Virus record (IMG/VR): IMGVR_UViG_643348551_000004 | Direction: 5' to 3' (one strand) | Origin: a virus | Lineage: Duplodnaviria > Heunggongvirae > Uroviricota > Caudoviricetes | Length of the DNA stretch: 44,935 nucleotides | Shown: piece by piece, positions 1 to 44,935 of the stretch | Position numbering within the stretch: position 1 is the first letter of the stretch | Layout of the letters: each line of letters opens with the position of its first letter | Position numbers and translations under genes: made by a program | The notes under the pieces: generated by a model | What the model was told of the DNA's origin: nothing | Database searches by the model: none | The model's input: the letters and a program-made list of their open reading frames with translations, nothing else

Positions 1-1164
1 TTACGCCTTCTTTATATCCTCCATAATTCCAGAGTGGGACATATTTGGGACATTATCACCAAAAATGTCGTCTATTTTCCTCGCATGCTCTGTCAAATGA
101 TTAGGCGCAAGGTGAGCATACCTACGAACCATTTCTATGGACTCCCATCCGCCCATTTCCTGAAGCACTGATAATGGGACGCCTGACTGAATCAGCCAGC
201 TTGCCCAGGTATGTCTGAGGTCATGGAAACGGAAATCTTCAATTCCTGCACGACGACAAGCTGATAGCCATGATGTCTTGCTGTCGATGCGCATCTTCCT
301 GACCGCAGGCGTTGATGTTCCATCTGCTCGCTTAGCCGCCTTGGTATGTACAAACACCCATTTGTGATGCTTGCCTATTTGATCACGCAACACTTTACAG
401 GCGGTATCGTTCAGCGCCACACCAATGGCGCGGTTTGATTTGCTCTCTTCTGGATTCACCCAGGCAACTCGTCGCTGCATGTCGATTTGTTGCCATTCCA
501 GATTTATGATGTTCGACTTTCTCAGACCAGTTGCCAGCGCAAACTTGACGACAGATTTCAGTGGTTCGGGGCACTCATCAATAAGGCGTTTTGCTTCCTC
601 CTTTTCCAGCCATCTGACTCGCTTGTTTCTGACCGCTGGTATCTTGATGACAGGCGCTTTTTCCAGCCACTTCCAGTCGCGTTCTGCAGCACGGAGAATG
701 GCCTTTATCATGGCAAGATGCTTTGCCTTTGTCTGAGTTGATACTGGCTTTGGTTCATAAACAGGCAGTTCTTTACCTTTCCTGATGGCGGCCTGAACTT
801 TCTGTTTCCATATTTCTTTCGTCTTTCTGTTATGCATTCTGCTTACAGCAGAGTAAATCTTTGCCTCCGAGATATCTTTAAGCCTTATACCCTCAAAATG
901 TTCAAGCCAGAACTCAATCCGGCTTTTATCTGAATCGAGAGATTTTTTATCAGCTTTTTCCTCAAGCCATCTTAGGCAGGCCTCTTCAAAAGTGACATCA
1001 GGTAAATCCCCTAGCTTTTCTACTCGCCAGAGTTCTGCTTTTCGCTTGTCGTGCAACTCCTGAGCTTGCCGCTTGTCCTTTGTGCCAAGAGATTCCTTAG
1101 TTCGTTTCCCGCCCGGGAGCGAATACGAGGCATACCATATTTCATTTCTGCGGAAGAGTGACAT
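1..1164 (-). CDS. int: Phage integrase, tyrosine recombinase family
   Basis: 387-aa ORF with C-terminal R..HxxR..Y catalytic signature (HDLRHTWAS...VRRYAHL); first gene of the prophage, adjacent to xis; recalled as similar to DLP12 IntD. Confidence 0.92.
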
Positions 1165-1391
1165 TTTCTTTCCTCTGTTATGCCATCACCCGCGCTCACC
1201 TTGATAGTATGCAGCGGAGACTGAAGCGCCGCAATGCAGGCTTGTCGCGTTGTGAGGTAAGGAGATTTTGGTTTAGTGGGGTCTTTGCGTGTTGCCTGTA
1301 GGCGGCCTGTTCGTATCCAGTTGGTAGCGGTAGGTCTGGATATCTTGAGAAACTGACAGGCCTCATCGAGTGTGAGGCTGTATGATTCCAT
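1020..1391 (-). CDS. xis: Excisionase, AlpA-like HTH; 3' extent uncertain
   Basis: ATG at 1391 preceded by GAGGT RBS; N-terminus [31 protein letters not shown] is an excisionase-type HTH; frame stays open to 1020, overlapping int by 145 bp. Confidence 0.6.
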
Positions 1392-1641
1392 GGTTACCTC
1401 TGCTTTTTGAACGCATGTCACGTAACTTCTTAATGTGTTCTGCCGTTTCGATCTCTTCTGCTATCCGATCTGCATCAGCTTTATTCACAGGTTCAAAGTC
1501 ATGATTAAAGCGGAACATGCTGGCGATACATGTTCTGCCTTTTCGGATGTAGTGAACTTTGTTGTGGGTAGAACGCAGGATTTTGCAGGGAGTGCCGTGG
1601 TGGTCGACGTACCAGGTGTTAGGAAAAATGATTCTGAACAT
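1363..1641 (-). CDS. Hypothetical small phage protein (92 aa)
   Basis: ATG at 1641 with strong GAGGTG RBS 5 nt upstream; in the int-proximal early-left operon; no recognisable motif. Confidence 0.45.
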   Translation of the reverse strand: MFRIIFPNTWYVDHHGTPCKILRSTHNKVHYIRKGRTCIASMFRFNHDFEPVNKADADRIAEEIETAEHIKKLRDMRSKSRGNHGIIQPHTR

Positions 1642-1906
1642 TTTTACACCTCAATTGGACGATGTTGAAATTTGCTGCTTTGAGGCCATCACAGTCCCCA
1701 TTGTTTGTTCTTAAGTTCGATCTCCTCCTGCAACTTGCACAAGTCCGACAACCCTGAACGGCCAGGCGTCTTCGTTCATCTATCGGATCGCCACACTCAC
1801 AACAATGAGTGGCAGATATAGCCTGGTGGTTCAGACGACGCATTTTTATTGCTGTATTGCGCTGTAATTCTTCGATTTCTGATGCTGAATCAATGATGTC
1901 TGCCAT
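1619..1906 (-). CDS. TraR/DksA-family C4 zinc-finger protein
   Basis: CxxC...CxxC pattern (CCECGDPIDERRRLAVQGCRTCASC) typical of phage/plasmid TraR-like proteins; start is 6 nt after the stop of a possible upstream micro-ORF. Confidence 0.55.
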   Translation of the reverse strand: MADIIDSASEIEELQRNTAIKMRRLNHQAISATHCCECGDPIDERRRLAVQGCRTCASCRRRSNLRTNNGDCDGLKAANFNIVQLRCKNVQNHFS

Positions 1907-2274
1907 CTTCCATTAATCTCTGAATTGTTGGTTAATACGCTTGAGGGTGAATGCGAATAATAAAAAAGGAGCCTGTAGCTCCCTGATGATTTTGCTTTTC
2001 ATGTTCATCGCTCCTTAAAGATGCCGTTTAACATGCCGATCGCCAGGCTTAAATGAGTCGGTGTGAATCCCTCAGCGTTACCGTTTCGCGGTGCTTCTTC
2101 AGTACGCTACGGCAAATGTTATTGATGCTCCTGTCTGGTGACAGCCATCGGGCTTGTATTATGTATAAGTTCTGATAAAAGCCTCCGATATATTAAATTT
2201 AAATAACGAAATTCATCTTCTTGATAAGTTGTGATAGCATCATTAAAAGTTTCAGTTCGTTGAGCAGGGATTAC

Positions 2275-2853
2275 ATGGTAAATCAGCAACAGCAACAGAT
2301 TAACGAAAATCTAAAAATTGAGGCAATCCGTTGGTATCAGAAGCTGCAGGAGATTACTTATCTTGAAGCAGGACAACACATGCGGGCTTTAAATCAGCTC
2401 ATGTGGCAAATCCCTAGTTTCGTAATTGCTGTCAATGGTGGGTTGTGGTATGCAACAACACTGGCAAATGAAAGTTCCCTATGGATTATCTTTGCAGTGT
2501 TAGCATTGTTTGATTTCACAACAATGATTACACTTTATCGCTTAAGGTCTTTAATTGGTTCGAAAATAGCACTACAAAAAAACATTGAAGATCCTTCAAA
2601 AAACTATATTTTAAATGAAATTACTAGAGACGCTGGATTTAAATTGCCCTCTAGCTATGATAATAAGGAAACTGGTTACATAGTAGTGTCGTGCTGGGCA
2701 GTAATGCTTATTGTTTGCTTCTTTGTTAATATTGCTGGAGTATATCATCCAAACTTGTTTTCAAAAGACATTTCACATAATACATACAAAGCAACAATTA
2801 AAAATATTGAGTCAGGATTATTTATCGAAGCAAAATCAGGATTATCAAAGTGA
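2275..2853 (+). CDS. Small integral membrane protein, about 3 predicted TM helices
   Basis: ATG at 2275 preceded by AGGGA; hydrophobic segments IPSFVIAVNGGLWYATTL, LWIIFAVLALFDFTTMITLY, GYIVVSCWAVMLIVCFFVNIAGV; AT-rich; opposite strand to the flanking early operon; a TTG at 2221 is an alternative start. Confidence 0.5.
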   Translation: MVNQQQQQINENLKIEAIRWYQKLQEITYLEAGQHMRALNQLMWQIPSFVIAVNGGLWYATTLANESSLWIIFAVLALFDFTTMITLYRLRSLIGSKIALQKNIEDPSKNYILNEITRDAGFKLPSSYDNKETGYIVVSCWAVMLIVCFFVNIAGVYHPNLFSKDISHNTYKATIKNIESGLFIEAKSGLSK

Positions 2854-3452
2854 CTTCGTGGAAGTTTTATGACAATAATGCTGATCGCTTATTTGCCGAT
2901 TATATATCACTTGATTTTTACTCTATCTTTCAGGATGTTGAAGAGTTTATTTTACAATCTAAGGGTGTCTCTTTGGATGTCGGTTCAGGTTCCGGCCGTG
3001 ATGCTGCTGCGTTAGATGAATTAGGTTATAAAGTAATAGCTGTTGAACCAAGTGAAAAGATGCGAAATTTGGCATCTTCATATTATAAATCTAACCATAT
3101 TATATGGTTAGATGATTCATTGCCTTTTCTTCATAGTGTTAAAGCAATGAATCTAAAGTTCGACCTTATTTTAGTCAGTGCTGTATGGATGCATCTTTCA
3201 AAAAAAGAGCAAAAAATCTCACTAGAGACGCTAACTGATCTTTTAACATTGAATGGGAGAATGATAATTACATTGCGCTTAGGACCTCCCGAACCAGATA
3301 GAAACATTAACGTTGTTAATACTGAGGAACTTCTTGAGTTAGCGTCTCAGTTAGGTCTGAAAACATTGCGAGTTACGTCAATAAATAAAGATAGTTTTCA
3401 ACGTAACCAGATAACTTGGCAGAAAGTTGTATTATCAAAAAATAATGAGTAA
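2850..3452 (+). CDS. Class I SAM-dependent methyltransferase, small-molecule (TehB-like) type
   Basis: Motif I LDVGSGSGRDAAAL and post-I acidic residue; about 200 aa with no DNA-MTase DPPY/target-recognition features; GTG start overlaps the upstream stop (GTGA). Confidence 0.6.
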   Translation: MTSWKFYDNNADRLFADYISLDFYSIFQDVEEFILQSKGVSLDVGSGSGRDAAALDELGYKVIAVEPSEKMRNLASSYYKSNHIIWLDDSLPFLHSVKAMNLKFDLILVSAVWMHLSKKEQKISLETLTDLLTLNGRMIITLRLGPPEPDRNINVVNTEELLELASQLGLKTLRVTSINKDSFQRNQITWQKVVLSKNNE

Positions 3453-3463
3453 ATAACTTAGTA

Positions 3464-4708
3464 TTATTCGCACAGACCGTAGCGTGAAGAGCAAACCTCT
3501 ATATCGAGACTTGCTTTTACAAGATCGTAGACCTTGCCACCGCGCCCTGTTTTTGCCCACTCTACGACTTCATAAACACCCGGAGAATTAAGATCTCCAC
3601 GAGGACCATAAAATCCTGACCAGTCGATGTGTTGCACATCAGGTTTTAGCCCAAAAAGTTGAATATTTCGACCAAGTGGCAGATTGAACTGTTTCATCCA
3701 GCGTTGGCTTATCTCTCCTACGCTCATCCAGTGTACCCATCTACTAGCAAGGCGTACCTTCAACTCCCATTGTTTGTGCTTTTTGATGTGCTCTGGCCAG
3801 CGCGCAGCCGTCTCTGCAATTTCCTCTTTGTTGCATAGCACGCAATTCATGCAGCCAACACGAGACGCACCTTGCATATAAAGTGGATTTGGCTTAATTC
3901 CGAAATATTTGTGAACTGCGAATACGTCCTCAGCCGTCCATTTGTGGAGCGGCAGGAAGTTGTAGAGAAAATCGGCGTCGCGCATATCGCGGGAAAACCT
4001 CTCATATCCAGCGCGCTTAGAGGACTCATCCGCGCGAACACCAGACCATTGTACGATAACATCGCCAGCATCAAGGAGCGGCTTTATGGCTGCGTCGAAA
4101 GCTATCTGAATTTTCAGTTCGTCTGTACAGAATCGGTCGCGCAGCATAGGGAACTTGCCATGCAGAAGGGAGCAATCCAAAAAGCTATTACCGGATGGGT
4201 GCATAACGGAAAGCGCAGCATCAAGAGCAGTTTCGAACTCAATTCCCCAGCGTTCTGCTGTGCGCTTCCAGGCTTGCCCGAATTTGGTGTCAGAACGTGC
4301 GAGGGAAGGCATGACTATGCCACGGTATGCTCCCATGCGGATCATCTGTCGTTTAGACCAGTTTTTTTGCAGATAAATTCGTCGTTTGGCAAAATCTTCT
4401 TCAGTGTAAATCCGCTTCACAACCTGCACAGGGCTACAACCGATCTGCTCATGAATGCTCCTGGCGAATTCGACAGTTAGATTATGCTCATTATCCGTGT
4501 CTGCCATAACAGCATGTACCTGTTTGCCGAATAATGTGTGCGCCACTGCGAGTGTGGCAGTGCTGTCTTTTCCTGCTGAATAATTCACGATTATCTTATG
4601 ATCATTAGGGATGCGAAATTCATTTATATATCTGTTGTAGGACTCTTCTATTTCGCGAATTTTCTTGCTGATGTCTGTTGGGACAATAATTATTGCTGCC
4701 TCGTTCAT
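3464..4708 (-). CDS. PAPS reductase / PP-loop ATP pyrophosphatase family protein (DndC-like fold)
   Basis: 414-aa ORF with N-terminal PP-loop NYSAGKDS; GGGAGG RBS; start overlaps the stop of the upstream small ORF (ATGA). Confidence 0.7.
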   Translation of the reverse strand: MNEAAIIIVPTDISKKIREIEESYNRYINEFRIPNDHKIIVNYSAGKDSTATLAVAHTLFGKQVHAVMADTDNEHNLTVEFARSIHEQIGCSPVQVVKRIYTEEDFAKRRIYLQKNWSKRQMIRMGAYRGIVMPSLARSDTKFGQAWKRTAERWGIEFETALDAALSVMHPSGNSFLDCSLLHGKFPMLRDRFCTDELKIQIAFDAAIKPLLDAGDVIVQWSGVRADESSKRAGYERFSRDMRDADFLYNFLPLHKWTAEDVFAVHKYFGIKPNPLYMQGASRVGCMNCVLCNKEEIAETAARWPEHIKKHKQWELKVRLASRWVHWMSVGEISQRWMKQFNLPLGRNIQLFGLKPDVQHIDWSGFYGPRGDLNSPGVYEVVEWAKTGRGGKVYDLVKASLDIEVCSSRYGLCE

Positions 4709-4863
4709 ACCGCCTCCCGTTTATTATTTATCTCCTCAGCCAGCCGCTGGGCTTTCAGCGGATTTCGGATAACAGAAAGCCCGGGAAATACCCAGCCTCG
4801 CTTTGTAACGGAGTAGACGAAAGTGATCGCGCCTACCCGGATATTATCGTGAGGATGCGTCAT
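4705..4863 (-). CDS. Small ORF downstream of exo (52 aa), in the position of lambda orf60a
   Basis: ATG overlaps the exo stop (ATGA) and its own stop overlaps the next start (ATGA), suggesting translational coupling; below the ORF-track length cutoff, translated by hand. Confidence 0.35.
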
Positions 4864-5540
4864 CGCCATTGCTCCCCAAATACAAAACCAATTTCAGCCA
4901 GTGCCTCGTCCATTTTTTCGATGAACTCCGGCACCATCTCGTCAAAACTCGCCATATACTTTTCATTCCGCTCAATCACGACATAATGCAGGCCTTCACG
5001 CTTCATGCGCGGGTCATAGTTGGCAAAGTACCAGGCATCTTTTCGCGTCACCCACATGCTGTACTGCACCTGGGCCATGTAAGCCGACTTTATGGCCTCG
5101 AAACCACCGAGCCGGAACTTCATGAAATCCCGGGAGGTAAACGGGCATTTCAGCTCAAGGCCATTGCCGTCACTGCATAAACCATCGGGAGAGCAGGCGG
5201 TGCGCATACTTTCGTCGCGATAGATGATCGGGGATTCAGTAACATTCACGCCGGAAGTGAATTCAAACAGAGTTCTGGCGTCGTTCTCGTACTGTTTTCC
5301 CCATGCCAGCGCCTTAGCATTAACTTCCGGAGCCACACCGGTGCAAACCTCAGCCAGCAGGGTGTGGAAGTAGGACATTTTCATGTCAGGCCACTTCTTT
5401 CCTGAGCGGGGCTTTGCTATCACGTTGTGAACTTCTGAAGCGGTGATGACGCCGAGCCGTAATTTGTGCCATGCATCATCCCCCTGTTCGACAGCTCTCA
5501 CGTCGATCCCGGTACGCTGCAGGATAATGTCCGGTGTCAT
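4860..5540 (-). CDS. exo: Lambda-type 5'-3' exonuclease (Red-alpha)
   Basis: 226 aa, recalled as near-identical to lambda Exo ([39 protein letters not shown]...). Confidence 0.95.
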
Positions 5541-6322
5541 GCTGCCACCTTCTGCTCAGTGGCTTTCTGTTTCAGGAATCCAAGAGCTTTTACTGCTTCG
5601 GCCTGTGTCAGTTCTGACGATGCGCGAATGTCGCGGCGAAATATCTGGGAACAGAGCGGCAATAAGTCGTCATCCCATGTTTTGTCCAGGGCAATCAGCA
5701 GAGTGTTAATCTCCTGCATGGTTTCATCGTTAACCGGAGTGATGTCGCGTTCCGGCTGGCGTTCTGCAGTGTATGCGGTATTTTCGACAATGCGCTCGGC
5801 TTCATCCTTGTCATAGATACCAGCAAATCCGAAGGCCAGACGGGCACACTGAATCATGGCTTTATGCCGTAACATCCGTTTGGGATGCGACTGCCACGGC
5901 CCCGTGATTTCTCTGCCTTCGCGGGTTTTGAATGGTTCGCGGCGGCATTCATCCATCCATTCGGTAACGCAGATCGGATGATTACGGTCCTTGCGGTAAA
6001 TCCGGCATGTACAGGATTCGTTGTCCTGCTCAAAGTCCATGCCATCAAACTGCTGGTTTTCATTGATGATGCGGGACCAGCCATCAACGCCCACCACCGG
6101 AACGATGCCGTTCTGCTTATCAGGGAAGGCGTAAATTTCTTTCGTCCACGGATTAAGGCCGTACTGGTTGGCGACGATCAGCAATGCGATGAACTGCGCA
6201 TCGCTGGCATCGCCTTTAAATGCCGTCTGGCGAAGAGTGGTGATCAGTTCCTGTGGGTCGACAGAATCCATGCCGACACGTTCAGCCAGCTTCCCAGCCA
6301 GCGTTGCGAGTGCTGTACTCAT
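5537..6322 (-). CDS. bet: Lambda-type ssDNA-annealing recombinase (Red-beta)
   Basis: 261 aa, recalled as near-identical to lambda Bet; overlaps exo start by 4 nt. Confidence 0.95.
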
Positions 6323-6327
6323 CCGTT

Positions 6328-6624
6328 TTATACCTCTGAATCAATATCAACCTGATGGTGAGCAATGGTTTCAACCATGTACCGGATGTGTTCTGCCATG
6401 CGCTCCTGAAACTCAACATCGTCATCAAATGCACGGGTAATGGCTTTTTTGCTGGCCCCGCAGCGTTGTAAATGATCGATGCAGAGCGATTCAAACAAAT
6501 GCTGGGGCAGGCCTTTTTCCATGTCGTCTGCCAGTTCTGCCTCTTTCTCTTCACGGGCGATCTGCTGGTAGTGACGCGCCCAGCTCTGAGCCTCAAGACG
6601 ATCCTGAATGTAATAAGCGTTCAT
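6328..6624 (-). CDS. gam: Gam, RecBCD inhibitor (98-aa short form)
   Basis: [21 protein letters not shown]... matches the C-terminal 98 residues of lambda Gam. Confidence 0.9.
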
Positions 6625-6699
6625 GGCTGAACTCCTGAAAATGGCTGTGAAAATATCGCCCGCGAAATGCCAGGCTGATTAGGAAAACAGGAAAGGGGA

Positions 6700-6906
6700 T
6701 TAGCGATTCAGGCCGTTACCGCGTCCGTCGAGAAAAACTTCCACGAGCAAATCACGGGTATAAGTGCGCTCGATGCCGCGATGCAGATAAAGCCGTCCGC
6801 GTAAATTAGCTGATGCAGTCCAGGTACCATCTTTGTGTTTGACCAGCATTCCTGGCATGACCGCACCGCGATTAACGGTCTGCGTTCCGTAATGTTGATG
6901 AACCAT
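6700..6906 (-). CDS. Kil-like small protein (68 aa), possible host cell-division inhibitor
   Basis: ATG at 6906 with AGGAG RBS and 5-nt spacer; resembles Rac KilR as recalled; the 136-aa ORF-track call uses an upstream TTG with no RBS. Confidence 0.45.
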
Positions 6907-7183
6907 AAAAACTCCTGCCCGTAAGCTGGGCTGCTGAACATATAGAGACTTCTGCGCGTATTCAGGCGGTGGATGGCCGCCGGTTGTCATAACTAAGCCG
7001 CCTCGTTGAAGCGACTGAGGTATAAAGTGTTGTGTTGATTTCAGCTGGTCACACCGACGTTCACGCGTCCGCTTCACCCCTCGCACTCCCCGGAGCCTGC
7101 TGAAATTCAAGCTGCGGATCTAAGCGGTCATCGCAACGGTGAATCAGGTGATTGCCGTATCGTTGTGTTGTTGCGACATGGGG

Positions 7184-7212
7184 ATAATAGCTATTGCTAT
7201 TGATGATATCAA
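7184..7212 (-). promoter_or_regulatory. pL-like early-left promoter (TTGATA-17-TATTAT) with operator repeats in the spacer
   Basis: On the minus strand: -35 TTGATA (7212-7207), 17-nt spacer, -10 TATTAT (7189-7184); spacer contains CAATAGCAATAGC, also found in the cI/cro intergenic region. Confidence 0.45.
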
Positions 7213-7348
7213 TACTTATTGCTATTGCTAGATGTGTTTTGATATTAAATGTTTGATAGCAAAAAGAATTAATTTTGTGACTTGCATCGCATAGCGATAA
7301 CTGAAGCGAGGTCGTGGTGGTTTTTTGAACGGTGTGTGATGAGGGGAG

Positions 7349-7381
7349 GGCAAAAGAAAACCCGGCACGGTGGCCGGGTTT
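7349..7381 (-). terminator. Rho-independent terminator ending the cI-operon, upstream of pL
   Basis: Minus-strand hairpin CCCGGC-6nt-GCCGGG extended by A/T pairs, followed by TTTTCTTTTG; about 75 nt past the 7456 stop. Confidence 0.5.
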
Positions 7382-7455
7382 AGATGATTGGTTAAGAGCG
7401 AGGGTAATGGGGAATGAAAAATCGCTTTACCTAATGCAAGGGTGCGAGCATTTTC

Positions 7456-7899
7456 TTAAGCACTAAAGAAAAAGTACATTGATAGCTTATAAAGTCCTGT
7501 TCCTGCAGCGATGATTGCTGGAACACCAAGCAATACCGCAAGCTTTGCGTCTGAAATCTTTCTATCGACAGCATCACTTGATGGCTTGTTTGTTAAGGAT
7601 TCTTTTATAGAGTCCAGACGTGCAAGAATAGTTATCATATTTTTGTCGATAGCTTTAACGTCTGTTTTAAGTTCATCAACGTCTCGTTTGATATGAGCAA
7701 CATCGGACTCCAGTTTTGCAACTTTTTCAGGCATGTTATCACTCCCAGACCCACTGCTACCACTTGATTGTAGCATGTCCCATCTTTTTCCAGATATACC
7801 TGCTAGCTGGGAAGACGCACTGGAGTGCAAACAAAATGATTCTGCCGCCTTTGCAATTTTATCATTTAGGTTTGGAGCTTCGTAATAATCGTGTTTCAT
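7456..7899 (-). CDS. Hypothetical 147-aa protein: coiled-coil plus single C-terminal TM helix
   Basis: ATG at 7899; Ser/Gly linker; heptad-like KVAKLESDVAHIKRDVDELKTDVKAIDKNMITILARLDSIKESL; hydrophobic tail LAVLLGVPAIIAAGTGLYKLSMYFFFSA; AT-rich. Confidence 0.55.
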   Translation of the reverse strand: MKHDYYEAPNLNDKIAKAAESFCLHSSASSQLAGISGKRWDMLQSSGSSGSGSDNMPEKVAKLESDVAHIKRDVDELKTDVKAIDKNMITILARLDSIKESLTNKPSSDAVDRKISDAKLAVLLGVPAIIAAGTGLYKLSMYFFFSA

Positions 7900-7911
7900 A
7901 ATTAATTACGA

Positions 7912-8175
7912 TTAGTTTGTTTTAGCTTTGTCATGCTGGTCGCGAATGAAGTCAGCCAATTTAAGCATCAATTCTTCGGGCATTCTAATGGTTGCAATGT
8001 TGTACTTTATGTTCTCAACATCGTCACTTTCATCAACAGGCCATTCAGTTACATTATGAAAAAAAGAAATTGAACCTAGGCGCTGAGAGCCGTCACCAAA
8101 CGAAGAGTAGCCAAACGCGTCGGCGTATGCATCGACACAGTTATTTGATTTTTTAACAAGTGTTTTATTACTCAT
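7912..8175 (-). CDS. Hypothetical 87-aa acidic soluble protein
   Basis: ATG at 8175 with GGAAAGG upstream; immediately downstream of cI on the same strand; stop is 12 nt before the next ORF start. Confidence 0.5.
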   Translation of the reverse strand: MSNKTLVKKSNNCVDAYADAFGYSSFGDGSQRLGSISFFHNVTEWPVDESDDVENIKYNIATIRMPEELMLKLADFIRDQHDKAKTN

Positions 8176-8257
8176 TTTTTGCCTTTCCCGTAATGTTATT
8201 TTTTATAAGGTATTTTCTTCAGCGTATTACCCAAAAGCCTCATCAACACGCGGCTGA

Positions 8258-8950
8258 TTATCCGTGTTTTCTGTACGTCTGCGGCATGCTCCCAATAACC
8301 TTACCGAATATGAATACCCGGTTCATCTCGTCTTTCTCGATCGGGTCCCACGGTGAGTAGCTCTTGTTATCAGAGATAACCAGTAGCTTATCCTTCATCA
8401 TTTGCAGGCGCTTTACATGGGCGGTGTCGTCATACAGAAACGCATAGATACCATCACCGTCGAAAGATTTAACCGTGATATCAACGAACAGCAGATCACC
8501 TGGTTCGATCGTTCCTGACATGCTGTCACCACGCACGTTAATGATGCGGATATTTTCCGCCTTCCTGCCATCGAACATGTGACGAGCATCGTCAAACGAG
8601 TATTCAACCGAGCGTAGAACTTCTACAAACTCACGGTTGATTACACCCGGCCCGGCACTGACTTCTATATCAAGAACGTCAATTTTGAAGTATTTGGAAT
8701 GGCTGACAGCAGGCTTCCCTGATTGTTGACCGTCATTTCTCATCGGGCCTATGCCTGATGAGAGCCATTCTGTTCGAACACCCAATGCATTAGCTATTTC
8801 AACAATTTTTGTTGAGCCGCGCGCGTTGCCGCTTGTCAGTCTCCAGATTGTGGGTTGAGCTACGCCAGACGCCTTTGCAAGAGCGCCTTGAGACATTCCA
8901 GATTGTTCCATCGCTAGGTTTAAGCGATCAGCAAGAGTTTCTTTTTTCAT
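8258..8950 (-). CDS. cI: CI-type prophage repressor (HTH plus S24 LexA-like autopeptidase domain)
   Basis: N-terminal HTH (SQGALAKASGVAQPTIWRL), C-terminal Ser/Lys dyad context (GDSMSGT ... VKRLQ); ATG at 8950 has no SD, consistent with a leaderless transcript. Confidence 0.85.
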   Translation of the reverse strand: MKKETLADRLNLAMEQSGMSQGALAKASGVAQPTIWRLTSGNARGSTKIVEIANALGVRTEWLSSGIGPMRNDGQQSGKPAVSHSKYFKIDVLDIEVSAGPGVINREFVEVLRSVEYSFDDARHMFDGRKAENIRIINVRGDSMSGTIEPGDLLFVDITVKSFDGDGIYAFLYDDTAHVKRLQMMKDKLLVISDNKSYSPWDPIEKDEMNRVFIFGKVIGSMPQTYRKHG

Positions 8951-8957
8951 AAGTTTT

Positions 8958-9029
8958 AATTTATACGCTTGCGTATTGATGGTCAAAACACGTTTTGCTA
9001 TTGCTTGGATTAATACGCATTGCTATTAT
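8958..9029. promoter_or_regulatory. Divergent pRM / pR promoters with OR-like operator repeats
   Basis: Minus strand: TTGACC (8986-8981)-17-TAAATT (8963-8958), 7 nt to the cI ATG; plus strand: TTGCTT (9001-9006)-17-TATTAT (9024-9029); TTGCTATTG-type repeats between and within. Confidence 0.5.
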
Positions 9030-9060
9030 TCATTCATTGCAATACCAATAGGAATTGATA

Positions 9061-9288
9061 ATGACAAATCAAACCATTCAACTCGCAATCAGTATTACAG
9101 GTAGTCAAAAACGACTGGCAGATCTATGCGGTGTAGCCCAACCCACAGTTTGGCGTTGGCTACACGGTGGCGGAATTGATGCCCGCTATGTAATGAAAAT
9201 TGTCTCAGCCACTGGTGGAAAGATTAAACCAGCAGATATTCGTCCCGACCTCGCACCATTGTTTAACGCGAGTAATTCTGCCGCCTAA
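9061..9288 (+). CDS. cro: Cro-like HTH regulator
   Basis: 75 aa, HTH QKRLADLCGVAQPTVWRW; AGGAA RBS 8 nt upstream; divergent from cI. Confidence 0.75.
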   Translation: MTNQTIQLAISITGSQKRLADLCGVAQPTVWRWLHGGGIDARYVMKIVSATGGKIKPADIRPDLAPLFNASNSAA

Positions 9289-9312
9289 ACTGCGGCGTTA
9301 ACTGATAAGGCA

Positions 9313-9858
9313 ATGACTATGCAACCACTTACATACCAACAGACTAGCGGATTTAGCCCGACTGCGGTGATAAATCGTTCTCAAACAAAACAGGCGCCAG
9401 GCCACGAAAAAATCCGTGATGCCGTTCGCGCCTGGTCGGCTGCAGATAATCAGGATGTTGTTGCCGCACTCATTGTGAATGAGTATCGGGAGCAGGGCGG
9501 CGGCACCATCGATTTCCCTGATGATGTCAGCCGTGCACGCCAGAAGCTGTTCCGCTTCCTCGATAACAAATTCGATTCTGAAAAATACCGAAATAACGTG
9601 CGTGAACTGACCCCGGCAATTCTGGCGGTACTACCGCTGGAATATCGCGGCCACCTGGTTGAGCAGGATAGCTTCATGGCTCGGCTGGCTGAAATGGAAA
9701 AGGAACTCAGTGAGGCAAAACAGGCTGTCATTCTCAACGCACCACGCCACCAGAAACTGAAGGAAATTAGTGAAGGTATTGTGTCGATGTTTCGTGTGGA
9801 CCCAGATCTGGCTGGTCCATTGATGGCGATGGTTACTACCATGCTGGGGGCGATATGA
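9313..9858 (+). CDS. Regulatory protein in the cII position, possibly YdaT/CII-like
   Basis: 181 aa between cro and O; not lambda cII; a better-spaced start is ATG 9319; family assignment from recall only. Confidence 0.45.
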   Translation: MTMQPLTYQQTSGFSPTAVINRSQTKQAPGHEKIRDAVRAWSAADNQDVVAALIVNEYREQGGGTIDFPDDVSRARQKLFRFLDNKFDSEKYRNNVRELTPAILAVLPLEYRGHLVEQDSFMARLAEMEKELSEAKQAVILNAPRHQKLKEISEGIVSMFRVDPDLAGPLMAMVTTMLGAI

Positions 9859-9944
9859 CAGGTTCAGAAATGGCGAAAGCCGGTCTGCTGGAACAGAACC
9901 GACTTTCAGGTGCAAATCGTAACACACTCATTGCGGGAGGAATT

Positions 9945-10874
9945 ATGGCAAACACTGCTGAGATATTCAATTTTCCAGTGCCGGATGCGGCACAAAAGGA
10001 GCCGCGCGTGGCAGATCTCGATGATGGTTATACGCGCATTGCAAATGAGTTGCTGGAAGCTGTGATGCTGGCCGGATTAACACAGCACCAGCTTCTGGTC
10101 TTCCTAGCTGTCATGCGCAAAACATATGGCTTTAATAAAAAACTGGATTGGGTGAGCAACGAGCAACTGTCCGAATTGACCGGGATATTGCCGCACAAGT
10201 GTTCTGCTGCAAAAAGTGTTCTGGTAAAGCGTGGGATTTTGATTCAGAGCGGGCGGAATATCGGTATTAATAATGTGGTCAGTGAATGGTCAACATTACC
10301 CGAATCAGGTAAGAAAAATAAAGTTTACCTGAAAGAGGTAAATTTACCTGAATCAGGTAAGAAAAGTTTACCCAAATCAGGTAAAGGCGTTTACCCGAAT
10401 CAGGTAAACACAAAAGACAAACTAACAAAAGACAATATAAAACCTTTTTCGTCCGAGAATTCTGGCGAATCCTCTGACCAACCAGAAAACGATCTTCCTG
10501 TGGTGAAACCAGATGCTGCAATTCAGAGCGGCAGCAAGTGGGGGACAGCAGAAGACCTGACCGCCGCAGAGTGGATGTTTGACATGGTGAAGACCATCGC
10601 GCCATCAGCCAGAAAACCGAATTTTGCAGGGTGGGCTAACGATATCCGCCTGATGCGTGAACGTGACGGACGTAACCACCGCGACATGTGTGTGCTGTTC
10701 CGCTGGGCATGCCAGGACAACTTCTGGTCCGGTAACGTGCTAAGTCCGGCCAAACTCCGCGACAAGTGGACCCAACTCGAAATCAACCGTAACAAGCAAC
10801 AGGCAGGCGTGACAGCTAGCAAACCAAAACTCGACCTGACAAACACAGACTGGATTTACGGGGTGGATCTATGA
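9945..10874 (+). CDS. O: Replication initiator O, hybrid: non-lambda N-terminal/iteron domain, lambda-type C-terminal domain
   Basis: ATG at 9945 with GGGAGG RBS; C-terminal about 130 aa recalled as matching lambda O; iterons lie inside the gene. Confidence 0.85.
   Translation: MANTAEIFNFPVPDAAQKEPRVADLDDGYTRIANELLEAVMLAGLTQHQLLVFLAVMRKTYGFNKKLDWVSNEQLSELTGILPHKCSAAKSVLVKRGILIQSGRNIGINNVVSEWSTLPESGKKNKVYLKEVNLPESGKKSLPKSGKGVYPNQVNTKDKLTKDNIKPFSSENSGESSDQPENDLPVVKPDAAIQSGSKWGTAEDLTAAEWMFDMVKTIAPSARKPNFAGWANDIRLMRERDGRNHRDMCVLFRWACQDNFWSGNVLSPAKLRDKWTQLEINRNKQQAGVTASKPKLDLTNTDWIYGVDL
10296..10408. repeat. Replication origin iterons (five 18-19 bp inverted-repeat units) inside O
   Basis: TTACCCGAATCAGGTAAG-type units at about 10296, 10324, 10343, 10366, 10390, followed by an A-rich tract (about 10410-10450). 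Confidence 0.7.
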
Positions 10875-11572
10875 AAAACATCGCCGCACAGATGATTAAC
10901 TTTGACCGTGAGCAGATGCGTCGGATCGCCAACAACATGCCGGAACAGTACGACGAAAAGCCTCAGGTACAGCAGGTAGCGCAGATCATCAATGGTGTGT
11001 TCAGCCAGTTACTGGCAACTTTCCCGGCGAGCCTGGCTAACCGTGACCAGAATGAACTGAACGAAATCCGCCGCCAGTGGGTTCTGGCTTTCCGGGAAAA
11101 CGGGATCACCACAATGGAACAGGTTAACGCTGGAATGCGCGTAGCCCGTCGGCAGAATCGACCATTTCTGCCATCACCCGGGCAGTTTGTTGCATGGTGC
11201 CGGGAAGAAGCATCCGTTATCGCCGGACTGCCAAACGTCAGCGAGCTGGTTGATATGGTTTACGAGTATTGCCGGAAGCGAGGCCTGTATCCGGATGCGG
11301 AGTCTTATCCGTGGAAATCAAACGCGCACTACTGGCTGGTTACCAACCTGTATCAGAACATGCGGGCCAATGCGCTTACTGATGCGGAATTACGCCGTAA
11401 GGCCGCAGATGAGCTTGTCCATATGACTGCGAGAATTAACCGTGGTGAGGCGATCCCTGAACCAGTAAAACAACTTCCTGTTATGGGCGGTAGACCTCTA
11501 AATCGTGCACAGGCTCTGGCGAAGATCGCAGAAATTAAAGCTAAGTTCGGACTGAAAGGAGCAAGTGTATGA
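10871..11572 (+). CDS. P: Replication protein P (helicase loader)
   Basis: 233 aa, recalled as near-identical to lambda P (MKNIAAQMINFDREQMRRIANNMPEQYDEKPQ...). Confidence 0.95.
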   Translation: MKNIAAQMINFDREQMRRIANNMPEQYDEKPQVQQVAQIINGVFSQLLATFPASLANRDQNELNEIRRQWVLAFRENGITTMEQVNAGMRVARRQNRPFLPSPGQFVAWCREEASVIAGLPNVSELVDMVYEYCRKRGLYPDAESYPWKSNAHYWLVTNLYQNMRANALTDAELRRKAADELVHMTARINRGEAIPEPVKQLPVMGGRPLNRAQALAKIAEIKAKFGLKGASV

Positions 11573-11871
11573 CGGGCAAAGAGGCAATTATTCATTACCT
11601 GGGGACGCATAAGAGCTTCTGTGCACAGGACGTTGCCGCGGTAACAGGCGCAACCGTAACCAGCATAAATCAGGCTGCGGCTAAAATGGCGCGGGCAGGA
11701 ATCCTGGTCGTTGATGGTAAGGTCTGGCGAACGGTGTATTACCGGTTCGCTACCAGAGAAGAACGGGAAGGAAAGGTGAGCACGAATCTGATTTTTAAGG
11801 AGTGTCGCCAGAGTGCCGCGATGAAACGCGTATTGAGGGTATATAAAAGAACATCAATGGGTACACAATGA
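11569..11871 (+). CDS. ren: Ren (Rex-exclusion resistance) protein
   Basis: MTGKEAIIHYLGTH... recalled as lambda Ren; overlaps the P stop. Confidence 0.85.
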   Translation: MTGKEAIIHYLGTHKSFCAQDVAAVTGATVTSINQAAAKMARAGILVVDGKVWRTVYYRFATREEREGKVSTNLIFKECRQSAAMKRVLRVYKRTSMGTQ

Positions 11872-11938
11872 TGAAACAGGTGAGTTGATTTCAAACTGTA
11901 GTACAATTCTCTCCAGTTTGAACAGGAAAGAATATGCT

Positions 11939-12271
11939 ATGAACCCTTATATTTATCTTGGTGGTGCAATACTTGCAGAGGTCATTGGTACAACCTTAAT
12001 GAAGTTTTCAGAAGGTTTTACACGGTTATGGCCATCTGTTGGTACAATTATCTGTTATTGTGCATCATTCTGGTTATTAGCTCAGACGCTGGCTTATATT
12101 CCTACAGGGATTGCTTATGCTATCTGGTCAGGAGTCGGTATTGTCCTGATTAGCTTACTGTCATGGGGATTTTTCGGCCAACGGCTGGACCTGCCAGCCA
12201 TTATAGGCATGATGTTGATTTGTGCCGGTGTGTTGGTTATTAATTTATTGTCACGAAGCACACCACATTAA
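11939..12271 (+). CDS. emrE: SMR-family multidrug efflux protein EmrE
   Basis: 110 aa, MNPYIYLGGAILAEVIGTTLMKFSEGF... recalled as E. coli EmrE (a DLP12 prophage gene). Confidence 0.9.
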   Translation: MNPYIYLGGAILAEVIGTTLMKFSEGFTRLWPSVGTIICYCASFWLLAQTLAYIPTGIAYAIWSGVGIVLISLLSWGFFGQRLDLPAIIGMMLICAGVLVINLLSRSTPH

Positions 12272-12302
12272 AAATAATTTGTTTCTAAACGACTAAAATA
12301 TG

Positions 12303-12345
12303 GAGGCTCTTATATTTATATGAGCCTCGTTTTATGCTTTTTGTT
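12303..12345 (+). terminator. Rho-independent terminator after emrE
   Basis: Hairpin GAGGCTC-loop-GAGCCTC followed by GTTTTATGCTTTTT. Confidence 0.5.
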
Positions 12346-12527
12346 AATGTCTTTATTTTTTTATGTATTCTTTTGTGCTTTCAAGATTATGGCGTAAGAA
12401 AATTGCAATACGATTATTGTTGTATATTCAAGATAATGTGACCTTAATTGTCTTTTTAAATAAAAATTAAACAAAAATTATATCTCACCACTAAGGTTTA
12501 TAAAAGCATACGTTAGCAGGTGTCACC

Positions 12528-14054
12528 ATGAAAAAAGCCATAGCATATATGCGATTTTCATCACCAGGTCAGATGTCTGGCGACTCATTAAACCGACAGA
12601 GAAGACTTATTGCTGAATGGTTAAAGGTAAATAGTGATTATTATCTTGATACCATAACATATGAAGATTTAGGATTAAGTGCATTCAAAGGAAAGCATGC
12701 ACAATCAGGAGCTTTTTCGGAATTTTTAGATGCTATAGAGCATGGTTATATATTGCCAGGAACTACATTGTTAGTTGAAAGTCTGGACAGACTTTCAAGA
12801 GAAAAAGTCGGTGAAGCGATTGAGCGTCTGAAATTGATTTTGAATCACGGTATTGATGTTATAACTCTTTGCGATAATACAGTCTATAATATTGACTCTT
12901 TGAATGATCCATATTCATTAATAAAAGCCATACTTATAGCACAAAGGGCAAATGAAGAAAGCGAGATAAAGTCAAGTCGGGTTAAATTATCATGGAAGAA
13001 AAAACGGCAGGATGCACTGGAGTCAGGCACGATTATGACGGCGTCTTGTCCGAGATGGCTCTCCTTAGATGACAAAAGAACGGCTTTTGTTCCAGACCCC
13101 GACAGGGTGAAAACTATTGAGCTAATTTTTAAACTCAGGATGGAAAGGCGCTCATTGAATGCAATAGCCAAGTATTTAAATGATCATGCTGTAAAGAATT
13201 TCTCAGGAAAAGAAAGTGCATGGGGACCTTCTGTAATTGAAAAATTATTAGCGAATAAAGCTCTGATAGGTATATGCGTACCTTCATATCGTGCAAGAGG
13301 TAAAGGAATAAGTGAAATCGCTGGCTATTATCCCAGAGTCATATCAGATGATTTGTTTTACGCTGTGCAGGAAATTCGGTTGGCACCTTTTGGTATTAGC
13401 AATAGTAGCAAAAACCCTATGTTGATAAATCTACTTCGAACAGTTATGAAGTGCGAGGCTTGTGGTAATACCATGATTGTTCATGCGGTATCTGGAAGTT
13501 TGCATGGCTATTATGTTTGTCCGATGAGAAGACTGCATCGATGTGACAGGCCATCAATAAAGAGAGATTTGGTTGATTATAATATCATTAATGAGTTGCT
13601 TTTTAATTGTAGTAAAATCCAACCAGTTGAAAACAAGAAAGATGCTAATGAAACTTTAGAGTTGAAAATTATTGAGCTCCAGATGAAAATTAATAATTTA
13701 ATTGCTGCATTATCTGTTGCGCCTGAAGTTACCGCTATAGCAGAAAAAATCAGAGTATTAGATAAGGAATTACGAAGGGCTTCTGTATCATTAAAAACTT
13801 TGAAGAGTAAAGCGGTGAGCTCACTTGGTGATTTTCATGCTATTGACTTAACCAGTAAAAATGGGCGAGAGCTATGTCGTACACTTGCCTATAAAACATT
13901 CGAAAAAATCATAATCAATACAGATAATAAAACCTGTGATATCTATTTTATGAATGGCATTGTTTTTAAACACTATCCTTTAATGAAAACAATATCCGCC
14001 CAGCAGGCGATAAGTACTCTCAAATATATGGTTGATGGTGAGGTTTATTTTTGA
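12528..14054 (+). CDS. ybcK: Large serine recombinase (resolvase-type N-terminal domain, recombinase domain, Cys-rich zinc ribbon)
   Basis: 508 aa; N-terminal AYMRFSSPGQ catalytic-serine motif; Cys cluster CEACGN...CPMRRLHRC; AT-rich; recalled as DLP12 YbcK. Confidence 0.85.
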   Translation: MKKAIAYMRFSSPGQMSGDSLNRQRRLIAEWLKVNSDYYLDTITYEDLGLSAFKGKHAQSGAFSEFLDAIEHGYILPGTTLLVESLDRLSREKVGEAIERLKLILNHGIDVITLCDNTVYNIDSLNDPYSLIKAILIAQRANEESEIKSSRVKLSWKKKRQDALESGTIMTASCPRWLSLDDKRTAFVPDPDRVKTIELIFKLRMERRSLNAIAKYLNDHAVKNFSGKESAWGPSVIEKLLANKALIGICVPSYRARGKGISEIAGYYPRVISDDLFYAVQEIRLAPFGISNSSKNPMLINLLRTVMKCEACGNTMIVHAVSGSLHGYYVCPMRRLHRCDRPSIKRDLVDYNIINELLFNCSKIQPVENKKDANETLELKIIELQMKINNLIAALSVAPEVTAIAEKIRVLDKELRRASVSLKTLKSKAVSSLGDFHAIDLTSKNGRELCRTLAYKTFEKIIINTDNKTCDIYFMNGIVFKHYPLMKTISAQQAISTLKYMVDGEVYF

Positions 14055-14165
14055 GTAATAATCACTTTTTCAACCGTGCTATAGTAAGAAAGTTAGGTAA
14101 GTACAATAAAATTATCTATCCTGAACGAAGCGTCCTGAGCTATGGTTTTACTATAGGGACTGCCA

Positions 14166-14495
14166 ATGGATGCTGGCGTTCTCGTTCTAGCAGTTCAACA
14201 ATCCCCAATCACAAAACAATTCACTGATAACGAACTTTGCACACTCGCCTGGTTATGGCGAGCAGGGAATGTGATGTTAATTGCCTACCAGAACGTTACT
14301 CATCTTCTTCAGGATGCGGAGCATGGTGAAGCTGGTCACTTCACTTCCATCGAGCAAGAATATCCCCAGATACTCAACAGAGCGCGAGCAATCCTCGTCC
14401 GAGAAACGGCACATGTAAAACTTCAGCCGTGGCAGGATGATAAGTGGAGTCGAGTATTGCCACATTTGCGTCAGAATGTTATTAAACAACGTTAG
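14166..14495 (+). CDS. Hypothetical protein (109 aa)
   Basis: ATG with AGGGA RBS; nin-region position; no recognisable motif. Confidence 0.5.
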   Translation: MDAGVLVLAVQQSPITKQFTDNELCTLAWLWRAGNVMLIAYQNVTHLLQDAEHGEAGHFTSIEQEYPQILNRARAILVRETAHVKLQPWQDDKWSRVLPHLRQNVIKQR

Positions 14496-14554
14496 CTACT
14501 GTGTCTCTCCAATTTAGCTAACATATGGATTCATAAGAAAAAGGAGCTTTTGCC

Positions 14555-14806
14555 ATGATGTCCTTCACCAAATGTAAATTAATGCACAGCCATAAAACTA
14601 GCGTAAATGCAGCGCTCTTGGACGATACGAAATTAGTTGTAGAGAGGGATCTCCATTTTCTTCGTGAGTTATACATATCAAGCCCAGAAGAATTTGTCGG
14701 ACATTGGGTTTATGCAAATGAGCCAATATTTCATGAACATCCACTGTCTGTTGGCCTTTCTGGTATTGTCTATCACAAGGTTATTGATGAAATTGAAAAA
14801 TCATAA
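14555..14806 (+). CDS. Hypothetical protein (83 aa)
   Basis: Strong AAGGAG RBS 8 nt upstream of the ATG; no recognisable motif. Confidence 0.55.
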   Translation: MMSFTKCKLMHSHKTSVNAALLDDTKLVVERDLHFLRELYISSPEEFVGHWVYANEPIFHEHPLSVGLSGIVYHKVIDEIEKS

Positions 14807-14881
14807 TCAATAAGCAATAATACCGTCACCGTTGGCCTGAACACCCTGCGGTGACTTCTGCGCATATGATTGGGAAATTAT

Positions 14882-14980
14882 ATGCGACCACAAGTTAAAC
14901 TCCTCGCCTTGCCACAGATGCAGAAATGCACCTGCGATATTTTGCATCCAGCGTTTGATCTCTGCGGAGGTGAAGCGTGA
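14882..14980 (+). CDS. ylcH: Small ORF (32 aa), YlcH-like position upstream of ybcN
   Basis: Hand-translated [32 protein letters not shown]; stop overlaps the ybcN GTG start (GTGA). Confidence 0.35.
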
Positions 14981-15432
14981 ACCTCCCACAAGATGGTATC
15001 AAATTGCATCGCGGTAACTTCACCGCTATCGGTCGGCAGATCCAGCCTTATCTGGAGGACGGCAAATGCTTTCGCATGGTGCTTAAACCGTGGCGCGAGA
15101 GACGCAGTCTTTCCCAGAATGCACTCAGCCACATGTGGTACAGCGAAATCAGTGAATACCTCATCAGCAGGGGTAAAACGTTCGCTACTCCAGCTTGGGT
15201 AAAAGATGCTCTCAAACACACATATCTCGGTTATGAAACCAAAGACCTGGTTGATGTCGTAACCGGTGATATCACCACTATCCAGTCGTTACGCCATACC
15301 TCCGATCTTGATACCGGAGAGATGTATGTCTTCCTGTGTAAGGTTGAAGCCTGGGCGGTGAATATTGGCTGCCACCTGACTATTCCGCAGAGCTGCGAGT
15401 TCCAGCTGCTCCGTGACAAGCAGGAGGCGTAA
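14977..15432 (+). CDS. ybcN: YbcN-like protein (NinB-region, DNA-binding)
   Basis: 151 aa, GTG start, same length and position as DLP12 YbcN. Confidence 0.8.
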
Positions 15433-15602
15433 TGGCTACACCGCTTATTCGTGTCATGAACGGACACATCTACAGAGTATCAAATCGTCGTAAGCGTAAG
15501 CCTGAGCCGAAGCCATCCGAAATACCAACACTGCTCGGATATACCGCTAGCCTGGTTGATAAAAAATGGTTGCGACTGGCAGCAAGGAGGAATCATGGCT
15601 GA
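15432..15602 (+). CDS. ninE: NinE
   Basis: 56 aa hand-translated ([28 protein letters not shown]...); start overlaps the ybcN stop (TAATG); below the ORF-track cutoff. Confidence 0.7.
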   Translation: MATPLIRVMNGHIYRVSNRRKRKPEPKPSEIPTLLGYTASLVDKKWLRLAARRNHG

Positions 15603-15885
15603 TTTGAGAAAAGCAGCGCGTGGTCGGGAATGCCAGGTAAGAATCCCTGGCGTATGTAATGGCAATTCTGAAACGTCTGTACTGGCACATATCCGGCTGG
15701 CTGGATTGTGCGGTACCGGTATCAAACCGCCAGACCTGATTGCCACCATTGCATGTTCTGCCTGCCACGACGAAATCGACCGCCGCACACATTTTGTCGA
15801 TGCTGCATATGCAAAAGAATGCGCGCTGGAAGGTATGGCGAGAACACAGGTTATCTGGCTGAAAGAGGGGGTTATTAAGGCGTGA
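15595..15885 (+). CDS. ybcO: YbcO-like protein (DUF1364, putative nuclease)
   Basis: ATG at 15595 with AGGAGG RBS; 96 aa with Cys/His-rich region. Confidence 0.8.
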
Positions 15886-16244
15886 ATACCTACAGCATCA
15901 CATTACCCTGGCCTCCGAGCAATAATCGCTATTACCGCCATAATCGCGGGCGCACGCACATCAGCGCAGAAGGGCAGGCATACCGCGATAACGTCACCCG
16001 AATCATTAAAAACGCAATGCTGGATATCGGCCTGGCTATGCCAGTGAAAATCCGTATTGAGTGCCACATGCCGGATCGCCGTCGCCGTGACCTGGATAAT
16101 CTGCAAAAAGCCGCTTTTGACGCACTCACCAAAGCAGGTTTCTGGCTGGATGATGCTCAGGTCGTTGATTACCGCGTTGTGAAGATGCCTGTTACCAAAG
16201 GTGGGAGGCTGGAACTGACCATCACCGAAATGGGGAATGAATGA
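15882..16244 (+). CDS. rusA: Holliday-junction resolvase RusA
   Basis: 120 aa, [24 protein letters not shown]... is the RusA family signature. Confidence 0.9.
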
Positions 16245-16381
16245 TGTTTGAGTTTTATATGGCAGAACTTCTTCGCCACCGCTGGGGGCATCTGCGCTTA
16301 TATCGTTTCCCCGGTTCTGTTTTGACCGATTACCGAATACTGAAGAATTACGCCAAAACCCTGACAGGAGCAGGAGTATGA
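16241..16381 (+). CDS. ylcG: YlcG-like small protein (46 aa)
   Basis: ATG overlaps the rusA stop (ATGA); hand-translated [25 protein letters not shown]... Confidence 0.5.
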
Positions 16382-16466
16382 AGTCAGAGATAACAATCAA
16401 CTAATACTGTTTTGTTGATTTTTGCTTGTAATTGGCGTTCTGGTCTGATTTTTGTGGAGTAAGTTG

Positions 16467-16850
16467 ATGCGTGATATTCAGATGGTTCTTGAGCGTTGGG
16501 GAGCGTGGGCGGCTAATAATCATGAAGATGTGACCTGGTCGTCCATTGCCGCCGGTTTTAAGGGATTAATTACTTCAAAAGTAAAATCTCGCCCGCAATG
16601 TTGTGACGATGACGCGATGATTATTTGCGGGTGCATGGCCCGTCTGAAAAAGAACAACAGCGATTTGCACGATTTATTAGTAGATTATTATGTAGTCGGT
16701 ATGACATTCATGTCACTGGCAGGTAAGCATTGCTGCTCTGATGGTTATATCGGGAAAAGGTTACAGAAGGCTGAGGGCATAATTGAAGGGATGTTAATGG
16801 CATTAGATATCCGGTTAGAGATGGATATCGTTGTTAATAACTCTAATTAA
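16467..16850 (+). CDS. quuD: Late-gene antiterminator Q
   Basis: 127 aa with Cys-rich zinc-binding region ([16 protein letters not shown]); precedes the late promoter/terminator region. Confidence 0.85.
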
Positions 16851-16991
16851 TATGCCAATTGTTTACTAAAAATTATTAAAAATGGGGCGTTGAGACGCCC
16901 CCAAAAATAAAGGGTAATATATAACAGAAGGTTTATATAGTTAGAAGCAAGGTTGTGCTTCTAAAGGAAGTGGCTTGAGGGAGCCACTTAT

Positions 16992-17029
16992 ATGTTGGGG
17001 AGGCAACGCCTCCCGCAACATATCTTTTT
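16992..17029 (+). terminator. Strong rho-independent terminator downstream of Q, tR'-like
   Basis: About 13-bp imperfect stem (ATGTTGGGGAGGC/GCCTCCCGCAACAT) followed by ATCTTTTT; preceded by the GGGGCGT-TGAG-ACGCCCC hairpin at 16884-16901. Confidence 0.5.
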
Positions 17030-17039
17030 CGTAATCAGA

Positions 17040-18137
17040 TTAGAACTGGTAAACCAGACCTACAGCAACGATGTCATCAGTGCTTACACCGAGTGCTTTA
17101 GTGAAGTCATTTTTGTCAAGCAGGTTGATTTTGTAATCAACGAAAGTAGACATATTTTTGTTGAAGTAATAGGTTGCACCTACATCAACATATTTGACTA
17201 AGTCCTGATCGCCCCATACTCCAAGATCTTTACCTTTAGATTGCAGGTAAGCAACGGACGGACGCAGACCGAAATCGAACTGATATTGTGCAACAGCTTC
17301 GAAGTTTTGGGCTTTATTAGCAACGAAGTGATCAGCAAATACAGTCATATTCTGGGTTTCAGAATAGGTAGTGGCCAGGTAAATGTTGTTAGCGTCATAT
17401 TTCAGACCTGCGGCCCAAACTTCTGCATTTTTACCGGAAGCAAATACTTCAGGAAGAACTTTCCCTGCATTAACTTGAGTGTCGGTACGATCAGATTTCG
17501 CATAAGTTGCACCGATACCGAATCCTTCGTATTCATAGGTAGCAGAGAAACCGAAGCCATCACCGTTACCTTCAGTGTAGTTATCGAAATCGCTACGATC
17601 GTTTTTGCCTTGGTACTGAGCAGCAAAGTTCAGACCATCAACCAGACCAAAGAAGTCGTTGTTACGATAGGTTGCAACACCAGTGGTGCGACCAGTCATG
17701 AACACATCTGTTTGGGTCCAGGTATCGCCACCGAATTCTGGCAGAACGTCAGTCCACGCACCGATGTCGTATGCTACACCGTAGTTACGGCCGTAATCGA
17801 TTGAGCCGTAGTCACCGAATTTCAGGCCTGCAAATGCAAGACGGGTTTTGTCTTTGGAGGAACCTTGAGATTCAGCGCGGTTGCCTTTGAATTCATATTC
17901 CCACTGACCGAAACCAGTCAGTTGATCGTTGATTTGGGTTTCACCTTTGAAGCCAAGACGGGCATAAGTAGTATCACCATCATCTGCATCATTAGAGGAG
18001 AAGTAGTGCTTGGCATTAACTTTCCCGTACAGATCCAGCTTGTTACTGTCTTTATTATAAATTTCAGCTGCCTGAGCAGACATCGCCATCAGTACTGATG
18101 CAGCTACAGCAGAAATTGCCACTGTTAATTTTTTCAT
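17040..18137 (-). CDS. nmpC: Outer-membrane general porin, OmpC/OmpF family
   Basis: 365 aa with signal peptide [23 protein letters not shown] and C-terminal aromatic residue (..VYQF); uninterrupted ORF between Q and the lysis genes. Confidence 0.92.
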
Positions 18138-18725
18138 CGTGAGCCCTTTTTTTTGAACTATTATTAAAAAATGATGTCACTGCGCGATAAATATTCATCT
18201 AATCAATGTGATTATTTCAAGATGTAAGTTTTAGTTTCTCATTTAATTTGTGAAGTAGATCTCTATTTTTATCTGAACTTTTTCTATCGAAACCTATTTA
18301 TGGCTCTTATTTGAACAAAAATAAACCTATTAGCTAATTTATATTAATGGTTGTTATTTATGGAGGTTCTATAATTCGGCAGTTTAATTTAAATCAACTA
18401 AAAATAACGTCTGAAATTATTTATTGGTTATTTGTTGAGGTTTTCTTATGTATTTGTGGTGGTGTTTTGAACACTCGGTAGCATTCTCATAAATATCATT
18501 CAGTGGTTTACGTACGTAAAAAATTGGTTATGCTGTTAAGAGTGGTTACTTCGTCACACAGCTTAAACCCGCCGTCGAGCTGGTTTTTCCATTTTTTGAG
18601 TCTCGATATTAGCTGATAACTCAATACCTGAGTTATTCACTGACTCCGAGTCTGTTACGTTTCTGCTTTTTTGCGATACGTTGTATTCCCTCAATTTACA
18701 CCCGCTTTGTCTGCGAGGTGGGGTT

Positions 18726-18941
18726 ATGAAATCCATGGATAAGTTAACAACGGGTGTCGCCTATGGCACCTCAGCAGGTAGTGCCGGTTACTGGTTTTTA
18801 CAGCTGCTCGATAAAGTCACGCCCTCACAGTGGGCAGCAATAGGTGTGCTGGGTAGCCTGGTATTTGGCCTGCTGACGTACCTGACAAACCTTTATTTCA
18901 AGATTAAAGAAGATAAGCGCAAGGCTGCGAGAGGTGAATAA
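18726..18941 (+). CDS. S: Pinholin, phage 21 S-type, with dual-start motif
   Basis: 71 aa, [26 protein letters not shown]...; Met1/Met4 dual start; GAGGTGGGG RBS. Confidence 0.85.
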
Positions 18942-19438
18942 TGCCTCCATCATTACGAAAAGCCGTTGCTGCTGCTATTGGTGGCGGAGCAATTGCTATA
19001 GCATCAGTGTTAATTACTGGCCCAAGTGGTAACGATGGTCTGGAAGGTGTCAGCTACATACCATACAAAGATATTGTTGGTGTATGGACTGTATGTCACG
19101 GGCATACAGGAAAAGACATCATGCTCGGTAAAACGTATACCAAAGCAGAATGCAAAGCCCTCCTGAATAAAGACCTTGCCACGGTCGCCAGACAAATTAA
19201 CCCGTACATAAAAGTTGATATACCGGAAACAACGCGCGGCGCTCTTTACTCATTCGTTTACAACGTGGGTGCTGGCAATTTCAGAACATCGACGCTTCTT
19301 CGCAAAATAAACCAGGGCGATATCAAAGGCGCATGTGATCAGCTACGTCGCTGGACATATGCTGGCGGTAAGCAATGGAAAGGTCTCATGACTCGTCGTG
19401 AGATTGAGCGTGAAATCTGTTTGTGGGGTCAGCAATGA
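18941..19438 (+). CDS. R: SAR endolysin (lysozyme, T4-lysozyme fold)
   Basis: 165 aa; Gly/Ala-rich N-terminal signal-anchor-release segment ([20 protein letters not shown]); start overlaps the holin stop. Confidence 0.9.
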
Positions 19439-19896
19439 ACAGAGTAACCGCGATTATCTCCGCTCTGGTTATCTGCATCATCGTTTGCCTGTCATGGGCT
19501 GTTAATCATTACCGTGATAACGCCATTACCTACAAAGCCCAGCGCGACAAAAATGCCAGAGAACTGAAGCTGGCGAACGCGGCAATTACTGACATGCAGA
19601 TGCGTCAGCGTGATGTTGCTGCGCTCGATGCAAAATACACGAAGGAGTTAGCTGATGCGAAAGCTGAAAATGATGCTCTGCGTGATGATGTTGCCGCTGG
19701 TCGTCGTCGGTTGCACATCAAAGCAGTCTGTCAGTCAGTGCGTGAAGCCACCACCGCCTCCGGCGTGGATAATGCAGCCTCCCCCCGACTGGCAGACACC
19801 GCTGAACGGGATTATTTCACCCTCAGAGAGAGGCTGATCACTATGCAAAAACAACTGGAAGGAACCCAGAAGTATATTAATGAGCAGTGCAGATAG
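19435..19896 (+). CDS. Rz: i-spanin Rz
   Basis: ATG overlaps the R stop (ATGA); N-terminal TM then coiled-coil periplasmic domain. Confidence 0.8.
19655..19837 (+). CDS. Rz1: o-spanin Rz1 (lipoprotein), embedded in Rz in the +1 frame
   Basis: Signal peptide with lipobox (LVVVGC), proline-rich mature part ([15 protein letters not shown]). Confidence 0.7.
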
Positions 19897-19927
19897 AGCT
19901 GCCCATATCGATGGGCAACTCATGCAA

Positions 19928-20221
19928 TTATTGTGAGCAATACACACGCGCTTCCAGCGGAGTATAAATGCCTAAAGTAATAAAACCGAGAAATCCATTT
20001 ACGAATGTTTGCTGGGTTTCTGTTTTAACAACATTTTCTGCGCCGCCACAAATTTTGGCTGCATCAACAGTTTTCTCCTGTCCAATTCCCGAAACGAAGA
20101 AGTGATGGGTGATGGTTTCCTTTGGTGTTACTGCTGTCGGTTTGTTTCCAACAGTAAACGTCTGTTGAGCACATCCTGTAATAAGCATTGCCAGAGCGGC
20201 AGAAAACAACATTTTTTTCAT
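19928..20221 (-). CDS. bor: Bor lipoprotein (serum-resistance family)
   Basis: ATG at 20221; MKKMLFSAALAMLITGCAQQ signal peptide/lipobox; same position and orientation as lambda bor. Confidence 0.85.
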   Translation of the reverse strand: MKKMLFSAALAMLITGCAQQTFTVGNKPTAVTPKETITHHFFVSGIGQEKTVDAAKICGGAENVVKTETQQTFVNGFLGFITLGIYTPLEARVYCSQ

Positions 20222-20583
20222 CTTATTATCCTGCATTGTTAAAAACGGCAGAATCCTATGTGACAACAATTAAACGATAGTTAAATGGATTGATGAAAAT
20301 TAAAACTATATAGGTGTACGCTCAGACTATTGGAGGAAGTTGGGGACACTCAGAATCCTGTGGAATGAAATAAACCGGTCTATCCGTCTATTACCCTTTT
20401 AGCTGCGCTGTATCGTCGCCGTATTCCCGCATTAACCATGACCGTAGCCCGACGGGGAATTCCTTCTGCGTGAGTGTGCGGGAATAATCAAAAACGATGC
20501 ACACCGGGTTTTACTGTGCTGACAGACGCAGGGTTACCCTCATAGTCGCTTTTCCGGTGCGATGGTGGAAGAAACCGGGATGT

Positions 20584-20778
20584 TCATCCATCATCACTTT
20601 GGATTGATGTATATGCTCTCTTTTCTGACGTTAGTCTCCGACGGCAGGCTTCAATGACCCAGGCTGAGAAATTCCCGGACCCTTTTTGCTCAAGAGCGAT
20701 GTTAATTTGTTCAATCATTTGGTTAGGAAAGCGGATGTTGCGGGTTGTTGTTCTGCGGGTTCTGTTCTTCGTTGACAT
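20584..20778 (-). CDS. Small DNA-binding-like protein (64 aa), YlcI/ribbon-helix-helix-like
   Basis: Basic N-terminus followed by an RHH-like pattern (TRNIRFPNQMIEQINIALEQKG...SAWVIEACRRRL). Confidence 0.45.
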   Translation of the reverse strand: MSTKNRTRRTTTRNIRFPNQMIEQINIALEQKGSGNFSAWVIEACRRRLTSEKRAYTSIQSDDG

Positions 20779-20978
20779 GAGGTTGCCCCGTATTCAGTGT
20801 CGCTGATTTGTATTGTCTGAAGTTGTTTTTACGTTAAGTTGATGCAGATCAATTAATACGATACCTGCGTCATAATTGATTATTTGACGTGGTTTGATGG
20901 CGTAGATGCACGTTGTGACATGTAGATGATAATTATTATCATTTTTGCGGGTCCTTTCCGGCGATCCGACAGGTTACG

Positions 20979-20990
20979 GGGCGGCGACCT
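20979..20990. other. cosN cohesive-end site (12-nt GGGCGGCGACCT) within lambda-type cos
   Basis: Exact lambda left-end 12-mer, with lambda right-end sequence (...GACAGGTTACG) upstream and cosB-like sequence downstream before nu1. Confidence 0.8.
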
Positions 20991-21167
20991 CGCGGGTTTT
21001 CGCTATTTATGAAAATTTTCCGGTTTAAGGCGTTTCCGTTCTTCTTCGTCATAACTTAATGTTTTTATTTAAAATACCCTCTGAAAAGAAAGGAAACGAC
21101 AGGTGCTGAAAGCGAGCTTTTTGGCCTCTGTCGTTTCCTTTCTCTGTTTTTGTCCGTGGAATGAACA

Positions 21168-21687
21168 ATGGAAGTCAACAAAAAGCAGCTGGCTGACATT
21201 TTCGGTGCGAGTATCCGTACCATTCAGAACTGGCAGGAACAGGGAATGCCCGTTCTGCGAGGCGGTGGCAAGGGTAATGAGGTGCTTTATGACTCTGCCG
21301 CCGTCATAAAATGGTATGCCGAAAGGGATGCTGAAATTGAGAACGAAAAGCTGCGCCGGGAAGTTGAAGAACTGCGGCAGGCCAGCGAGACAGATCTCCA
21401 GCCAGGGACTATTGAGTACGAACGCCATCGACTTACGCGTGCGCAGGCCGACGCACAGGAGCTGAAAAATGCCAGAGACTCCGCTGAAGTGGTGGAAACC
21501 GCATTCTGTACTTTCGTGCTGTCGCGGATCGCAGGTGAAATTGCCAGTATTCTCGACGGGATCCCCCTGTCGGTGCAGCGGCGTTTTCCGGAACTGGAAA
21601 ACCGACATGTTGATTTCCTGAAACGGGATATCATCAAAGCCATGAACAAAGCAGCCGCGCTGGATGAACTGATACCGGGGTTGCTGA

Positions 21688-21713
<26 letters not shown>
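21168..21713 (+). CDS. nu1: Terminase small subunit Nu1
   Basis: 181 aa, recalled as lambda Nu1 (MEVNKKQLADIFGASIRTIQNWQEQGMP, winged HTH). Confidence 0.95.
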
Positions 21714-25394
<3,681 letters not shown>

Positions 25395-25414
<20 letters not shown>

Positions 25415-26714
25415 TCTCCCGCATATTGCCAGCATGGCTTTTAATGAGCCGCTGATGCTTGAACCCGCCTATGCGCGGGTTTTCTTTTGTGCGCTTGCAG
25501 GCCAGCTTGGGATCAGTCGCCTGACGGATGCAGTATCCGGCGACAGCCTGACTGCCGGAGAGGCACCCGCGGCGCTGGCGTTATCCGGTGATGATGACGG
25601 ACCACGACAGGCCCGCAGTTATCAGGTCATGAACGGCATCGCCGTGCTGCCGGTGTCCGGTACGCTGGTCAGCCGGACGCGGGCGCTGCAGCCGTATTCG
25701 GGAATGACCGGTTACAACGGCATTATCGCCCGTCTGCAACAGGCTGCCAGCGATCCGATGGTGGACGGCATTCTGCTCGATATGGACACACCGGGCGGGA
25801 TGGTGGCGGGAGCATTTGACTGTGCTGACATCATCGCCCGTGTGCGTGACATAAAGCCGGTATGGGCGCTGGCCAACGACATGAACTGCAGTGCAGGTCA
25901 GCTGCTTGCCAGCGCCGCCTCCCGGCGTCTGGTCACGCAGACCGCCCGGACAGGCTCCATCGGCGTCATGATGGCTCACAGTAATTACGGCGCTGCGCTG
26001 GAGAAACAGGGCGTGGAAATCACGCTGATTTACAGCGGCAGCCATAAGGTGGATGGCAACCCCTACAGCCATCTACCGGGTGATGTCCGGGAGACACTGC
26101 AGTCCCGGATGGATGCAACCCGCCGGATGTTTGCGCAGAAGGTGTCGGCATATACCGGCCTGTCCGTGCAGGCTGTGCTGGATACCGAGGCTGCAGTGTA
26201 CAGCGGTCAGGAGGCCATTGATGCCGGACTGGCTGATGAACTTGTCAACAGCACCGATGCGATCACCGTTATGCGTGATGCACTGGATGCACGTAAATCC
26301 CGTCTCTCAGGAGGGCGAATGACCAAAGAGACTCAATCAACAACTGTTTCAGCCACTGCTTCGCAGGCTGACGTTACTGACGTGGTGCAAGCGACGGAGG
26401 GCGAAAACGCCAGCGCGGCGCAGCCGGACGTGAACGCGCAGATCACCGCTGCGGTTGCGGCAGAAAACAGCCGCATTATGGGGATCCTCAACTGTGAGGA
26501 AGCTCACGGACGCGAAGAACAGGCACGTGTGCTGGCCGAAACCCCCGGTATGACCGTGGAAACGGCCCGCCGCATTCTGGCAGCTGCACCACAGAGTGCA
26601 CAGGCGCGCAGTGACACTGCGCTGGATCGTCTGATGCAGGGGGCACCGGCACCACTGGCTGCAGGTAACCCGGCATCTGATGCCGTTAACGATTTGCTGA
26701 ACACACCAGTGTAA
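25395..26714 (+). CDS. C: Head maturation protease / scaffold C (GTG start)
   Basis: GTG at 25395 after AGGAGGAG RBS gives 439 aa, the lambda C length; ORF-track upstream extension is not the real start. Confidence 0.9.
26109..26714 (+). CDS. nu3: Scaffolding protein Nu3 (in-frame internal start within C)
   Basis: In-frame ATG at 26109 (MDATRRMFAQ...), same 606-nt span as lambda nu3. Confidence 0.7.
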   Translation: MDATRRMFAQKVSAYTGLSVQAVLDTEAAVYSGQEAIDAGLADELVNSTDAITVMRDALDARKSRLSGGRMTKETQSTTVSATASQADVTDVVQATEGENASAAQPDVNAQITAAVAAENSRIMGILNCEEAHGREEQARVLAETPGMTVETARRILAAAPQSAQARSDTALDRLMQGAPAPLAAGNPASDAVNDLLNTPV

Positions 26715-26723
26715 GGGATGTTT

Positions 26724-27056
26724 ATGACGAGCAAAGAAACCTTTACCCATTACCAGCCGCTGGGCAACAGTGACCCGGCACATACGGCAACCGCGCCCGG
26801 CGGATTGAGTGCGAAAGCGCCTGCAATGACCCCGCTGATGCTGGACACCTCCACCCGTAAGCTGGTTGCGTGGGATGGCACCACCGACGGTACTGCCGTT
26901 GGCATTCTGGCGGTTGATGCTGACCAGACCAGCACCACGCTGACGTTCTACAAGTCCGGCACGTTCCGTTATGAGGATGTGCTCTGGCCGGAGGCTGCCA
27001 GCGACGAGACGAAAAAACGGACCGCGTTTGCCGGAACGGCAATCAGCATCGTTTAA
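26724..27056 (+). CDS. D: Head decoration protein D
   Basis: 110 aa, [33 protein letters not shown]... Confidence 0.9.
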
Positions 27057-27111
27057 CCTTACCCTTCATCACTAAAGGCCGCCTGTGCGGCTTTTTTTAC
27101 GGGATTTTTTT

Positions 27112-28137
27112 ATGTCGATGTACACAACCGCCCAGCTGCTGGCGGCAAATGAGCAGAAATTTAAGTTTGATCCGCTGTTTCTGCGTCTCTTTTTCCGTGA
27201 GAGCTATCCCTTCACCACGGAGAAAGTCTATCTCTCACAAATTCCGGGACTGGTAAACATGGCGCTGTACGTTTCGCCGATTGTTTCCGGTGAGGTTATC
27301 CGTTCCCGTGGCGGCTCCACCTCTGAATTTACGCCGGGATATGTCAAACCCAAGCATGAGGTGAATCCGCAGATGACCCTGCGTCGCCTGCCGGATGAAG
27401 ATCCGCAGAATCTGGCGGACCCGGCTTACCGCCGCCGTCGCATCATCATGCAGAACATGCGAGACGAAGAGCTGGCCATTGCTCAGGTCGAAGAGATGCA
27501 GGCAGTTTCTGCTGTGCTTAAGGGCAAATACACCATGACCGGTGAAGCCTTCGATCCGGTTGAGGTGGATATGGGCCGCAGTGCGGCGAACAACATCACA
27601 CAGTCCGGTGGTACGGAGTGGAGCAAGCGTGACAAGTCCACGTATGACCCGACCGACGATATCGAAGCCTATGCGCTGAACGCCAGCGGCGTGGTGAATA
27701 TCATCGTGTTTGATCCGAAAGGCTGGGCGCTGTTCCGTTCCTTCAAAGCCGTCAAGGAGAAGCTGGATACCCGTCGCGGCTCTCATTCCGAGCTGGAGAC
27801 AGCGGTAAAAGACCTGGGCGAAGCGGTGTCCTATAAGGGGATGTATGGCGATACGGCGATCGTCGTGTATTCCGGACAGTACGTGGAAAACGACGTCAAA
27901 AAGAACTTCCTGCCGGACAACACGATGGTGCTGGGGAACACTCAGGCACGCGGTCTGCGCACCTATGGCTGCATTCAGGATGCGGACGCACAGCGCGAAG
28001 GTATTAACGCCTCTGCCCGCTACCCGAAAAACTGGGTGACCACCGGCGATCCGGCGCGTGAGTTCACCATGATTCAGTCAGCACCGCTGATGCTGCTGGC
28101 TGATCCTGATGCGTTCGTGTCCGTACAACTGGCGTAA
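27112..28137 (+). CDS. E: Major capsid protein E
   Basis: 341 aa from ATG 27112 (MSMYTTAQLLAANEQKFKFDPLF...). Confidence 0.95.
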   Translation: MSMYTTAQLLAANEQKFKFDPLFLRLFFRESYPFTTEKVYLSQIPGLVNMALYVSPIVSGEVIRSRGGSTSEFTPGYVKPKHEVNPQMTLRRLPDEDPQNLADPAYRRRRIIMQNMRDEELAIAQVEEMQAVSAVLKGKYTMTGEAFDPVEVDMGRSAANNITQSGGTEWSKRDKSTYDPTDDIEAYALNASGVVNIIVFDPKGWALFRSFKAVKEKLDTRRGSHSELETAVKDLGEAVSYKGMYGDTAIVVYSGQYVENDVKKNFLPDNTMVLGNTQARGLRTYGCIQDADAQREGINASARYPKNWVTTGDPAREFTMIQSAPLMLLADPDAFVSVQLA

Positions 28138-28178
28138 TCATGGCCCTTCGGGGCCATTTTCTCTCTGTGGAGGAGTCC

Positions 28179-28574
28179 ATGACGAAAGATGAACTGATTG
28201 CCCGTCTTCAGGTGCTGGGTGAGCAACTGAACCGTGATGTCAGCCTGACGGGGACGAAAGAAGAACTGGTGCTCCGTGTGGCAGAGCTGGAAGAGGAGCT
28301 TGATGACACGGATGACGCTGCCGGTCAGGACACATCTGTCAGCCCGGAAAATGCGCTGACCGGACATGAAAATGAGGTGGTATCAGCGCAGCCGGATACC
28401 GTGATTGATACGGCTGCTCTGGTCACGGTCGTGGCACTGGTGACGCTGCATACTGATGCACTTCACGCCACGCGGGATGAGCCTGTGGCATTTGTGCTGC
28501 CGGGAACGGCGTTTCGTGTCTCTGCCGGTGTGGCAGCCGAAATGACAGAACATGGCCTGGCCAGAATGCAATAA
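28179..28574 (+). CDS. FI: DNA-packaging protein FI
   Basis: ATG at 28179 after AGGAG; MTKDELIARLQVLGEQLNRDVSLTG... Confidence 0.85.
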   Translation: MTKDELIARLQVLGEQLNRDVSLTGTKEELVLRVAELEEELDDTDDAAGQDTSVSPENALTGHENEVVSAQPDTVIDTAALVTVVALVTLHTDALHATRDEPVAFVLPGTAFRVSAGVAAEMTEHGLARMQ

Positions 28575-28585
28575 CGGGAGGCGCT

Positions 28586-28939
28586 GTGGCTGATTCCGAT
28601 AACCTGTTCGATGCTGCCATTGCCCGCGCCGATGAAACGATACGCGGGTACATGGGAACGTCAGCCACCATGACATCCGGTGAGCTGTCCGGTGCTGTGA
28701 TACGTGGTGTTTTTGATGACCCTGAAAATATCAGCTATGCCGGACAGGGGGTGCGCGTTGAAGGCTCCAGCCCGTCCCTGTTTGTCCGGACTGATGATGT
28801 GCGGCAGCTGCGGCGTGGAGACACACTGACCATCGGCGAGGAAAACTTCTGGGTGGACCGGATTTCGCCGGATGATGGCGGAAGCTGTCATCTCTGGCTT
28901 GGGCGTGGCGTGCCGCCTGCCGTTAACCGTCGCCGCTGA
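28586..28939 (+). CDS. FII: Head-tail connector FII
   Basis: 117 aa, GTG start, lambda FII position/length. Confidence 0.85.
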   Translation: MADSDNLFDAAIARADETIRGYMGTSATMTSGELSGAVIRGVFDDPENISYAGQGVRVEGSSPSLFVRTDDVRQLRRGDTLTIGEENFWVDRISPDDGGSCHLWLGRGVPPAVNRRR

Positions 28940-28950
28940 AAGGGGGATGT

Positions 28951-29529
28951 ATGGCCATAAAAGGTCTTGAGCAGGCCGTTGAAAACCTCAGCCGTATCAG
29001 CAAAACGGCGGTGCCTGGTGCCGCCGCAATGGCCATTAACCGCGTTGCGTCATCCGCGATATCGCAGTCTGCGTCACAGGTTGCCCGTGAGACAAAGGTA
29101 CGCCGGAAACTGGTAAAGGAAAGGGCCAGGCTGAAAAGGGCCACGGTCAAAAATCCGCAGGCCAGAATCAGGGTTAACCGGGGGGATTTGCCCGTAATCA
29201 AGCTGGGTAACGCGCGGGTTGTCCTTTCCCGCCGCAGACGTCGTAAAAAGGGGCAGCGTTCATCCCTGAAAGGTGGCGGCAGCGTGCTTGTGGTGGGAAA
29301 CCGTCGTATTCCCGGCGCGTTTATTCAGCAACTGAAAAATGGCCGGTGGCATGTCATGCAGCGTGTGGCCGGGAAAAACCGTTACCCCATTGATGTGGTG
29401 AAAATCCCGATGGCGGTGCCGCTGACCACGGCGTTTAAACAGAATATTGAACGGATACGGCGTGAACGTCTTCCGAAAGAGCTGGGCTATGCGCTGCAGC
29501 ATCAACTGAGAATGGTAATAAAGCGATGA
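28951..29529 (+). CDS. Z: Tail completion protein Z
   Basis: 192 aa, lambda Z position/length. Confidence 0.85.
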   Translation: MAIKGLEQAVENLSRISKTAVPGAAAMAINRVASSAISQSASQVARETKVRRKLVKERARLKRATVKNPQARIRVNRGDLPVIKLGNARVVLSRRRRRKKGQRSSLKGGGSVLVVGNRRIPGAFIQQLKNGRWHVMQRVAGKNRYPIDVVKIPMAVPLTTAFKQNIERIRRERLPKELGYALQHQLRMVIKR

Positions 29530-29921
29530 AACATACTGAACTCCGTGCAGCCGTACTGGATGCACTGGAGAAGCATGACACCGGGGCGACGTTTTTTGAT
29601 GGTCGCCCCGCTGTTTTTGATGAGGCGGATTTTCCGGCAGTTGCCGTTTATCTCACCGGCGCTGAATACACGGGCGAAGAGCTGGACAGCGATACATGGC
29701 AGGCGGAGCTGCATATTGAAGTTTTCCTGCCTGCTCAGGTGCCGGATTCAGAGCTGGATGCGTGGATGGAGTCCCGGATTTATCCGGTGATGAGTGATAT
29801 CCCGGCACTGTCAGATTTGATCACCAGTATGGTGGCCAGCGGCTATGACTACCGGCGCGACGATGATGCGGGCCTGTGGAGTTCAGCCGATCTGACTTAT
29901 GTCATTACCTATGAAATGTGA
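29526..29921 (+). CDS. U: Tail terminator protein U
   Basis: 131 aa, lambda U position/length. Confidence 0.85.
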
Positions 29922-29928
29922 GGACGCT

Positions 29929-30669
29929 ATGCCTGTACCAAATCCTGTAATGCCGGTGAAAGGTGCCGGGACCACGCTGTGGGTTTATAAGGGAAGCGGT
30001 GACCCTTATGCGAATCCGCTTTCAGACGTTGACTGGTCGCGTCTGGCAAAAGTTAAAGACCTGACGCCCGGCGAACTGACCGCTGAGTCCTATGACGACA
30101 GCTATCTCGATGATGAAGATGCAGACTGGACTGCGACCGGGCAGGGGCAGAAATCTGCCGGAGATACCAGCTTCACGCTGGCGTGGATGCCCGGAGAGCA
30201 GGGGCAGCAGGCGCTGCTGGCGTGGTTTAATGAAGGGGATACCCGAGCCTATAAAATCCGCTTCCCGAACGGCACGGTCGATGTGTTCCGCGGCTGGGTC
30301 AGCAGTATCGGTAAGGCGGTGACGGCGAAGGAAGTGATCACCCGCACGGTGAAAGTCACCAACGTGGGCCGTCCGTCGATGGCAGAAGATCGCAGCACGG
30401 TGACGGCGACAACCGGCATGACTGTGACGCCTGCCAGCACCTCGGTGGTGAAAGGGCAGAGCACCACGCTGACCGTGGCATTCCAGCCGGAAGGCGCAAC
30501 CGACAAGAGCTTCCGTGCGGTGTCTGCGGATAAAACAAAAGCCACCGTGTCGGTCAGTGGTATGACCATCACCGTGAAAGGTGTTGCTGCAGGCAAGGTC
30601 AACATTCCGGTCGTATCCGGTAATGGTGAACTTGCTGCGGTTGCAGAAATCACCGTCACCGCCAGTTAA
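29929..30669 (+). CDS. V: Major tail tube protein V
   Basis: 246 aa from ATG 29929 ([30 protein letters not shown]...). Confidence 0.9.
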
Positions 30670-30684
30670 TCCGGGGAGTCAGCG

Positions 30685-31107
30685 ATGTTCCTGAAAACCG
30701 AATCATTTGAACATAACGGTGTGACCGTCACGCTTTCTGAACTGTCAGCCCTGCAGCGAATTGAGCATCTCGCCCTGCTGAAACGACAGGCAGAACAGGC
30801 GGGATCCAGTCTCAATCGACAGGTGAGCGTGGAAGATCTCGTCAGAACCGGTGCTTTTCTGGTGGCGATGTCCCTGTGGCATAGCCATCCGCAGAAGACA
30901 AAGATGCCGTCCATGAATGAAGCCGTTAAACAAATTGAGCAGGAAGTGCTTACCACCTGGCCCACAGAGGCAATTGCTCAGGCTGAAAATGTGGTAATGC
31001 GTCTGTCCGGTATGTCTGAGTTTGTTGTGAATGATGCACCTGAACAGGCAGATGACGCCGGGCCAGCAGAGCCTGTTTCTGCGGGAAAGTGTTCGACGGT
31101 GAGCTGA
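30685..31107 (+). CDS. G: Tail assembly chaperone G
   Basis: 140 aa, lambda G position/length. Confidence 0.85.
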   Translation: MFLKTESFEHNGVTVTLSELSALQRIEHLALLKRQAEQAGSSLNRQVSVEDLVRTGAFLVAMSLWHSHPQKTKMPSMNEAVKQIEQEVLTTWPTEAIAQAENVVMRLSGMSEFVVNDAPEQADDAGPAEPVSAGKCSTVS

Positions 31108-31523
31108 GTTTTGCCCTGAAACTGGCGCGTGAGATGGGGCGACCCGACTGGCGCGCCATGCTTGCCGGGATGTCATCCACGGAGTATGCCGACTGGCACC
31201 GCTTTTACAGTACCCATTATTTTCATGATGTTCTGCTGGATATGCACTTTTCCGGGCTGACGTACACCGTACTCAGCCTGTTTTTCAGCGATCCGGATAT
31301 GCATCCGCTGGATTTCAGTCTGCTGAACCGGCGCGAGGCTGACGAAGAGCCTGAAGATGATGTGCTGATGCAGAAAGCGGCAGGGCTTGCCGGAGGCGTC
31401 CGCTTTGGCCCGGACGGGAATGAAGTTATCCCCGCTTCCCCGGATGTGGCGGACATGACGGAGGATGACGTAATGCTGATGACAGTATCAGAAGGGATCG
31501 CAGGAGGAGTCCGGTATGGCTGA
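30685..31523 (+). CDS. T: Tail assembly chaperone G-T fusion, made by programmed -1 frameshift
   Basis: T frame (ORF-track 31089..31523) has no start of its own; slippery heptamer GGGAAAG at 31083-31089 near the end of G. Confidence 0.7.
31083..31089 (+). promoter_or_regulatory. -1 ribosomal frameshift slippery site GGGAAAG
   Basis: Heptamer G GGA AAG in the G frame, immediately before the G stop and at the start of the overlapping T frame. Confidence 0.7.
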
Positions 31524-34077
31524 ACCGGTAGGCGATCTGGTCGTTGATTTGAGTCTGGATGCGGCCAGATTTGACGAGCAGATGGCCAGAGTCAGGCGTC
31601 ATTTTTCCGGTACGGAAAGTGATGCGAAAAAAACAGCGGCAGTCGTTGAACAGTCGATGAACCGGCAGGCGCTGGCTGCACAGAAAGCGGGAATTTCCGT
31701 CGGGCAGTATAAAGCCGCCATGCGTATGCTGCCTGCGCAGTTCACTGACGTGGCCACGCAGCTTGCAGGCGGGCAAAGTCCGTGGCTGATCCTGCTGCAA
31801 CAGGGGGGTCAGGTGAAGGACTCCTTCGGCGGGATGATCCCCATGTTCCGGGGGCTTGCCGGTGCGATCACCCTGCCGATGGTGGGGGCTACCTCGCTGG
31901 CGGTGGCGACCGGAGCGCTGGCGTATGCCTGGTATCAGGGCAACTCAACCCTGTCCGATTTCAACAAAACGCTGGTCCTTTCCGGCAATCAGGCGGGACT
32001 GACGGCAGATCGTATGCTGGTCCTGTCCAGAGCCGGGCAGGCGGCAGGGCTGACGTTTAACCAGACCAGCGAGTCACTCAGCGCACTGGTTAAGGCGGGG
32101 GTAAGCGGTGAGGCTCAGATTGCGTCCATCAGCCAGAGTGTGGCGCGTTTCTCCTCTGCATCCGGCGTGGAGGTGGACAAGGTCGCTGAAGCCTTCGGGA
32201 AGCTGACCACAGACCCGACGTCGGGGCTGACGGCGATGGCACGCCAGTTCCATAACGTGACGGCGGAGCAGATTGCGTATGTTGCTCAGTTGCAGCGTTC
32301 CGGCGATGAAGCCGGGGCATTGCAGGCGGCGAACGAGGCCGCAACGAAAGGGTTTGATGACCAGACCCGACGCTTGAAAGAGAACATGGGCACGCTGGAA
32401 ACCTGGGCAGACAGGACAGCACGGGCATTCAAATCCATGTGGGATGCGGTGCTGGATATTGGTCGTCCTGATACCGCGCAGGAGATGCTGATTAAGGCAG
32501 AGGCCGCGTTTAAGAAAGCGGACGATATCTGGAATCTGCGCAAGGATGATTATTTTGTTAACGATGAAGCGCGGGCGCGTTACTGGGATGATCGTGAAAA
32601 GGCCCGTCTTGCGCTTGAAGTCGCCCGAAAGAAGGCTGAGCAGCAGAGTCAACAGGACAAAAATGCGCAGCAGCAGAGCGATACCGAAGCGTCACGGCTG
32701 AAATATACCGAAGAGGCGCAGAAGGCTTACGAACGGCTGCAGACGCCGCTGGAGAAATATACCGCCCGTCAGGAAGAACTGAACAAGGCACTGAAAGACG
32801 GGAAAATCCTGCAGGCGGATTACAACACGCTGATGGCGGCGGCGAAAAAGGATTATGAAGCGACGCTGAAAAAGCCGAAACAGTCCGGCGTGAAGGTGTC
32901 TGCGGGCGATCGTCAGGAAGACAGTGCTCATGCTGCCCTGCTGACGCTTCAGGCAGAACTCCGGACGCTGGAGAAGCATGCCGGAGCAAATGAGAAAATC
33001 AGCCAGCAGCGCCGGGATTTGTGGAAGGCGGAGAGTCAGTTCGCGGTACTGGAGGAGGCGGCGCAACGTCGCCAGCTGTCTGCACAGGAGAAATCCCTGC
33101 TGGCGCATAAAGATGAGACGCTGGAGTACAAACGCCAGCTGGCTGCACTTGGCGACAAGGTTACGTATCAGGAGCGCCTGAACGCGCTGGCGCAGCAGGC
33201 GGATAAATTCGCACAGCAGCAACGGGCAAAACGGGCCGCCATTGATGCGAAAAGCCGGGGGCTGACTGACCGGCAGGCAGAACGGGAAGCCACGGAACAG
33301 CGCCTGAAGGAACAGTATGGCGATAATCCGCTGGCGCTGAATAACGTCATGTCAGAGCAGAAAAAGACCTGGGCGGCTGAAGACCAGCTTCGCGGGAGCT
33401 GGATGGCAGGCCTGAAGTCCGGCTGGAGTGAGTGGGAAGAGAGCGCCACGGACAGTATGTCGCAGGTAAAAAGTGCAGCCACGCAGACCTTTGATGGTAT
33501 TGCACAGAATATGGCGGCGATGCTGACCGGCAGTGAGCAGAACTGGCGCAGCTTCACCCGTTCCGTGCTGTCCATGATGACAGAAATTCTGCTTAAGCAG
33601 GCAATGGTGGGGATTGTCGGGAGTATCGGCAGCGCCATTGGCGGGGCTGTTGGTGGCGGCGCATCCGCGTCAGGCGGTACAGCCATTCAGGCCGCTGCGG
33701 CGAAATTCCATTTTGCAACCGGAGGATTTACGGGAACCGGCGGCAAATATGAGCCAGCGGGGATTGTTCACCGTGGTGAATTTGTCTTCACGAAGGAGGC
33801 AACCAGCCGGATTGGCGTGGGGAATCTTTACCGGCTGATGCGCGGCTATGCCACCGGCGGTTATGTCGGTACACCGGGCAGCATGGCAGACAGCCGGTCG
33901 CAGGCGTCCGGGACGTTTGAGCAGAATAACCATGTGGTGATTAACAACGACGGCACGAACGGGCAGATAGGTCCGGCTGCTCTGAAGGCGGTGTATGACA
34001 TGGCCCGCAAGGGTGCCCGTGATGAAATTCAGACACAGATGCGTGATGGTGGCCTGTTCTCCGGAGGTGGACGATGA
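31516..34077 (+). CDS. H: Tail tape-measure protein H
   Basis: 853 aa, lambda H length/position. Confidence 0.95.
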   Translation: MAEPVGDLVVDLSLDAARFDEQMARVRRHFSGTESDAKKTAAVVEQSMNRQALAAQKAGISVGQYKAAMRMLPAQFTDVATQLAGGQSPWLILLQQGGQVKDSFGGMIPMFRGLAGAITLPMVGATSLAVATGALAYAWYQGNSTLSDFNKTLVLSGNQAGLTADRMLVLSRAGQAAGLTFNQTSESLSALVKAGVSGEAQIASISQSVARFSSASGVEVDKVAEAFGKLTTDPTSGLTAMARQFHNVTAEQIAYVAQLQRSGDEAGALQAANEAATKGFDDQTRRLKENMGTLETWADRTARAFKSMWDAVLDIGRPDTAQEMLIKAEAAFKKADDIWNLRKDDYFVNDEARARYWDDREKARLALEVARKKAEQQSQQDKNAQQQSDTEASRLKYTEEAQKAYERLQTPLEKYTARQEELNKALKDGKILQADYNTLMAAAKKDYEATLKKPKQSGVKVSAGDRQEDSAHAALLTLQAELRTLEKHAGANEKISQQRRDLWKAESQFAVLEEAAQRRQLSAQEKSLLAHKDETLEYKRQLAALGDKVTYQERLNALAQQADKFAQQQRAKRAAIDAKSRGLTDRQAEREATEQRLKEQYGDNPLALNNVMSEQKKTWAAEDQLRGSWMAGLKSGWSEWEESATDSMSQVKSAATQTFDGIAQNMAAMLTGSEQNWRSFTRSVLSMMTEILLKQAMVGIVGSIGSAIGGAVGGGASASGGTAIQAAAAKFHFATGGFTGTGGKYEPAGIVHRGEFVFTKEATSRIGVGNLYRLMRGYATGGYVGTPGSMADSRSQASGTFEQNNHVVINNDGTNGQIGPAALKAVYDMARKGARDEIQTQMRDGGLFSGGGR

Positions 34078-34403
34078 AGACCTTCCGCTGGAAAGTGAAA
34101 CCCGGTATGGATGTGGCTTCGGTCCCTTCTGTAAGAAAGGTGCGCTTTGGTGATGGCTATTCTCAGCGAGCGCCTGCCGGGCTGAATGCCAACCTGAAAA
34201 CGTACAGCGTGACGCTTTCTGTCCCCCGTGAGGAGGCCACGGTACTGGAGTCGTTTCTGGAAGAGCACGGGGGCTGGAAATCCTTTCTGTGGACGCCGCC
34301 TTATGAGTGGCGGCAGATAAAGGTGACCTGCGCAAAATGGTCGTCGCGGATCAGTATGTTGCGTGTTGAGTTCAGCGCAGAGTTTGAACAGGTGGTGAAC
34401 TGA
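34074..34403 (+). CDS. M: Tail tip protein M
   Basis: 109 aa, lambda M position/length. Confidence 0.9.
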   Translation: MKTFRWKVKPGMDVASVPSVRKVRFGDGYSQRAPAGLNANLKTYSVTLSVPREEATVLESFLEEHGGWKSFLWTPPYEWRQIKVTCAKWSSRISMLRVEFSAEFEQVVN

Positions 34404-35101
34404 TGCAGGATATCCGGCAGGAAACACTGAATGAATGCACCCGTGCGGAGCAGTCGGCCAGCGTGGTGCTCTGGGAAATCGACCTGACAGAGGTCGGTGG
34501 AGAACGTTATTTTTTCTGTAATGAGCAGAACGAAAAAGGTGAGCCGGTCACCTGGCAGGGGCGACAGTATCAGCCGTATCCCATTCAGGGGAGCGGTTTT
34601 GAACTGAATGGCAAAGGCACCAGTACGCGCCCCACGCTGACGGTTTCTAACCTGTACGGTATGGTCACCGGGATGGCGGAAGATATGCAGAGTCTGGTCG
34701 GCGGAACGGTGGTCCGGCGTAAGGTTTACGCCCGTTTTCTGGATGCGGTGAACTTCGTCAACGGAAACAGTTACGCCGATCCGGAGCAGGAGGTGATCAG
34801 CCGCTGGCGCATTGAGCAGTGCAGCGAACTGAGCGCGGTGAGTGCCTCCTTTGTACTGTCCACGCCGACGGAAACGGATGGCGCTGTTTTTCCGGGACGT
34901 ATCATGCTGGCCAACACCTGCACCTGGACCTATCGCGGTGACGAGTGCGGTTATAGCGGTCCGGCTGTCGCGGATGAATATGACCAGCCAACGTCCGATA
35001 TCACGAAGGATAAATGCAGCAAATGCCTGAGCGGTTGTAAGTTCCGCAATAACGTCGGCAACTTTGGCGGCTTCCTTTCCATTAACAAACTTTCGCAGTA
35101 A
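34403..35101 (+). CDS. L: Tail tip protein L
   Basis: 232 aa, lambda L position/length. Confidence 0.9.
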   Translation: MQDIRQETLNECTRAEQSASVVLWEIDLTEVGGERYFFCNEQNEKGEPVTWQGRQYQPYPIQGSGFELNGKGTSTRPTLTVSNLYGMVTGMAEDMQSLVGGTVVRRKVYARFLDAVNFVNGNSYADPEQEVISRWRIEQCSELSAVSASFVLSTPTETDGAVFPGRIMLANTCTWTYRGDECGYSGPAVADEYDQPTSDITKDKCSKCLSGCKFRNNVGNFGGFLSINKLSQ

Positions 35102-35106
35102 ATCCC

Positions 35107-35850
35107 ATGACACAGACAGAATCAGCGATTCTGGCGCACGCCCGGCGATGTGCGCCAGCGGAGTCGTGCGGCTTCGTGGTAAGCACGCCGGAGGGGGAAA
35201 GATATTTTCCCTGCGTGAATATCTCCGGTGAGCCGGAGGCGTATTTCCGTATGTCGCCGGAAGACTGGCTGCAGGCAGAAATGCAGGGTGAGATTGTGGC
35301 GCTGGTCCACAGCCACCCCGGTGGTCTGCCCTGGCTGAGTGAGGCCGACCGGCGGCTGCAGGTGCAGAGTGATTTGCCGTGGTGGCTGGTCTGCCGGGGG
35401 ACGATTCATAAGTTCCGCTGTGTGCCGCATCTCACCGGGCGGCGCTTTGAGCACGGTGTGACGGACTGTTACACACTGTTCCGGGATGCTTATCATCTGG
35501 CGGGGATTGAGATGCCGGACTTTTATCGTGAGGATGACTGGTGGCGTAACGGCCAGAATCTCTATCTGGATAATCTGGAGGCGACGGGGCTGTATCAGGT
35601 GCCGTTGTCAGCGGCACAGCCGGGCGATGTGCTGCTGTGCTGTTTTGGTTCATCAGTGCCGAATCACGCCGCAATTTACTGCGGCGACGGCGAGCTGCTG
35701 CACCATATTCCTGAACAACTGAGCAAACGAGAGAGGTACACCGACAAATGGCAGCGACGCACACACTCCCTCTGGCGTCACCGGGCATGGCGCGCATCTG
35801 CCTTTACGGGGATTTACAACGATTTGGTCGCCGCATCGACCTTCGTGTGA
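35107..35850 (+). CDS. K: Tail tip assembly protein K (JAB/MPN-type domain)
   Basis: 247-aa ORF; JAMM-like HSHPGG with an upstream Glu (ESCGFVV) that lies before the shorter classical start at 35251. Confidence 0.85.
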   Translation: MTQTESAILAHARRCAPAESCGFVVSTPEGERYFPCVNISGEPEAYFRMSPEDWLQAEMQGEIVALVHSHPGGLPWLSEADRRLQVQSDLPWWLVCRGTIHKFRCVPHLTGRRFEHGVTDCYTLFRDAYHLAGIEMPDFYREDDWWRNGQNLYLDNLEATGLYQVPLSAAQPGDVLLCCFGSSVPNHAAIYCGDGELLHHIPEQLSKRERYTDKWQRRTHSLWRHRAWRASAFTGIYNDLVAASTFV

Positions 35851-36419
35851 AAACGGGGGCTGAAGCCATCCGGGCACTGGCCACACAGCTCCCGGCGTTT
35901 CGTCAGAAACTGAGCGACGGCTGGTATCAGGTACGGATTGCCGGGCGGGACGTCAGCACGTCCGGGTTAACGGCGCAGTTACATGAGACTCTGCCTGATG
36001 GCGCTGTGATTCATATTGTTCCCAGAGTCGCCGGGGCCAAGTCAGGTGGCGTATTCCAGATTGTCCTGGGGGCTGCCGCCATTGCCGGATCATTCTTTAC
36101 CGCCGGAGCCACCCTTGCAGCATGGGGGGCAGCCATTGGGACCGGTGGTATGACCGGCATCCTGTTTTCTCTCGGTGCCAGTATGGTGCTCGGTGGTGTG
36201 GCGCAGATGCTGGCACCGAAAGCCAGGACGCCCACGGCAGCCAGTACAGATAACGGCAAACAGAACACGTATTTCTCGTCACTGGATAACATGGTTGCCC
36301 AGGGCAATGTTCTGCCTGTTCTGTACGGTGAAATGCGCGTGGGGTCGCGGGTGGTCTCTCAGGAGATCAGCACGGCAGACGAAGGGGACGGTGGTCAGGT
36401 TGTGGTGATTGGTCGTTGA
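35748..36419 (+). CDS. I: Tail tip assembly protein I
   Basis: 223 aa, lambda I position/length; overlaps K. Confidence 0.85.
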   Translation: MAATHTLPLASPGMARICLYGDLQRFGRRIDLRVKTGAEAIRALATQLPAFRQKLSDGWYQVRIAGRDVSTSGLTAQLHETLPDGAVIHIVPRVAGAKSGGVFQIVLGAAAIAGSFFTAGATLAAWGAAIGTGGMTGILFSLGASMVLGGVAQMLAPKARTPTAASTDNGKQNTYFSSLDNMVAQGNVLPVLYGEMRVGSRVVSQEISTADEGDGGQVVVIGR

Positions 36420-36479
36420 TGAAAAACGTTTTATGTGAAACCGCTTCCGGGCGGTTTTGTCGTTTATGGAGCGTGAGGA

Positions 36480-39400
36480 ATGGGTAAAGGCAGCAGTAAG
36501 GGGCATACTCCGCGCGAAACGAAGGACAACCTGAAGTCCACGCAGTTGTTGAGTGTGATCGATGCCATCAGCGAAGGGCCGGTTGAAGGTCCGGTGGATG
36601 GATTAAAAAGCGTGCTGCTGAACAGTACGCCAGTGCTGGACAGTGAGGGGAATACCAACATCTCCGGCGTCACGGTGGTGTTCCGGGCCGGTGAGCAGGA
36701 GCAGACACCGCCGGAGGGATTTGAATCCTCCGGCTCCGAGACGGTGCTGGGTACGGAAGTGAAATACGACACGCCGATCACCCGGACCATCACGTCGGCA
36801 AACATTGACCGACTGCGCTTTACCTTCGGTGTGCAGGCACTGGTGGAAACCACCTCAAAGGGGGACCGGAATCCGTCGGAAGTTCGCCTGCTGGTTCAGA
36901 TACAGCGTAATGGTGGCTGGGTGACGGAAAAAGACATCACCATTAAGGGCAAAACCACCTCGCAGTATCTGGCCTCGGTGGTGGTGGATAACCTGCCGCC
37001 GCGCCCGTTCAGTATCCGGATGCGCAGGATGACGCCGGACAGCACCACAGACCAGCTGCAGAACAAAACGCTCTGGTCGTCATACACCGAAATCATCGAT
37101 GTGAAACAGTGCTACCCGAATACGGCACTGGTCGGCGTACAGGTGGATTCGGAGCAGTTCGGCAGCCAGCAGGTGAGCCGTAATTATCATCTTCGCGGGC
37201 GCATTCTGCAGGTGCCGTCGAACTATAACCCGCAGACGCGGCAATACAGCGGTATCTGGGACGGAACGTTTAAGCCAGCATACAGCAACAACATGGCCTG
37301 GTGTCTGTGGGATATGCTGACCCATCCGCGCTACGGCATGGGGAAACGTCTTGGTGCGGCGGATGTGGACAAATGGGCGCTGTATGTCATCGGCCAGCAT
37401 TGCGATCAGTCGGTGCCGGACGGTTTTGGCGGCACGGAGCCGCGCATCACCTGTAATGCGTACCTGACCACACAGCGCAAGGCGTGGGATGTGCTCAGTG
37501 ATTTCTGCTCGGCGATGCGCTGTATGCCGGTATGGAACGGGCAGACGCTGACGTTCGTGCAGGACCGACCGTCGGATAAGGTGTGGACCTATAACCGCAG
37601 TAATGTGGTGATGCCGGATGATGGTGCGCCGTTCCGCTACAGCTTCAGCGCCCTGAAGGACCGCCATAATGCCGTTGAGGTGAACTGGATTGACCCGAAT
37701 AACGGCTGGGAGACGGCGACAGAGCTTGTGGAGGACACGCAGGCCATTGCCCGTTACGGTCGTAACGTCACGAAGATGGATGCTTTTGGCTGTACCAGCC
37801 GGGGGCAGGCACACCGCGCCGGGCTGTGGCTGATTAAAACAGAACTGCTGGAAACGCAGACCGTGGACTTCAGCGTGGGTGCCGAAGGGCTTCGCCATGT
37901 ACCGGGCGATGTCATTGAAATCTGCGATGATGACTATGCCGGTATCCGCACCGGCGGGCGCGTGCTGGCGGTAAACAGCCAGACCCGGACGCTGACGCTC
38001 GACCGTGAAATCACGCTGCCATCTTCCGGCACCACGCTGATAAGCCTGGTTGACGGGCAGGGGAGTCCGGTCAGCGTGGAGGTTCAGTCCGTCACCGACG
38101 GCGTGAAGGTGAAAGTGAGCCGTGTTCCTGACGGCGTTGCTGAATACAGCGTATGGGGGCTGAAGCTGCCGACGTTGCGCCAGCGCCTGTTCCGCTGCGT
38201 GAGTATCCGTGAGAACGACGACGGCACGTATGCCATCACCGCCGTGCAGCATGTACCGGAAAAAGAGGCCATCGTGGATAACGGGGCGCACTTTGACGGC
38301 GACCAGAGCGGCACGGTAAATGGTGTCACGCCGCCAGCGGTGAAGCACCTGACCGCAGAAGTCACCGCAGACAGCGGGGAATACCAGGTGCTGGCGCGCT
38401 GGGACACGCCGAAGGTGGTGAAGGGCGTGAGCTTCCTGCTTCGCCTGACCGTGGCAGCGGATGACGGCCGTGAGCGGCTGGTCAGCACGGCCCGGACGAC
38501 GGAAACCACTTACCGCTTCACACAACTGGCTCTGGGGAACTACAGGCTGACAGTCCGGGCAGTAAATGCGTGGGGGCAGCAGGGCGATCCGGCGTCGGTA
38601 TCGTTCCGGATTGCCGCACCGGCAGCGCCGTCGCGGATTGAGCTGACGCCGGGCTATTTTCAGATAACCGCCACGCCGCATCTTGCGGTTTATGACCCGA
38701 CGGTACAGTTTGAGTTCTGGTTCTCGGAAAAACGGATTGCGGATATCAGGCAGGTTGAAACCAGCGCGCGTTATCTTGGTACGGCACTGTACTGGATAGC
38801 CGCCAGTATCAATATCAAACCGGGCCATGATTATTATTTTTACGTTCGCAGTGTGAACACCGTTGGCAAATCGGCATTCGTGGAGGCTGTCGGTCAGCCG
38901 AGTGATGATGCATCAGGCTATCTGGATTTTTTCAAAGGCGAGATAGGGAAAACCCATCTGGCTCAGGAGCTGTGGACGCAGATTGATAACGGTCAGCTTG
39001 CGCCTGACCTGACTGAAATCAGGACGTCCATAACGGATGTCAGCAATGAAATAACACAGACCGTCAATAAGAAACTGGAAGACCAGAGTGCAGCGATCCA
39101 GCAGATACAGAAGGTTCAGGTTGATACAAATAATAACCTGAACAGCATGTGGGCAGTGAAGCTGCAGCAGATGCAGGACGGACGCCTTTATATTGCGGGT
39201 ATCGGTGCCGGTATTGAGAACACCCCTGACGGCATGCAGAGTCAGGTGCTGCTGGCAGCAGACAGGATTGCGATGATTAATCCTGCGAATGGCAACACAA
39301 AGCCGATGTTTGTTGGTCAGGGCGATCAGATATTCATGAATGAAGTGTTCCTGAAACGCCTGACGGCCCCCACCATTACCAGCGGCGGTAATCCTCCGGC

Positions 39401-39977
39401 ATTTTCCCTGACATCAGACGGGAGACTGACGGCGAAAAATGCGGATATCAGTGGCAGTGTGAATGCGAACTCAGGAACGCTCAACAATGTCACGATTAAC
39501 CAGAACTGTACGATTAAGGGCATGCTGGAGGCGACCCAGGTCAGAGGAGATTTCGTTAAAGCTGTATCAAAAGCCTTCCCGAAAAAAGTCGGTACGTGGG
39601 GTAACACGGAAACACCAAACGGTACGGTTACAGTCACCATCAGCGATGATCATAACTTTGACCGCCAGATTATTATTCCGCCCATTATTTTTAACGGTAT
39701 AGCGTATGACGATCCGGGGAGCGGAAATAACCCGGGAGGCACGCGATACACGGGTTATGGTTTTGAAGTTCGCAAAAACGGCGTATTAATCGCATCCAGA
39801 GAAACTAAAGGGGCCATTCCCGGTAGTTACAGTGCAGTTATTGATATGCCTAGTGGTGGTGGTAGCGTCACTCTGGAGTTTAAGATTTTCCAGAAAGGCA
39901 ATCAGGGGGCAGGCAATATCACCGACTGTACGGTGATTGTGACCAAAAAAGCGGCTTCCGGCATCAGTATTCGTTGA
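36480..39977 (+). CDS. J: Central tail fibre / tip attachment protein J
   Basis: 1165 aa; N-terminal about 1000 aa recalled as lambda J; C-terminal about 150 aa appears divergent. Confidence 0.9.
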
Positions 39978-40047
39978 AATATTTATAACCCCAATAAATG
40001 GCGTCAGGAATGACGCCTTTTTTATTGCAGAAAAGCGAGAGGTAATT

Positions 40048-40647
40048 ATGCGTAAAGTTTGTGCCGCCATTTTGTCCGCAGCCATTTGTCTGGCCGTATC
40101 CGGTGCGCCTGCATGGGCGTCTGAACATCAGTCCACGCTGAGCGCGGGGTATCTTCATGCCCGGACCAACGTTCCCGGCAGTGATGATCTGAACGGGATT
40201 AACGTGAAATACCGTTATGAGTTTACGGATACGCTGGGGCTGGTGACGTCATTCAGCTATGCAGGAGACAAGAATCGCCAGCTGACCCATTACAGCGATA
40301 CTCGCTGGCATGAAGATTCCGTTCGTAACCGCTGGTTCAGCGTAATGGCGGGGCCGTCTGTGCGCGTGAATGAATGGTTCAGCGCGTATGCGATGGCGGG
40401 TGTGGCTTACAGCCGTGTGTCGACTTTCTCCGGGGATTATCTCCGCGTAACTGACAACAAGGGGAAAACGCACGACGTGCTGACCGGAAGTGATGACGGT
40501 CGCCACAGCAACACGTCTCTGGCGTGGGGAGCTGGCGTGCAGTTTAACCCGACCGAATCCGTGGCCATTGATATTGCTTATGAAGGCTCCGGCAGTGGCG
40601 ACTGGCGCACTGACGGTTTCATCGTGGGTGTCGGTTATAAGTTCTGA
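40048..40647 (+). CDS. lom: Outer-membrane protein Lom (Ail/Lom family)
   Basis: 199 aa with signal peptide and beta-barrel pattern ending ..GVGYKF; downstream of J as in lambda. Confidence 0.85.
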   Translation: MRKVCAAILSAAICLAVSGAPAWASEHQSTLSAGYLHARTNVPGSDDLNGINVKYRYEFTDTLGLVTSFSYAGDKNRQLTHYSDTRWHEDSVRNRWFSVMAGPSVRVNEWFSAYAMAGVAYSRVSTFSGDYLRVTDNKGKTHDVLTGSDDGRHSNTSLAWGAGVQFNPTESVAIDIAYEGSGSGDWRTDGFIVGVGYKF

Positions 40648-40705
40648 TTAGCCAGGTAACACAGTGTTATGACAGCCCGCCGGTTCAGGCGGGCTTTTTT
40701 GTGGG

Positions 40706-43672
40706 GTGAATATGGCAGTAAAGATTTCAGGTGTACTGAAAGACGGCACAGGAAAACCGGTACAGAACTGCACAATCCAGCTGAAAGCAAAACGTAACAG
40801 CACCACGGTGGTGGTGAACACGCTGGCCTCAGAAAATCCGGATGAAGCCGGGCGTTACAGCATGGACGTTGAGTACGGTCAGTACAGCGTTATTCTGTTG
40901 GTGGAAGGATTCCCGCCGTCACATGCCGGGACCATCACCGTGTATGAAGATTCCCGACCCGGTACGCTGAATGATTTTCTCGGTGCCATGACGGAGGATG
41001 ATGCCCGTCCGGAGGCTCTGCGCCGTTTTGAACTGATGGTGGAAGAGGTGACGCGTAACGCGTCCGCGGTGGCACAGAACACGGCAGCCGCGAAGAAGTC
41101 AGCCAGTGATGCCGGCACATCTGCCCGTGAGGCGGCAACCCATGCGACTGATGCTGCAGGCTCAGCGCGTGCAGCCAGCACGTCAGCCGGACAGGCCGCG
41201 ACTTCGGCTCAGGAGGCGTCTTCCAGCGCAGGAACGGCATCAACAAAGGCCACTGAAGCATCAAAAAGTGCTGCCGCTGCAGAGTCCTCAAAAAGCGCGG
41301 CGGCCACCAGTGCCGGTGCGGCGAAAACGTCAGAAACGAATGCTGCAGCGTCACAAAAATCAGCAGCCACTTCAGCATCCACCGCGACCACGAAAGCGTC
41401 AGAAGCTGCCACCTCAGCCCGGGATGCGTCGGCTTCAAAAGAGGCAGCGAAATCATCAGAAACGAACGCATCATCAAGCGCCAGTAGTGCCGCTTCCTCG
41501 GCAACGGCGGCAGGCAATTCCGCGAAGGCGGCAAAGACGTCTGAGACAAACGCCAGGTCTTCTGAAACGGCAGCGGAACAGAGCGCCTCAGCTGCGGCAG
41601 ACTCTGAGACAGCAGCTGCATCATCGGCCCGTGAGGCGTCCATTAAGGCAGAGGAGGCAGCAGTCAGTGCCACCGCCGCCGGAAAATCGGCAGAAAGCGC
41701 CGCATCATCCGCTTCAACAGCCACAACGAAGGCTGGCGAAGCCACTGAACAGGCCAGCGCAGCAGCGAGGTCTGCTTCCGCAGCGAAGACATCCGAAACG
41801 AACGCGAAAGCGTCGGAAACCAGCGCAGAATCCTCAAAAACGGCTGCCGCATCGTCCGCCAGTTCGGCGGCGTCATCGGCATCATCTGCGTCTGCTTCAA
41901 AAGATGAGGCGACCAGACAGGCGTCAGCAGCGAGGGGCAGCGCCACGACGGCATCCACGAAGGCGACAGAGGCTGCTGGCAGTGCGGCAGCGGCAGCACA
42001 GAGCAAAAGTACGGCGGAATCCGCGGCAACGCGCGCCGAGACAGCAGCAAAACGGGCAGAGGATATTGCATCCGCCGTGGCGCTTGAGGATGCGAGCACG
42101 ACGAAAAAGGGGATAGTACAGCTCAGCAGTGCGACCAACAGCACTTCCGAGTCACAGGCGGCAACGCCAAAAGCCGTTAAGGCCGCGTATGACCTGGCTA
42201 ACGGGAAATACACCGCACAGGATGCAACGACAGCACAGAAAGGGATAGTTCAGCTCAGCAGTGCGACTAACAGCACTTCCGAGTCACAGGCGGCAACGCC
42301 AAAAGCCGTTAAGGCCGCGTATGACCTGGCTAACGGGAAATACACCGCACAGGACGCTACGACAGCACAAAAAGGAATTGTCCAGCTCAGTAGTGCAACC
42401 AACAGCACATCTGAAACGCTTGCTGCGACACCGAAAGCAGTGAAAGCAGCTAATGACAATGCGAATGGTCGGGTACCTTCTGCCCGTAAGGTGAATGGTA
42501 AGGCGCTTTCAGCGGATATAACACTGACGCCGAAAGATATTGGTACGCTTAACTCAACAACAATGTCATTCAGCGGTGGTGCTGGTTGGTTCAAATTAGC
42601 AACGGTAACCATGCCACAGGCGAGTTCTGTTGTTTCAATTACGTTGATTGGTGGCGCTGGATTTAACGTGGGGTCACCTCAACAGGCAGGTATATCTGAA
42701 CTTGTTTTACGTGCAGGTAATGGTAATCCGAAGGGGATTACTGGTGCTTTATGGCAGCGCACATCGACAGGGTTTACAAATTTTGCCTGGGTCAATACAT
42801 CTGGTGATACTTACGATATTTACGTTGCAATCGGAAATTATGCGACTGGTGTAAATATTCAATGGGATTATACCAGTAATGCCAGCGTGACGATTCATAC
42901 GTCACCAGCATATTCTGCTAATAAGCCGGAAGGGTTAACGGACGGTACAGTTTATTCACTCTATACGCCATCAGAGCAGTTTTATCCGCCTGGCGCACCA
43001 ATCCCGTGGCCATCAGATACCGTTCCGTCTGGCTATGCCCTGATGCAGGGGCAGACTTTTGACAAATCTGCATACCCGAAACTTGCAGCCGCTTATCCGT
43101 CAGGCGTGATCCCTGATATGCGTGGCTGGACGATTAAGGGCAAACCTGCCAGTGGTCGGGCCGTATTGTCTCAGGAACAGGACGGCATTAAATCGCATAC
43201 CCACAGCGCCAGCGCATCCAGTACGGATTTGGGGACGAAAACCACATCGTCGTTTGATTACGGCACTAAATCCACGAATAACACTGGTGCGCATACCCAT
43301 AGTTTAAGTGGCAGCACGAATGCAGCTGGTAATCACAGCCATAGAGATGGCCGTCGATTTAACCCCAGTGTTTTTAAAGATACTTATCAATATGGTTATA
43401 CAAGCTCAGGTCAAAATACCTGGGGTGTACAAGGCTCAGTAGGTATGTCTACGGGGTGGTTAGCGAATACCAGTACAGATGGTAATCATAGCCATTCACT
43501 GTCCGGCACAGCAGCATCTGCAGGTGCACACGCGCATACTGTCGGTATTGGTGCTCATACGCACTCCGTTGCGATTGGTTCACATGGACACACCATCACC
43601 GTTAACGCTGCTGGTAACGCGGAAAACACCGTCAAAAACATCGCATTTAACTATATTGTGAGGCTTGCATAA
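40706..43672 (+). CDS. stf: Side tail fibre protein Stf
   Basis: 988 aa; long Ala/Ser/Thr-rich region, three 44-aa tandem repeats, C-terminal His-rich HxH repeats typical of tail-fibre tips. Confidence 0.9.
42104..42499 (+). repeat. Three tandem 132-bp repeats inside stf
   Basis: Two near-identical and one diverged copy of a 132-bp unit encoding [44 protein letters not shown]. Confidence 0.75.
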
Positions 43673-44247
43673 TGGCATTCAGAATGAGTGAACAACCACG
43701 GACCATAAAAATTTATAATCTGCTGGCCGGAACTAATGAATTTATTGGTGAAGGTGACGCATATATTCCGCCTCATACAGGTCTGCCAGCAAACAGTACC
43801 GATATTGCACCACCAGATATTCCTGCTGGCTTTGTGGCTGTTTTCAACAGTGATAAGGCATCGTGGCATCTCGTTGAAGACCATCGGGGTAAAACGGTTT
43901 ATGACGTAGCGTCAGGGGACGCGTTATTTATTTCTGAACTCGGTCCGTTACCGGAAAATGTTACCTGGTTATCGCCGGAAGGGGAGTTTCAGAAGTGGAA
44001 CGGCACAGCCTGGGTGAAAGATGCAGAAGCAGAAAAACTGTTCCGGATCCGAGAGGCGGAAGAAACAAAAAACAGCCTGATGCAGGTAGCCAGTGAGCAT
44101 ATTGCGCCACTTCAGGATGCTGTAGATCTGGAAATCGCAACGGAGGAAGAAACCTCATTGCTGGAAGCCTGGAAAAAGTATCGGGTGTTGCTGAACCGTG
44201 TTGATACGTCAACTGCACAGGATATTGAATGGCCAGCACTGCCGTAG
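43672..44247 (+). CDS. tfa: Tail fibre assembly chaperone Tfa
   Basis: 191 aa directly after stf (start overlaps the stf stop). Confidence 0.85.
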
Positions 44248-44344
44248 GGTAAAACATATAAATTCTATAATTAGATGTATCTTTCCATTTACGGCAAGGA
44301 AGGGGGCTTGGAAGACGTAAAGCATCTCACACCGAGATTATTTT

Positions 44345-44935
44345 TTATATGTCAGGTGTCTGAAGTTTTGCTTTGGCTCTTAAAATGGTTTGCCGCGAGG
44401 TTTTGAATTCCCGGGCAATGGCACTTATACTTACACCTGACTTAATTCGTTCGAATGCCACCTGTTTCTGTTCTTCATTTAACACAGGTGGTCGACCAAA
44501 ACGTTTCCCTGCGCCGCGGGCTCTTACTATCCCGGAATGAGTGCGTTCAAGTAAAAGGTCTCGTTCAAATTCAGCGACTGCTGAAATTACGTGCATCATC
44601 ATTTTTCCTGTTGGACTGGTCAGGTCAATGCCCCCCAATGCTAAGCAATGCACTCTGATACCTGTTTCGGTCAGTTGTTCCACTGTTTTCCTGATATCCA
44701 TTGCATTACAACCAAGGCGATCCAGTTTTGTCACAATCAATTGATCACCACATTTCAGGCGAGCAAGCAACCGGTTAAAACCAGGACGCTCACTGGTTGC
44801 TGCTGAGCCGCTAATGTGTTCTTCGATTATTTGCTGAGGTTTGATTTTAAAACCTGCACTTTCGATTTCCCGGCGTTGATTTTCGATGGTCTGATCCAGC
44901 GTTGATATCCGACAGTAAGCAAAAATTCGAGACAT
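44345..44935 (-). CDS. pin: Serine DNA invertase, Pin/Hin/Gin family
   Basis: 196 aa; N-terminal catalytic-serine motif (YCRISTLDQ); C-terminal HTH; convergent with tfa as in Rac/Qin prophages; start codon is at the window edge. Confidence 0.85.

What the first reader, a model, noticed from the sequence alone, without database searches (positions are those of the whole stretch)
2160..3460. AT-rich opposite-strand moron: small membrane protein plus TehB-like SAM methyltransferase
Two overlapping plus-strand genes (GTGA junction) interrupt the minus-strand early-left operon and are markedly more AT-rich than the flanks. The first encodes a roughly 3-TM membrane protein, the second a 200-aa class I SAM methyltransferase with motif I LDVGSGSGRD and no DNA-methyltransferase features. 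A possible promoter (TTGATA at 2221-2226 with a weak -10 around 2244-2249) sits just upstream. The pairing resembles TehA/TehB-type small-molecule methylation more than restriction-modification.
Basis: partly seen in the sequence, partly recalled or inferred. Interest (0 to 1): 0.6.

Follow-up and report, generated by a model that had tools for sequence, protein, structure and literature searches.

The report
Membrane-tethered methyltransferase linked to DNA phosphorothioation
The two AT-rich genes are real. They are not a tellurite-type detoxification pair but half of a small mobile cassette, a membrane protein and a SAM methyltransferase joined to a DndC/SspD-like sulfur enzyme. Across bacteria this pair sits in DNA-phosphorothioation (Dnd/Ssp) loci, and this prophage is found mostly in Dnd-positive E. 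coli.

Summary
Gene A runs 2275-2853 (192 aa, three hydrophobic helices). Gene B runs 2850-3452 (200 aa, class I SAM methyltransferase). They overlap at GTGA, lie on the + strand, and form the lowest-GC stretch of the window (34.6% against 50.8%).

The TehA/TehB reading is only weakly supported. Context gives a different picture.
- **One cassette.** A-B and the convergent 414-aa PAPS-reductase-family gene (3464-4708, here "c8") form one 2.6-kb cassette, 2126-4696. It is absent from related lambdoid phages. It is the only DNA shared with unrelated Enterobacter prophages. The same arrangement occurs in 18 of 19 viral contigs that encode A.
- **Phosphorothioation loci.** Outside phages, A-B lies inside or beside dndBCDE or sspBCD clusters, sometimes in the same operon. 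In Alphaproteobacteria and Nostoc, A and B are fused into one protein. After dereplication, 38 of 45 informative loci carry such a neighbour.
- **Host link.** Of 28 E. coli records with the cassette, 20 also carry dndC and dptG. Among the other 5398 records, 194 carry dptG (odds ratio 67).

Best reading: a membrane-tethered methyltransferase accessory to PP-loop sulfurtransferase (phosphorothioation) systems, carried here as a phage cassette for life in Dnd-positive hosts. The substrate is unknown. I found no description of this module in the papers I could search.

The parts
2126..4696 (.). Replaceable cassette: gene A, gene B and the convergent PAPS-reductase-family gene c8
   Evidence: Phage ev243 matches window 1-2125 (98%) and 4697-6300 (97%), with 350 bp in place of this stretch. 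Megablast of 1300-4800 finds 213 phage records, but only phi458 covers the middle. The only DNA shared with the E. ludwigii and E. soli prophages is 2262/2209-4764, at 68-71% identity.
2212..2240 (+). Candidate promoter: -35 TTCATC (2212-2217), 17-nt spacer, extended -10 TG-n-TAGCAT (2232-2240)
   Evidence: Conserved between the window and the E. soli cassette, although protein A is only 57% identical. It did not pass the simple consensus scan. This is an inference, not shown.
2275..2853 (+). Gene A: 192-aa membrane protein with no known family
   Evidence: The start is supported by a conserved Shine-Dalgarno sequence and ATG and by annotation. It has three hydrophobic helices. No Pfam, PHROG, NCBIfam or PADLOC family matches and there is no PDB fold match. 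The invariant core is R37, LNQ.MWQ.P, GGLWY and R.R.
2850..3452 (+). Gene B: 200-aa class I SAM-dependent methyltransferase, translationally coupled to A through the GTGA overlap
   Evidence: Pfam Methyltransf_11, 25, 23 and 12. Model pLDDT 95.9. Invariant residues include D43, G45, G47, G49, R50, D51, E66, the SAVWMH stretch after strand 4, R143, R151, R185 and W190. Fold matches are small-molecule, tRNA or protein methyltransferases.
2973..3002 (+). Motif I (SAM-binding loop), LDVGSGSGRD
   Evidence: Read from the translation. D, G, G, G, R and D are invariant in 40 homologues.
3464..4708 (-). c8: 414-aa PP-loop PAPS-reductase-family protein, remotely similar to DndC, SspD and BrxP; convergent with B, 11 bp between the stop codons
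   Evidence: Pfam PAPS_reduct E 7e-21. PADLOC SspD 6e-19, BrxP 4e-16, DndC 6e-9. It shares the SGGKDS, FCT..LK and RVGCM.C motifs with DndC and SspD. It is present in exactly the same 28 E. coli records as A-B.
2005..2189 (-). Frameshifted remnant of a phage gene (annotated ZapA-like), interrupted by the left edge of the cassette
   Evidence: RefSeq annotation of the identical region in FORC_041. Homology with ev243 ends at 2125, inside this ORF.

Best explanation
A and B form one functional unit: a SAM-dependent methyltransferase held at the inner membrane by a small three-helix protein. This unit is an accessory of systems built around a PAPS-reductase-type PP-loop sulfurtransferase, the enzyme class that puts sulfur into the DNA backbone (DndC in Dnd, SspD in Ssp).

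In this prophage the unit travels with its own DndC/SspD-like gene (c8) as a 2.6-kb cassette. It sits in a variable stretch of the early-left region of lambdoid phages (in phage SfI a queuine tRNA-ribosyltransferase-like gene lies in the same stretch). The cassette most likely lets the phage live in, or exploit, hosts with a Dnd phosphorothioation restriction system. That is a counter-defence or compatibility function, not detoxification.

Inferred mechanism:
- A tethers B at the cytoplasmic face of the membrane.
- B methylates an anionic substrate made or used by the sulfurtransferase step. Candidates are a phosphorothioate or thiophosphate group, a persulfide or sulfide, or a nucleotide intermediate.
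- A-B is transcribed from its own promoter, opposite to pL. c8 is expressed with the early-left operon.

Shown here: the gene pair, the fusions, the cassette, the linkage to Dnd, Ssp and c8, and the enrichment in Dnd-positive hosts. Inferred: that the cassette acts on or against phosphorothioation, the membrane topology, the substrate, and the timing of expression.
For: **A and B work together.**
- They are adjacent or overlapping in every full-length locus examined.
- They are fused into one 338-391-aa protein in Alphaproteobacteria and Nostoc.

**Linkage to phosphorothioation genes.**
- Of 18 non-enterobacterial genome loci, 15 have dndB, C, D or E within 10 kb. Some are in one operon: dndBCDE-A-B in L021, dndB overlapping the fusion in L024, and fusion-dndBCD-dndA in L027.
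- Two more loci (L015, L016) lie next to SspB, SspC and SspD, with E-values from 1e-110 down to 0.
- In K. pneumoniae, A-B with a c8 remnant sits just upstream of dptFGH.
- Metagenome loci repeat both the Dnd and the Ssp patterns.
- After dereplication at 90% identity, 38 of 45 informative groups have a Dnd, Ssp or c8 neighbour.

**Cassette with c8.**
- c8 occurs in the same 28 of 5426 E. coli genomes as A-B.
- In 18 of 19 IMG/VR loci that encode A, the arrangement is A-B followed by a convergent c8, down to 39% identity in A.
- All three genes have diverged together across prophages (A 57-67%, B 61-64%, c8 77-83% identity), while the flanking prophage DNA is unrelated.

**Host link.**
- 20 of 28 cassette-bearing E. 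coli records also carry dptG and dndC, against 194 of 5398 others. The odds ratio is 67 and Fisher p is 8e-23, not corrected for phylogeny.
- The hosts carry at least two different Dnd islands, one at tRNA-Thr/proA and one at tRNA-Leu.

**Precedent.**
- A Vibrio phage protein that fuses a PAPS-reductase domain to a methylase confers escape from Dnd (bioRxiv 10.1101/2021.05.05.442762).
- Phage PAPS reductases are discussed as anti-defence candidates in PMC13551039.

**Chemistry hints.**
- B has invariant arginines R50, R143, R151 and R185.
- TehB-type chalcogen methyltransferases are among its nearest solved relatives.
- Relatives of the A membrane domain pair with HIT hydrolases (one next to dndB) or are fused to an RNase T-type exonuclease. 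That points to nucleotide or nucleic-acid substrates.
Against: - No experiment bears on A or B.
- Four dereplicated prophage groups carry A-B with only a divergent HTH_73 gene and no phosphorothioation gene within 7-8 kb (L007, L033, L035/L060, L074). Three further groups with long flanks show none (L026, L073, L043/L098).
- Eight of the 28 E. coli hosts lack dndC and dptG.
- The host association is not corrected for clonality. I ran no control with cassette-less relatives of the same prophage.
- A PAPS-reductase protein without a DndD- or SspC-type ATPase may not make phosphorothioate on its own (PMC12914056).
- A-B is 13 GC points lower than c8, so the two parts have different origins.
- Three membrane helices followed by a cytoplasmic methyltransferase in the fused forms do not fit the positive-inside rule, so the topology is unresolved.
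- B-type methyltransferases also occur without A in unrelated settings: a Streptomyces metabolic locus and a Vibrio mobile element.
Confidence: 0.55

Rival explanations
1. A-B is a self-contained prophage defence moron. It would act by superinfection exclusion or abortive infection, with A as the membrane effector and B as sensor or modifier. It would sit beside phosphorothioation genes only because defence genes cluster.
For: - It is opposite-strand, AT-rich and has its own candidate promoter, as many lysogenic-conversion genes do.
- In several prophages it stands alone with an HTH_73 regulator in the P-nin slot.
- In K. aerogenes its neighbours are NACHT and HATPase_c_3 genes. In K. pneumoniae it lies next to AbiE.
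Against: - General island clustering does not explain a neighbour from one enzyme class (DndC, SspD or c8) in 38 of 45 informative groups.
- It does not explain overlapping start and stop codons with dndB (L024) or placement in one same-strand run just after dndE (L021).
- It does not explain co-transfer with c8 as the only shared DNA between unrelated prophages.
- No PADLOC model matches A.
Confidence: 0.2
2. This is the first reader's idea: a TehA/TehB-like pair that methylates tellurite, selenite or another toxic small molecule for the host.
For: - Pfam TehB scores 23 bits, above its 20.4 cut-off.
- TehB structures are among the best profile hits in the PDB, at E about 2e-8 to 8e-8, and appear among the fold matches.
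- The gene order, a membrane protein followed by a methyltransferase, matches.
Against: - Generic methyltransferase families score higher.
- NCBIfam TehB equivalogs score 18-24 bits against cut-offs of 218-303.
- A has three helices and no detectable relation to TehA.
- No metal- or metalloid-resistance gene appears in any of about 100 loci. The context is phosphorothioation and phage.
Confidence: 0.07
3. B is an unusual DNA methyltransferase, orphan or MADS-like, that marks phage or host DNA.
For: - PADLOC mad2 hit at E 7e-15, residues 36-198.
- Phage PAPS reductases often lie next to DNA methylases: phiE125 gp56/gp57, phage Parlo, and the Vibrio PAPS-Dam fusion.
Against: - There is no [DNS]PP[YFW] or cytosine-methylase motif after strand 4. 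The invariant stretch there is SAVWMH.
- A 200-aa protein has no recognition domain.
- No DNA methyltransferase appears in the top 50 fold matches.
- In the MADS preprint the gene HMMs were built from HHpred alignments to PDB. If PADLOC's mad2 model derives from these, it behaves as a generic Rossmann methyltransferase profile.
- No other mad gene is present.
Confidence: 0.06
4. B modifies a membrane lipid, quinone or envelope precursor (UbiG-, PmtA- or METTL7-like) to change the cell surface or block DNA injection.
For: - It is tethered to the membrane, and the A domain has conserved polar residues in or near the bilayer (N54, D80, W58, Y59).
- Weak UbiG and phosphoethanolamine-methyltransferase similarities.
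Against: - The similarities are generic.
- This gives no reason for the tight linkage with DndC-, SspD- or c8-type genes.
- Relatives of A pair with HIT and exonuclease domains, which act on nucleotides, not lipids.
Confidence: 0.07

Closest known systems
Vibrio phage anti-Dnd protein: PAPS-reductase domain fused to a Dam-type methylase (Piel et al., bioRxiv 10.1101/2021.05.05.442762)
   Same: A phage-borne PAPS-reductase-family module joined to a SAM methyltransferase. It is linked to hosts that carry dndBCDE-dndFGH, and transferring it let a phage infect a Dnd-positive host.
   Different: There the methylase is a Dam-type DNA adenine methyltransferase fused in one polypeptide. Here the methyltransferase is a separate, non-DNA-type class I enzyme, tethered to the membrane by its own partner and transcribed convergently with the PAPS-reductase gene. 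No phenotype has been tested here.
Dnd (dndABCDE) and Ssp (sspABCD) DNA phosphorothioation modification modules
   Same: A-B homologues are encoded inside or next to these clusters. c8 shares the PP-loop and cysteine motifs of DndC and SspD.
   Different: A and B are not among the described Dnd or Ssp components. I found no mention of them in the comparative-genomic reappraisal PMC10853773. The prophage has no DndD/E or SspB/C. c8 scores far below the DndC equivalog cut-off.
TehB tellurite-resistance methyltransferase
   Same: A class I SAM methyltransferase of about 200 aa. It is among the nearest solved relatives by profile, and the Pfam TehB model scores just above its cut-off.
   Different: It fails the NCBIfam TehB equivalog cut-offs by about ten-fold. 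The partner is unrelated to TehA, and the genomic context is unrelated to metalloid resistance.
Phage 186 Orf84 / phiE125 gp57 family of phage PAPS reductases
   Same: c8 aligns with them end to end at 37-41% identity, sharing all invariant motifs including the C-terminal CSS.YG.CE. They too are encoded in phage early regions.
   Different: Those phages lack A-B. In phage 186 the gene is annotated as non-essential with unknown function. The window's c8 carries extra inserts.
Human METTL7A/B (TMT1A/B) thiol methyltransferases (from my own knowledge, not tested here)
   Same: The architecture is analogous: an N-terminal hydrophobic membrane anchor plus a Methyltransf_11-type domain that S-methylates sulfide and thiols.
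   Different: No sequence relationship was tested. This is an analogy that motivates the sulfur-methylation hypothesis.

Membership tests
Class I (Rossmann-fold) SAM-dependent methyltransferase | Motif I glycine-rich loop, acidic residue at the end of strand 2, seven-stranded Rossmann fold | tested here: met
   Pfam Methyltransf_11 (38.9 bits, cut-off 21.2) and Methyltransf_25, 23 and 12. DVGSGSGRD and E66 are invariant. The model has pLDDT 95.9 with an alternating strand-helix pattern. Foldseek probability is 1.00 to many class I methyltransferases.
TehB tellurite-resistance methyltransferase | Score above the curated family cut-offs | tested here: inconclusive
   Pfam PF03848 scores 23.0 bits against a 20.4 cut-off, which passes but covers only profile positions 29-113 of 193. 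NCBIfam TehB equivalogs score 24.1, 18.9 and 18.4 bits against cut-offs of 303, 218 and 219.5, which fails.
TehA/TehB pair | Partner is a TehA-type multi-helix channel/transporter protein | tested here: not met
   A is 192 aa with three helices and has no Pfam or NCBIfam hit to any transporter family.
DNA methyltransferase (N6-adenine, N4- or C5-cytosine) | Catalytic [DNS]PP[YFW] or PC-type motif after strand 4, plus a target-recognition domain | tested here: not met
   The invariant sequence after strand 4 is SAVWMH. The protein is 200 aa with no extra domain. No DNA methyltransferase is in the top 50 fold matches.
MADS (methylation-associated defence system) | Operon of eight genes, mad1-mad8, including an N6 DNA methyltransferase | tested here: not met
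   Only a partial hit to the mad2 profile, positions 290-446 of 492. No other mad gene is in the window. In the MADS preprint the HMMs were built from HHpred-PDB alignments.
DndC / SspD phosphorothioation sulfurtransferase (for c8) | Score above the equivalog cut-off, and a neighbouring DndD/E or SspB/C | tested here: not met
   TIGR03183 DndC scores 32 bits against a 290 cut-off. PADLOC SspD covers only profile positions 74-211 of 277. There is no DndD/E or SspB/C in the window. The PP-loop, FCT..LK and GCxxC motifs are shared. c8 therefore belongs to the wider PAPS-reductase family and is not a DndC or SspD orthologue.
PAPS_reduct (PP-loop ATP pyrophosphatase) family (for c8) | Pfam PF01507 above cut-off, and the SGGKDS PP-loop | tested here: met
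   75.5 bits against a 22.5 cut-off. S44, G46, K47, D48 and S49 are invariant in 11 homologues; position 45 is A in the window and G in most others.
Phage moron (independently transcribed lysogenic-conversion gene) | Own promoter and terminator, and expression from the repressed prophage | not testable with these tools
   Opposite strand and low GC are shown. There is only a conserved promoter-like element. No + strand terminator was found after B. There are no expression data.

The most novel reading that the evidence does not exclude
B could be a phosphorothioate-directed S-methyltransferase. Tethered at the membrane by A, it would methylate the sulfur that DndC-, SspD- or c8-type enzymes install, either in DNA or in the phosphorothioate di- and mononucleotides released from such DNA. 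That would be a second, so far unknown chemical step in the phosphorothioation pathway. Depending on the substrate, it could mask, erase or detoxify phosphorothioate. Phages would use it together with their own sulfurtransferase to defeat or exploit Dnd and Ssp immunity.
Probability: 0.15. Interest if true: 0.9.

Novelty: new variant of a known kind. Interest (0 to 1): 0.72.

Why it matters
DNA phosphorothioation is the only known natural modification of the DNA backbone. Its accessory functions, and the ways phages counter it, are still poorly understood.

This analysis points to a conserved and uncharacterised module: a three-helix membrane domain plus a dedicated SAM methyltransferase, sometimes fused. 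It tracks three different PP-loop sulfurtransferase lineages, DndC, SspD and a phage PAPS reductase. It also links a specific, inducible E. coli phage (phi458 and its relatives) to Dnd-positive hosts.

If the module takes part in phosphorothioation chemistry or in anti-Dnd counter-defence, it gives a small genetic handle of three genes in a cultivable phage. That handle could be used on two open questions: what phage PAPS reductases do, and how phosphorothioate marks are regulated or evaded.

Tried and rejected
- **PADLOC mad2 hit.** I rejected it as evidence for MADS or for DNA methylation. The MADS preprint built its HMMs from HHpred alignments to PDB, so a mad2 profile of that kind would be generic. 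B also lacks the DNA-methyltransferase motifs.
- **Fold search for A against PDB.** Nothing below E = 1. The afdb50 library was not available.
- **Promoter and terminator scan.** No + strand promoter upstream of A passed the threshold, and no terminator follows B.
- **"Common lambdoid PAPS reductase" idea.** I first assumed c8 was a widespread lambdoid gene next to which a moron had landed. I rejected this: c8 occurs in the same 28 genomes as A-B and, at close identity, in only one phage record.
- **Literature.** Searches for the protein accessions, for TehB together with dnd, and for a two-gene methyltransferase-plus-membrane defence system found no description of the pair. The Dnd reappraisal paper has no mention by keyword in its text or in its one held supplement.
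- **Context of shorter A-like proteins.** Only short contigs were available.
- **Listing all Dnd-positive genomes.** I worked around it with chimeric queries and the places-per-record column.
Full report
**What is in the window**

The window is a lambdoid prophage read from its integrase end. In the near-identical copy in E. coli FORC_041 it sits next to tRNA-Arg beside fimZ. Reading from the left on the - strand are int (1-1164), a DUF4222 gene, a DksA/TraR-like gene and a frameshifted remnant annotated as ZapA-like. Then come the two + strand genes of the finding. Back on the - strand are a 414-aa PAPS-reductase-family gene (3464-4708, here called c8), DUF1317, exo, bet and gam.

**Checking the observation**

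- **Genes.** Gene A is listed mechanically from TTG 2221. The start used in GenBank and RefSeq is ATG 2275, preceded by GAGCAGGGA, and it is conserved in two Enterobacter copies. That gives 192 aa.
- **Overlap.** A's TGA stop (2851-2853) overlaps B's GTG start (2850-2852), so the GTGA junction is real. B is 200 aa.
- **Composition.** Both genes have 34.7% GC against 50.8% for the window. Only 0.3% of sliding 1.2-kb windows are as low.
- **Protein A.** It has three hydrophobic helices. It matches no Pfam, PHROG, NCBIfam or PADLOC family and no solved fold.
- **Protein B.** It is a confident class I SAM methyltransferase with pLDDT 95.9 and motif I LDVGSGSGRD.
- **Promoter.** A different element, TTCATC, 17 nt, then TG-n-TAGCAT at 2212-2240, is conserved with the E. 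soli copy.

**What kind of methyltransferase B is**

Forty homologues down to 36% identity share a tight signature:
- DxGxGxGRD
- AVEPS
- W.DDSLP
- SAVWMH after strand 4
- TLRLG
- several invariant arginines and aromatic residues

There is no [DNS]PP[YFW] motif and no room for a DNA-recognition domain. PDB fold matches are small-molecule, tRNA and protein methyltransferases.

By sequence profile, a Thermotoga UbiE-like protein is the best hit. TehB proteins follow at E about 1e-8, level with many generic enzymes. The NCBIfam TehB equivalogs are missed by an order of magnitude.

The PADLOC hit to mad2 is not informative. The MADS authors built their HMMs from HHpred alignments to PDB, so a profile of that kind would be generic.

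**A and B are one unit**

A's family has 68 clusters in the word-indexed search. In the exhaustive search it has 226 representatives at 50% identity. In every locus with a full-length A, a B gene follows, usually overlapping it. In Alphaproteobacteria and Nostoc the two are fused into single proteins of 338-391 aa that keep all three helices.

The most conserved part of A is a juxtamembrane helix plus the first two helices: EAGQHMRALNQLMWQ.P....NGGLWY, then D80, then RLR.LI.

**The unit is a three-gene cassette, not a two-gene moron**

- Related lambdoid phages such as ev243 match the window up to 2125 and again from 4697. They have 350 bp in place of the 2571 bp between.
- c8 is not a common lambdoid gene. 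It occurs in exactly the same 28 of 5426 complete E. coli genomes as A-B. At close identity it occurs in one of 50,697 phage records, phi458.
- The E. ludwigii and E. soli prophages share no other DNA with the window than A-B-c8-DUF1317, at 68-71% identity. Protein identities there are 57-67% for A, 61-64% for B and 77-83% for c8.
- In IMG/VR, 18 of 19 loci that encode A show A-B followed by a convergent c8, down to 39% identity in A.
- c8 carries the following motifs, all invariant in the family that includes phage 186 Orf84 and phiE125 gp57; the first three are shared with DndC and SspD:
  - the PP-loop
  - an FCT..LK motif
  - RVGCM.C
  - a C-terminal CSS.YG.CE

**Outside phages the pair belongs to DNA-phosphorothioation loci**

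- Among 18 non-enterobacterial genome loci, 15 have dndB, C, D or E within 10 kb, often on the same strand. Examples are dndBCDE-A-B in a Moraxellaceae genome, dndB overlapping the fusion in Neorhizobium, and fusion-dndBCD-dndA in Nostoc.
- Two others, Chitinimonas and Methylotenera, lie next to sspB, sspC and sspD.
- K. pneumoniae has AbiE, then A-B, then a c8 remnant, then dptFGH.
- Metagenome contigs repeat both the Dnd and the Ssp associations.
- After dereplication at 90% identity, 38 of 45 groups with usable flanks have a Dnd, Ssp or c8 neighbour. Four have only a divergent HTH_73 gene, in the P-nin slot of prophages. Three have nothing recognisable.

The element common to Dnd, Ssp and the phage cassette is the PAPS-reductase-type PP-loop enzyme.

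**Host link**

Two searches with chimeric queries show that 20 of the 28 cassette-bearing E. coli records also carry dptG and dndC. Among the other 5398 records, 194 carry dptG. The odds ratio is 67 and Fisher p is 8e-23. Counting duplicate strains once gives 16 of 23.

The hosts carry at least two different Dnd islands: one at tRNA-Thr/proA in EC-1639 and one at tRNA-Leu in FORC_041. This is not corrected for phylogeny, and eight hosts lack Dnd.

**Literature**

- A Vibrio phage gene that fuses a PAPS-reductase domain to a Dam methylase was shown to confer escape from Dnd.
- Phage PAPS reductases are discussed as anti-defence candidates.
- A 2026 study noted methyltransferases near phosphorothioation genes but treated them as possibly independent. 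It also found that phosphorothioate synthesis needs a P-loop ATPase as well as the PAPS-reductase domain.
- I found no description of the membrane-protein-plus-class-I-methyltransferase pair in the Dnd reappraisal or elsewhere.

**Interpretation**

- **Shown:** the pair, its fusions, the cassette, its linkage with three sulfurtransferase lineages, and the enrichment in Dnd-positive hosts.
- **Inferred:** A tethers B at the membrane. B methylates an anionic, probably sulfur- or phosphate-bearing, nucleotide-related substrate of the sulfurtransferase step. In the phage, the cassette serves counter-defence against, or compatibility with, Dnd.

The substrate hint rests on three things:
- the invariant arginines in B
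- the weak kinship of B with chalcogen-methylating TehB-type enzymes
- relatives of the A domain that pair with HIT hydrolases (one next to dndB) or carry an RNase T exonuclease domain

The main rival is a stand-alone defence moron that merely clusters with phosphorothioation genes. The HTH_73-only prophage copies keep that rival alive. The TehAB-type detoxification reading, a DNA methyltransferase and a lipid or quinone methyltransferase are each less likely.

**Verdict**

The finding widens into a previously undescribed accessory module of phosphorothioation-type systems, carried with a phage PAPS reductase. It is a new variant of a known kind, of fairly high interest, and directly testable in phi458.

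Noticed in passing
window 11600-14500: A second low-GC island (about 36% GC) lies in the P-nin slot. It carries an SMR-family small multidrug-resistance transporter (11885-12271 +) and a large serine recombinase (12528-14054 +). In other prophages this same slot holds HTH_73 plus A-B (L007, L033, L035).
   Followed up: partly
L042 827-2889; L043 354-1768; proteins P0234, P0280; L098 9048-12231: The conserved membrane domain of A also occurs without the methyltransferase. There are stand-alone 145-160-aa proteins next to HIT/DcpS_C genes, one followed directly by dndB. One protein is fused to an RNase T-type exonuclease. Another is fused to a different N-terminal domain and lies next to dndA. 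This looks like a family of membrane-tethered nucleotide-acting enzymes in phosphorothioation loci.
   Followed up: partly
L031 7001-14573 (K. pneumoniae): A-B is followed by a 120-aa remnant of c8 on the opposite strand (E 5e-18). It sits between an AbiE pair and dptFGH. In E. coli EC-1639 the equivalent spot upstream of dptF holds two HTH genes instead.
   Followed up: partly
window 1907-4704, compared with phage SfI (NC_027339 22590-24363): The stretch between the DksA-like gene and DUF1317/exo varies among lambdoid phages. SfI carries a queuine tRNA-ribosyltransferase-like gene in that stretch, while this prophage carries the PAPS-reductase cassette. The slot may collect DNA-modification genes.
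   Followed up: no
window 3452-3464: Only 11 bp separate the convergent stop codons of B and c8, and no terminator was detected on either strand. Transcription from pL would therefore run antisense through B and A, and transcription of A-B would run antisense into c8.
   Followed up: no
window 7456-7899 (-): A 147-aa ORF in the immunity region has no Pfam or PADLOC match. In FORC_041 the corresponding region instead carries a serine/threonine kinase gene and a 153-aa hypothetical gene, so this region differs between otherwise close prophages.
   Followed up: no
L013 1320-1892 (Burkholderia cenocepacia): The A homologue is not called as a gene in the public record, because the methyltransferase was annotated with an over-long N-terminus (246 aa). 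Automatic annotation may under-report the pair elsewhere too.
   Followed up: yes

Follow-up and report, generated by a model that had tools for sequence, protein, structure and literature searches.

The window analyzed here is the complete 44,935-nucleotide stretch of IMG/VR record IMGVR_UViG_643348551_000004, a tailed-phage genome (Caudoviricetes) that is ~99% identical to Escherichia phage phi458. (phi458 is a lambda-like phage of E. coli that undergoes spontaneous induction.) The distal end of its early-left operon is occupied by a gene for a 414-residue PAPS-reductase-like protein (3464..4708, minus strand). The original prediction had placed a PP-loop protein with the motif SAGKDS at this position, and the open reading frame was confirmed, with matches to Pfam PAPS_reduct (6.8e-21) and PHROG 424 (7e-66). 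The gene product has 100% identical counterparts in 93 database sequences and belongs to a large family, and we regard the gene as real.

The upstream gene of the operon is exo, which encodes a YqaJ-type exonuclease (4860..5540, minus strand; Pfam YqaJ, 5e-30) and is ~96% identical to its lambda counterpart at the DNA level. Between the two lies a 52-residue DUF1317 reading frame homologous to lambda orf60a (4705..4863, minus strand; Pfam DUF1317, 7e-34). Reading of the sequence bore out the predicted ATGA overlaps at both of its ends, one joining the exo stop to the DUF1317 start (4860..4863, minus strand) and the other joining the DUF1317 stop to the start of the 414-residue gene (4705..4708, minus strand), which is preceded at a distance of 4 nt by GGGAGG (4713-4718). 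The list of open reading frames also contains a 54-residue version of the DUF1317 frame starting at 4869, but we favor the ATG at 4863, which is better spaced from its Shine-Dalgarno sequence (GGGGAG, then 8 nt) and creates a lambda-like ATGA. The orf60a/exo arrangement is present in lambda itself, and the junction between DUF1317 and the PAPS-reductase-like gene recurs in Enterobacter prophages carrying other recombination modules. Stop/start overlap is a usual trait of the family: the gene and the upstream reading frame share 4 nt in 37 of 73 representatives, whatever that upstream gene is. It is from the overlaps in the window that the proposed translational coupling to exo may be inferred. 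Homology to lambda ends at approximately position 4697, within the final codons of the orf60a homologue, so that the 414-residue gene takes the place not only of the orf61/orf63/ea22 block, as originally suggested, but also of ea8.5. Promoter and terminator scans of the region from ~1800 to 5000 returned no more sites than were found in shuffled sequence.

The protein has a PAPS-reductase/PP-loop fold with an intact ATP-pyrophosphatase PP-loop, in agreement with the original family assignment. The PAPS_reduct profile (PF01507) scored 75.5 bits against a gathering cut-off of 22.5 bits, and the match spans residues 39-290, corresponding, with insertions, to profile positions 2-173 of 175. An AF2 model was obtained with a pLDDT of 80 and a pTM of 0.80, and a sequence search of the PDB found no close solved relative. 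The PP-loop, S44-A-G-K-D-S49 (codons 4562..4579, minus strand), is of the SGGxDS type, follows a strand at residues 38-42 and reads SGGKDS in relatives from Aeromonas. To this are added a C194-T-D-E-L-K199 motif (4112..4129, minus strand), predicted to supply the first Fe-S ligand and an active-site lysine; a CxxC motif, C286-M-N-C289 (3842..3853, minus strand), predicted from the APS reductase alignment to supply further Fe-S ligands; and a C-terminal tail, C406-SSRYGL-C413-E414 (3467..3493, minus strand), whose cysteine pair lies on a flexible segment (pLDDT of 64-69). Conservation of these residues was assessed in 133 distant relatives, each sharing ≤50% identity. C194, K199 and C286 are invariant (133/133), C289 is kept in 130, and the tail cysteines C406 and C413 are kept in 127 and 128, respectively, while the S, G, K, D and S of the PP-loop are retained in 126, 129, 120, 127 and 126 relatives.

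The CxxC motif aligns with the GCxxC cysteines (Cys228 and Cys231) of the APS reductase of Pseudomonas aeruginosa (2goy), and also with the Mycobacterium tuberculosis enzyme (7lhr). The HMM alignment to APS reductase begins just past the C194/K199 motif, which we take to be the counterpart of the APS reductase CCxxRK motif. Three conserved cysteines thus sit at the site that holds the [4Fe-4S] cluster in APS reductase and TtuA-type enzymes, and a cluster is predicted there. Together, the conserved PP-loop and Cys/Lys signature point to an adenylating, ATP-driven Fe-S sulfurtransferase.

As APS/PAPS reductase is the default annotation for such genes, and the one that virome papers usually adopt, we considered whether this one is an auxiliary metabolic gene whose product is a true APS or PAPS reductase, making the sulfite from which cysteine would be built in infected or lysogenic cells. 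Assimilatory APS reductase is matched both in fold and in the Fe-S CxxC, and the cysteine-bearing tail is reminiscent of the catalytic ECGLH cysteine of CysH. However, every curated CysH and APS reductase cut-off was missed, by 3- to 10-fold: the CysH models TIGR00434, TIGR02057 and PRK02090 gave 35.1, 23.7 and 50.8 bits against cut-offs of 165.1, 254.2 and 154, with matches confined to residues ~217-310, and the APS reductase model TIGR02055 gave 47.1 bits against 235.3. The flexible tail does present a cysteine, although it reads YGLCE rather than ECGLH and keeps a second cysteine, C406. Compared with the APS reductases 2goy and 7lhr, which have a degenerate sulfonucleotide-binding loop, the protein has a true PP-loop, a single cysteine (C-T) in place of Cys-Cys despite the aligned CxxC, the second tail cysteine and ~190 additional residues. 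A canonical ATP-type PP-loop is not known from CysH. In addition, E. coli already has its own cysH, and family members are found in early replication/recombination operons and beside DNA methyltransferase genes, but never next to genes of sulfur assimilation. On the strength of the missed NCBIfam cut-offs and the true PP-loop, the gene falls outside the sulfate-assimilation clade, the placement that the original prediction had named as speaking against it, and we judge a role in cysteine supply improbable.

The closest affiliation is with the family of phage 186 Orf84 (PHROG 424), which a tblastn search matched at 3e-48 with 91% coverage. Over this 91% of their length, 186 Orf84, phiE125 gp57 and P2-like "PAPS reductases" share ~31-36% identity with the protein, and the Orf84 group has the same five cysteines and identical motifs: the PP-loop, FCTxxLK, WxGVRADES, NPLY..RVGCxxC, W..T.RGG and CSSxYGLCE. 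Each of these genes is part of an early operon, frequently with translational coupling to a neighbor (as noted in the 186 record). The enterobacterial form, of 414-443 residues, differs from 186 Orf84 in an additional N-terminal helix (residues 1-37) and in insertions at two places (residues ~118-160 and ~325-372), and, whereas the gene in the window follows exo and DUF1317, its relatives precede the replication gene A or follow a DNA methyltransferase gene. The window gene is therefore an ordinary, stand-alone new member of a known and large 186 Orf84-type, "viral CysH-like" family. In a published tree, a "viral CysH branch" stands apart from the Cas-associated branch (PMC10541130). The sole recorded property of Orf84 in phage 186 is that it is non-essential.

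The original prediction had drawn attention to DndC-type DNA phosphorothioation enzymes, and membership in that group did not hold up. The DndC model TIGR03183 scored 32.2 bits against 290.4, over residues 187-275 only, and the proposed profile searches otherwise matched PAPS_reduct and gave no match to DUF3440. In the PADLOC collection, SspD ranked first (6e-19), ahead of BrxP (4e-16) and DndC (6e-9), an order shared by 186 Orf84, an Aeromonas member and vibriophage proteins. The SspD match is limited to profile positions 74-211 of 277 and the BrxP match to positions 244-334 of 779, and the likeness to all three enzymes is that of a common PAPS_reduct/PP-loop core, confined to residues ~183-328. 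These enzymes are subunits of larger systems, whereas the 414-residue protein is phage-borne and stands alone. DndC carries a [4Fe-4S] cluster held by three cysteines together with a cysteine dyad (PMC10853773), and BrxP, of BREX type 4, is a PAPS reductase fused to DUF4007 and encoded beside brxC, brxZ and brxL (PMC12914056, PMC12839542). Two further kinds of subunit, an ATPase and one that recognizes DNA, are required in known DNA phosphorothioation (DndD/E, SspB/C or BrxC). We found no DndD, DndE or DndA/DndB partner among the neighbors in the window or at 79 representative loci, no SspA/B/C-like neighbor at the family loci examined, and no DUF4007 or BrxC/Z/L gene near the 414-residue gene. 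Given the low scores, partial coverage and missing partners, we exclude the protein from the DndC, SspD and BrxP families.

Further candidate relatives were weighed in the same way. CasCysH, of type IV-B CRISPR systems, is a non-metabolic PAPS-reductase-like protein of mobile elements that has a PP-loop and is devoid of the catalytic cysteine (PMC8175902), whereas the 414-residue family keeps five cysteines, and no csf1-3 or cas11 genes lie near the window gene. Another reading is that the enzyme acts on RNA, thiolating host or phage tRNA in the manner of TtuA, TtcA or NcsA to adjust translation or recoding or to shield tRNAs from anticodon nucleases. Compared with the [4Fe-4S]-dependent tRNA thiolases TtuA and NcsA, the protein has neither their zinc-finger nor their tRNA-binding extensions, its similarity to them is at noise level (E of ~0.9) and its genomic context points to DNA; we find such a role distinctly unlikely.

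The phi458 record annotates the protein as a "putative transcriptional regulator," which would suit a co-activator of prophage genes akin to IbrA. IbrA and its relative YbdN, at ~400 residues, are similar in length, contain a PAPS_reduct domain and are associated with prophages, and some relatives of the window gene lie beside ParB-like genes. IbrA/YbdN proteins, however, have DUF3440, which Pfam does not detect in the 414-residue protein, and pair with the ParB-like IbrB/YbdM; no such IbrB partner is encoded in the window. The match to YbdN is weak, extending over a 58-column core only (hhalign, 86%; BLASTP, E of 0.007), and YbdN has no CxxC. With DUF3440 missing and the YbdN match so limited, we reject the annotation and regard a function of this type as extremely improbable.

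A more instructive relative is found in vibriophage 44E38.1, whose p0018 (a PAPS::Dam fusion), moved together with p0019, enables a phage to infect a Dnd-carrying Vibrio (bioRxiv 10.1101/2021.05.05.442762; Piel et al. 2022). The exchange brought in two genes at the cost of four, and the effect can be ascribed to the exchange as a whole, with the PAPS domain a possible contributor (bioRxiv 10.1101/2021.05.05.442762). The PAPS module of p0018 aligns with the 186 Orf84 family over 200 columns (hhalign, 97.7%; E of 2.2e-12; ~22% identity) and keeps FCTD..K, W.G.RADE, C..C.K and a cysteine pair followed by glutamate, as in the 414-residue family. It is likewise a phage accessory gene adjoining recombination genes, and its PADLOC matches rank SspD above BrxP. 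It differs in its fused Dam domain (residues 300-476), where the window protein has PAPS_reduct only by Pfam; in its variant PP-loop, SGGRTS instead of SAGKDS; and in its lack of the W..T.RGG segment. Its tail cysteines read CSESCE, and the analogous pairs found in vibriophage proteins are CSESCE and CRVCEI. On these alignments, p0018 appears to be a homologue by its PAPS module and not an established orthologue. The anti-Dnd protein JSS1_004 was also considered as a PAPS-reductase precedent and was rejected, as it is a kinase.

Across the family, the genes are always located in early replication/recombination operons, and this holds in unrelated temperate phages. DNA methyltransferases of three chemical classes account for 17 of the 147 immediately flanking reading frames and, one position further out, for 4 of 123 (Fisher p = 0.012), but such adjacency is limited to roughly one-fifth to one-quarter of the representative loci and could reflect the clustering of accessory genes instead of shared chemistry. 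In one relative (P0107), the domain is fused to an MT-A70 methyltransferase and the gene adjoins Nmad5 and DUF4406 genes; among the long relatives screened, the sole additional candidate is P0125, with a weakly methyltransferase-like N terminus that scores below Pfam thresholds. ParB-HTH genes lie upstream of the relatives at three loci (L016, L034 and L221). Among the reading frames of the window itself, we found no DNA methyltransferase by DPPY/NPPY-type motifs. PAPS reductases have also been reported in Aca-regulated anti-defense operons (PMC13551039).

The scores outside the assimilation cut-offs, the PP-loop with its five cysteines, the methyltransferase neighbors and the vibriophage precedent all lend real support to the putative nucleic-acid modification or anti-restriction role suggested in the original prediction. 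With roughly even confidence, we read the protein as an early counter-defense or DNA-modification enzyme with a predicted sulfur chemistry, and not as an enzyme of sulfate assimilation. In such a model, the PP-loop would bind ATP and an oxygen on a nucleic-acid substrate would be adenylated; sulfur would be drawn from a host cysteine-desulfurase relay (IscS) and carried as a persulfide on the C-terminal cysteine pair, on the free iron of the three-cysteine-ligated cluster, or on both; and it would then replace the activated oxygen, as DndC, SspD and BrxP do on DNA and TtuA and TtcA do on tRNA. Made early in lytic growth, with the replication and recombination functions, the enzyme might mark phage DNA or otherwise neutralize host systems that recognize sulfur or methyl marks, allowing the phage to escape Dnd/Ssp-type and related restriction. 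It would thereby share an accessory anti-restriction toolkit with the orphan DNA methyltransferases that often accompany the family. Dnd and Ssp systems are absent from most E. coli strains, which makes the selective target of the enzyme in this host less obvious.

A stronger form of this proposal is that the protein is a self-sufficient writer of DNA sulfur, placing phosphorothioate or thiobase marks with host IscS and ATP only, dispensing with ATPase and DNA-recognition subunits, and so hiding the phage from Dnd, Ssp or BREX-4-type immunity. This we put forward tentatively and think unlikely. Alternatively, the protein could leave no mark on DNA and act as an inhibitor or decoy against the host's sulfur-based DNA modification and restriction or against some other defense, sequestering IscS/DndA, DndD/E or SspB/C, or modifying a protein in the manner of the PP-loop enzyme Cap9. 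The PP-loop, Lys199 and the five cysteines are almost completely conserved even in very distant relatives, which favors catalysis over mere binding, and a DNA substrate would suit the repeated association with DNA methyltransferases; we consider a decoy rather improbable.

Surveys of phages and viromes report few "auxiliary metabolic genes" as often as those of this family (cysH), which they routinely read as sulfur assimilation, while the signature and neighborhoods described here argue instead for ATP- and Fe-S-dependent sulfur transfer within the phage anti-restriction toolkit. Should the protein prove to be a writer of DNA sulfur, the "cysH" genes of the virome sulfur cycle would be largely genes of DNA modification and counter-defense, a minimal DNA sulfur-modification enzyme would be defined and a widespread annotation corrected. 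The phi458 copy offers about the most tractable setting for questions of substrate, DNA sulfur and evaded defense.

The claim that no obvious partner is adjacent holds on the minus strand, but it overlooked a convergent, low-GC two-gene cassette (2221..3452, plus strand) that ends 11 nt from the stop codon of the 414-residue gene. The cassette encodes a hydrophobic, membrane protein of 210 residues (2221-2853, plus strand) and a class I SAM methyltransferase of 200 residues (2850-3452, plus strand; Pfam Methyltransf_11/25), for which an exact-pattern search of viral contigs recovered identical copies only. One possibility is that the three genes form a unit, for example a prophage defense or exclusion system with its modifier. 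In keeping with this, positions 2324-4660 of the window are collinear with one other family locus (L034) at 70.7% DNA identity, with the ~11-nt stop-to-stop junction kept; the trio recurs in prophages of E. coli, Serratia and Enterobacter with differing upstream genes; and the complete block is present in each of the 28 matching E. coli genomes. Against it, the opposite orientation implies different expression programs, the GC content differs sharply (30-40% in the cassette versus 45-52% in the 414-residue gene) and most members of the PAPS-reductase-like family lack the cassette. We therefore rate a three-gene unit as very improbable; the cassette is probably a separate module that has been inherited together with the gene across several diverged lineages, and it occurs without the PAPS-reductase-like gene in a Salmonella defense island and a Citrobacter prophage.

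Examination of the early-left recombination genes, all on the minus strand, placed a 414-aa PAPS-reductase-like open reading frame (ORF; 3464-4708) downstream of bet (5537-6322) and exo (4860-5540), after one small ORF; the same strand also has int (1-1164), followed by further left-operon genes. Its PP-loop, SAGKDS (residues 44-49), was read from the sequence at 4562-4579 (minus strand), in agreement with the original prediction. The predicted ATGA overlaps at both ends of the small ORF could also be read directly: the exo stop codon and the small-ORF start share an ATGA at 4860-4863, and the small-ORF stop and the 414-aa start share another at 4705-4708. While our ORF lister began the small ORF at an earlier in-frame ATG (4869), giving 54 aa, we prefer the predicted 52 aa because the ATG at 4863 follows a GGGGAG box at a distance of 8 nt and forms a lambda-like junction (the lambda exo/orf60a junction is also ATGA). 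The small ORF belongs to DUF1317, the lambda orf60a family (Pfam), and a GGGAGG lies 4 nt upstream of the 414-aa start. The overlaps thus stand as predicted, and they suggest that exo, the DUF1317 ORF, and the 414-aa gene may be translationally coupled.

Over this region, Escherichia phage phi458 (OP434518.1) is 99.2% identical to the window, and similarity to lambda and its many relatives ends at approximately 4697, within the last DUF1317 codons. The 414-aa gene therefore fills the slot of lambda orf63, orf61, ea22, and ea8.5, which supports the proposed replacement of the orf61/orf63/ea22 block and extends it by one gene. The three-gene stretch at 2100-4720 is present in 28 of 5,426 complete E. 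coli genomes, whole and chromosomal in every case. The phi458 record (3531-4775) names the 414-aa gene a "putative transcriptional regulator," a label that is probably derived from IbrA. An IbrA-like regulatory role could draw on the core that the protein has in common with the IbrA homologue YbdN of E. coli, but we give it smaller weight: this core spans only 58 columns, YbdN lacks the CxxC, and Pfam found no DUF3440 domain in the 414-aa protein. For these reasons, we consider the regulator label unsupported.

We next placed the protein among known families. Pfam PAPS_reduct matched at 75.5 bits, and because the match to this 175-position profile is stretched over residues 39-290, the domain must hold insertions. 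PHROG 424 matched end to end (7e-66), and tblastn relatives (~31-36% identity, 91% coverage) included phage 186 Orf84, P2-like phages, phiE125 gp57, Pseudomonas Riah, Serratia Parlo, and Stenotrophomonas S1, among others. (The Orf84 record reads "unknown function; not essential.") When 1.84 billion cluster representatives were searched with a profile, 246 clusters matched at E <= 1e-30 and 1,098 matched at E <= 1e-10; lengths of 300-380 aa predominated. The 414-aa protein is an ordinary member of a large, already recognized viral "CysH-like" branch of uncharacterized function, which is named in a published tree (PMC10541130); we found no functional study of this branch in the searchable literature.

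True APS or PAPS reduction, as the common annotation would have it, likewise carries smaller weight. Despite the PAPS_reduct match, the protein scored far under every NCBI curated cut-off for CysH (35, 24, and 51 bits against 165, 254, and 154) and APS reductase (47 against 235), which places it outside a clade confined to sulfate assimilation. Membership in DndC, which the original prediction had raised together with PAPS_reduct and DUF3440, was rejected in the same way (32 bits against 290). Matches to the PADLOC SspD, BrxP, and DndC models were limited to the C-terminal half of the core. Family members are usually annotated as PAPS reductases, or in phi458 as a "regulator"; these labels probably mislead.

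To define the catalytic signature, we aligned in turn 49 close homologues, seven distant ones, and 133 representatives with <= 50% identity. In the last set, the PP-loop S/G/K/D/S positions were conserved in 126, 129, 120, 127, and 126 sequences, respectively; Cys194, Lys199, and Cys286 were conserved in all 133, and Cys289, Cys406, and Cys413 in 130, 127, and 128. Cys286-x2-Cys289 matches, residue for residue, Cys228 and Cys231 in the GCxxC of 2goy, an assimilatory APS reductase with a [4Fe-4S] cluster, and also aligns with the M. tuberculosis enzyme. FC194TDELK199 appears to occupy the position of the APS reductase CCxxRK, although the HMM alignment starts one residue past the motif. The putative cluster site would have three cysteines, one fewer than in APS reductase, as in TtuA; a three-Cys cluster site has also been reported for DndC (PMC10853773). 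Because an ATP-pyrophosphatase loop, a predicted three-cysteine site, and a mobile Cys pair occur together, the predicted make-up is that of an adenylating, Fe-S/persulfide-dependent sulfurtransferase. tRNA thiolation by such a protein is a reading to which we assign less weight than to a DNA-directed one, and the same holds for an inhibitor/decoy or protein-modifying role, the latter favored by Cap9 as a structural neighbor.

We then asked where family members (PAPSr) reside, using 211 loci drawn from collections of viruses and genomes and reduced to 79 representatives at <= 85% identity. In every case PAPSr lay in an early replication, recombination, or regulation region, with sites in the nin region after lambda P, before P2/186 gene A, and after exo or erf/ssb modules. 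In 37 of 73 cases the upstream stop and the PAPSr start shared 4 nt, regardless of the upstream gene. A DNA methyltransferase was the immediate same-strand upstream ORF in 11/73 (four N6_N4, four C5, three D12) and the downstream one in 6/74; methyltransferases thus made up 17/147 immediate neighbors versus 4/123 of the next genes out (Fisher p = 0.012). In one Aeromonas relative, an MT-A70 methyltransferase is fused to PAPSr (MT-A70::PAPSr), and locus L015 has an MT-A70 gene two genes upstream. As the neighboring methyltransferases are of three chemistries, the link looks like membership in one anti-restriction/DNA-modification toolkit, not dependence on a particular methyl mark. ParB-HTH genes precede PAPSr at loci L016, L034, and L221. 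DndD/E, SspB/C, and Brx partners were found neither in the window nor at the 79 representative loci.

Several side observations concern these neighborhoods. In the Aeromonas veronii prophage L045 (4357-8094), DUF4406 (nucleoside deoxyribosyltransferase-like), Nmad5 (a nucleotide-modification-associated domain), and a 232-aa unknown precede the MT-A70::PAPS-reductase fusion, a run that resembles a compact DNA-modification operon. PAPS-reductase-like modules are annotated "DNA modification methylase" in Methanoculleus viruses (H201/H202), and Sulfolobus monocaudavirus SMV2 (H331) has one under the name "PUA-PAPS reductase-like fusion protein"; these are further ties to nucleic-acid enzymes. The window has a 95-aa ORF with C4 zinc-finger cysteines (CCECG...CRTCASC) at 1619-1906 (minus strand); DksA/TraR-type zinc-finger genes occur at 5/123 second neighbors, in Enterobacter loci L223-L225, and in phage 186.

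PAPS reductases occur in Aca-regulated anti-defense operons according to a 2026 paper (PMC13551039); on a phage PAPS reductase promoting Dnd escape, that paper refers to Piel et al. 2022. In the preprint (bioRxiv 10.1101/2021.05.05.442762), p0018 of vibriophage 44E38.1 is a 479-aa PAPS::Dam fusion, and a sister phage given p0018 and p0019 infects Dnd-carrying Vibrio crassostreae. As this swap gained two genes and lost four, the effect cannot be credited to the PAPS domain alone. Aligned to our family profile, p0018 (genome MW824398.1) gave an hhalign probability of 97.7% (E 2e-12, 200 columns). It keeps the family's FCTDxxK, WxGIRADE, and CxxCxK, and its PAPS module likewise closes with two cysteines, the second next to a Glu (CSESCE); its PP-loop is SGGRTS instead of SAGKDS. 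In vibriophages there is also a short stand-alone form, with GCRVCEI at its end. All these phage proteins place the defense models in one order (SspD > BrxP > DndC). The precedent is thus homologous but probably not orthologous. The p0019 gene (3549-4139 in the 44E38.1 locus) encodes DUF6475 and overlaps the PAPS::Dam gene by 4 nt; a DUF6475 ORF also lies directly upstream of one representative of our family.

We regard the fold, motifs, early-operon placement, methyltransferase association, and homology to an anti-Dnd-implicated module as established. A counter-defense role as a DNA-directed sulfurtransferase has, in our judgment, an even chance of being correct. Such an enzyme would adenylate a nucleic-acid oxygen with ATP and receive host IscS sulfur via its two C-terminal cysteines, via the open iron of a three-Cys [4Fe-4S] cluster, or via both, and during early lytic growth it would either mark phage DNA with sulfur or interfere with host sulfur-mark immunity. 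The main difficulty is that no ATPase or DNA-recognition subunit is encoded near the 414-aa gene, while known phosphorothioation systems all require both (PMC10853773, PMC12839542). The modification/anti-restriction idea of the original prediction, though unproven, is the hypothesis with the best support. The copy in this window matters mainly as a very tractable system for settling PAPSr family function.

Facing the 414-aa gene is a plus-strand cassette of two genes that overlap by 4 nt. The first (2221-2853) encodes 210 aa with hydrophobic stretches, and the second (2850-3452) encodes a class I SAM methyltransferase of 200 aa (Pfam Methyltransf_11/25, partial PADLOC mad2 match at 7e-15). Only 11 nt (3453-3463) separate the convergent methyltransferase and 414-aa stop codons, and this gap contains no terminator-like hairpin, so early-left (pL) and cassette transcription would collide. 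(The gap is also 11 nt in the viral contig L034, at ~70% identity, and 14 nt in Enterobacter relatives.) That cassette and 414-aa gene form one unit would fit the collinearity of 2324-4660 with L034 (70.7% DNA identity) and the recurrence of the trio in prophages of Serratia and Enterobacter, where the genes upstream differ. We give this smaller weight: most PAPSr family members lack the cassette, the pair occurs without PAPSr both in a Rac-like prophage of Citrobacter and in a Salmonella island, where AbiE and a ScoMcrA-like HNH nuclease adjoin it, and GC content is 30-40% in the cassette versus 45-52% in the 414-aa gene. We read the cassette as a separate mobile module, co-inherited with PAPSr in one lambdoid sub-lineage and not an obligate partner, and as a candidate lysogen-expressed defense or moron module.

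Elsewhere in the window, two ORFs have serine-recombinase-like N-termini by eye: one in the nin region (12528-14054, plus strand; MKKAIAYMRFSSPGQ) and another next to the tail-fiber genes at the right end (44345-44935, minus strand), the latter a possible invertase. Three apparent morons, also recognized by eye from their N-termini, encode a porin-like protein of 365 aa that has a signal peptide (17040-18137, minus strand), a Lom/Ail-like 199-aa outer-membrane protein (40048-40647, plus strand), and a small hydrophobic SMR/EmrE-like protein (11885-12271, plus strand).

Follow-up and report, generated by a model that had tools for sequence, protein, structure and literature searches.

An untranslated, composite leader between pL and kil in a lambdoid phage lineage with no recognizable N, nut or put element

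The window, a 44,935-nt stretch of Caudoviricetes DNA (IMG/VR record IMGVR_UViG_643348551_000004), carries a lambda-like early-left operon, kil-gam-bet-exo, on its minus strand. The pL promoter of this operon (7184..7212, minus strand) was proposed in an earlier sequence-only reading as TTGATA-17-TATTAT, with the -35 element at 7212-7207, a 17-nt spacer and the -10 element at 7189-7184, and it is borne out by a sigma-70 scan and by overlapping operator palindromes. With 10 of 12 matches it is the top sigma-70 site in 6000..10000, and its predicted +1 lies at about 7177/7176. Two operator-like palindromes, AATAGC-N4-GCTATT, overlap the -10 (7186-7201, no mismatches) and the -35 (7211-7226, two mismatches). 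The palindrome is also found at 9012-9027, over a probable pR (9001..9029, plus strand, TTGCTT-17-TATTAT) that is placed by its position and falls below the scan threshold; three of the four matches in the whole window are at pL and the probable pR. This recurrence identifies pL as a repressor-controlled early promoter. Both immunity types in the family alignment retain TTGA in the -35, as well as T at 7189 and at 7184. Upstream of pL lies the intrinsic terminator of the immunity operon, which comprises cI and two moron ORFs (7358..7381, minus strand, -14.8 kcal/mol, UCUUUU tail). The sole Rfam match nearby, to an isrJ-like RNA, is on this terminator.

The first gene of the pL operon is kil (6700..6906, minus strand), with a 68-residue core that begins MVHQHYG and a match to phrog_294 at E = 3e-38. 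The frame remains open up to a TTG codon, giving an ORF of 136 residues (6700..7110, minus strand) that we do not regard as a gene. The phrog_294 (Kil) match covers residues 60-135 only of this frame and, as had been pointed out before, the long call depends on a TTG that has no ribosome-binding site; no Shine-Dalgarno sequence is found in the 18 nt upstream of it (accgcttagatccgcagc). The more frequent choice of gene callers is ATG 6990 (96 residues, 472 member sequences), which is paired within hairpin 1, a conserved RNA structure described below. We found 80 Kil homologues, most of them carrying the precomputed Pfam domain PF27398, and the divergent ones begin MVHQHYG or MIHQHYG. The 68-residue form is also the PGAP call, phage annotations likewise identify kil, and the sequence upstream of the Kil core shows no conservation as protein. 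The "long Kil" calls of 96 and 136 residues are probably wrong, since they start in an RNA hairpin or at a TTG lacking a ribosome-binding site.

The untranslated leader of the operon thus extends from the predicted +1 to the ATG of the Kil core at 6906 (6907..7177, minus strand, 270 nt), which agrees with the earlier estimate of about 270 nt between promoter and Kil-like ORF. It is a composite, made of a 5' stem-loop at the predicted +1, about 100 nt of further sequence and then a structured RNA module. The block of pL, leader and kil is 96-97% identical over all 309 nt in 16 phage genomes. Across immunity types, conservation covers about 150 nt from the predicted +1 onward (7177..7030), and in phages that differ in immunity the leader homology begins at 7176; two family members lack the first ~35 nt. 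The 5' half of the leader is present in 2209 of 5426 complete E. coli genomes (~41%), where it is unannotated, while an exact 21-mer from the 5' leader gave 0 matches among GTDB species representatives. The 5' leader segment was thus found only in E. coli prophages and phages. Prophages of Citrobacter, Kluyvera and Silvania likewise have a promoter, a short leader of 76-176 nt and then kil, again without an intervening ORF.

Several structures are predicted in the leader. The 5'-terminal stem-loop (7130..7177, minus strand), in which GUCGCA at 7177-7172 pairs with UGCGAU at 7135-7130, is a prediction with z = -1.2 and is not significant alone; analogous 5' stem-loops (CAUCGACAAC..GUUGUC) open the short kil leaders in other Enterobacteriaceae prophages. 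A second, weak predicted hairpin (7089..7118, minus strand, UCCG-C-AGCUUG / CAGGCU-C-CGGG with an 8-nt loop, z = -1.2) keeps its pair at the C/U polymorphism at 7111, as judged from the fold by eye. The leader as a whole folds with a stability that is not unusual (z = 0.2), and the diversity of its 5' part is too low for covariation or dN/dS tests. Rfam gave no match to the leader, either at gathering thresholds over the whole window or permissively (E up to 10) over 6000..14000. At its 3' end, the junction and kil translation-initiation region (6907..6945, minus strand, AUGUUCAGCAGCCCAGCUUACGGGCAGGAGUUUUU) appears by eye to be a diverged copy of a motif, ACGTTCCGCCAGCCTGGCGACAAGGGCAAAGAGG, found ahead of kil in many relatives (L138-L147; also phi80 and HK225).

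The module consists of two hairpins. Hairpin 1 (6988..7024, minus strand) has an outer helix, (C/U)AUA/UAUG, which includes the AUG at 6990-6988, and an inner stem of 9 bp (GUCGCUUC.../...GAGGCGGC). The same fold is adopted by all 35 distinct variants, with 96.9% of cells paired against 27-44% in slid controls. Compensatory changes were observed at five pairs and covariation was 0.31 versus 0.14, a level reached by none of 500 shuffles, the formal pair count being made on the 26 variants of equal length because the MAFFT alignment (A3) shifted the phi80- and HK639-type arms by one column. The hairpin module folds at -23 kcal/mol (z = -3.0). Hairpin 2 (6965..6981, minus strand, GGCGG-CCAUCCA-CCGCC) is highly conserved in a sample that had been selected with that same sequence; a variant in L158, GCGG-CUAUCCAA-CCGC, still forms the stem, and CCGAC in phi80 breaks one pair. 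In HK639 hairpin 2 is annotated as a terminator and followed by a U-tract, which is missing here, where the sequence continues as UGAAUACG.

Homologous modules (83-100% identity over 28-62 nt to 7026..6946 of the window) are found in phi80, HK225 and HK639 with the same order as here: CAUACC, hairpin 1, UUAGUU, AUG and hairpin 2 (GGCGG/CCGCC). There the module immediately follows the intrinsic terminator at the end of N or of other first genes, and in dozens of viral contigs it likewise comes right after a terminator U-tract. The phi80 record marks a "t-L1 regulatory signal" and the HK639 record annotates two "terminator" features. Here, unlike in the three phages, there is neither this terminator nor the first genes, and the 150-nt leader runs directly into the module, which is preceded by AAAUCAACACAACACUUUAUACC, a sequence that forms no hairpin and where terminator scans find none. 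Hairpin 1 is a covariation-supported RNA absent from Rfam, located at a junction that recurs in pL operons across many lambdoid phages. Whatever their function, hairpins 1 and 2 may represent a hitherto undescribed family of regulatory RNAs common to the pL operons of many such phages. A small ORF, MTTGGHPPP, whose AUG belongs to the hairpin 1 helix, was considered as a conserved protein and rejected; its tails differ from variant to variant, both in how long they are and in their sequence, and more than one frame is used to read the conserved GAAGTCTTGT.

The textbook routes for extending early transcription in lambdoid phages are N with nut in lambda and put in HK022. Lambda N and nutL, like gene 24 of P22 and the N genes of phage 21 and phi80, occupy the position of this leader as the first region transcribed after a repressor-controlled pL. 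The present operon resembles that of lambda in its early-left genes kil-gam-bet-exo and in the presence of a Q-type late antiterminator, but it has no N ORF, boxA or boxB and no space for nutR, and it opens with an untranslated leader followed by kil. The earlier statements that the leader holds neither an N-like ORF nor a GCTCTT boxA both hold up. No closed ORF of at least 12 residues was found in the leader except frames entering kil, and none of 27 early ORFs matched an N-type protein in Pfam or PHROGs. GCTCTT, GCTCT and CTCTT are absent from both strands of 6907..7177, where the best boxA-like 8-mers have two mismatches, and the number of boxA-like matches in the whole window (30) equals the chance expectation of 29.7. 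An exact lambda-type boxA (CGCTCTTAA), missed in the sequence-only reading, does occur on the minus strand at 7399..7391, but this is upstream of pL, so the pL transcript does not include it.

The search for nut- or put-like RNAs in the leader and downstream of cro that the sequence-only reading had proposed was negative, both in boxA/boxB scans and with a put covariance model. A scan for boxA followed by a hairpin found only three sites, each with two mismatches and within gam or bet, and no candidates on the plus strand of 9035..16460. In the right operon, cro (ATG 9061 to 9288, plus strand, YdaS family) is followed by a YdaT/CII-like gene (from 9313, plus strand, YdaT family). Only 24 nt separate the cro stop from the next ATG, and O overlaps that next gene, which leaves no room for nutR or putR. 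A put covariance model built from eight put RNAs gave 94 bits for HK022 putL, 92 for HK639 putL and 51 for HK022 putR, while the window reached at most 9.7 bits (E = 0.55), at a site within cI; blastn-short gave only 8-11-mers expected by chance. As a set, the invariant put motifs (GAACGGCGCG, GUCGG, GGCGGGYUCAGGA and CGGCAAU) are absent, and a comparison of the "M3-like RNA" of HK639 with the window gave chance matches only.

An arginine-rich stretch not noticed before, (V/M)KRTRERRCDQLKS, is encoded in frame from a GTG at 7077, with GGGGAG 9 nt upstream. The resulting micro-ORF (7018..7077, minus strand, MKRTRERRCDQLKSTQHFIP) runs in frame into kil here and is doubtful as a gene. It formally supplies the N-like ORF with an alternative start that had been named as a refutation of the absence of N, but fails tests for conserved coding and lacks relatives among phage proteins. 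Conceivably it is translated into a genuine arginine-rich peptide, serving as a minimal N-like RNA-binding factor or representing what is left of an N gene that was deleted together with tL1. Its RERRCDQ resembles RERRAEKQ, the arginine-rich motif of lambda N, and it meets the hairpin module at the place of the terminator U-tract in relatives, as a deletion would leave it. The start codon is kept in all 39 variants of the family alignment (GTG in 34, ATG in 5). Of seven substitutions, three are non-synonymous and four are synonymous changes at third positions, yet this excess is not significant (binomial of about 0.1-0.2, computed by hand). The end of the frame is polymorphic, with a TAG at 7017 in 13 of the 39 variants and read-through into kil in the others, and three of the 39 carry an internal 5-nt insertion. 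Part of the GGGGAG is covered by the predicted hairpin at 7089..7118. A tblastn search with the peptide against 50,697 phage records (E up to 10) returned only the same 16 phages, and the weak matches in a search of 5.8 billion proteins were artefacts of the family itself, frameshifted or fused. The putative peptide would have neither a boxB-like hairpin partner nor a boxA. Lambda N also carries NusA- and polymerase-binding regions, for which 20 residues are too few, and we regard a functional or vestigial N peptide here as very improbable.

Alternatively, the whole conserved leader or just the first 150 nt of it may be a novel cis-acting antiterminator RNA, like put in action and unrelated to it in sequence. 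Such an RNA has a precedent in HK022 put and the putL-like RNA of HK639, also found in N-less lambdoid phages, where a conserved RNA segment begins right after pL. The leader element likewise begins at the transcription start, is kept across immunity types and is very common, and the lineage is viable with no other early antiterminator while at least one intrinsic terminator, after emrE, lies within an early operon. Against this, neither the fold of the whole leader nor its 5' hairpins stand out from shuffled sequences, the family shows too little variation for covariation to be tested, and two members do without the first ~35 nt of the putative antiterminator. Related prophages manage with their 76-176-nt leaders without this segment, and the pL operon presents no strong intergenic terminator to overcome. 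In contrast to HK022, the put model is negative and there is no Nun-like gene. The region downstream of pR, which holds the only clear terminator, contains no further copy of the element; when the leader was compared with the remainder of the window by blastn-short, only chance matches (9-12-mers) appeared. We therefore judge this reading improbable. The same low likelihood applies to the broader proposal that the leader from +1, possibly together with hairpins 1 and 2, is a new class of cis-acting RNA that modifies polymerase, by antitermination or anti-Rho action, and is unrelated to put. The suggestion in the sequence-only reading of a different antitermination strategy finds no counterpart in these results, as none was found: the put model and Rfam were negative and no leader element is repeated in the pR operon.

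The sequence-only reading offered a partially defective early program as the other explanation, and a crippled prophage from which N and nutL have been deleted would fit the observation that the hairpin module normally comes after a first gene plus terminator. The right arm of this prophage also resembles DLP12, which is a defective prophage. However, identical architecture is found in inducible, plaque-forming phages. Those isolated as plaques with the same pL-leader-kil block are 4A7, 4C10, Perceval, PhiR30_1, IdasGreatGrand and Turner, and of these the Bievrevirus phages 4C10 and 4A7 can be induced and form PFU on E. coli C (bioRxiv 10.64898/2026.05.26.727859). The leader is moreover conserved from its predicted +1, and neither its high frequency nor the coherence of its variants is what decay would leave. 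A defect of this kind is thus extremely unlikely.

We conclude, with a probability of roughly 60%, that 6906..7212 comprises a repressor-controlled pL and an untranslated leader in a viable lineage without N or put, whose early-left genes are transcribed without dedicated antitermination. The lineage, whose members include inducible gut phages, is widespread among the lambdoid phages of E. coli; it is Bievrevirus-like, has a right arm resembling that of DLP12 and lacks both N/nut and an HK022-type put. Once the repressor is inactivated, RNA polymerase would run from pL into the recombination genes with no dedicated processive antitermination, and temporal control would rest with the repressor, Cro and Q alone. 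Transcription free of an antiterminator is possible from pL because the terminator that precedes the module elsewhere is missing and there is no good intergenic intrinsic terminator between pL and exo, as judged by scans of the pL strand for terminators of the intrinsic type. Apart from the immunity-operon terminator, hairpin-plus-U sites on this strand are inside ORFs, weak, hairpin 1 itself or a structure before the kil ATG. A weak site of 5 bp lies at 6656 between kil and gam, and the best (hairpin 1984..1966, U-tail from 1964) is in a small conserved ORF. The leader would most likely act after transcription start; its 5' stem-loop could stabilize the mRNA, and hairpin 1, which ties up an AUG and a GAG(G) element, may regulate how the mRNA is translated or processed immediately before the toxic kil gene.

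The model follows the logic of N-independent lambda derivatives, in which N becomes dispensable for growth when the nin5 deletion or byp takes away or bypasses the terminators that lie between pR and Q. Those are laboratory mutants, whereas the present design is natural and widespread and retains one moron terminator between pR and Q, after emrE (12303..12344, plus strand, GGAGGCUC..GAGCCUC, then GUUUUAUGCUUUUU). This terminator is on the path from pR to Q in a block that is 97-99% identical in plaque-forming relatives, and we count its retention there against our preferred reading. It may be leaky, a downstream promoter may feed Q, or an undetected form of antitermination may exist. We also count against the preferred reading the conservation of 7177..7030 in both immunity backgrounds and the invariable presence of a micro-ORF start. 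Q (16452..16850, plus strand; PF06530, E = 4e-53; phrog_79) is the only antiterminator recognized in the window, and as a late system it is no substitute for N; a strong hairpin plus U5 lies downstream of it at 16996..17029. If no antiterminator is needed, the delayed-early step is dispensable in nature, with timing set by repressor, Cro and Q. If one is needed, the device would be something other than N/nut or put.

The long leader could also serve mainly as an attenuator that keeps toxic kil silent in lysogens, by Rho-dependent termination, masked translation signals or both. Kil is an FtsZ inhibitor, hairpin 1 hides translation signals as described, and parts of the leader contain more C than G (ratio about 1.4-1.5), but the excess is small, and in the central part of the leader G predominates (0.44-0.64). 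The closest parallel is kilR of the Rac prophage in E. coli K-12, which is silenced by Rho and NusG. Rac, too, has an N-less early-left region with a long structured 5' UTR before an FtsZ-inhibiting kil gene, in its case yielding the KilS sRNA, and an adjoining right operon of YdaS/YdaT type. Yet the leader has no sequence similarity to the Rac leader or KilS, and blastn at word size 7 between it and the K-12 kilR 5' UTR gave chance matches with E = 0.7 or worse. Terminator-like hairpins with U-runs, read by eye, and an annotated sRNA are features of the Rac leader, while the leader studied here has no terminator that would close an sRNA, and the KilR and Kil proteins differ. Attenuation as the main role of the leader is rather unlikely on this evidence. 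One report ties OxyS action and cell-cycle arrest to kilR (PMC5793797). The attenuator reading is compatible with early-left transcription without dedicated antitermination and does not compete with it.

The early-left genes of this lambdoid prophage of E. coli lie on the minus strand: int (1..1164), a DksA-like gene, exo (4860..5540), bet (5537..6322), gam (6328..6624) and kil. A CI-like S24 repressor (8258..8986) is encoded in the immunity region; two moron ORFs and then a terminator (7381..7358) come after it in the same orientation. YdaS-type cro, a YdaT/CII-like gene, O, P and ren lie on the plus strand, and after ren comes a DLP12-like right arm with emrE, a YbcK-like recombinase, ninB, rusA, a Q-family antiterminator (16452..16850, plus) and an nmpC-like porin. 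As in DLP12, the porin gene (17040-18137, minus strand) separates Q from the lysis genes, and the gap beside it at 16884-17029 is flanked by strong hairpins, GGGGCG..CGCCCC (16884-16901) and 16996-17024 followed by U5. The early-left operon also holds a 414-aa PAPS-reductase-like protein (3464-4708, minus strand; phrog_424). Two plus-strand ORFs of 210 and 200 aa (2221-3452), one with a weak tRNA-methyltransferase-like match, lie between exo and the DksA-like gene and int; since they oppose the pL operon, pL transcripts could reach int only by antisense read through both.

A consensus scan found the region's best promoter site, TTGATA-17-TATTAT, at 7212..7184 (minus strand, 10/12 matches). The palindrome AATAGC-N4-GCTATT covers its -10 (7186-7201, perfect) and -35 (7211-7226) and recurs at 9012-9027 ahead of cro; these are three of just four matches in 44.9 kb. 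This arrangement indicates that the site is pL, a repressor-controlled leftward promoter. The leader spans 270 nt from the predicted start at about 7177 to the Kil core ATG at 6906. Aligning 39 distinct family sequences showed two immunity types that are unlike at almost all positions upstream of 7177 and alike from 7176 on, a switch that falls exactly at the predicted transcription start. In two family members (viral contigs L131 and L060) another promoter region is joined at about 7143 and the opening ~35 nt of the leader are missing, so either the 5' stem-loop can do without its left arm or that arm has been replaced.

The 136-aa ORF called across the leader (7110..6700) starts at a TTG with no Shine-Dalgarno sequence, and its Kil family match is confined to the last 76 residues. 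Divergent Kil proteins start with MVHQHYG or MIHQHYG and are preceded by unrelated sequence; the conserved protein is the 68-aa Kil form starting MVHQHYG. A 96-aa "long Kil" (6700-6990, 472 member sequences) is called from an AUG at 6990-6988 that is base-paired within a conserved helix of the leader. The peptide following this AUG, MTTGGHPPP..., has tails of many lengths, with the conserved GAAGTCTTGT read in different frames. Conservation is therefore at the nucleotide level, and a conserved peptide is ruled out.

Apart from frames that continue into kil, the leader contains no closed ORF of at least 12 aa, and GCTCTT, GCTCT and CTCTT are all missing from both of its strands. Pfam and PHROGs searches of 27 ORFs from both early operons found no N-type antiterminator, Q being the only antiterminator. 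BoxA-like 8-mers show no excess across the window (30 vs 29.7 in shuffles), and a scan for boxA followed by a hairpin gave no candidate in the leader and none downstream of pR. The gap from cro to the next gene is 24 nt and O overlaps that next gene, leaving no room for nutR or putR. The sequence-only reading, which had described a promoter, a leader of about 270 nt without N or nut, and a long ORF resting on a TTG without a ribosome-binding site, was thus correct in all these statements. An exact lambda-type boxA, CGCTCTTAA, occurs at 7391-7399 (minus strand), preceding the immunity-operon terminator hairpin by 9 nt; its place upstream of pL puts it outside the pL transcript.

A covariance model was built from eight put RNAs (HK022 putL and putR, HK639 putL, and relatives from phiEt88, UPF_BP1, CobraSix, S9-5 and PdC23) and searched without filters. 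HK022 putL, HK639 putL and HK022 putR scored 94, 92 and 51 bits, while the top match in the window, within cI, scored 9.7 bits (E = 0.55); by this model HK022-type put is excluded from the window. The HK639 "M3-like RNA" is absent from the window, and an Rfam search gave no match in the leader; the sole window family above its gathering threshold is IS009 at 44015-44213 (plus strand, 226.7 bits). A different antitermination strategy had been proposed: the absence of N and nut stands, but our searches of the window found no alternative antiterminator.

One possible N analogue is a micro-ORF in the kil frame, which opens at GTG 7077 (GGGGAG 9 nt upstream) with MKRTRERRCDQLKSTQHFIP, resembling an N-type arginine-rich motif. 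An arginine-rich ORF with an alternative start, a finding named beforehand as overturning the absence of N, is thus formally present. All 39 variants keep a GTG or ATG start, and four synonymous substitutions stand against three non-synonymous ones, but this ratio is not significant, the frame is closed by TAG 7017 in 13/39 variants and continues into kil in the others, and three of the 39 have a 5-nt insertion inside it. The boxA and hairpin scan gave no boxB partner, and neither the phage collection nor a large protein database holds a related protein. A functional peptide is very improbable, and the micro-ORF is an unproven and unlikely N analogue.

In the 3' part of the leader, the segment 7026..6946 matches phi80 beyond the N gene, at a place that the phi80 record labels as a tL1 signal, as well as HK225 and HK639; in HK639 the match overlies one of the two annotated terminators. 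Scanning viral contigs with the most conserved 23-mer of this module gave 120 loci, most with the order variable-gene stop codon, G+C-rich terminator hairpin and U-run, CAUACC, hairpin 1 (7024..6988 here), UUAGUU, AUG, and hairpin 2, GGCGG-CCAUCCA-CCGCC (6981..6965). The module is a recurrent pL-operon junction of many lambdoid phages (contigs L016-L135, L005 at 1340-1480, L006 at 2480-2640), in which GGCGG/CCGCC is followed by GAAGUCUUGU and then ACGUUCCG..GGCGAYAAGG ahead of the next gene. Rfam contains no such family. Hairpin 1 has one shared fold in 35/35 distinct versions, with the AUG in an outer helix CAUA/UAUG and an inner stem of 8-10 bp of varying sequence (26 distinct arm pairs). 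Among 26 equal-length variants, standard pairs fill 96.9% of cells (27-44% with slid 3' partners), compensatory double changes occur at five pairs, and covariation is 0.31 vs 0.14 shuffled, a value reached by 0/500 shuffles. Its stem contains G-U pairs, which favor the pL-sense RNA as the folded strand, and the window module folds at -23 kcal/mol (z = -3.0). A hairpin overlapping the cro stop codon, GCCGC-CUAAACU-GCGGC (9280-9296, plus), resembles the GCCGCCUAACCAGCGGC terminator ahead of the module in phi80-type pL operons, but lacks a U-tract (GUUAACUG follows).

In the window family, ~150 nt from the predicted +1 takes the place of the terminator that precedes the module elsewhere; the junction with the module falls within the stretch that forms the U-tract in the relatives. 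In this segment a 5' stem-loop and a further hairpin are predicted, each non-significant alone, and it has no relatives outside the family. We favor, at a probability of roughly 60%, a natural N-independent early-left operon whose composite 5' UTR, containing the conserved structured module that follows tL1 in N- or put-bearing relatives, would act once transcription has started, by affecting mRNA stability and by controlling translation or processing just before toxic kil. A Rho- or translation-based attenuator for kil is a less probable role for the leader, and one compatible with this account. That the leader is a new cis-acting antiterminator RNA we consider improbable.

From pL to exo the pL strand has no convincing intergenic intrinsic terminator, which fits transcription without antitermination; the site that looks best, a hairpin at 1984..1966 with a U-tail from 1964, is inside a small conserved ORF. 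The pR strand holds one clear exception, the terminator of the emrE moron (12303..12344, plus), which has a GAGGCUC/GAGCCUC stem followed by GUUUUAUGCUUUUU and lies on the path from pR to Q, with P and ren upstream and the nin genes and Q downstream. The ren-emrE-recombinase block including this terminator is kept at 97-99% identity in the plaque-forming phages 4A7, 4C10, Perceval and Turner, likewise without N, so it is no sign of a defective prophage. Enough transcription might reach Q because this terminator is leaky, because a promoter lies beyond it, or through some mechanism that escaped recognition.

The suggestion of a partially defective early program did not hold. From kil through the immunity terminator, 15 phage genomes match the window at 92-97% identity, and over the leader alone 16 do so at 96-97%. 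DNA-damaging bacteriocins induce Bievrevirus 4C10 and 4A7, which give a plaque titre on E. coli C (bioRxiv 10.64898/2026.05.26.727859); a defective prophage is rejected. The 5' half of the leader was found, without annotation, in 2209/5426 complete E. coli genomes. In annotated relatives kil is also the first gene after the immunity region, and in a wider comparison of Kil loci from 23 species representatives, those of Citrobacter, Kluyvera and Silvania have promoter-like sites separated from kil by 76-176 nt that hold no gene, their leaders opening with a similar 5' stem-loop and ending in a shared junction motif. The shared leader, the viable relatives and these kil-first loci make an N-less pL operon opening with kil a common natural design. 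The Rac prophage of E. coli K-12 is likewise N-less in its early-left region and has a RefSeq small RNA, KilS, in the kilR 5' UTR (L136, 2906-3003), though without sequence similarity to the window leader. Prophages of Leclercia and Citrobacter youngae (L139 and L147) carry a different G+C-rich insert of ~90 nt, CACCCAGGCAUGGAGCCCACGAAGUAGCCGCCGACGGCAUACGAAUAGUCGGAUGAGGUGG, in the pL-to-kil leader, about 60-220 nt upstream of kil.

Follow-up and report, generated by a model that had tools for sequence, protein, structure and literature searches.

Between cI and N lies a mosaic hotspot, which is occupied by RexAB in lambda and by BstA, co-expressed with the repressor, in BTP1; Rex exclusion is suppressed when RexB is in excess over RexA (PMC8585504). 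SieA, the exclusion protein of P22, is a single protein with three transmembrane (TM) helices and a cytoplasmic FxRYPxEAxxFNK motif, and its gene is carried by only 22 of 66 P22-like phages (PMC10883804). As a concept, the combination of a soluble and a membrane protein in the rex slot is already known. Here, we analysed a two-gene cassette that occupies this slot in a virus record of 44,935 nucleotides (IMG/VR IMGVR_UViG_643348551_000004; this whole stretch is termed the window). Judged from its position and architecture, the cassette is probably a new exclusion or abortive-infection system.

The window is a lambdoid, DLP12-like prophage that is inserted beside a tRNA-Arg gene and carries emrE, ybcK, rusA and quuD. 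The emrE gene and the ybcK recombinase gene are found inside the prophage at 11939-12271 and downstream, between ren and the nin region, as in DLP12. Over positions 7300-8260, Escherichia coli SE11 has 100% identity to the window, and its RefSeq annotation contains the same two coding sequences, of 87 and 147 aa, that a preliminary description had recognized as open reading frames (ORFs). On the minus strand, we observed the order OR, cI, an 82-nt spacer, the 87-aa ORF, a 12-nt gap, the 147-aa ORF, a terminator and OL/pL; the cassette is thus flanked by the cI repressor gene and the OL/pL operators. The cI-type repressor gene (8258-8986, minus strand; 8258-8950 in the RefSeq start version) encodes an S24 domain (Pfam Peptidase_S24, 1.5e-18) and a helix-turn-helix (HTH_3, 1.5e-6). 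The genes for a Cro-like protein and for cII, O and P run opposite to cI, and a second operator cluster at 8995-9054 marks OR. On the other side, the OL-like operator repeats and the pL-like promoter are located at 7184-7230 (minus strand), with TAGCAATAGCAA-like repeats at 7188-7230. The promoter itself is sigma-70-like (7212-7184, minus strand), matches 10 of 12 consensus positions and sits within the operator cluster. The ORF map, the domains of cI and these operators confirm that the cassette is in the rex slot, as the preliminary description had proposed.

No terminator separates the repressor gene from the two co-oriented and tightly spaced cassette genes, and the spacer between cI and the 87-aa gene (8176-8257, minus strand) has neither a same-strand terminator nor a consensus promoter. 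The cI gene is probably the source of cassette transcription. As the 147-aa gene starts 12 nt past the stop codon of its partner and has no obvious Shine-Dalgarno (SD) sequence, its translation is probably coupled to that of the partner gene. The cassette is closed by a rho-independent terminator (7349-7381, minus strand), which consists of a 9-bp GC-rich stem (7381-7358) followed by TCTTTT, and the flank that contains this terminator is kept at 89-99% identity in other lambdoid phages. The GC content of 7450-8200 is 0.38-0.40 compared to 0.45-0.54 on either side. Both the cassette's own terminator and its AT-richness had been described before and are upheld here.

Some further features of the surrounding region were observed. 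Beyond OL/pL, the minus strand continues with a leader of about 280 nt and then with kil, gam, bet and exo. This leader is untranslated (6907-7183, minus strand), without an annotated N-like gene from the pL-like promoter to kil (6700-6906), and the gene-free gap between pL and kil is also present in the sister phages 4A7 and PhiR47_2. Around the terminator, just upstream of the leader, the transcribed strand is strongly C-rich, with a GC skew of +0.42 at 7150-7449. The idea of a put-like RNA in the pL leader (6960-7185) was dropped because its folding gave a z of only -0.9, and an Rfam scan of 6000-9500 yielded nothing relevant. Between the xis-side genes and exo (approximately 2275-4708), the SE11 RefSeq annotation contains a hypothetical gene, a class I SAM methyltransferase and a PAPS-reductase-family gene; this set may be a DNA-modification or anti-restriction module.

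The 87-aa gene (7912-8175, minus strand; phrog_4231 at 7e-54) encodes an acidic partner protein with a pI of 4.96, a net charge of -4.3 and no hydrophobic segment, in agreement with the earlier reading of a soluble protein. Its AlphaFold (AF2) model (pLDDT 78) has a four-stranded beta sheet that is followed by a C-terminal helix. We refer to this type of partner as family A; its motif is NNCVDxYADxFGYSSFG. When a family A profile was searched against 1.84 billion representatives, only 8 relatives were found, and none of them links family A to any larger family.

The 147-aa gene (7456-7899, minus strand; phrog_3556 at 1.5e-58) encodes a predicted tail-anchored coiled-coil protein. In the structure model, a helix at residues 11-28 is followed by a disordered Ser/Gly stretch (29-55), a long helix (56-103) and another helix (108-146). 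The first two elements form an N-terminal region (residues 1-55; 7735-7899, minus strand) that is variable in the alignment and across loci. The coiled coil comprises the 48 aa of residues 56-103 (7591-7734, minus strand) and has a clean 3-4 heptad pattern of V, I and L. Hydropathy and invariant alignment columns place the C-terminal TM helix at residues 118-137 (AKLAVLLGVPAIIAAGTGLY; 7489-7548, minus strand), with a tail of about 10 residues after it. The top 19-mer by hydrophobicity (residues 118-136, Kyte-Doolittle mean 1.8) is part of the sole hydrophobic segment of the protein. Model and hydropathy hence agree with the preliminary description of a Ser/Gly linker, a coiled coil and one C-terminal TM helix. 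Since the protein lacks a signal peptide and extends only about 10 residues beyond its TM helix, it is expected to be tail-anchored, with its bulk in the cytoplasm.

Both genes are conserved at the protein level. In comparisons with homologues of 65-76% identity, the 87-aa gene has a dN/dS of 0.05-0.16, and codons 56-147 of the 147-aa gene have a value of 0.12-0.13. Evolution is faster in codons 1-55 (dN/dS 0.16-0.6), where the reading frame is nevertheless kept. These values, together with the conservation across genera, indicate purifying selection on both genes and rule out that they are chance ORFs. Within the 147-aa family, 12 of the 15 invariant columns fall into residues 105-138 (KPS, then AKL..L..P.....GT...K), and the TM helix is the best-conserved part, ahead of the coiled coil. 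Such conservation is unusual for a mere anchor; as P127, G133, T134 and K138 are invariant, the alignment suggests that the TM helix has a role beyond anchoring.

Sequence and structure searches connected neither protein to a characterized family. For RexA, no match was found in Pfam at E<=1 or in NCBIfam and PADLOC at E<=10, and for RexB there was likewise none (Pfam at E<=1; no RexB family match), which confirms the earlier statement that the pair does not resemble RexA or RexB. With PADLOC-DB 2.0.0, the 147-aa protein produced coiled-coil noise only (E >= 0.004) and the 87-aa protein nothing; across Pfam, NCBIfam and PADLOC, no family rose above such noise for either protein, and no significant similarity to a known defence, holin or toxin family was detected. 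The preliminary description had proposed remote-homology and structure searches for both proteins. In these, Foldseek against BFVD returned nothing, and profile searches against PDB sequences returned only coiled coils, many of them trimeric, for the 147-aa protein and nothing for its partner. The two PHROGs are both of unknown function. Although the exact 87-aa and 147-aa proteins are each present on at least 1000 contigs, they are called 'hypothetical' in almost every source; a single stray 'Lpp' annotation stems from coiled-coil similarity. A literature search with cassette accessions, locus tags and PHROG ids found no paper, and the cassette proteins are absent from the DefensePredictor supplements; papers on the svsR sRNA and on HepS concern other loci. 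We thus found no paper, accession or curated family that describes these proteins, and their two-way modularity and possible dual start, which are described below, are also new.

Matches to XhlA or 'hemolysin' families were recurrent, all of them below threshold (phrog_1193 at 1.4e-4; PF10779 at E 0.002-0.2). In PF10779 (XhlA), the window protein scores 12.1 bits and other tail types 14.4-18.6 bits, below the gathering threshold of 34.7 bits, and these matches could merely reflect the composition of a coiled coil plus a TM helix. They nevertheless bear on the alternative that the cassette is not a defence system at all but a conversion or physiology factor, for example a tail-anchored stress or ribosome-associated protein like ElaB/YqjD, or a modulator of the phage's own lysis timing in the manner of an XhlA-like holin accessory. 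ElaB and YqjD consist of a cytoplasmic coiled coil and a C-terminal TM helix, and this architecture, which XhlA shares, is also that of the cassette protein. Against this alternative, the 147-aa protein has no match to DUF883 and the XhlA matches stay below threshold. Furthermore, among the loci examined the cassette never lies within a lysis cassette but is found beside repressors.

To these features our comparison adds three that the preliminary description had missed, namely a two-way modularity, a conserved unit that consists of the C-terminal 92 residues alone, and a start codon at Met56, which the evidence suggests to be in use. In most homologues of the 147-aa protein, only residues 55-147 match and the N-termini are unrelated. 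The alignments thus point to the C-terminal 92 residues as the only conserved unit. This tail is always encoded by the second gene: a window-type tail with another N-terminus was examined in 26 distinct IMG/VR loci, all of which have a same-strand ORF upstream, and in 25 of them this ORF belongs to one of four further groups of soluble partners. These are beta-rich proteins of 136-187 aa, a 93-106-aa family (family C), an 88-aa family (family D) and a 118-119-aa family with a double-CxxC Zn ribbon. For the window tail, at least five other combinations of N-terminus and partner were observed. Between families A and D, hhalign reveals a remote homology (probability 86%, E 4.8e-6), whereas family C (93 aa) is not significantly similar to A or D in hhalign (E ~0.09, with co-linear alignments). 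Beyond the Zn ribbon and coiled-coil noise, ten alternative partners had no match in Pfam or PADLOC. In one locus (L082, 1022-1761), the upstream gene itself encodes a 99-aa tail-anchored coiled coil, resulting in a tandem of two such proteins.

The exchange is also seen from the other side. An A-type partner always precedes a protein with a related N-terminal peptide (D-Y-Y-E-x-P-x-L, then a helix), and this peptide is linked by Gly/Ser to at least five unrelated coiled-coil/TM tails. When the DNA of the window is compared to that of the P22-like Salmonella phage UPF_BP1, the two are 84% identical from the partner gene up to window position 7727, which is 5 nt past the ATG of Met56. As the identity stops there, the exchange junction corresponds to the start of the coiled coil. 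The partner and the N-terminal region are thus exchanged together, and the tail is exchanged separately. Partner type and N-terminus type are strictly paired, which suggests a physical interaction between the two; however, plain linkage of adjacent DNA could equally produce the pattern of joint travel. In a 134-aa E. coli protein (P0070), residues 1-57 of the 87-aa partner are fused in frame to a coiled-coil/TM tail of the UPF_BP1 type, and this fusion has apparently arisen by a deletion between VENIK peptides that are common to both genes.

The start of the coiled coil coincides with a candidate internal start site. In the window, a putative ribosome-binding site GGGAG (7746-7742) precedes the in-frame ATG of Met56 (7734-7732; whole element 7732-7746, minus strand), and initiation there would yield a short isoform of 92 aa. 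Across subfamilies, the coiled coil opens with a conserved Met, and in 23 of 30 distinct homologue sequences GGAGG occurs 5-9 nt before this codon. The mean predicted energy of the SD/anti-SD duplex is -9.9 kcal/mol compared to -7.4 kcal/mol for synonymous recodings, where the sequences are mutually related and no single sequence is significant against the recoding null. GGAGG is encoded here by a Gly-rich linker in which GGA makes up 35% of the Gly codons compared to about 11% in E. coli overall, and the SD-like motif is thus in part a by-product of the poly-Gly codons. Considering that single sequences are not significant, that the sequences are related and that GGGAG in the window is weaker than most of the motifs, we rate the internal start as suggestive. 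A form of 90-93 aa is often annotated by gene callers. Genes that encode a long product and a short product nested within it are known from phages, such as S107/S105 of lambda and sieB/esc of P22.

To understand the context in which the cassette occurs, we compared the genes that other phages carry at the same position. The flank of the slot between cI and the conserved terminator is matched in 1,913 E. coli genomes, and related phages hold different genes there. The phages 4A7, IdasGreatGrand and PhiR47_2 share one common layout, a gene of 353-357 aa followed by one of 125 aa; this pair is annotated as GevT toxin and GevA antitoxin in PhiR47_2, the 125-aa protein is an ASCH-domain protein in 4A7, and both are hypothetical in IdasGreatGrand. 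PhiR5_1 carries genes annotated as HipA/HipD, Perceval a 340-aa protein and a 168-aa TM protein, and PhiR68_2 two hypothetical proteins. The PhiR phages reportedly come from Brenes & Laub 2025. Judged from this series of replacements, the slot appears to be an exchange point. Across these related phages (loci L049-L050 and L051-L054), at least four two-gene cassettes other than the one studied here thus occupy the slot, one of them of 341 and 149 aa.

The occupants of this slot raise the alternative of a toxin-antitoxin or addiction module, in which the acidic 87-aa protein would neutralize a membrane-toxic 147-aa protein, mainly for prophage stabilization and with defence as a possibly secondary effect. 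A small acidic gene in first place, tight spacing and a membrane protein in second place are reminiscent of toxin-antitoxin operons, and cassettes of sister phages in this very slot are annotated as toxin-antitoxin. However, no toxin-antitoxin family was matched, and the partner lacks recognizable DNA-binding or protease-labile features. We consider such a module quite improbable, while noting that it is not cleanly separable from a Rex-like reading as toxin-antitoxin and abortive-infection roles overlap in prophages.

A second slot is found in P22-like phages. In UPF_BP1 and five further IMG/VR contigs, mnt is directly followed by the cassette pair, and the pair also follows mnt in Serratia, Leclercia-like and other P22-like prophages. 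At this post-mnt site, the interval between gene 16 and gene 9, both genes have close homologues in UPF_BP1 and in loci L026-L030, L042 and L010, and in loci L041 and L044 the partner occurs there with a divergent tail protein. The post-mnt site is the position of sieA in P22, whereas the window itself has a lambdoid context. Where cassettes have alternative partners, the gene immediately upstream encoded an HTH repressor in 10 of 10 cases tested, six of them with an S24 domain, and these repressors belong to different immunity types. A few cassettes of the family are found in moron slots of the tail region and not beside a repressor (L099, L045 and L046).

Two further observations concern the neighbours of the cassette. 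In L012, L014 and similar loci (upstream gene at approximately 4160-4920), the cassette is linked to two cI alleles that have unrelated HTH N-termini and an identical C-terminal S24 half. As only the S24 half is shared, a recombination junction must be located within cI, with the cassette and this half of the repressor gene moving together. Immediately downstream of the cassette, and convergent to it, several related prophages have an ORF of 57-77 aa with the motif ..IG[LI]AV..L[VL]..Q.P... that has no match in Pfam and no counterpart in the window (L090 5416-5610, L092 5463-5666, L094 5332-5565, L100 5314-5547 and L109 5312-5485, all on the minus strand of the respective locus).

The strongest evidence for the function of the cassette is positional, since two unrelated phage types put it behind a lysogeny repressor, either cI or Mnt. 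It is because these are slots where other phages keep anti-phage genes that we regard an exclusion or abortive-infection function as probable. This role had already been suggested in the preliminary description; the sieA slot, the adjacency to CI-type repressors and the slot-mates annotated as toxin-antitoxin speak in its favour, whereas the failure to match any known defence family speaks against it, and the suggestion is thus partly supported. One alternative is superinfection exclusion at the entry step, as by SieA, Imm or HK97 gp15, in which the membrane-anchored protein and its partner would be present constitutively at the inner membrane and would block or trap the DNA or ejection proteins of incoming phages without cell killing. 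This we think unlikely. We favour a Rex-like switch, based on the position, the combination of a variable cytoplasmic unit with a conserved membrane unit, the holin-like hints and a shuffling of the type known from conflict genes. Hence, our preferred reading, to which we give somewhat less than an even chance, is that the cassette is a lysogen-expressed, Rex-like two-component anti-phage module at the membrane that is unrelated to RexA and RexB.

A Rex-like module of this kind might function as follows. The 147-aa protein would insert into the inner membrane as a tail-anchored oligomer, and its variable N-terminal region would bind the variable soluble partner. The partner and the N-terminal region could then form a specificity or regulatory unit, that is, a sensor, with the conserved coiled-coil/TM unit as the effector. 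Upon a cue from an infecting phage, the effector might perturb the membrane in a holin-like or RexB-like manner so that the infection is aborted. The short product from Met56, comprising the effector unit alone, might tune this activity or provide the prophage with self-immunity.

The distribution of the family is narrow and patchy. We found the complete cassette in 198 of 5,426 complete E. coli genomes (~3.6%), including O26 and O103 strains, and the family occurs in only 9 of 185,579 species-representative genomes. It is thus rare and restricted to the Enterobacterales, where its sources include Pantoea, Erwinia, Serratia, Rahnella, Klebsiella, Enterobacter and Raoultella. Such a distribution, combined with the shuffling of modules, is more typical of conflict genes than of a conversion or physiology factor, and we judge the latter improbable. 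A more general proposal is that these cassettes form an Enterobacterales-wide class of the prophage immunity region with two exchangeable units, a sensor made of partner and N-terminal peptide and a pore-forming tail, which also produces an effector-only isoform and acts by abortive infection. In this full form, the proposal is possible but doubtful.

If active against phages, the cassette would represent a family of defence or exclusion systems that is compact (about 720 bp) and has been overlooked by current annotation tools (PADLOC, Pfam and NCBIfam). Given its presence in about 3.6% of complete E. coli genomes, it could influence phage susceptibility and the outcome of phage therapy in the respective lineages. 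The natural swaps, where one tail has many partners and one partner has many tails, could reveal the coupling between a cytoplasmic sensor and a membrane effector, which has been a question for RexAB for decades.

Lastly, we compared the cassette to the known systems. BstA, GevT/GevA and HipA/HipD use the same repressor-adjacent slot with conserved flanks and are unrelated to the cassette; BstA is a single large DNA-binding protein, whereas GevT/GevA and HipA/HipD are annotated as enzymatic toxin-antitoxin pairs. XhlA (PF10779) has an N-terminal coiled coil and a single C-terminal TM helix within about 90 aa, as do residues 56-147 of the cassette protein, and a second in-frame start of the 147-aa gene, if used, would resemble the dual starts of holin/antiholin genes. 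In contrast to XhlA, the cassette is located in the immunity region instead of the lysis cassette, and it has an additional variable N-terminus and a dedicated partner gene. With SieA, the cassette shares the post-mnt position of P22-like phages and, according to our prediction, a prophage-expressed inner-membrane protein; it differs in having two genes and one TM helix and in lacking the FxRYPxEAxxFNK motif. The similarity to RexAB comprises the identical slot, from cI to OL/pL on the cI strand and closed by a terminator, and the pairing of a soluble with a membrane protein in two genes. There is no sequence similarity between the two systems, and they differ in the lengths of their proteins (87 and 147 aa compared to 279 and 144 aa in Rex) and in their membrane component, where the cassette protein combines a long coiled coil with a single C-terminal TM helix and RexB has four TM helices. 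A further parallel is possible in that both systems may make extra membrane component, the cassette through the internal start and lambda through the pLIT transcript for rexB.

Follow-up and report, generated by a model that had tools for sequence, protein, structure and literature searches.

The AT-rich block downstream of ren in the prophage analyzed here is probably made up of two accessory modules in a ren-to-ninB cargo hotspot, the second of which encodes YbcK, a recombinase that appears to be kept by selection in a capacity other than that of an integrase. The identity and intactness of the genes and the purifying selection were observed directly, as were the modular presence and absence and the cargo-type positions across genera.

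The analyzed stretch of 44,935 nucleotides (hereafter, the window) corresponds to a lambdoid prophage of Escherichia coli that is of the DLP12 type and full length; replication, head, and tail genes are all present, and the gene order around emrE and ybcK is that of K-12 DLP12. An earlier note on this DNA had described an SMR efflux gene followed by a large serine recombinase in an AT-rich block inside the replication/nin region, and had counted the recombinase as a third one beside a tyrosine integrase and a separate Pin invertase. All of these features were located at the positions given (Table 1), with the block between replication and nin genes and YbcK additional to both other enzymes. 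The GC content was 0.31-0.38 over positions 12000-14000, a drop that extended across emrE, the terminator, and the recombinase gene, compared with approximately 0.5 in O, P, ren, and ybcN; the value for ybcK itself was 0.36, compared with approximately 0.5 in its flanks.

Table 1. Features of the emrE-ybcK region and further recombinase genes of the window.
Feature	Position	Strand	Basis or remark
Tyrosine integrase, IntD type, the prophage's own	1-1164	-	Context
Left mosaic junction and emrE upstream region	11845-11938	+	Comparison with lambdoid phages without the block
emrE, SMR multidrug efflux transporter, 110 aa	11939-12271	+	Pfam, NCBIfam, K-12 identity
AT-rich ybcK leader	12272-12527	+	97% identical to K-12
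Minimal ybcK module	12279-14093	+	Begins 7 nt beyond the emrE stop, ends ~39 nt past the ybcK stop
Intrinsic-terminator-like hairpin (stem 12303-12328) with T-rich tail	12303-12343	+	Folding, inverted repeat
Small ORF ylcJ	12319-12469	+	Frameshifted in the window
ybcK, large serine recombinase, 508 aa	12528-14054	+	Pfam, alignment, model, PHROG
Tail downstream of ybcK, where prophage lineages diverge	14055-14178	+	Locus comparison
Rha/Ant-type antirepressor gene, C-terminal fragment (P22AR_C)	14166-14495	+	Pfam, locus comparison
Pin-type small serine invertase, 196 aa, Resolvase and HTH_7	44345-44935	-	Adjoins tail-fiber assembly gene

The product of emrE matched Pfam Multi_Drug_Res (E = 2e-35) and the NCBIfam EmrE model (240.6 bits, above the cut-off of 226), and its length and the membrane-embedded Glu14, read in the translation, are those of the SMR transporters, a family of ~110-residue proteins with four transmembrane helices. 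It was identical to K-12 EmrE (b0543) at 109 of 110 residues (99%), the sole difference being the conservative substitution I99V. Upstream of emrE, the match to lambdoid phages without the block stopped at 11835-11844, within the 3′ end of ren, and a palindrome with 12-nt arms was found at 11890-11922.

YbcK belongs to the large serine recombinases (serine integrase family) and is intact. Its Pfam matches were Resolvase (residues 4-161; E = 5e-19), Recombinase (PF07508; residues 191-284), and Zn_ribbon_recom (PF13408; residues 302-357), all above their cut-offs, and a 508-codon frame in DNA of 36% GC with three domain matches in this order is not a chance open reading frame. The catalytic domain carrying Ser11 is followed by a long αE helix, the recombinase domain, a Cys4 zinc ribbon, a coiled-coil arm, and a C-terminal β domain. 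Across 17 relatives of 41-62% identity, R9, S11, Q15, D87, R88, R91, and E143-E146 were invariant, as were the zinc-ribbon cysteines C309, C312, C331, and C339. The AlphaFold model (pLDDT 79) contained the long αE helix and a helix-turn-helix coiled coil at residues 372-428, with predicted arm helices at 372-397 and 402-428 separated by a short turn; in alignment, this region corresponded to the A118/LI integrase coiled coil. Foldseek searches with the model returned full-length serine integrases as the best matches (E = 1e-18 to 1e-11), and YbcK matched PHROG 95 'integrase' (E = 2e-120) and, partially, PHROG 125. When the family alignment was used as a profile against PDB sequences, no match was obtained at E ≤ 0.001. 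Thus, the catalytic domain, the recombinase and Cys4 zinc-ribbon domains, and the coiled-coil arm of large serine recombinases were all found; the catalytic-serine domain and the zinc ribbon had been described in the earlier note. YbcK is presumably catalytically active, and a target for it presumably exists.

The gene is under strong purifying selection and is not a remnant. The dN/dS ratio was 0.06-0.09 at a dS of 0.12-0.18, the full 508-codon frame was present in 79 of 80 sampled copies from viral contigs, with 31 distinct protein variants, and at least 80% of the gene was found in 1397 complete genomes. Furthermore, 12 deposited lambdoid phage genomes contained ybcK. The earlier note had offered a degenerate gene lacking the catalytic serine as the finding that would overturn its reading; instead, the frame and Ser11 were intact and constrained. 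The location inside a prophage, the AT-richness, and the poor expression through Rho-dependent termination would each suit an inactive leftover of old phage-phage recombination, but that origin is highly improbable given this selection, the nearly universal full-length frame, the intact catalytic and zinc-binding residues, the occurrence in deposited phage genomes, and the relatives found in the same position in other genera.

The purifying selection could nevertheless reflect a role other than recombination. In BL21(DE3), sabinene tolerance rose by 128% when YbcK was overexpressed, and it fell in a knock-out (PMC7181518); in addition, ybcK has been kept in the cryptic K-12 prophage. Both facts are consistent with co-option of the protein for a function without strand exchange, such as a DNA-binding or regulatory role with effects on envelope or stress physiology. 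However, terpene tolerance is the only reported phenotype of YbcK (PMC7181518), it was obtained under strong overexpression, and it came with no mechanism. Moreover, the invariance of all catalytic residues at 41-62% identity would be unexpected if catalysis were dispensable, and we regard such a co-option as quite unlikely.

Next, we compared presence and absence of the block across genomes. The presence/absence polymorphism for which the earlier note had proposed a comparison was evident, but emrE and ybcK did not behave as one unit: emrE was found in 3692 genomes and ybcK in 1423, and approximately 2300 complete genomes carried emrE without ybcK. In Nissle-type loci, with the order emrE-ybcL-ybcM, 4 bp stood where K-12 has 2083 bp; the K-12 counterpart of the ybcK module, which reaches 309 nt past the stop codon, was absent from these loci. 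The bounds of the ybcK module in E. coli were -249 and at or beyond +39. These data demonstrated that emrE and ybcK are separable and not one cassette; they are probably two stacked accessory modules (morons) that were acquired separately. For ybcK, the marks of a moron were presence or absence among related phages, deviant GC content, and a hairpin together with a reported Rho terminator.

The DNA 3′ of ybcK was varied, with at least 11 arrangements and junctions at +39 to +486 relative to the stop codon, including +39 (K-12 type), +66 (O157 type), and +125, the join to the rha fragment in the window. Because the downstream junctions were scattered over this range and did not fall at one site, integron-like cassette capture at ybcK was ruled out. 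The Rha fragment in the window is the remainder of cargo displaced by the emrE-ybcK segment, and in other lambdoid phages the ren-to-ninB slot was occupied by PD-lambda-1, Rha, a methyltransferase, or an acyltransferase. We also considered an anti-phage defense system, and no PADLOC match was obtained for YbcK, for EmrE, or for either of the two ORFs that follow ybcK.

The compactness of the module raises another explanation, in which ybcK, together with ~220-250 bp of upstream and 40-60 bp of downstream DNA, forms a minimal mobile element moved by its own recombinase among the accessory regions of prophages, islands, and plasmids. A ybcK-type module in Pantoea, 94% identical between two unrelated contexts, spanned only -222 to +56 around the gene, the E. 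coli module is similarly bounded and cleanly absent from Nissle-type loci, and the family was found in many contexts and in both orientations. On the other hand, the module ends were not mutual inverted repeats, the right-hand junctions in E. coli fell at many offsets, and illegitimate recombination of an ordinary promoter-gene-terminator moron would account for the same bounds. Comparison of the filled (K-12) and empty (Nissle) sites gave no readable crossover dinucleotide because the two alleles differ by 8% and by small indels. We therefore consider self-mobility of this module distinctly unlikely.

In the reading that we prefer, that of a cargo recombinase, YbcK is neither the prophage integrase nor the tail-fiber invertase; those functions fall to the tyrosine integrase encoded at the left end and to Pin, encoded at the right. 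In prophages that encode tyrosine integrases of their own, ybcK had an internal position between ren and ybcN, and the order ren-emrE-ybcK-ybcN was found both in prophages adjoining argU (IntD) and in those adjoining icd, which use a different integrase. A working second integration module, using a nearby attP to enter an alternative site when that of the tyrosine integrase is occupied or absent, would accord with the complete serine-integrase architecture of YbcK, including the coiled coil that governs attP × attB pairing, and with its PHROG annotation. However, no evident dyad-symmetric site adjoined ybcK, and all 80 sampled E. coli copies, like the annotated genomes examined, kept the order ren-emrE-ybcK-ybcN. 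None was permuted at ybcK, the signature expected of YbcK-mediated integration, and natural variation thus contained no footprint of rearrangement by YbcK.

The relatives of YbcK in other Enterobacterales, whose surroundings were mapped within 10 kb of flank, bear on the same question. The interval from the replication genes to Q contained a relative in Atlantibacter and in a Pantoea dispersa prophage that also encodes its own tyrosine integrase, and other relatives followed tail-fiber genes in Atlantibacter, Yersinia, Erwinia, and Ewingella. For those beside such genes, a role in inversion of tail-fiber or PilV segments was rejected, as the gene maps contained no oppositely oriented second copy. 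Relatives were also found as the terminal gene of a prophage or island adjoining host DNA in Atlantibacter, Erwinia, Ewingella, and a Pantoea island, and a Pantoea dispersa island (L018, L019) had no other integrase among the upstream ORFs examined. The terminal position of several relatives is compatible with a primary integrase as well, and cargo status may therefore not extend to every member of the family. The Erwinia prophage with a relative, however, lies upstream of lepA, presumably the location in which the tyrosine-integrase phage Gifsy-1 keeps cargo at the same end. In E. coli, a distant blastn search with the Citrobacter gene for family members in other contexts returned ybcK alone. 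Taken together, we judge it rather unlikely that YbcK serves its prophage as a second integrase.

We then searched the window for recombination sites. The earlier note had proposed att-like inverted repeats flanking 11900-14100, and none beyond chance was detected. The best flanking pair (12474-12490 and 14036-14052; 14 of 17 positions complementary) had one arm in coding sequence, and that arm lacked conservation among relatives; a perfect 10-bp pair at the K-12 locus was about at chance level for such AT-rich DNA, and a repeat scan of the whole window gave nothing tied to the emrE-ybcK block. A MAFFT alignment suggested a conserved non-coding element 3′ of the gene in E. coli and Atlantibacter; this candidate was dropped, local alignment against shuffled sequences having yielded one weak match only, in a different register. 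Neither the repeats nor the comparison of filled and empty loci revealed a recognizable recombination site for YbcK in the window. The literature found reported no recombination activity, binding site, or product of YbcK.

YbcK was also compared with characterized systems. It shares with the phage serine integrases PhiC31, Bxb1, A118/LI, and TP901-1 the domain order, the predicted fold, the catalytic serine motif, the Cys4 zinc ribbon, and the coiled-coil arm, although identity was only 14-19%. Unlike PhiC31-type integrases, whose genes lie at the prophage edge beside an att site, YbcK is encoded elsewhere in a prophage that has its own tyrosine integrase. YbcK is not known to have att sites or a directionality factor. 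XisF of Anabaena and SpoIVCA/CisA of B. subtilis have the same three-domain large serine recombinase build; the match of YbcK to the NCBIfam XisF model was weak (47.8 bits vs the cut-off of 375), which excludes it from that family, and no interrupted host gene was evident. YbcK was earlier paired with CisA on domain content (PMC6637259). The invertases Pin, Gin, Cin, and Hin have a resolvase-type catalytic domain in common with YbcK, as the partial PHROG 125 match indicates, whereas YbcK is 508 residues long and has the recombinase and zinc-ribbon domains in place of a C-terminal HTH_7; moreover, no segment of a neighboring gene was seen as an inverted duplicate. Finally, YbcK, like the large serine recombinases TnpX (Tn4451) and TndX (Tn5397), could in principle move its own coding DNA, and its module is compact, but no excised circle, related ends, or common target sequence could be demonstrated for it.

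Upstream of ybcK, the hairpin had a centroid energy of -13.6 kcal/mol (z = -2.9 vs shuffled sequences), with a T-run after the stem. The earlier note had assigned this terminator to emrE; the hairpin itself is present, but the assignment needs qualification, as the hairpin lies inside the segment that is absent where ybcK is absent. The frameshift in ylcJ results from a run of 7 T in the window compared with 6 T in K-12. In K-12, a Rho/NusG-dependent terminator has been reported in the untranslated leader of ybcK, where it holds ybcK mRNA low (PMC4150792). The gene points in the same direction as the early-right operon and sits behind both the intrinsic hairpin and the reported Rho-dependent terminator. 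Judged from this orientation and the two upstream terminators, ybcK is probably silent in the lysogen and would be read through only after induction, under antiterminated transcription running from the replication genes to Q. By analogy with the family mechanism, YbcK dimers would most likely use their recombinase and zinc-ribbon domains to engage two short sites, and the coiled-coil arms would decide which sites pair. Ser11 would cut both strands in concert, leaving 2-nt overhangs, and the subunits would rotate by 180° before the ends are rejoined.

The emrE-ybcK pair is real and is not a new object: the annotation of E. coli K-12 has included both genes (b0543 and b0544) for decades, and little is therefore added as discovery. 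K-12 YbcK (UniProt P77698), described as a 'putative recombinase' of the cryptic DLP12, was 98% identical to that of the window over 508 residues, with 11 amino-acid differences. The two loci share ren, emrE, and ylcJ upstream and the same nin genes further downstream, and they differ immediately 3′ of ybcK, where K-12 has ybcL-ybcM and the window has the Rha-fragment ORF and an 83-aa ORF; the prophage of the window is full length, whereas K-12 DLP12 is cryptic. YbcK is listed among 16 site-specific recombinases of K-12 (PMC5426353), of which it is, by domain content, the large serine type. What the present analysis adds is the strong purifying selection on ybcK, its presence in deposited phage genomes, its separability from emrE, and the repeated location of its relatives in phage cargo positions of prophages with their own integrase, and together these four additions make a direct search for the YbcK target worthwhile. 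It is conceivable, albeit as a minority prospect, that the YbcK family represents an unrecognized class of accessory large serine recombinases carried in cargo slots of lambdoid phages and further mobile elements beside the element's own integrase, each member being either a single-gene element that moves itself or an enzyme produced after induction that rearranges a specific external target. In that case, the external target would lie in the host chromosome or in a competing element, and among the large serine recombinases of E. coli K-12, YbcK alone would have a natural target that could be discovered. An att pair, if found, would also make YbcK available to genome engineering as a new serine integrase native to E. 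coli.

The sequence of the window is that of a full-length, DLP12-type lambdoid prophage of E. coli. Hundreds of complete genomes of this species matched the 3.4 kb surrounding its emrE–ybcK block, with identities reaching 99.9%, and in them the genes are annotated as ren, emrE, ylcJ, and ybcK. The recombinase was 98% identical to YbcK of K-12 MG1655 (b0544; "putative recombinase YbcK"), and the transporter shared 109 of 110 residues with K-12 EmrE (b0543); the pair is therefore an already annotated feature. Open reading frames, domain matches, and the hairpin stem agreed exactly with the coordinates that the earlier note had given for the block (11939–14054), and the two further recombinases that it listed, a tyrosine integrase and a Pin-type invertase, were present. 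The block was AT-rich as described, with a GC content of 0.31–0.38 over 12000–14000 versus 0.48–0.53 in the neighboring O, P, ren, ybcN, and rusA. That account was correct and careful; the locus itself was already known.

Positions of features in the window, with supporting observations
Feature	Position	Strand	Observation
Tyrosine integrase	1-1164	-	
ORF, 210 aa	2221-2853	+	No Pfam match
S-adenosylmethionine methyltransferase-domain protein	2850-3452	+	
PAPS-reductase-domain protein	3464-4708	-	
cII-position gene, upstream of O	9313-9858		YdaT_toxin domain, E 5e-30
Repeats within O	10296-10412		22-bp direct repeat x3 (TTACCYGAATCAGGTAAGAAAA) and overlapping palindrome
emrE, SMR transporter, 110 aa	11939-12271		Pfam Multi_Drug_Res E 2e-35; NCBIfam EmrE 240.6 bits (cut-off 226)
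Hairpin stem (T-run follows)	12303-12328		Only 1/200 shuffles folds as well or better
ylcJ, small ORF	12319-12469		Frameshift from extra T (7 T vs 6 T in K-12); start codon overlaps 3' arm of the hairpin
Recombinase (ybcK), 508 aa	12528-14054		Resolvase, Recombinase, Zn_ribbon_recom domains, in that order
Rha antirepressor gene, C-terminal fragment	14166-14495		
ORF, 83 aa, 3' of Rha fragment	14555-14806		PHROG 9613 (unknown function); no Pfam/NCBIfam family match
NmpC-type porin, 365 aa, between Q and lysis genes	17040-18137	-	Intact; K-12 copy split by IS5
Repeats in long tail-fibre gene	42087-42482		132-bp tandem repeat x3; identity to copy 1: 92% and 64%
Pin-type invertase, 196 aa	44345-44935	-	

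The gene group at 2221–4708, near the integrase end, is a possible cargo module for modifying DNA or nucleotides, and the repeats within O are presumably replication-origin iterons.

YbcK is intact, is of the serine-integrase type, and has been maintained by selection; it is presumably catalytically active. When it was aligned with 16 relatives (41–62% identity), no variation was seen at R9, S11, Q15, D87, R88, R91, or C309/C312/C331/C339, nor over E143–E146 in the long helix. The AlphaFold model (mean pLDDT 79) comprised a catalytic domain, helix 128–166, a recombinase domain, a zinc ribbon, a two-helix arm (372–397 and 402–428), and a C-terminal beta domain; its best Foldseek matches were full-length att-DNA-bound serine integrases, including PhiC31, Bxb1, and Listeria LI/A118, and YbcK matched PHROG 95 "integrase" at E 2e-120. 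Comparison of the window allele with those of K-12, O157, and phage Perceval gave dS of 0.12–0.18 and dN/dS of 0.06–0.09. All 508 codons were kept in 79 of 80 copies on viral contigs (31 distinct protein sequences), and the gene was carried by 1423 of 5426 complete genomes. Among lambdoid phages with deposited genomes, 12 had it, Perceval, 4A7, and Turner being three of them. The degenerate remnant that would have refuted the earlier note was not what we found, and a dead gene is the least probable of the alternatives, highly improbable in itself. Beside the invariant catalytic residues, a co-opted, non-catalytic role is also improbable.

YbcK is neither the integrase of this prophage nor part of one cassette with emrE. 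The order ren–emrE–ybcK–(variable)–ybcN occurred in every E. coli copy examined, both in argU-adjacent prophages with IntD and in an icd-adjacent O157 prophage with a different tyrosine integrase and an excisionase. A check for presence/absence polymorphism, which the earlier note had proposed, showed that the two genes vary separately: emrE, found in 3692 genomes, was far commoner than ybcK (1423). Where the 92%-identical allele is present (Nissle 1917 and some 2300 further genomes), emrE leads directly to ybcL–ybcM, 2083 bp of K-12 (from 7 nt past the emrE stop to 309 nt past the ybcK stop) being replaced by 4 bp in Nissle. The hairpin that the earlier note took for the terminator of emrE falls inside this absent segment. 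The Nissle locus (L091 4342–8444) is a much-reduced prophage remnant, emrE–ybcL–ybcM–porin, between fliE and yedK and without ybcK; its emrE differs from the window allele by a dS of 0.40 but only one amino acid.

Similarity to phages lacking both genes ended at 11835–11844, in the end of ren, and restarted at 14179, inside the Rha antirepressor gene; those phages carry different cargo in the interval, such as the defence gene PD-lambda-1, a methyltransferase, or an acyltransferase. At least 11 arrangements were found 3' of ybcK, with junctions at +39–51, +66, +255–285, +326, +417–428, and +486 relative to its stop. Such scatter is ordinary phage mosaicism rather than recombination at one site. 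The att-like inverted repeats suggested earlier were not recovered, neither inverted nor direct repeats exceeding chance in the flanks of the gene or block. That ybcK is a self-moving single-gene element is improbable, to the same degree as the co-opted role. Separately, the E. coli prophages L118 and L139 (IMG/VR) carry 1.4–2.4 kb insertions, probably insertion sequences, 51 bp past the ybcK stop and within the Rha fragment, respectively; K-12 and comparison locus L101 have another between ren and emrE.

Relatives of YbcK across Enterobacterales (505–522 aa, 41–62% identity) recurred in both classical lambdoid cargo regions. Between the replication genes and Q, the order in Atlantibacter RC6 was O, P, C5 methylase, recombinase, DUF1367, NinG, Q; the Pantoea dispersa locus has a tyrosine integrase at its host junction, and the gene is reversed in Pantoea alvi. 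At the distal prophage end, beyond the tail-fibre assembly gene, were relatives in Atlantibacter (540 bp from the ssrA 3' end), Erwinia (upstream of lepA), Ewingella, and Yersinia. Others were plasmid-borne, belonged to a small Pantoea island, or sat in a Citrobacter koseri transfer-gene region. Two Pantoea copies were 94% identical, but only in the gene and its immediate surroundings (−222 to +56); their flanks were unrelated. The distribution of the relatives is consistent with an accessory gene moving as a compact module. Some prophage-terminal relatives may be true integrases; a second integration route for YbcK itself is unlikely, albeit the foremost of the alternatives. In Candidatus Pantoea alvi (L028 5683–12859), a complete P gene stands on one side of the relative and, on the other, a second P copy that is truncated at its N terminus and by eye roughly three-quarters identical to the first. 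Beside the relative are four clustered genes, for an HTH protein, a thymidylate kinase look-alike (judged by eye), and two unknowns, which may form a defence system.

Our literature search found no reported substrate for YbcK. It is one of 16 listed K-12 site-specific recombinases (PMC5426353) and has three domains in common with B. subtilis CisA (PMC6637259); its untranslated leader has served as a Rho/NusG-dependent terminator that keeps mRNA low (PMC4150792), and cells overexpressing YbcK tolerated sabinene better, for which no mechanism was given (PMC7181518). By analogy with the established chemistry of the family, YbcK dimers would bind two short sites, their coiled coils would gate synapsis, and Ser11 would cleave, followed by subunit rotation and rejoining of the ends. 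Judging by its orientation and the two terminators upstream, ybcK is probably silent while the prophage is dormant, and transcription from the early-right operon would reach it by read-through once induction has occurred. YbcK serves neither the integration of this prophage nor its tail-fibre switch; ybcK is carried as prophage cargo. The locus matters only for YbcK as a recombinase without a substrate and for the new comparative evidence, which presents ybcK as a conserved phage cargo gene, not debris.

Follow-up and report, generated by a model that had tools for sequence, protein, structure and literature searches.

The window (the whole stretch of DNA analyzed, 44,935 nucleotides) appears to be a complete DLP12-like lambdoid prophage of E. 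coli, and its positions 9001–19000 showed 100% identity with the genome of E. coli SE11 (AP009240.1, locus L013). An integrase gene (1–1164) and a gene for a cI-like S24 repressor (8258–8986) lie on the minus strand. They are followed, in order, by a YdaT-like gene, O- and P-like replication genes, ren, emrE, ybcK, two short open reading frames designated here ORF1 and ORF2, and then ylcH, ybcN, ninE, ybcO, rusA, ylcG, Q and an intact porin gene. Beyond these come lysis, head, tail and tail-fibre genes, with a DNA invertase gene at the right end. ORF1 (109 aa, 14166–14495) and ORF2 (83 aa, 14555–14806) are both on the plus strand and are separated by a 59-nt spacer. AGGGA is found at 14155–14159, 6 nt ahead of the ORF1 ATG, and the Shine-Dalgarno sequence AAGGAG, read directly from the DNA, is found on the plus strand at 14541–14546, 8 nt before the ORF2 ATG.

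The left neighbor, ybcK (12528–14054, plus strand), codes for a 508-aa large serine recombinase with matches to the Pfam models Resolvase, Recombinase and Zn_ribbon_recom. It closes the emrE-ylcJ-ybcK block, and the DNA at 11658–14063 was 97.4% identical to K-12. On the right, a ylcH-like small ORF of 32 aa (14882–14980, plus strand), recognized by comparing translations with K-12 YlcH, overlaps the start of the NinB-like gene ybcN (14977–15432, plus strand) by 4 nt. The ybcN product was identical to K-12 YbcN at 147 of 151 residues (97%), and its match to Pfam NinB was below threshold. Compared with DLP12 of K-12, the flanks on either side were collinear, at about 97% identity, the shared order being recombinase, ylcH, ybcN, ninE, ybcO, rusA, ylcG, quuD and nmpC. 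The DNA between them differed: homology to K-12 ended at 14063 and restarted at 14825, and K-12 has ybcL and ybcM there (1,878 bp), whereas the window has ORF1 and ORF2 (761 bp). A blastn comparison of 14064–14824 with the ybcL/ybcM segment of K-12 (L003, 4439–6316) gave no alignment. These observations confirmed what a preliminary description of this DNA had given for the coordinates, sizes and ribosome-binding sites of the two ORFs, for their location between a serine recombinase and ylcH/ybcN, and for their difference from the DLP12 genes at this position. The literature on ybcK, emrE and DLP12, on nin-region defence hotspots and on P22AR contained nothing specific to this locus. In related loci, defence-type genes occur nearby (NACHT, AAA_21 with RloB, and PD-lambda-1, as annotated).

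The same description had presented ORF1 and ORF2 as two uncharacterised genes without recognisable motifs. For ORF1 this did not hold. It matched Pfam PF10548 (P22AR_C) with an E-value of 1.1e-13 and 51.5 bits (gathering score 22.4), and the match covered residues 15–85 of ORF1 and positions 3–73 of the 73 in the profile. No Pfam match to the Bro-N domain was seen in ORF1. Among PHROGs, it matched phrog_7640 and, at their C-terminal ends, several families annotated as 'anti-repressor Ant'; in hundreds of genomes the RefSeq annotation of this ORF reads 'P22AR C-terminal domain-containing protein'. It belongs, in truncated form, to a very large named family and is no longer an unknown. In nine complete E. 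coli genomes, its DNA forms the 3′ half of a longer gene, with a product of 204 aa (WP_021568450.1). In one intact counterpart, that of E. coli 2014C-3307 (L001), Bro-N spans residues 17–100 and P22AR_C residues 110–180; homology of the ORF1 DNA to this locus started at 14179 and was 97% identical onward. At the protein level, residues 10–109 of ORF1 showed 86% identity to the C-terminal half of the E. coli 204-aa form. When the intact protein was searched against the whole window by tblastn, only residues 100–204 were matched, and residues 1–99 had no match anywhere in it. The truncation point, at about 14179, coincides with the boundary between the Bro-N and P22AR_C domains. By these comparisons, ORF1 is the 3′ remnant of a 204-aa Bro-N plus P22AR_C antirepressor-like gene and is referred to below as the relic.

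The start of ORF1 has a different origin. Its ATG, its first four or five codons and the AGGGA preceding them all belong to a junction segment (14064–14178, plus strand) that occurs nowhere but in ybcK-linked truncated alleles, those of L002 and L022–L025 among them. The segment showed no homology to K-12 beyond 14063 and none to the intact gene before 14179. A MAFFT alignment raised the possibility of decayed similarity between 14120–14178 and the intact gene; this was rejected, and the breakpoint was put at about 14179. Local alignment of the junction with the 5′ half of intact genes gave scores of 15–17, and the mean over 300 shuffles was 16.

The antirepressor-like family comprises 4,198 clusters at E ≤1e-5. 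Among the best 120 of these, almost all were Bro-N plus P22AR_C proteins of about 200–237 aa from Enterobacteriaceae. Sequenced phages encode members too, under the labels 'Rha protein', 'anti-repressor Ant' or hypothetical, and a profile search for a solved structure of the family found none. It has been reported that P22_AR_C counts among the domain-swapping 'Bro network' families (PMC10111431). ORF1 resembles the C-terminal half of these Bro-N/P22AR_C proteins (PF02498 + PF10548), whose intact representatives are found at the same place in the nin region of E. coli prophages and of phage PhiR26_1; ORF1 differs from them in its missing Bro-N domain, its junction-derived start and four altered conserved positions. 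The name 'antirepressor-like' is used here as a prediction, the activity of this subfamily being read from sequence kinship. A further comparison can be made with the immI region of P22 (arc-ant). Close relatives of 234 aa follow a divergent Arc-family gene (minus strand) and a small ORF in a similar layout, which is seen in E. coli at the nin-region position and in Klebsiella prophages at other places. In contrast to immI, there is no Arc/Mnt-type gene beside ORF1, and its upstream neighbor is ybcK.

Shared breakpoints among DLP12-like loci defined a variable slot (14478–14802, plus strand) that consists of the last 6 codons of ORF1, the 59-nt spacer and ORF2. The left breakpoint lies inside the last codons of ORF1, where homology to L002, L022 and L023 stopped at 14477 and homology to L024 at 14471. 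The right breakpoint lies at the ORF2 stop codon, with homology back at 14802–14806 for L022–L026; it lies further right for K-12 (14825) and L002 (14838). Beyond it, a conserved right boundary (14803–14881, plus strand), which includes a hairpin at about 14825–14855, is where homology to all compared DLP12-like loci restarts. At least seven different contents were found between the P22AR_C remnant and ylcH/ybcN in DLP12-like prophages: ORF2 itself; a 260-aa HNH-like protein assigned to phrog_6544; either of two further single proteins, one of 169 aa and one of 118 aa; an alpha/beta hydrolase encoded in the opposite direction; a pair of 58 and 210 aa; and ybcL with ybcM, where the relic is also gone. 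Together with the crossover described below, this bore out the suggestion in the preliminary description that the position looks like a cargo-exchange point.

A site-by-site comparison with L001 and L002 located that crossover inside ORF1. All 21 informative sites in 14185–14423 were of the L002 type (ybcK-linked relic), and all informative sites from 14462 on were of the L001 type (intact gene plus ORF2). Since the pattern switches from one type to the other, the crossover falls within a 38-bp identical stretch (14424–14461, plus strand). This comparison directly shows that the window is a recombinant formed by homologous exchange, the left arm being the 3′ end of the relic and the right arm the ylcH/ybcN region. 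The 3′ end of the relic was about 82–97% identical to many intact antirepressor-like genes in other prophages, and because of this resemblance the relic acts as the left homology arm. Many contents between conserved flanks are also typical of lambdoid 'moron' or accessory slots, here with a mapped homologous crossover; the one local peculiarity is a left arm formed by the remnant of a gene and not by a conserved gene still in one piece. A 17-nt exact repeat was considered as a recombinase site and rejected, since each copy belongs to its own gene even where the other is missing from the locus. In L001, L006, L009 and L010, the intact Bro-N gene is preceded by a paralogous copy of the wider segment 14803–14956. 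The presence of this copy of the ylcH-upstream sequence, roughly 150 bp long, ahead of the Bro-N gene in intact loci suggests that the unit of antirepressor-like gene and ORF2 may itself have been inserted by recombination at the boundary sequence.

ORF2 matched phrog_9613 (PHROGs v4, annotated as unknown function) with an E-value of 1.2e-41 over all 82 profile positions, and the 11 homologues that were collected likewise matched this profile at full length (12 aligned members in total). This was its only database match to a known protein family: sequence searches of Pfam, NCBIfam, PADLOC and PDB were empty, and in its case the preliminary reading as an uncharacterised gene was not refuted. 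The family is very small. A word-indexed search of 5.8 billion proteins returned ORF2 itself and one frameshift variant only, an exhaustive phmmer search of 1.84 billion representatives added five more distant homologues (34–59% identity, 54–80 aa), and a profile search brought the family to 14 clusters from Escherichia, Kosakonia, Pectobacterium and other assemblies. Diverged homologues, at 27–57% identity, held their length at about 74–97 aa, and nine residues were invariant in the family alignment (C7, L27, R31, I41, P44, G49, W51, G70 and Y73). With three family members as queries, neither the 50,697 deposited phage genomes nor the 72,556 plasmids yielded a relative, and the phrog_9613 family is known only from prophages. 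Among complete E. coli genomes, ORF2 was present in 9–10 of 5,426 at ≥99.7% identity; the exact protein is nonetheless recorded in many assemblies.

AlphaFold2, run with a 6-sequence alignment, predicted a six-strand beta structure for ORF2 (pLDDT 84.3, pTM 0.74). The protein has a pI of 5.9, a net charge of about −4 and a GRAVY of −0.10 (not hydrophobic), with no enzymatic motif and no membrane segment. A Foldseek search with the model gave nothing with an E-value below 0.35. A split beta-barrel, a PilZ-like fold and a head-tail adaptor fold were each considered and rejected, the scores being those of generic small barrels; for a PilZ domain in particular, RxxxR and D/NxSxxG were absent from the family alignment and there was no clear fold match. 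Taken together, ORF2 is a genuine, rare gene confined to prophages, and its product is predicted to be a small, acidic, soluble beta protein.

The genomic context of the ORF2 family was recurrent. In 5 of 7 independent contexts it lies directly upstream of ninB/ybcN, and otherwise in early-left operons. For example, ninB/ybcN or the downstream nin genes directly follow the homologue in E. coli, in Kosakonia and in three metagenomic contigs, and in Pectobacterium and a P22-like E. coli prophage it belongs to the early-left region, with recT/xis-int or erf/ssb/abc2 close by. Without a close structural relative, the family is kept at a ninA-like position just upstream of ninB/ybcN. A consensus scan of 11500–17200 found 17 promoter and 5 terminator sites against 14.5 and 4.8 expected, and none assignable to ORF1 or ORF2 was above chance; Rfam gave no match over 13800–15200 at E up to 1. 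Given the strand and orientation of the nin genes, the strong Shine-Dalgarno sequence and the absence of a detectable promoter or terminator of its own, ORF2 would probably be co-transcribed with the delayed-early rightward (nin) operon and translated from that transcript. As a small acidic single-domain protein without a catalytic motif, it would most plausibly bind another macromolecule during lytic growth and serve as a dispensable accessory or host-takeover factor, a role suggested by its size, charge, fold and position. A partner in DNA metabolism or host takeover is a reasonable guess because ORF2 is found recurrently beside NinB-type recombination genes.

We considered a different role, in which ORF2 is cargo expressed in the lysogen, such as a superinfection-exclusion, defence or dedicated counter-defence protein. 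It sits in a hypervariable slot whose other occupants resemble lysogenic-conversion or defence cargo (ybcL/ybcM, the HNH-like protein with a weak PtuB match, and the hydrolase), and its distribution is patchy while its sequence is nearly invariant within E. coli. It is also small and acidic, properties typical of many known phage inhibitor proteins. However, no PADLOC model was matched, no promoter of its own rose above chance, and the fixed place of diverged homologues just upstream of ninB/ybcN is more that of a nin-operon member than of free cargo. For these reasons we regard a lysogen-expressed role as rather unlikely, and a delayed-early accessory protein as the better account of ORF2. 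A bolder reading would make the phrog_9613 beta-barrels inhibitors of host defence or DNA repair, or an exclusion factor, and would in parallel have the relic co-opted as a dominant-negative 'anti-antirepressor'; we consider this combination unlikely.

Whether ORF1 still works was judged from its conservation and distribution. The identical truncation, recognized by the junction peptide MDAGVLVLAV, was found in 341 of 5,426 complete E. coli genomes, and the frame was open in most sampled copies. In a family-conservation alignment of 30 sequences, ORF1 keeps all 24 invariant columns. However, the allele shared by the window and L002 reads Y41, H46, D50 and G54 at four positions that are C, P, V and R in 90% or more of the family. 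The dN/dS was 0.43–0.75 between ORF1 and intact-type alleles and 0.13–0.21 among other alleles, values that are based on 5–17 substitutions per class and are confounded by recombination with intact paralogues. Truncated alleles also differed from each other in a patchwork manner resembling such recombination. Among a dozen relic copies that were inspected, two (L022 and L039) had an internal stop and one (L040) was cut by IS66. In L025, the 3′ part was lost to insertion of the alpha/beta hydrolase, and in K-12 the relic is wholly gone. An AlphaFold2 model of ORF1 showed a long helical hairpin with a pLDDT of 67 and a pTM of 0.39, too uncertain for a fold search. The altered conserved positions, the raised dN/dS, the disrupted copies in other strains and the modest confidence of the model all point to relaxed constraint, and ORF1 is most likely a decaying, non-functional relic.

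An alternative is that ORF1 is a working stand-alone P22AR_C protein, for example one that is dominant-negative against the antirepressor-like proteins of other prophages and thereby blocks cross-induction. The break at the Bro-N/P22AR_C boundary leaves a whole domain, a plausible ribosome-binding site precedes it, and the predicted helical hairpin would be compatible with oligomerisation; besides, the domain is a module that swaps between proteins of the 'Bro network' (PMC10111431). The number of genomes that carry the truncated form, open in most sampled copies, could also be taken as a sign of retention, but this prevalence is explicable by hitch-hiking with emrE-ybcK. Against a retained function, this allele has changed at four positions that at least 90% of the family share and dN/dS is raised, other strains carry independent disruptions and deletions, and confidence in the model is low. 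A functional stand-alone protein is thus quite unlikely, and we favor a relic in slow decay.

The description of the locus as two adjacent genes also implied a toxin-antitoxin or defence pair. ORF1 and ORF2 are both small and lie next to each other on one strand with a short spacer, and related loci are rich hereabouts in defence-type cargo, annotated as NACHT, AAA_21 with RloB, and PD-lambda-1. In contrast, ORF1 arose by truncation and owes its start codon to a junction. In 8 of the 10 ORF2-encoding loci shown, the partner of ORF2 is an intact 204- or 205-aa gene and not the 109-aa form; diverged ORF2 homologues have no P22AR_C or antirepressor-like neighbor, and the genes downstream of intact antirepressor-like genes are unrelated to it. 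No toxin, antitoxin or defence model in Pfam, NCBIfam or PADLOC matched either protein, and PADLOC-DB 2.0 gave no family for ORF1 or ORF2 with any defence-protein model at E up to 1. Since the two are not co-conserved in diverged relatives, they are neighbors by history rather than a conserved pair, and a two-gene cargo module, be it toxin-antitoxin or a small defence system, is very improbable. It is almost certain that ORF2 is not a chance open frame, although its DNA is AT-rich, its E. coli copies are nearly invariant and it has no Pfam family, given that homologues in other genera keep its length and the nine invariant residues, the fold prediction is confident and the Shine-Dalgarno sequence is strong. 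Accordingly, the view that both ORFs are well supported held for ORF2, with its homologues and fold, and only weakly for ORF1, the 3′ half of a longer gene.

The interval is therefore best explained, with good probability, as a site of recombinational exchange within the nin region of a DLP12-like prophage, a site that holds one relic and one accessory gene and not a functional pair. In the sequence of events that we propose, arrival of the emrE-ylcJ-ybcK block would have taken out the Bro-N half of an antirepressor-like gene. The in-frame ATG of the junction keeps 109 codons open, while the relic would be slowly decaying. With the 3′ end of the relic as the left arm and the conserved ylcH/ybcN region as the right arm, the content between them is then exchanged by homologous recombination, the partners being co-resident or superinfecting lambdoid phages. 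In the window, a crossover brought the ybcK-linked relic together with the ORF2 cassette; in other loci that cassette accompanies the intact 204-aa gene.

The locus is an example of ordinary lambdoid prophage mosaicism, in which a relic of a known family stands beside a catalogued hypothetical gene. It provides a clean site-by-site case of a pseudogene remnant that serves as a homology arm for exchange of prophage cassettes. The residual novelty is the role of the small phrog_9613 family. With its very small prophage-restricted family, its confidently predicted fold and its fixed position beside NinB-type recombination genes, ORF2 is a reasonable low-cost candidate for screens of defence, counter-defence or recombination accessory genes. 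The slot between ren and the antirepressor-like gene, which holds recognisable defence genes in related prophages, may be more productive for new systems. One minor feature of the region is the hairpin at 14825–14855 in the right boundary; it was rejected as a terminator (z = −0.86 versus shuffles, no T-run), and it is kept in the paralogous copies of the boundary.

Besides the position held by ORF2, there is a second variable slot, larger than the first, which extends from ren to the antirepressor-like gene (window 11736-14178), and in the window its content is the emrE-ylcJ-ybcK block. The contents of this slot differ among related prophages (1802-5000 in L001, the E. coli 2014C-3307 locus, and, in three further compared loci, L006 2576-4558, L010 2267-4736 and L035 686-2188). 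One occupant is a 631-aa NACHT protein, another is an AAA_21 and RloB pair (AbiL-like), and a third is a 505-aa protein found together with an EAL-domain protein. Also, in phage PhiR26_1 the same slot holds a gene annotated PD-lambda-1. The region between ren and the antirepressor-like gene looks like a hotspot for defence or cargo genes. Within the block carried by the window, ylcJ (12334-12470) is represented by two overlapping frames of 35 codons each instead of one. It contains a poly-T tract at 12356-12362, with 7 T residues in the window, 6 in K-12 and 8 in OU349838.1 (L005), and in other strains ylcJ is likewise marked as frameshifted by RefSeq. This homopolymeric tract may be prone to slippage.

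With regard to the slot occupied by ORF2, its commonest alternative content was a 260-aa protein of phrog_6544, which was present in strain 582 (L002 5665-6447) and many other strains and showed weak similarity to HNH-endonuclease and PtuB. The boundary upstream of ylcH (14803-14956) contains a hairpin at 14825-14855. In the loci that have an intact Bro-N gene, this gene is preceded by a paralogue of the boundary, 73-75% identical (L001 4131-4326; approximately 4769-4920 in L006, L009 and L010). Because the boundary paralogue also precedes the intact Bro-N gene, direct boundary repeats flank the unit composed of the antirepressor-like gene and ORF2. Separately, the 17-nt sequence AAAAATCATAATCAATA forms an exact direct repeat, with one copy at 13904-13920, within the 3' part of the serine recombinase gene ybcK, and the other at 14796-14812, on the right-hand boundary of the swap slot, where it spans the stop codon of ORF2. 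No match was obtained in any of 100 shuffles; each copy was native to its own gene, ybcK or ORF2, in loci without the other, and the repeat is possibly a coincidence. ORF1 itself contains an antisense ORF of 70 codons (14277-14489, minus strand), which the SE11 record annotates as a gene (L013 5723-5935) but which is probably spurious.

Elsewhere in the prophage, the nmpC-type porin gene (17040-18137, minus strand) is intact and codes for 365 aa, whereas an IS5 element disrupts its counterpart in K-12 DLP12. The early-left region carries a gene for a 414-aa protein with a PAPS-reductase domain (3464-4708, minus strand). Finally, a resolvase/invertase gene with Resolvase and HTH_7 domains (44345-44935, minus strand) adjoins the tail-fibre and tail-fibre-assembly genes (40706-44247), which suggests that the tail-fibre segment is invertible.
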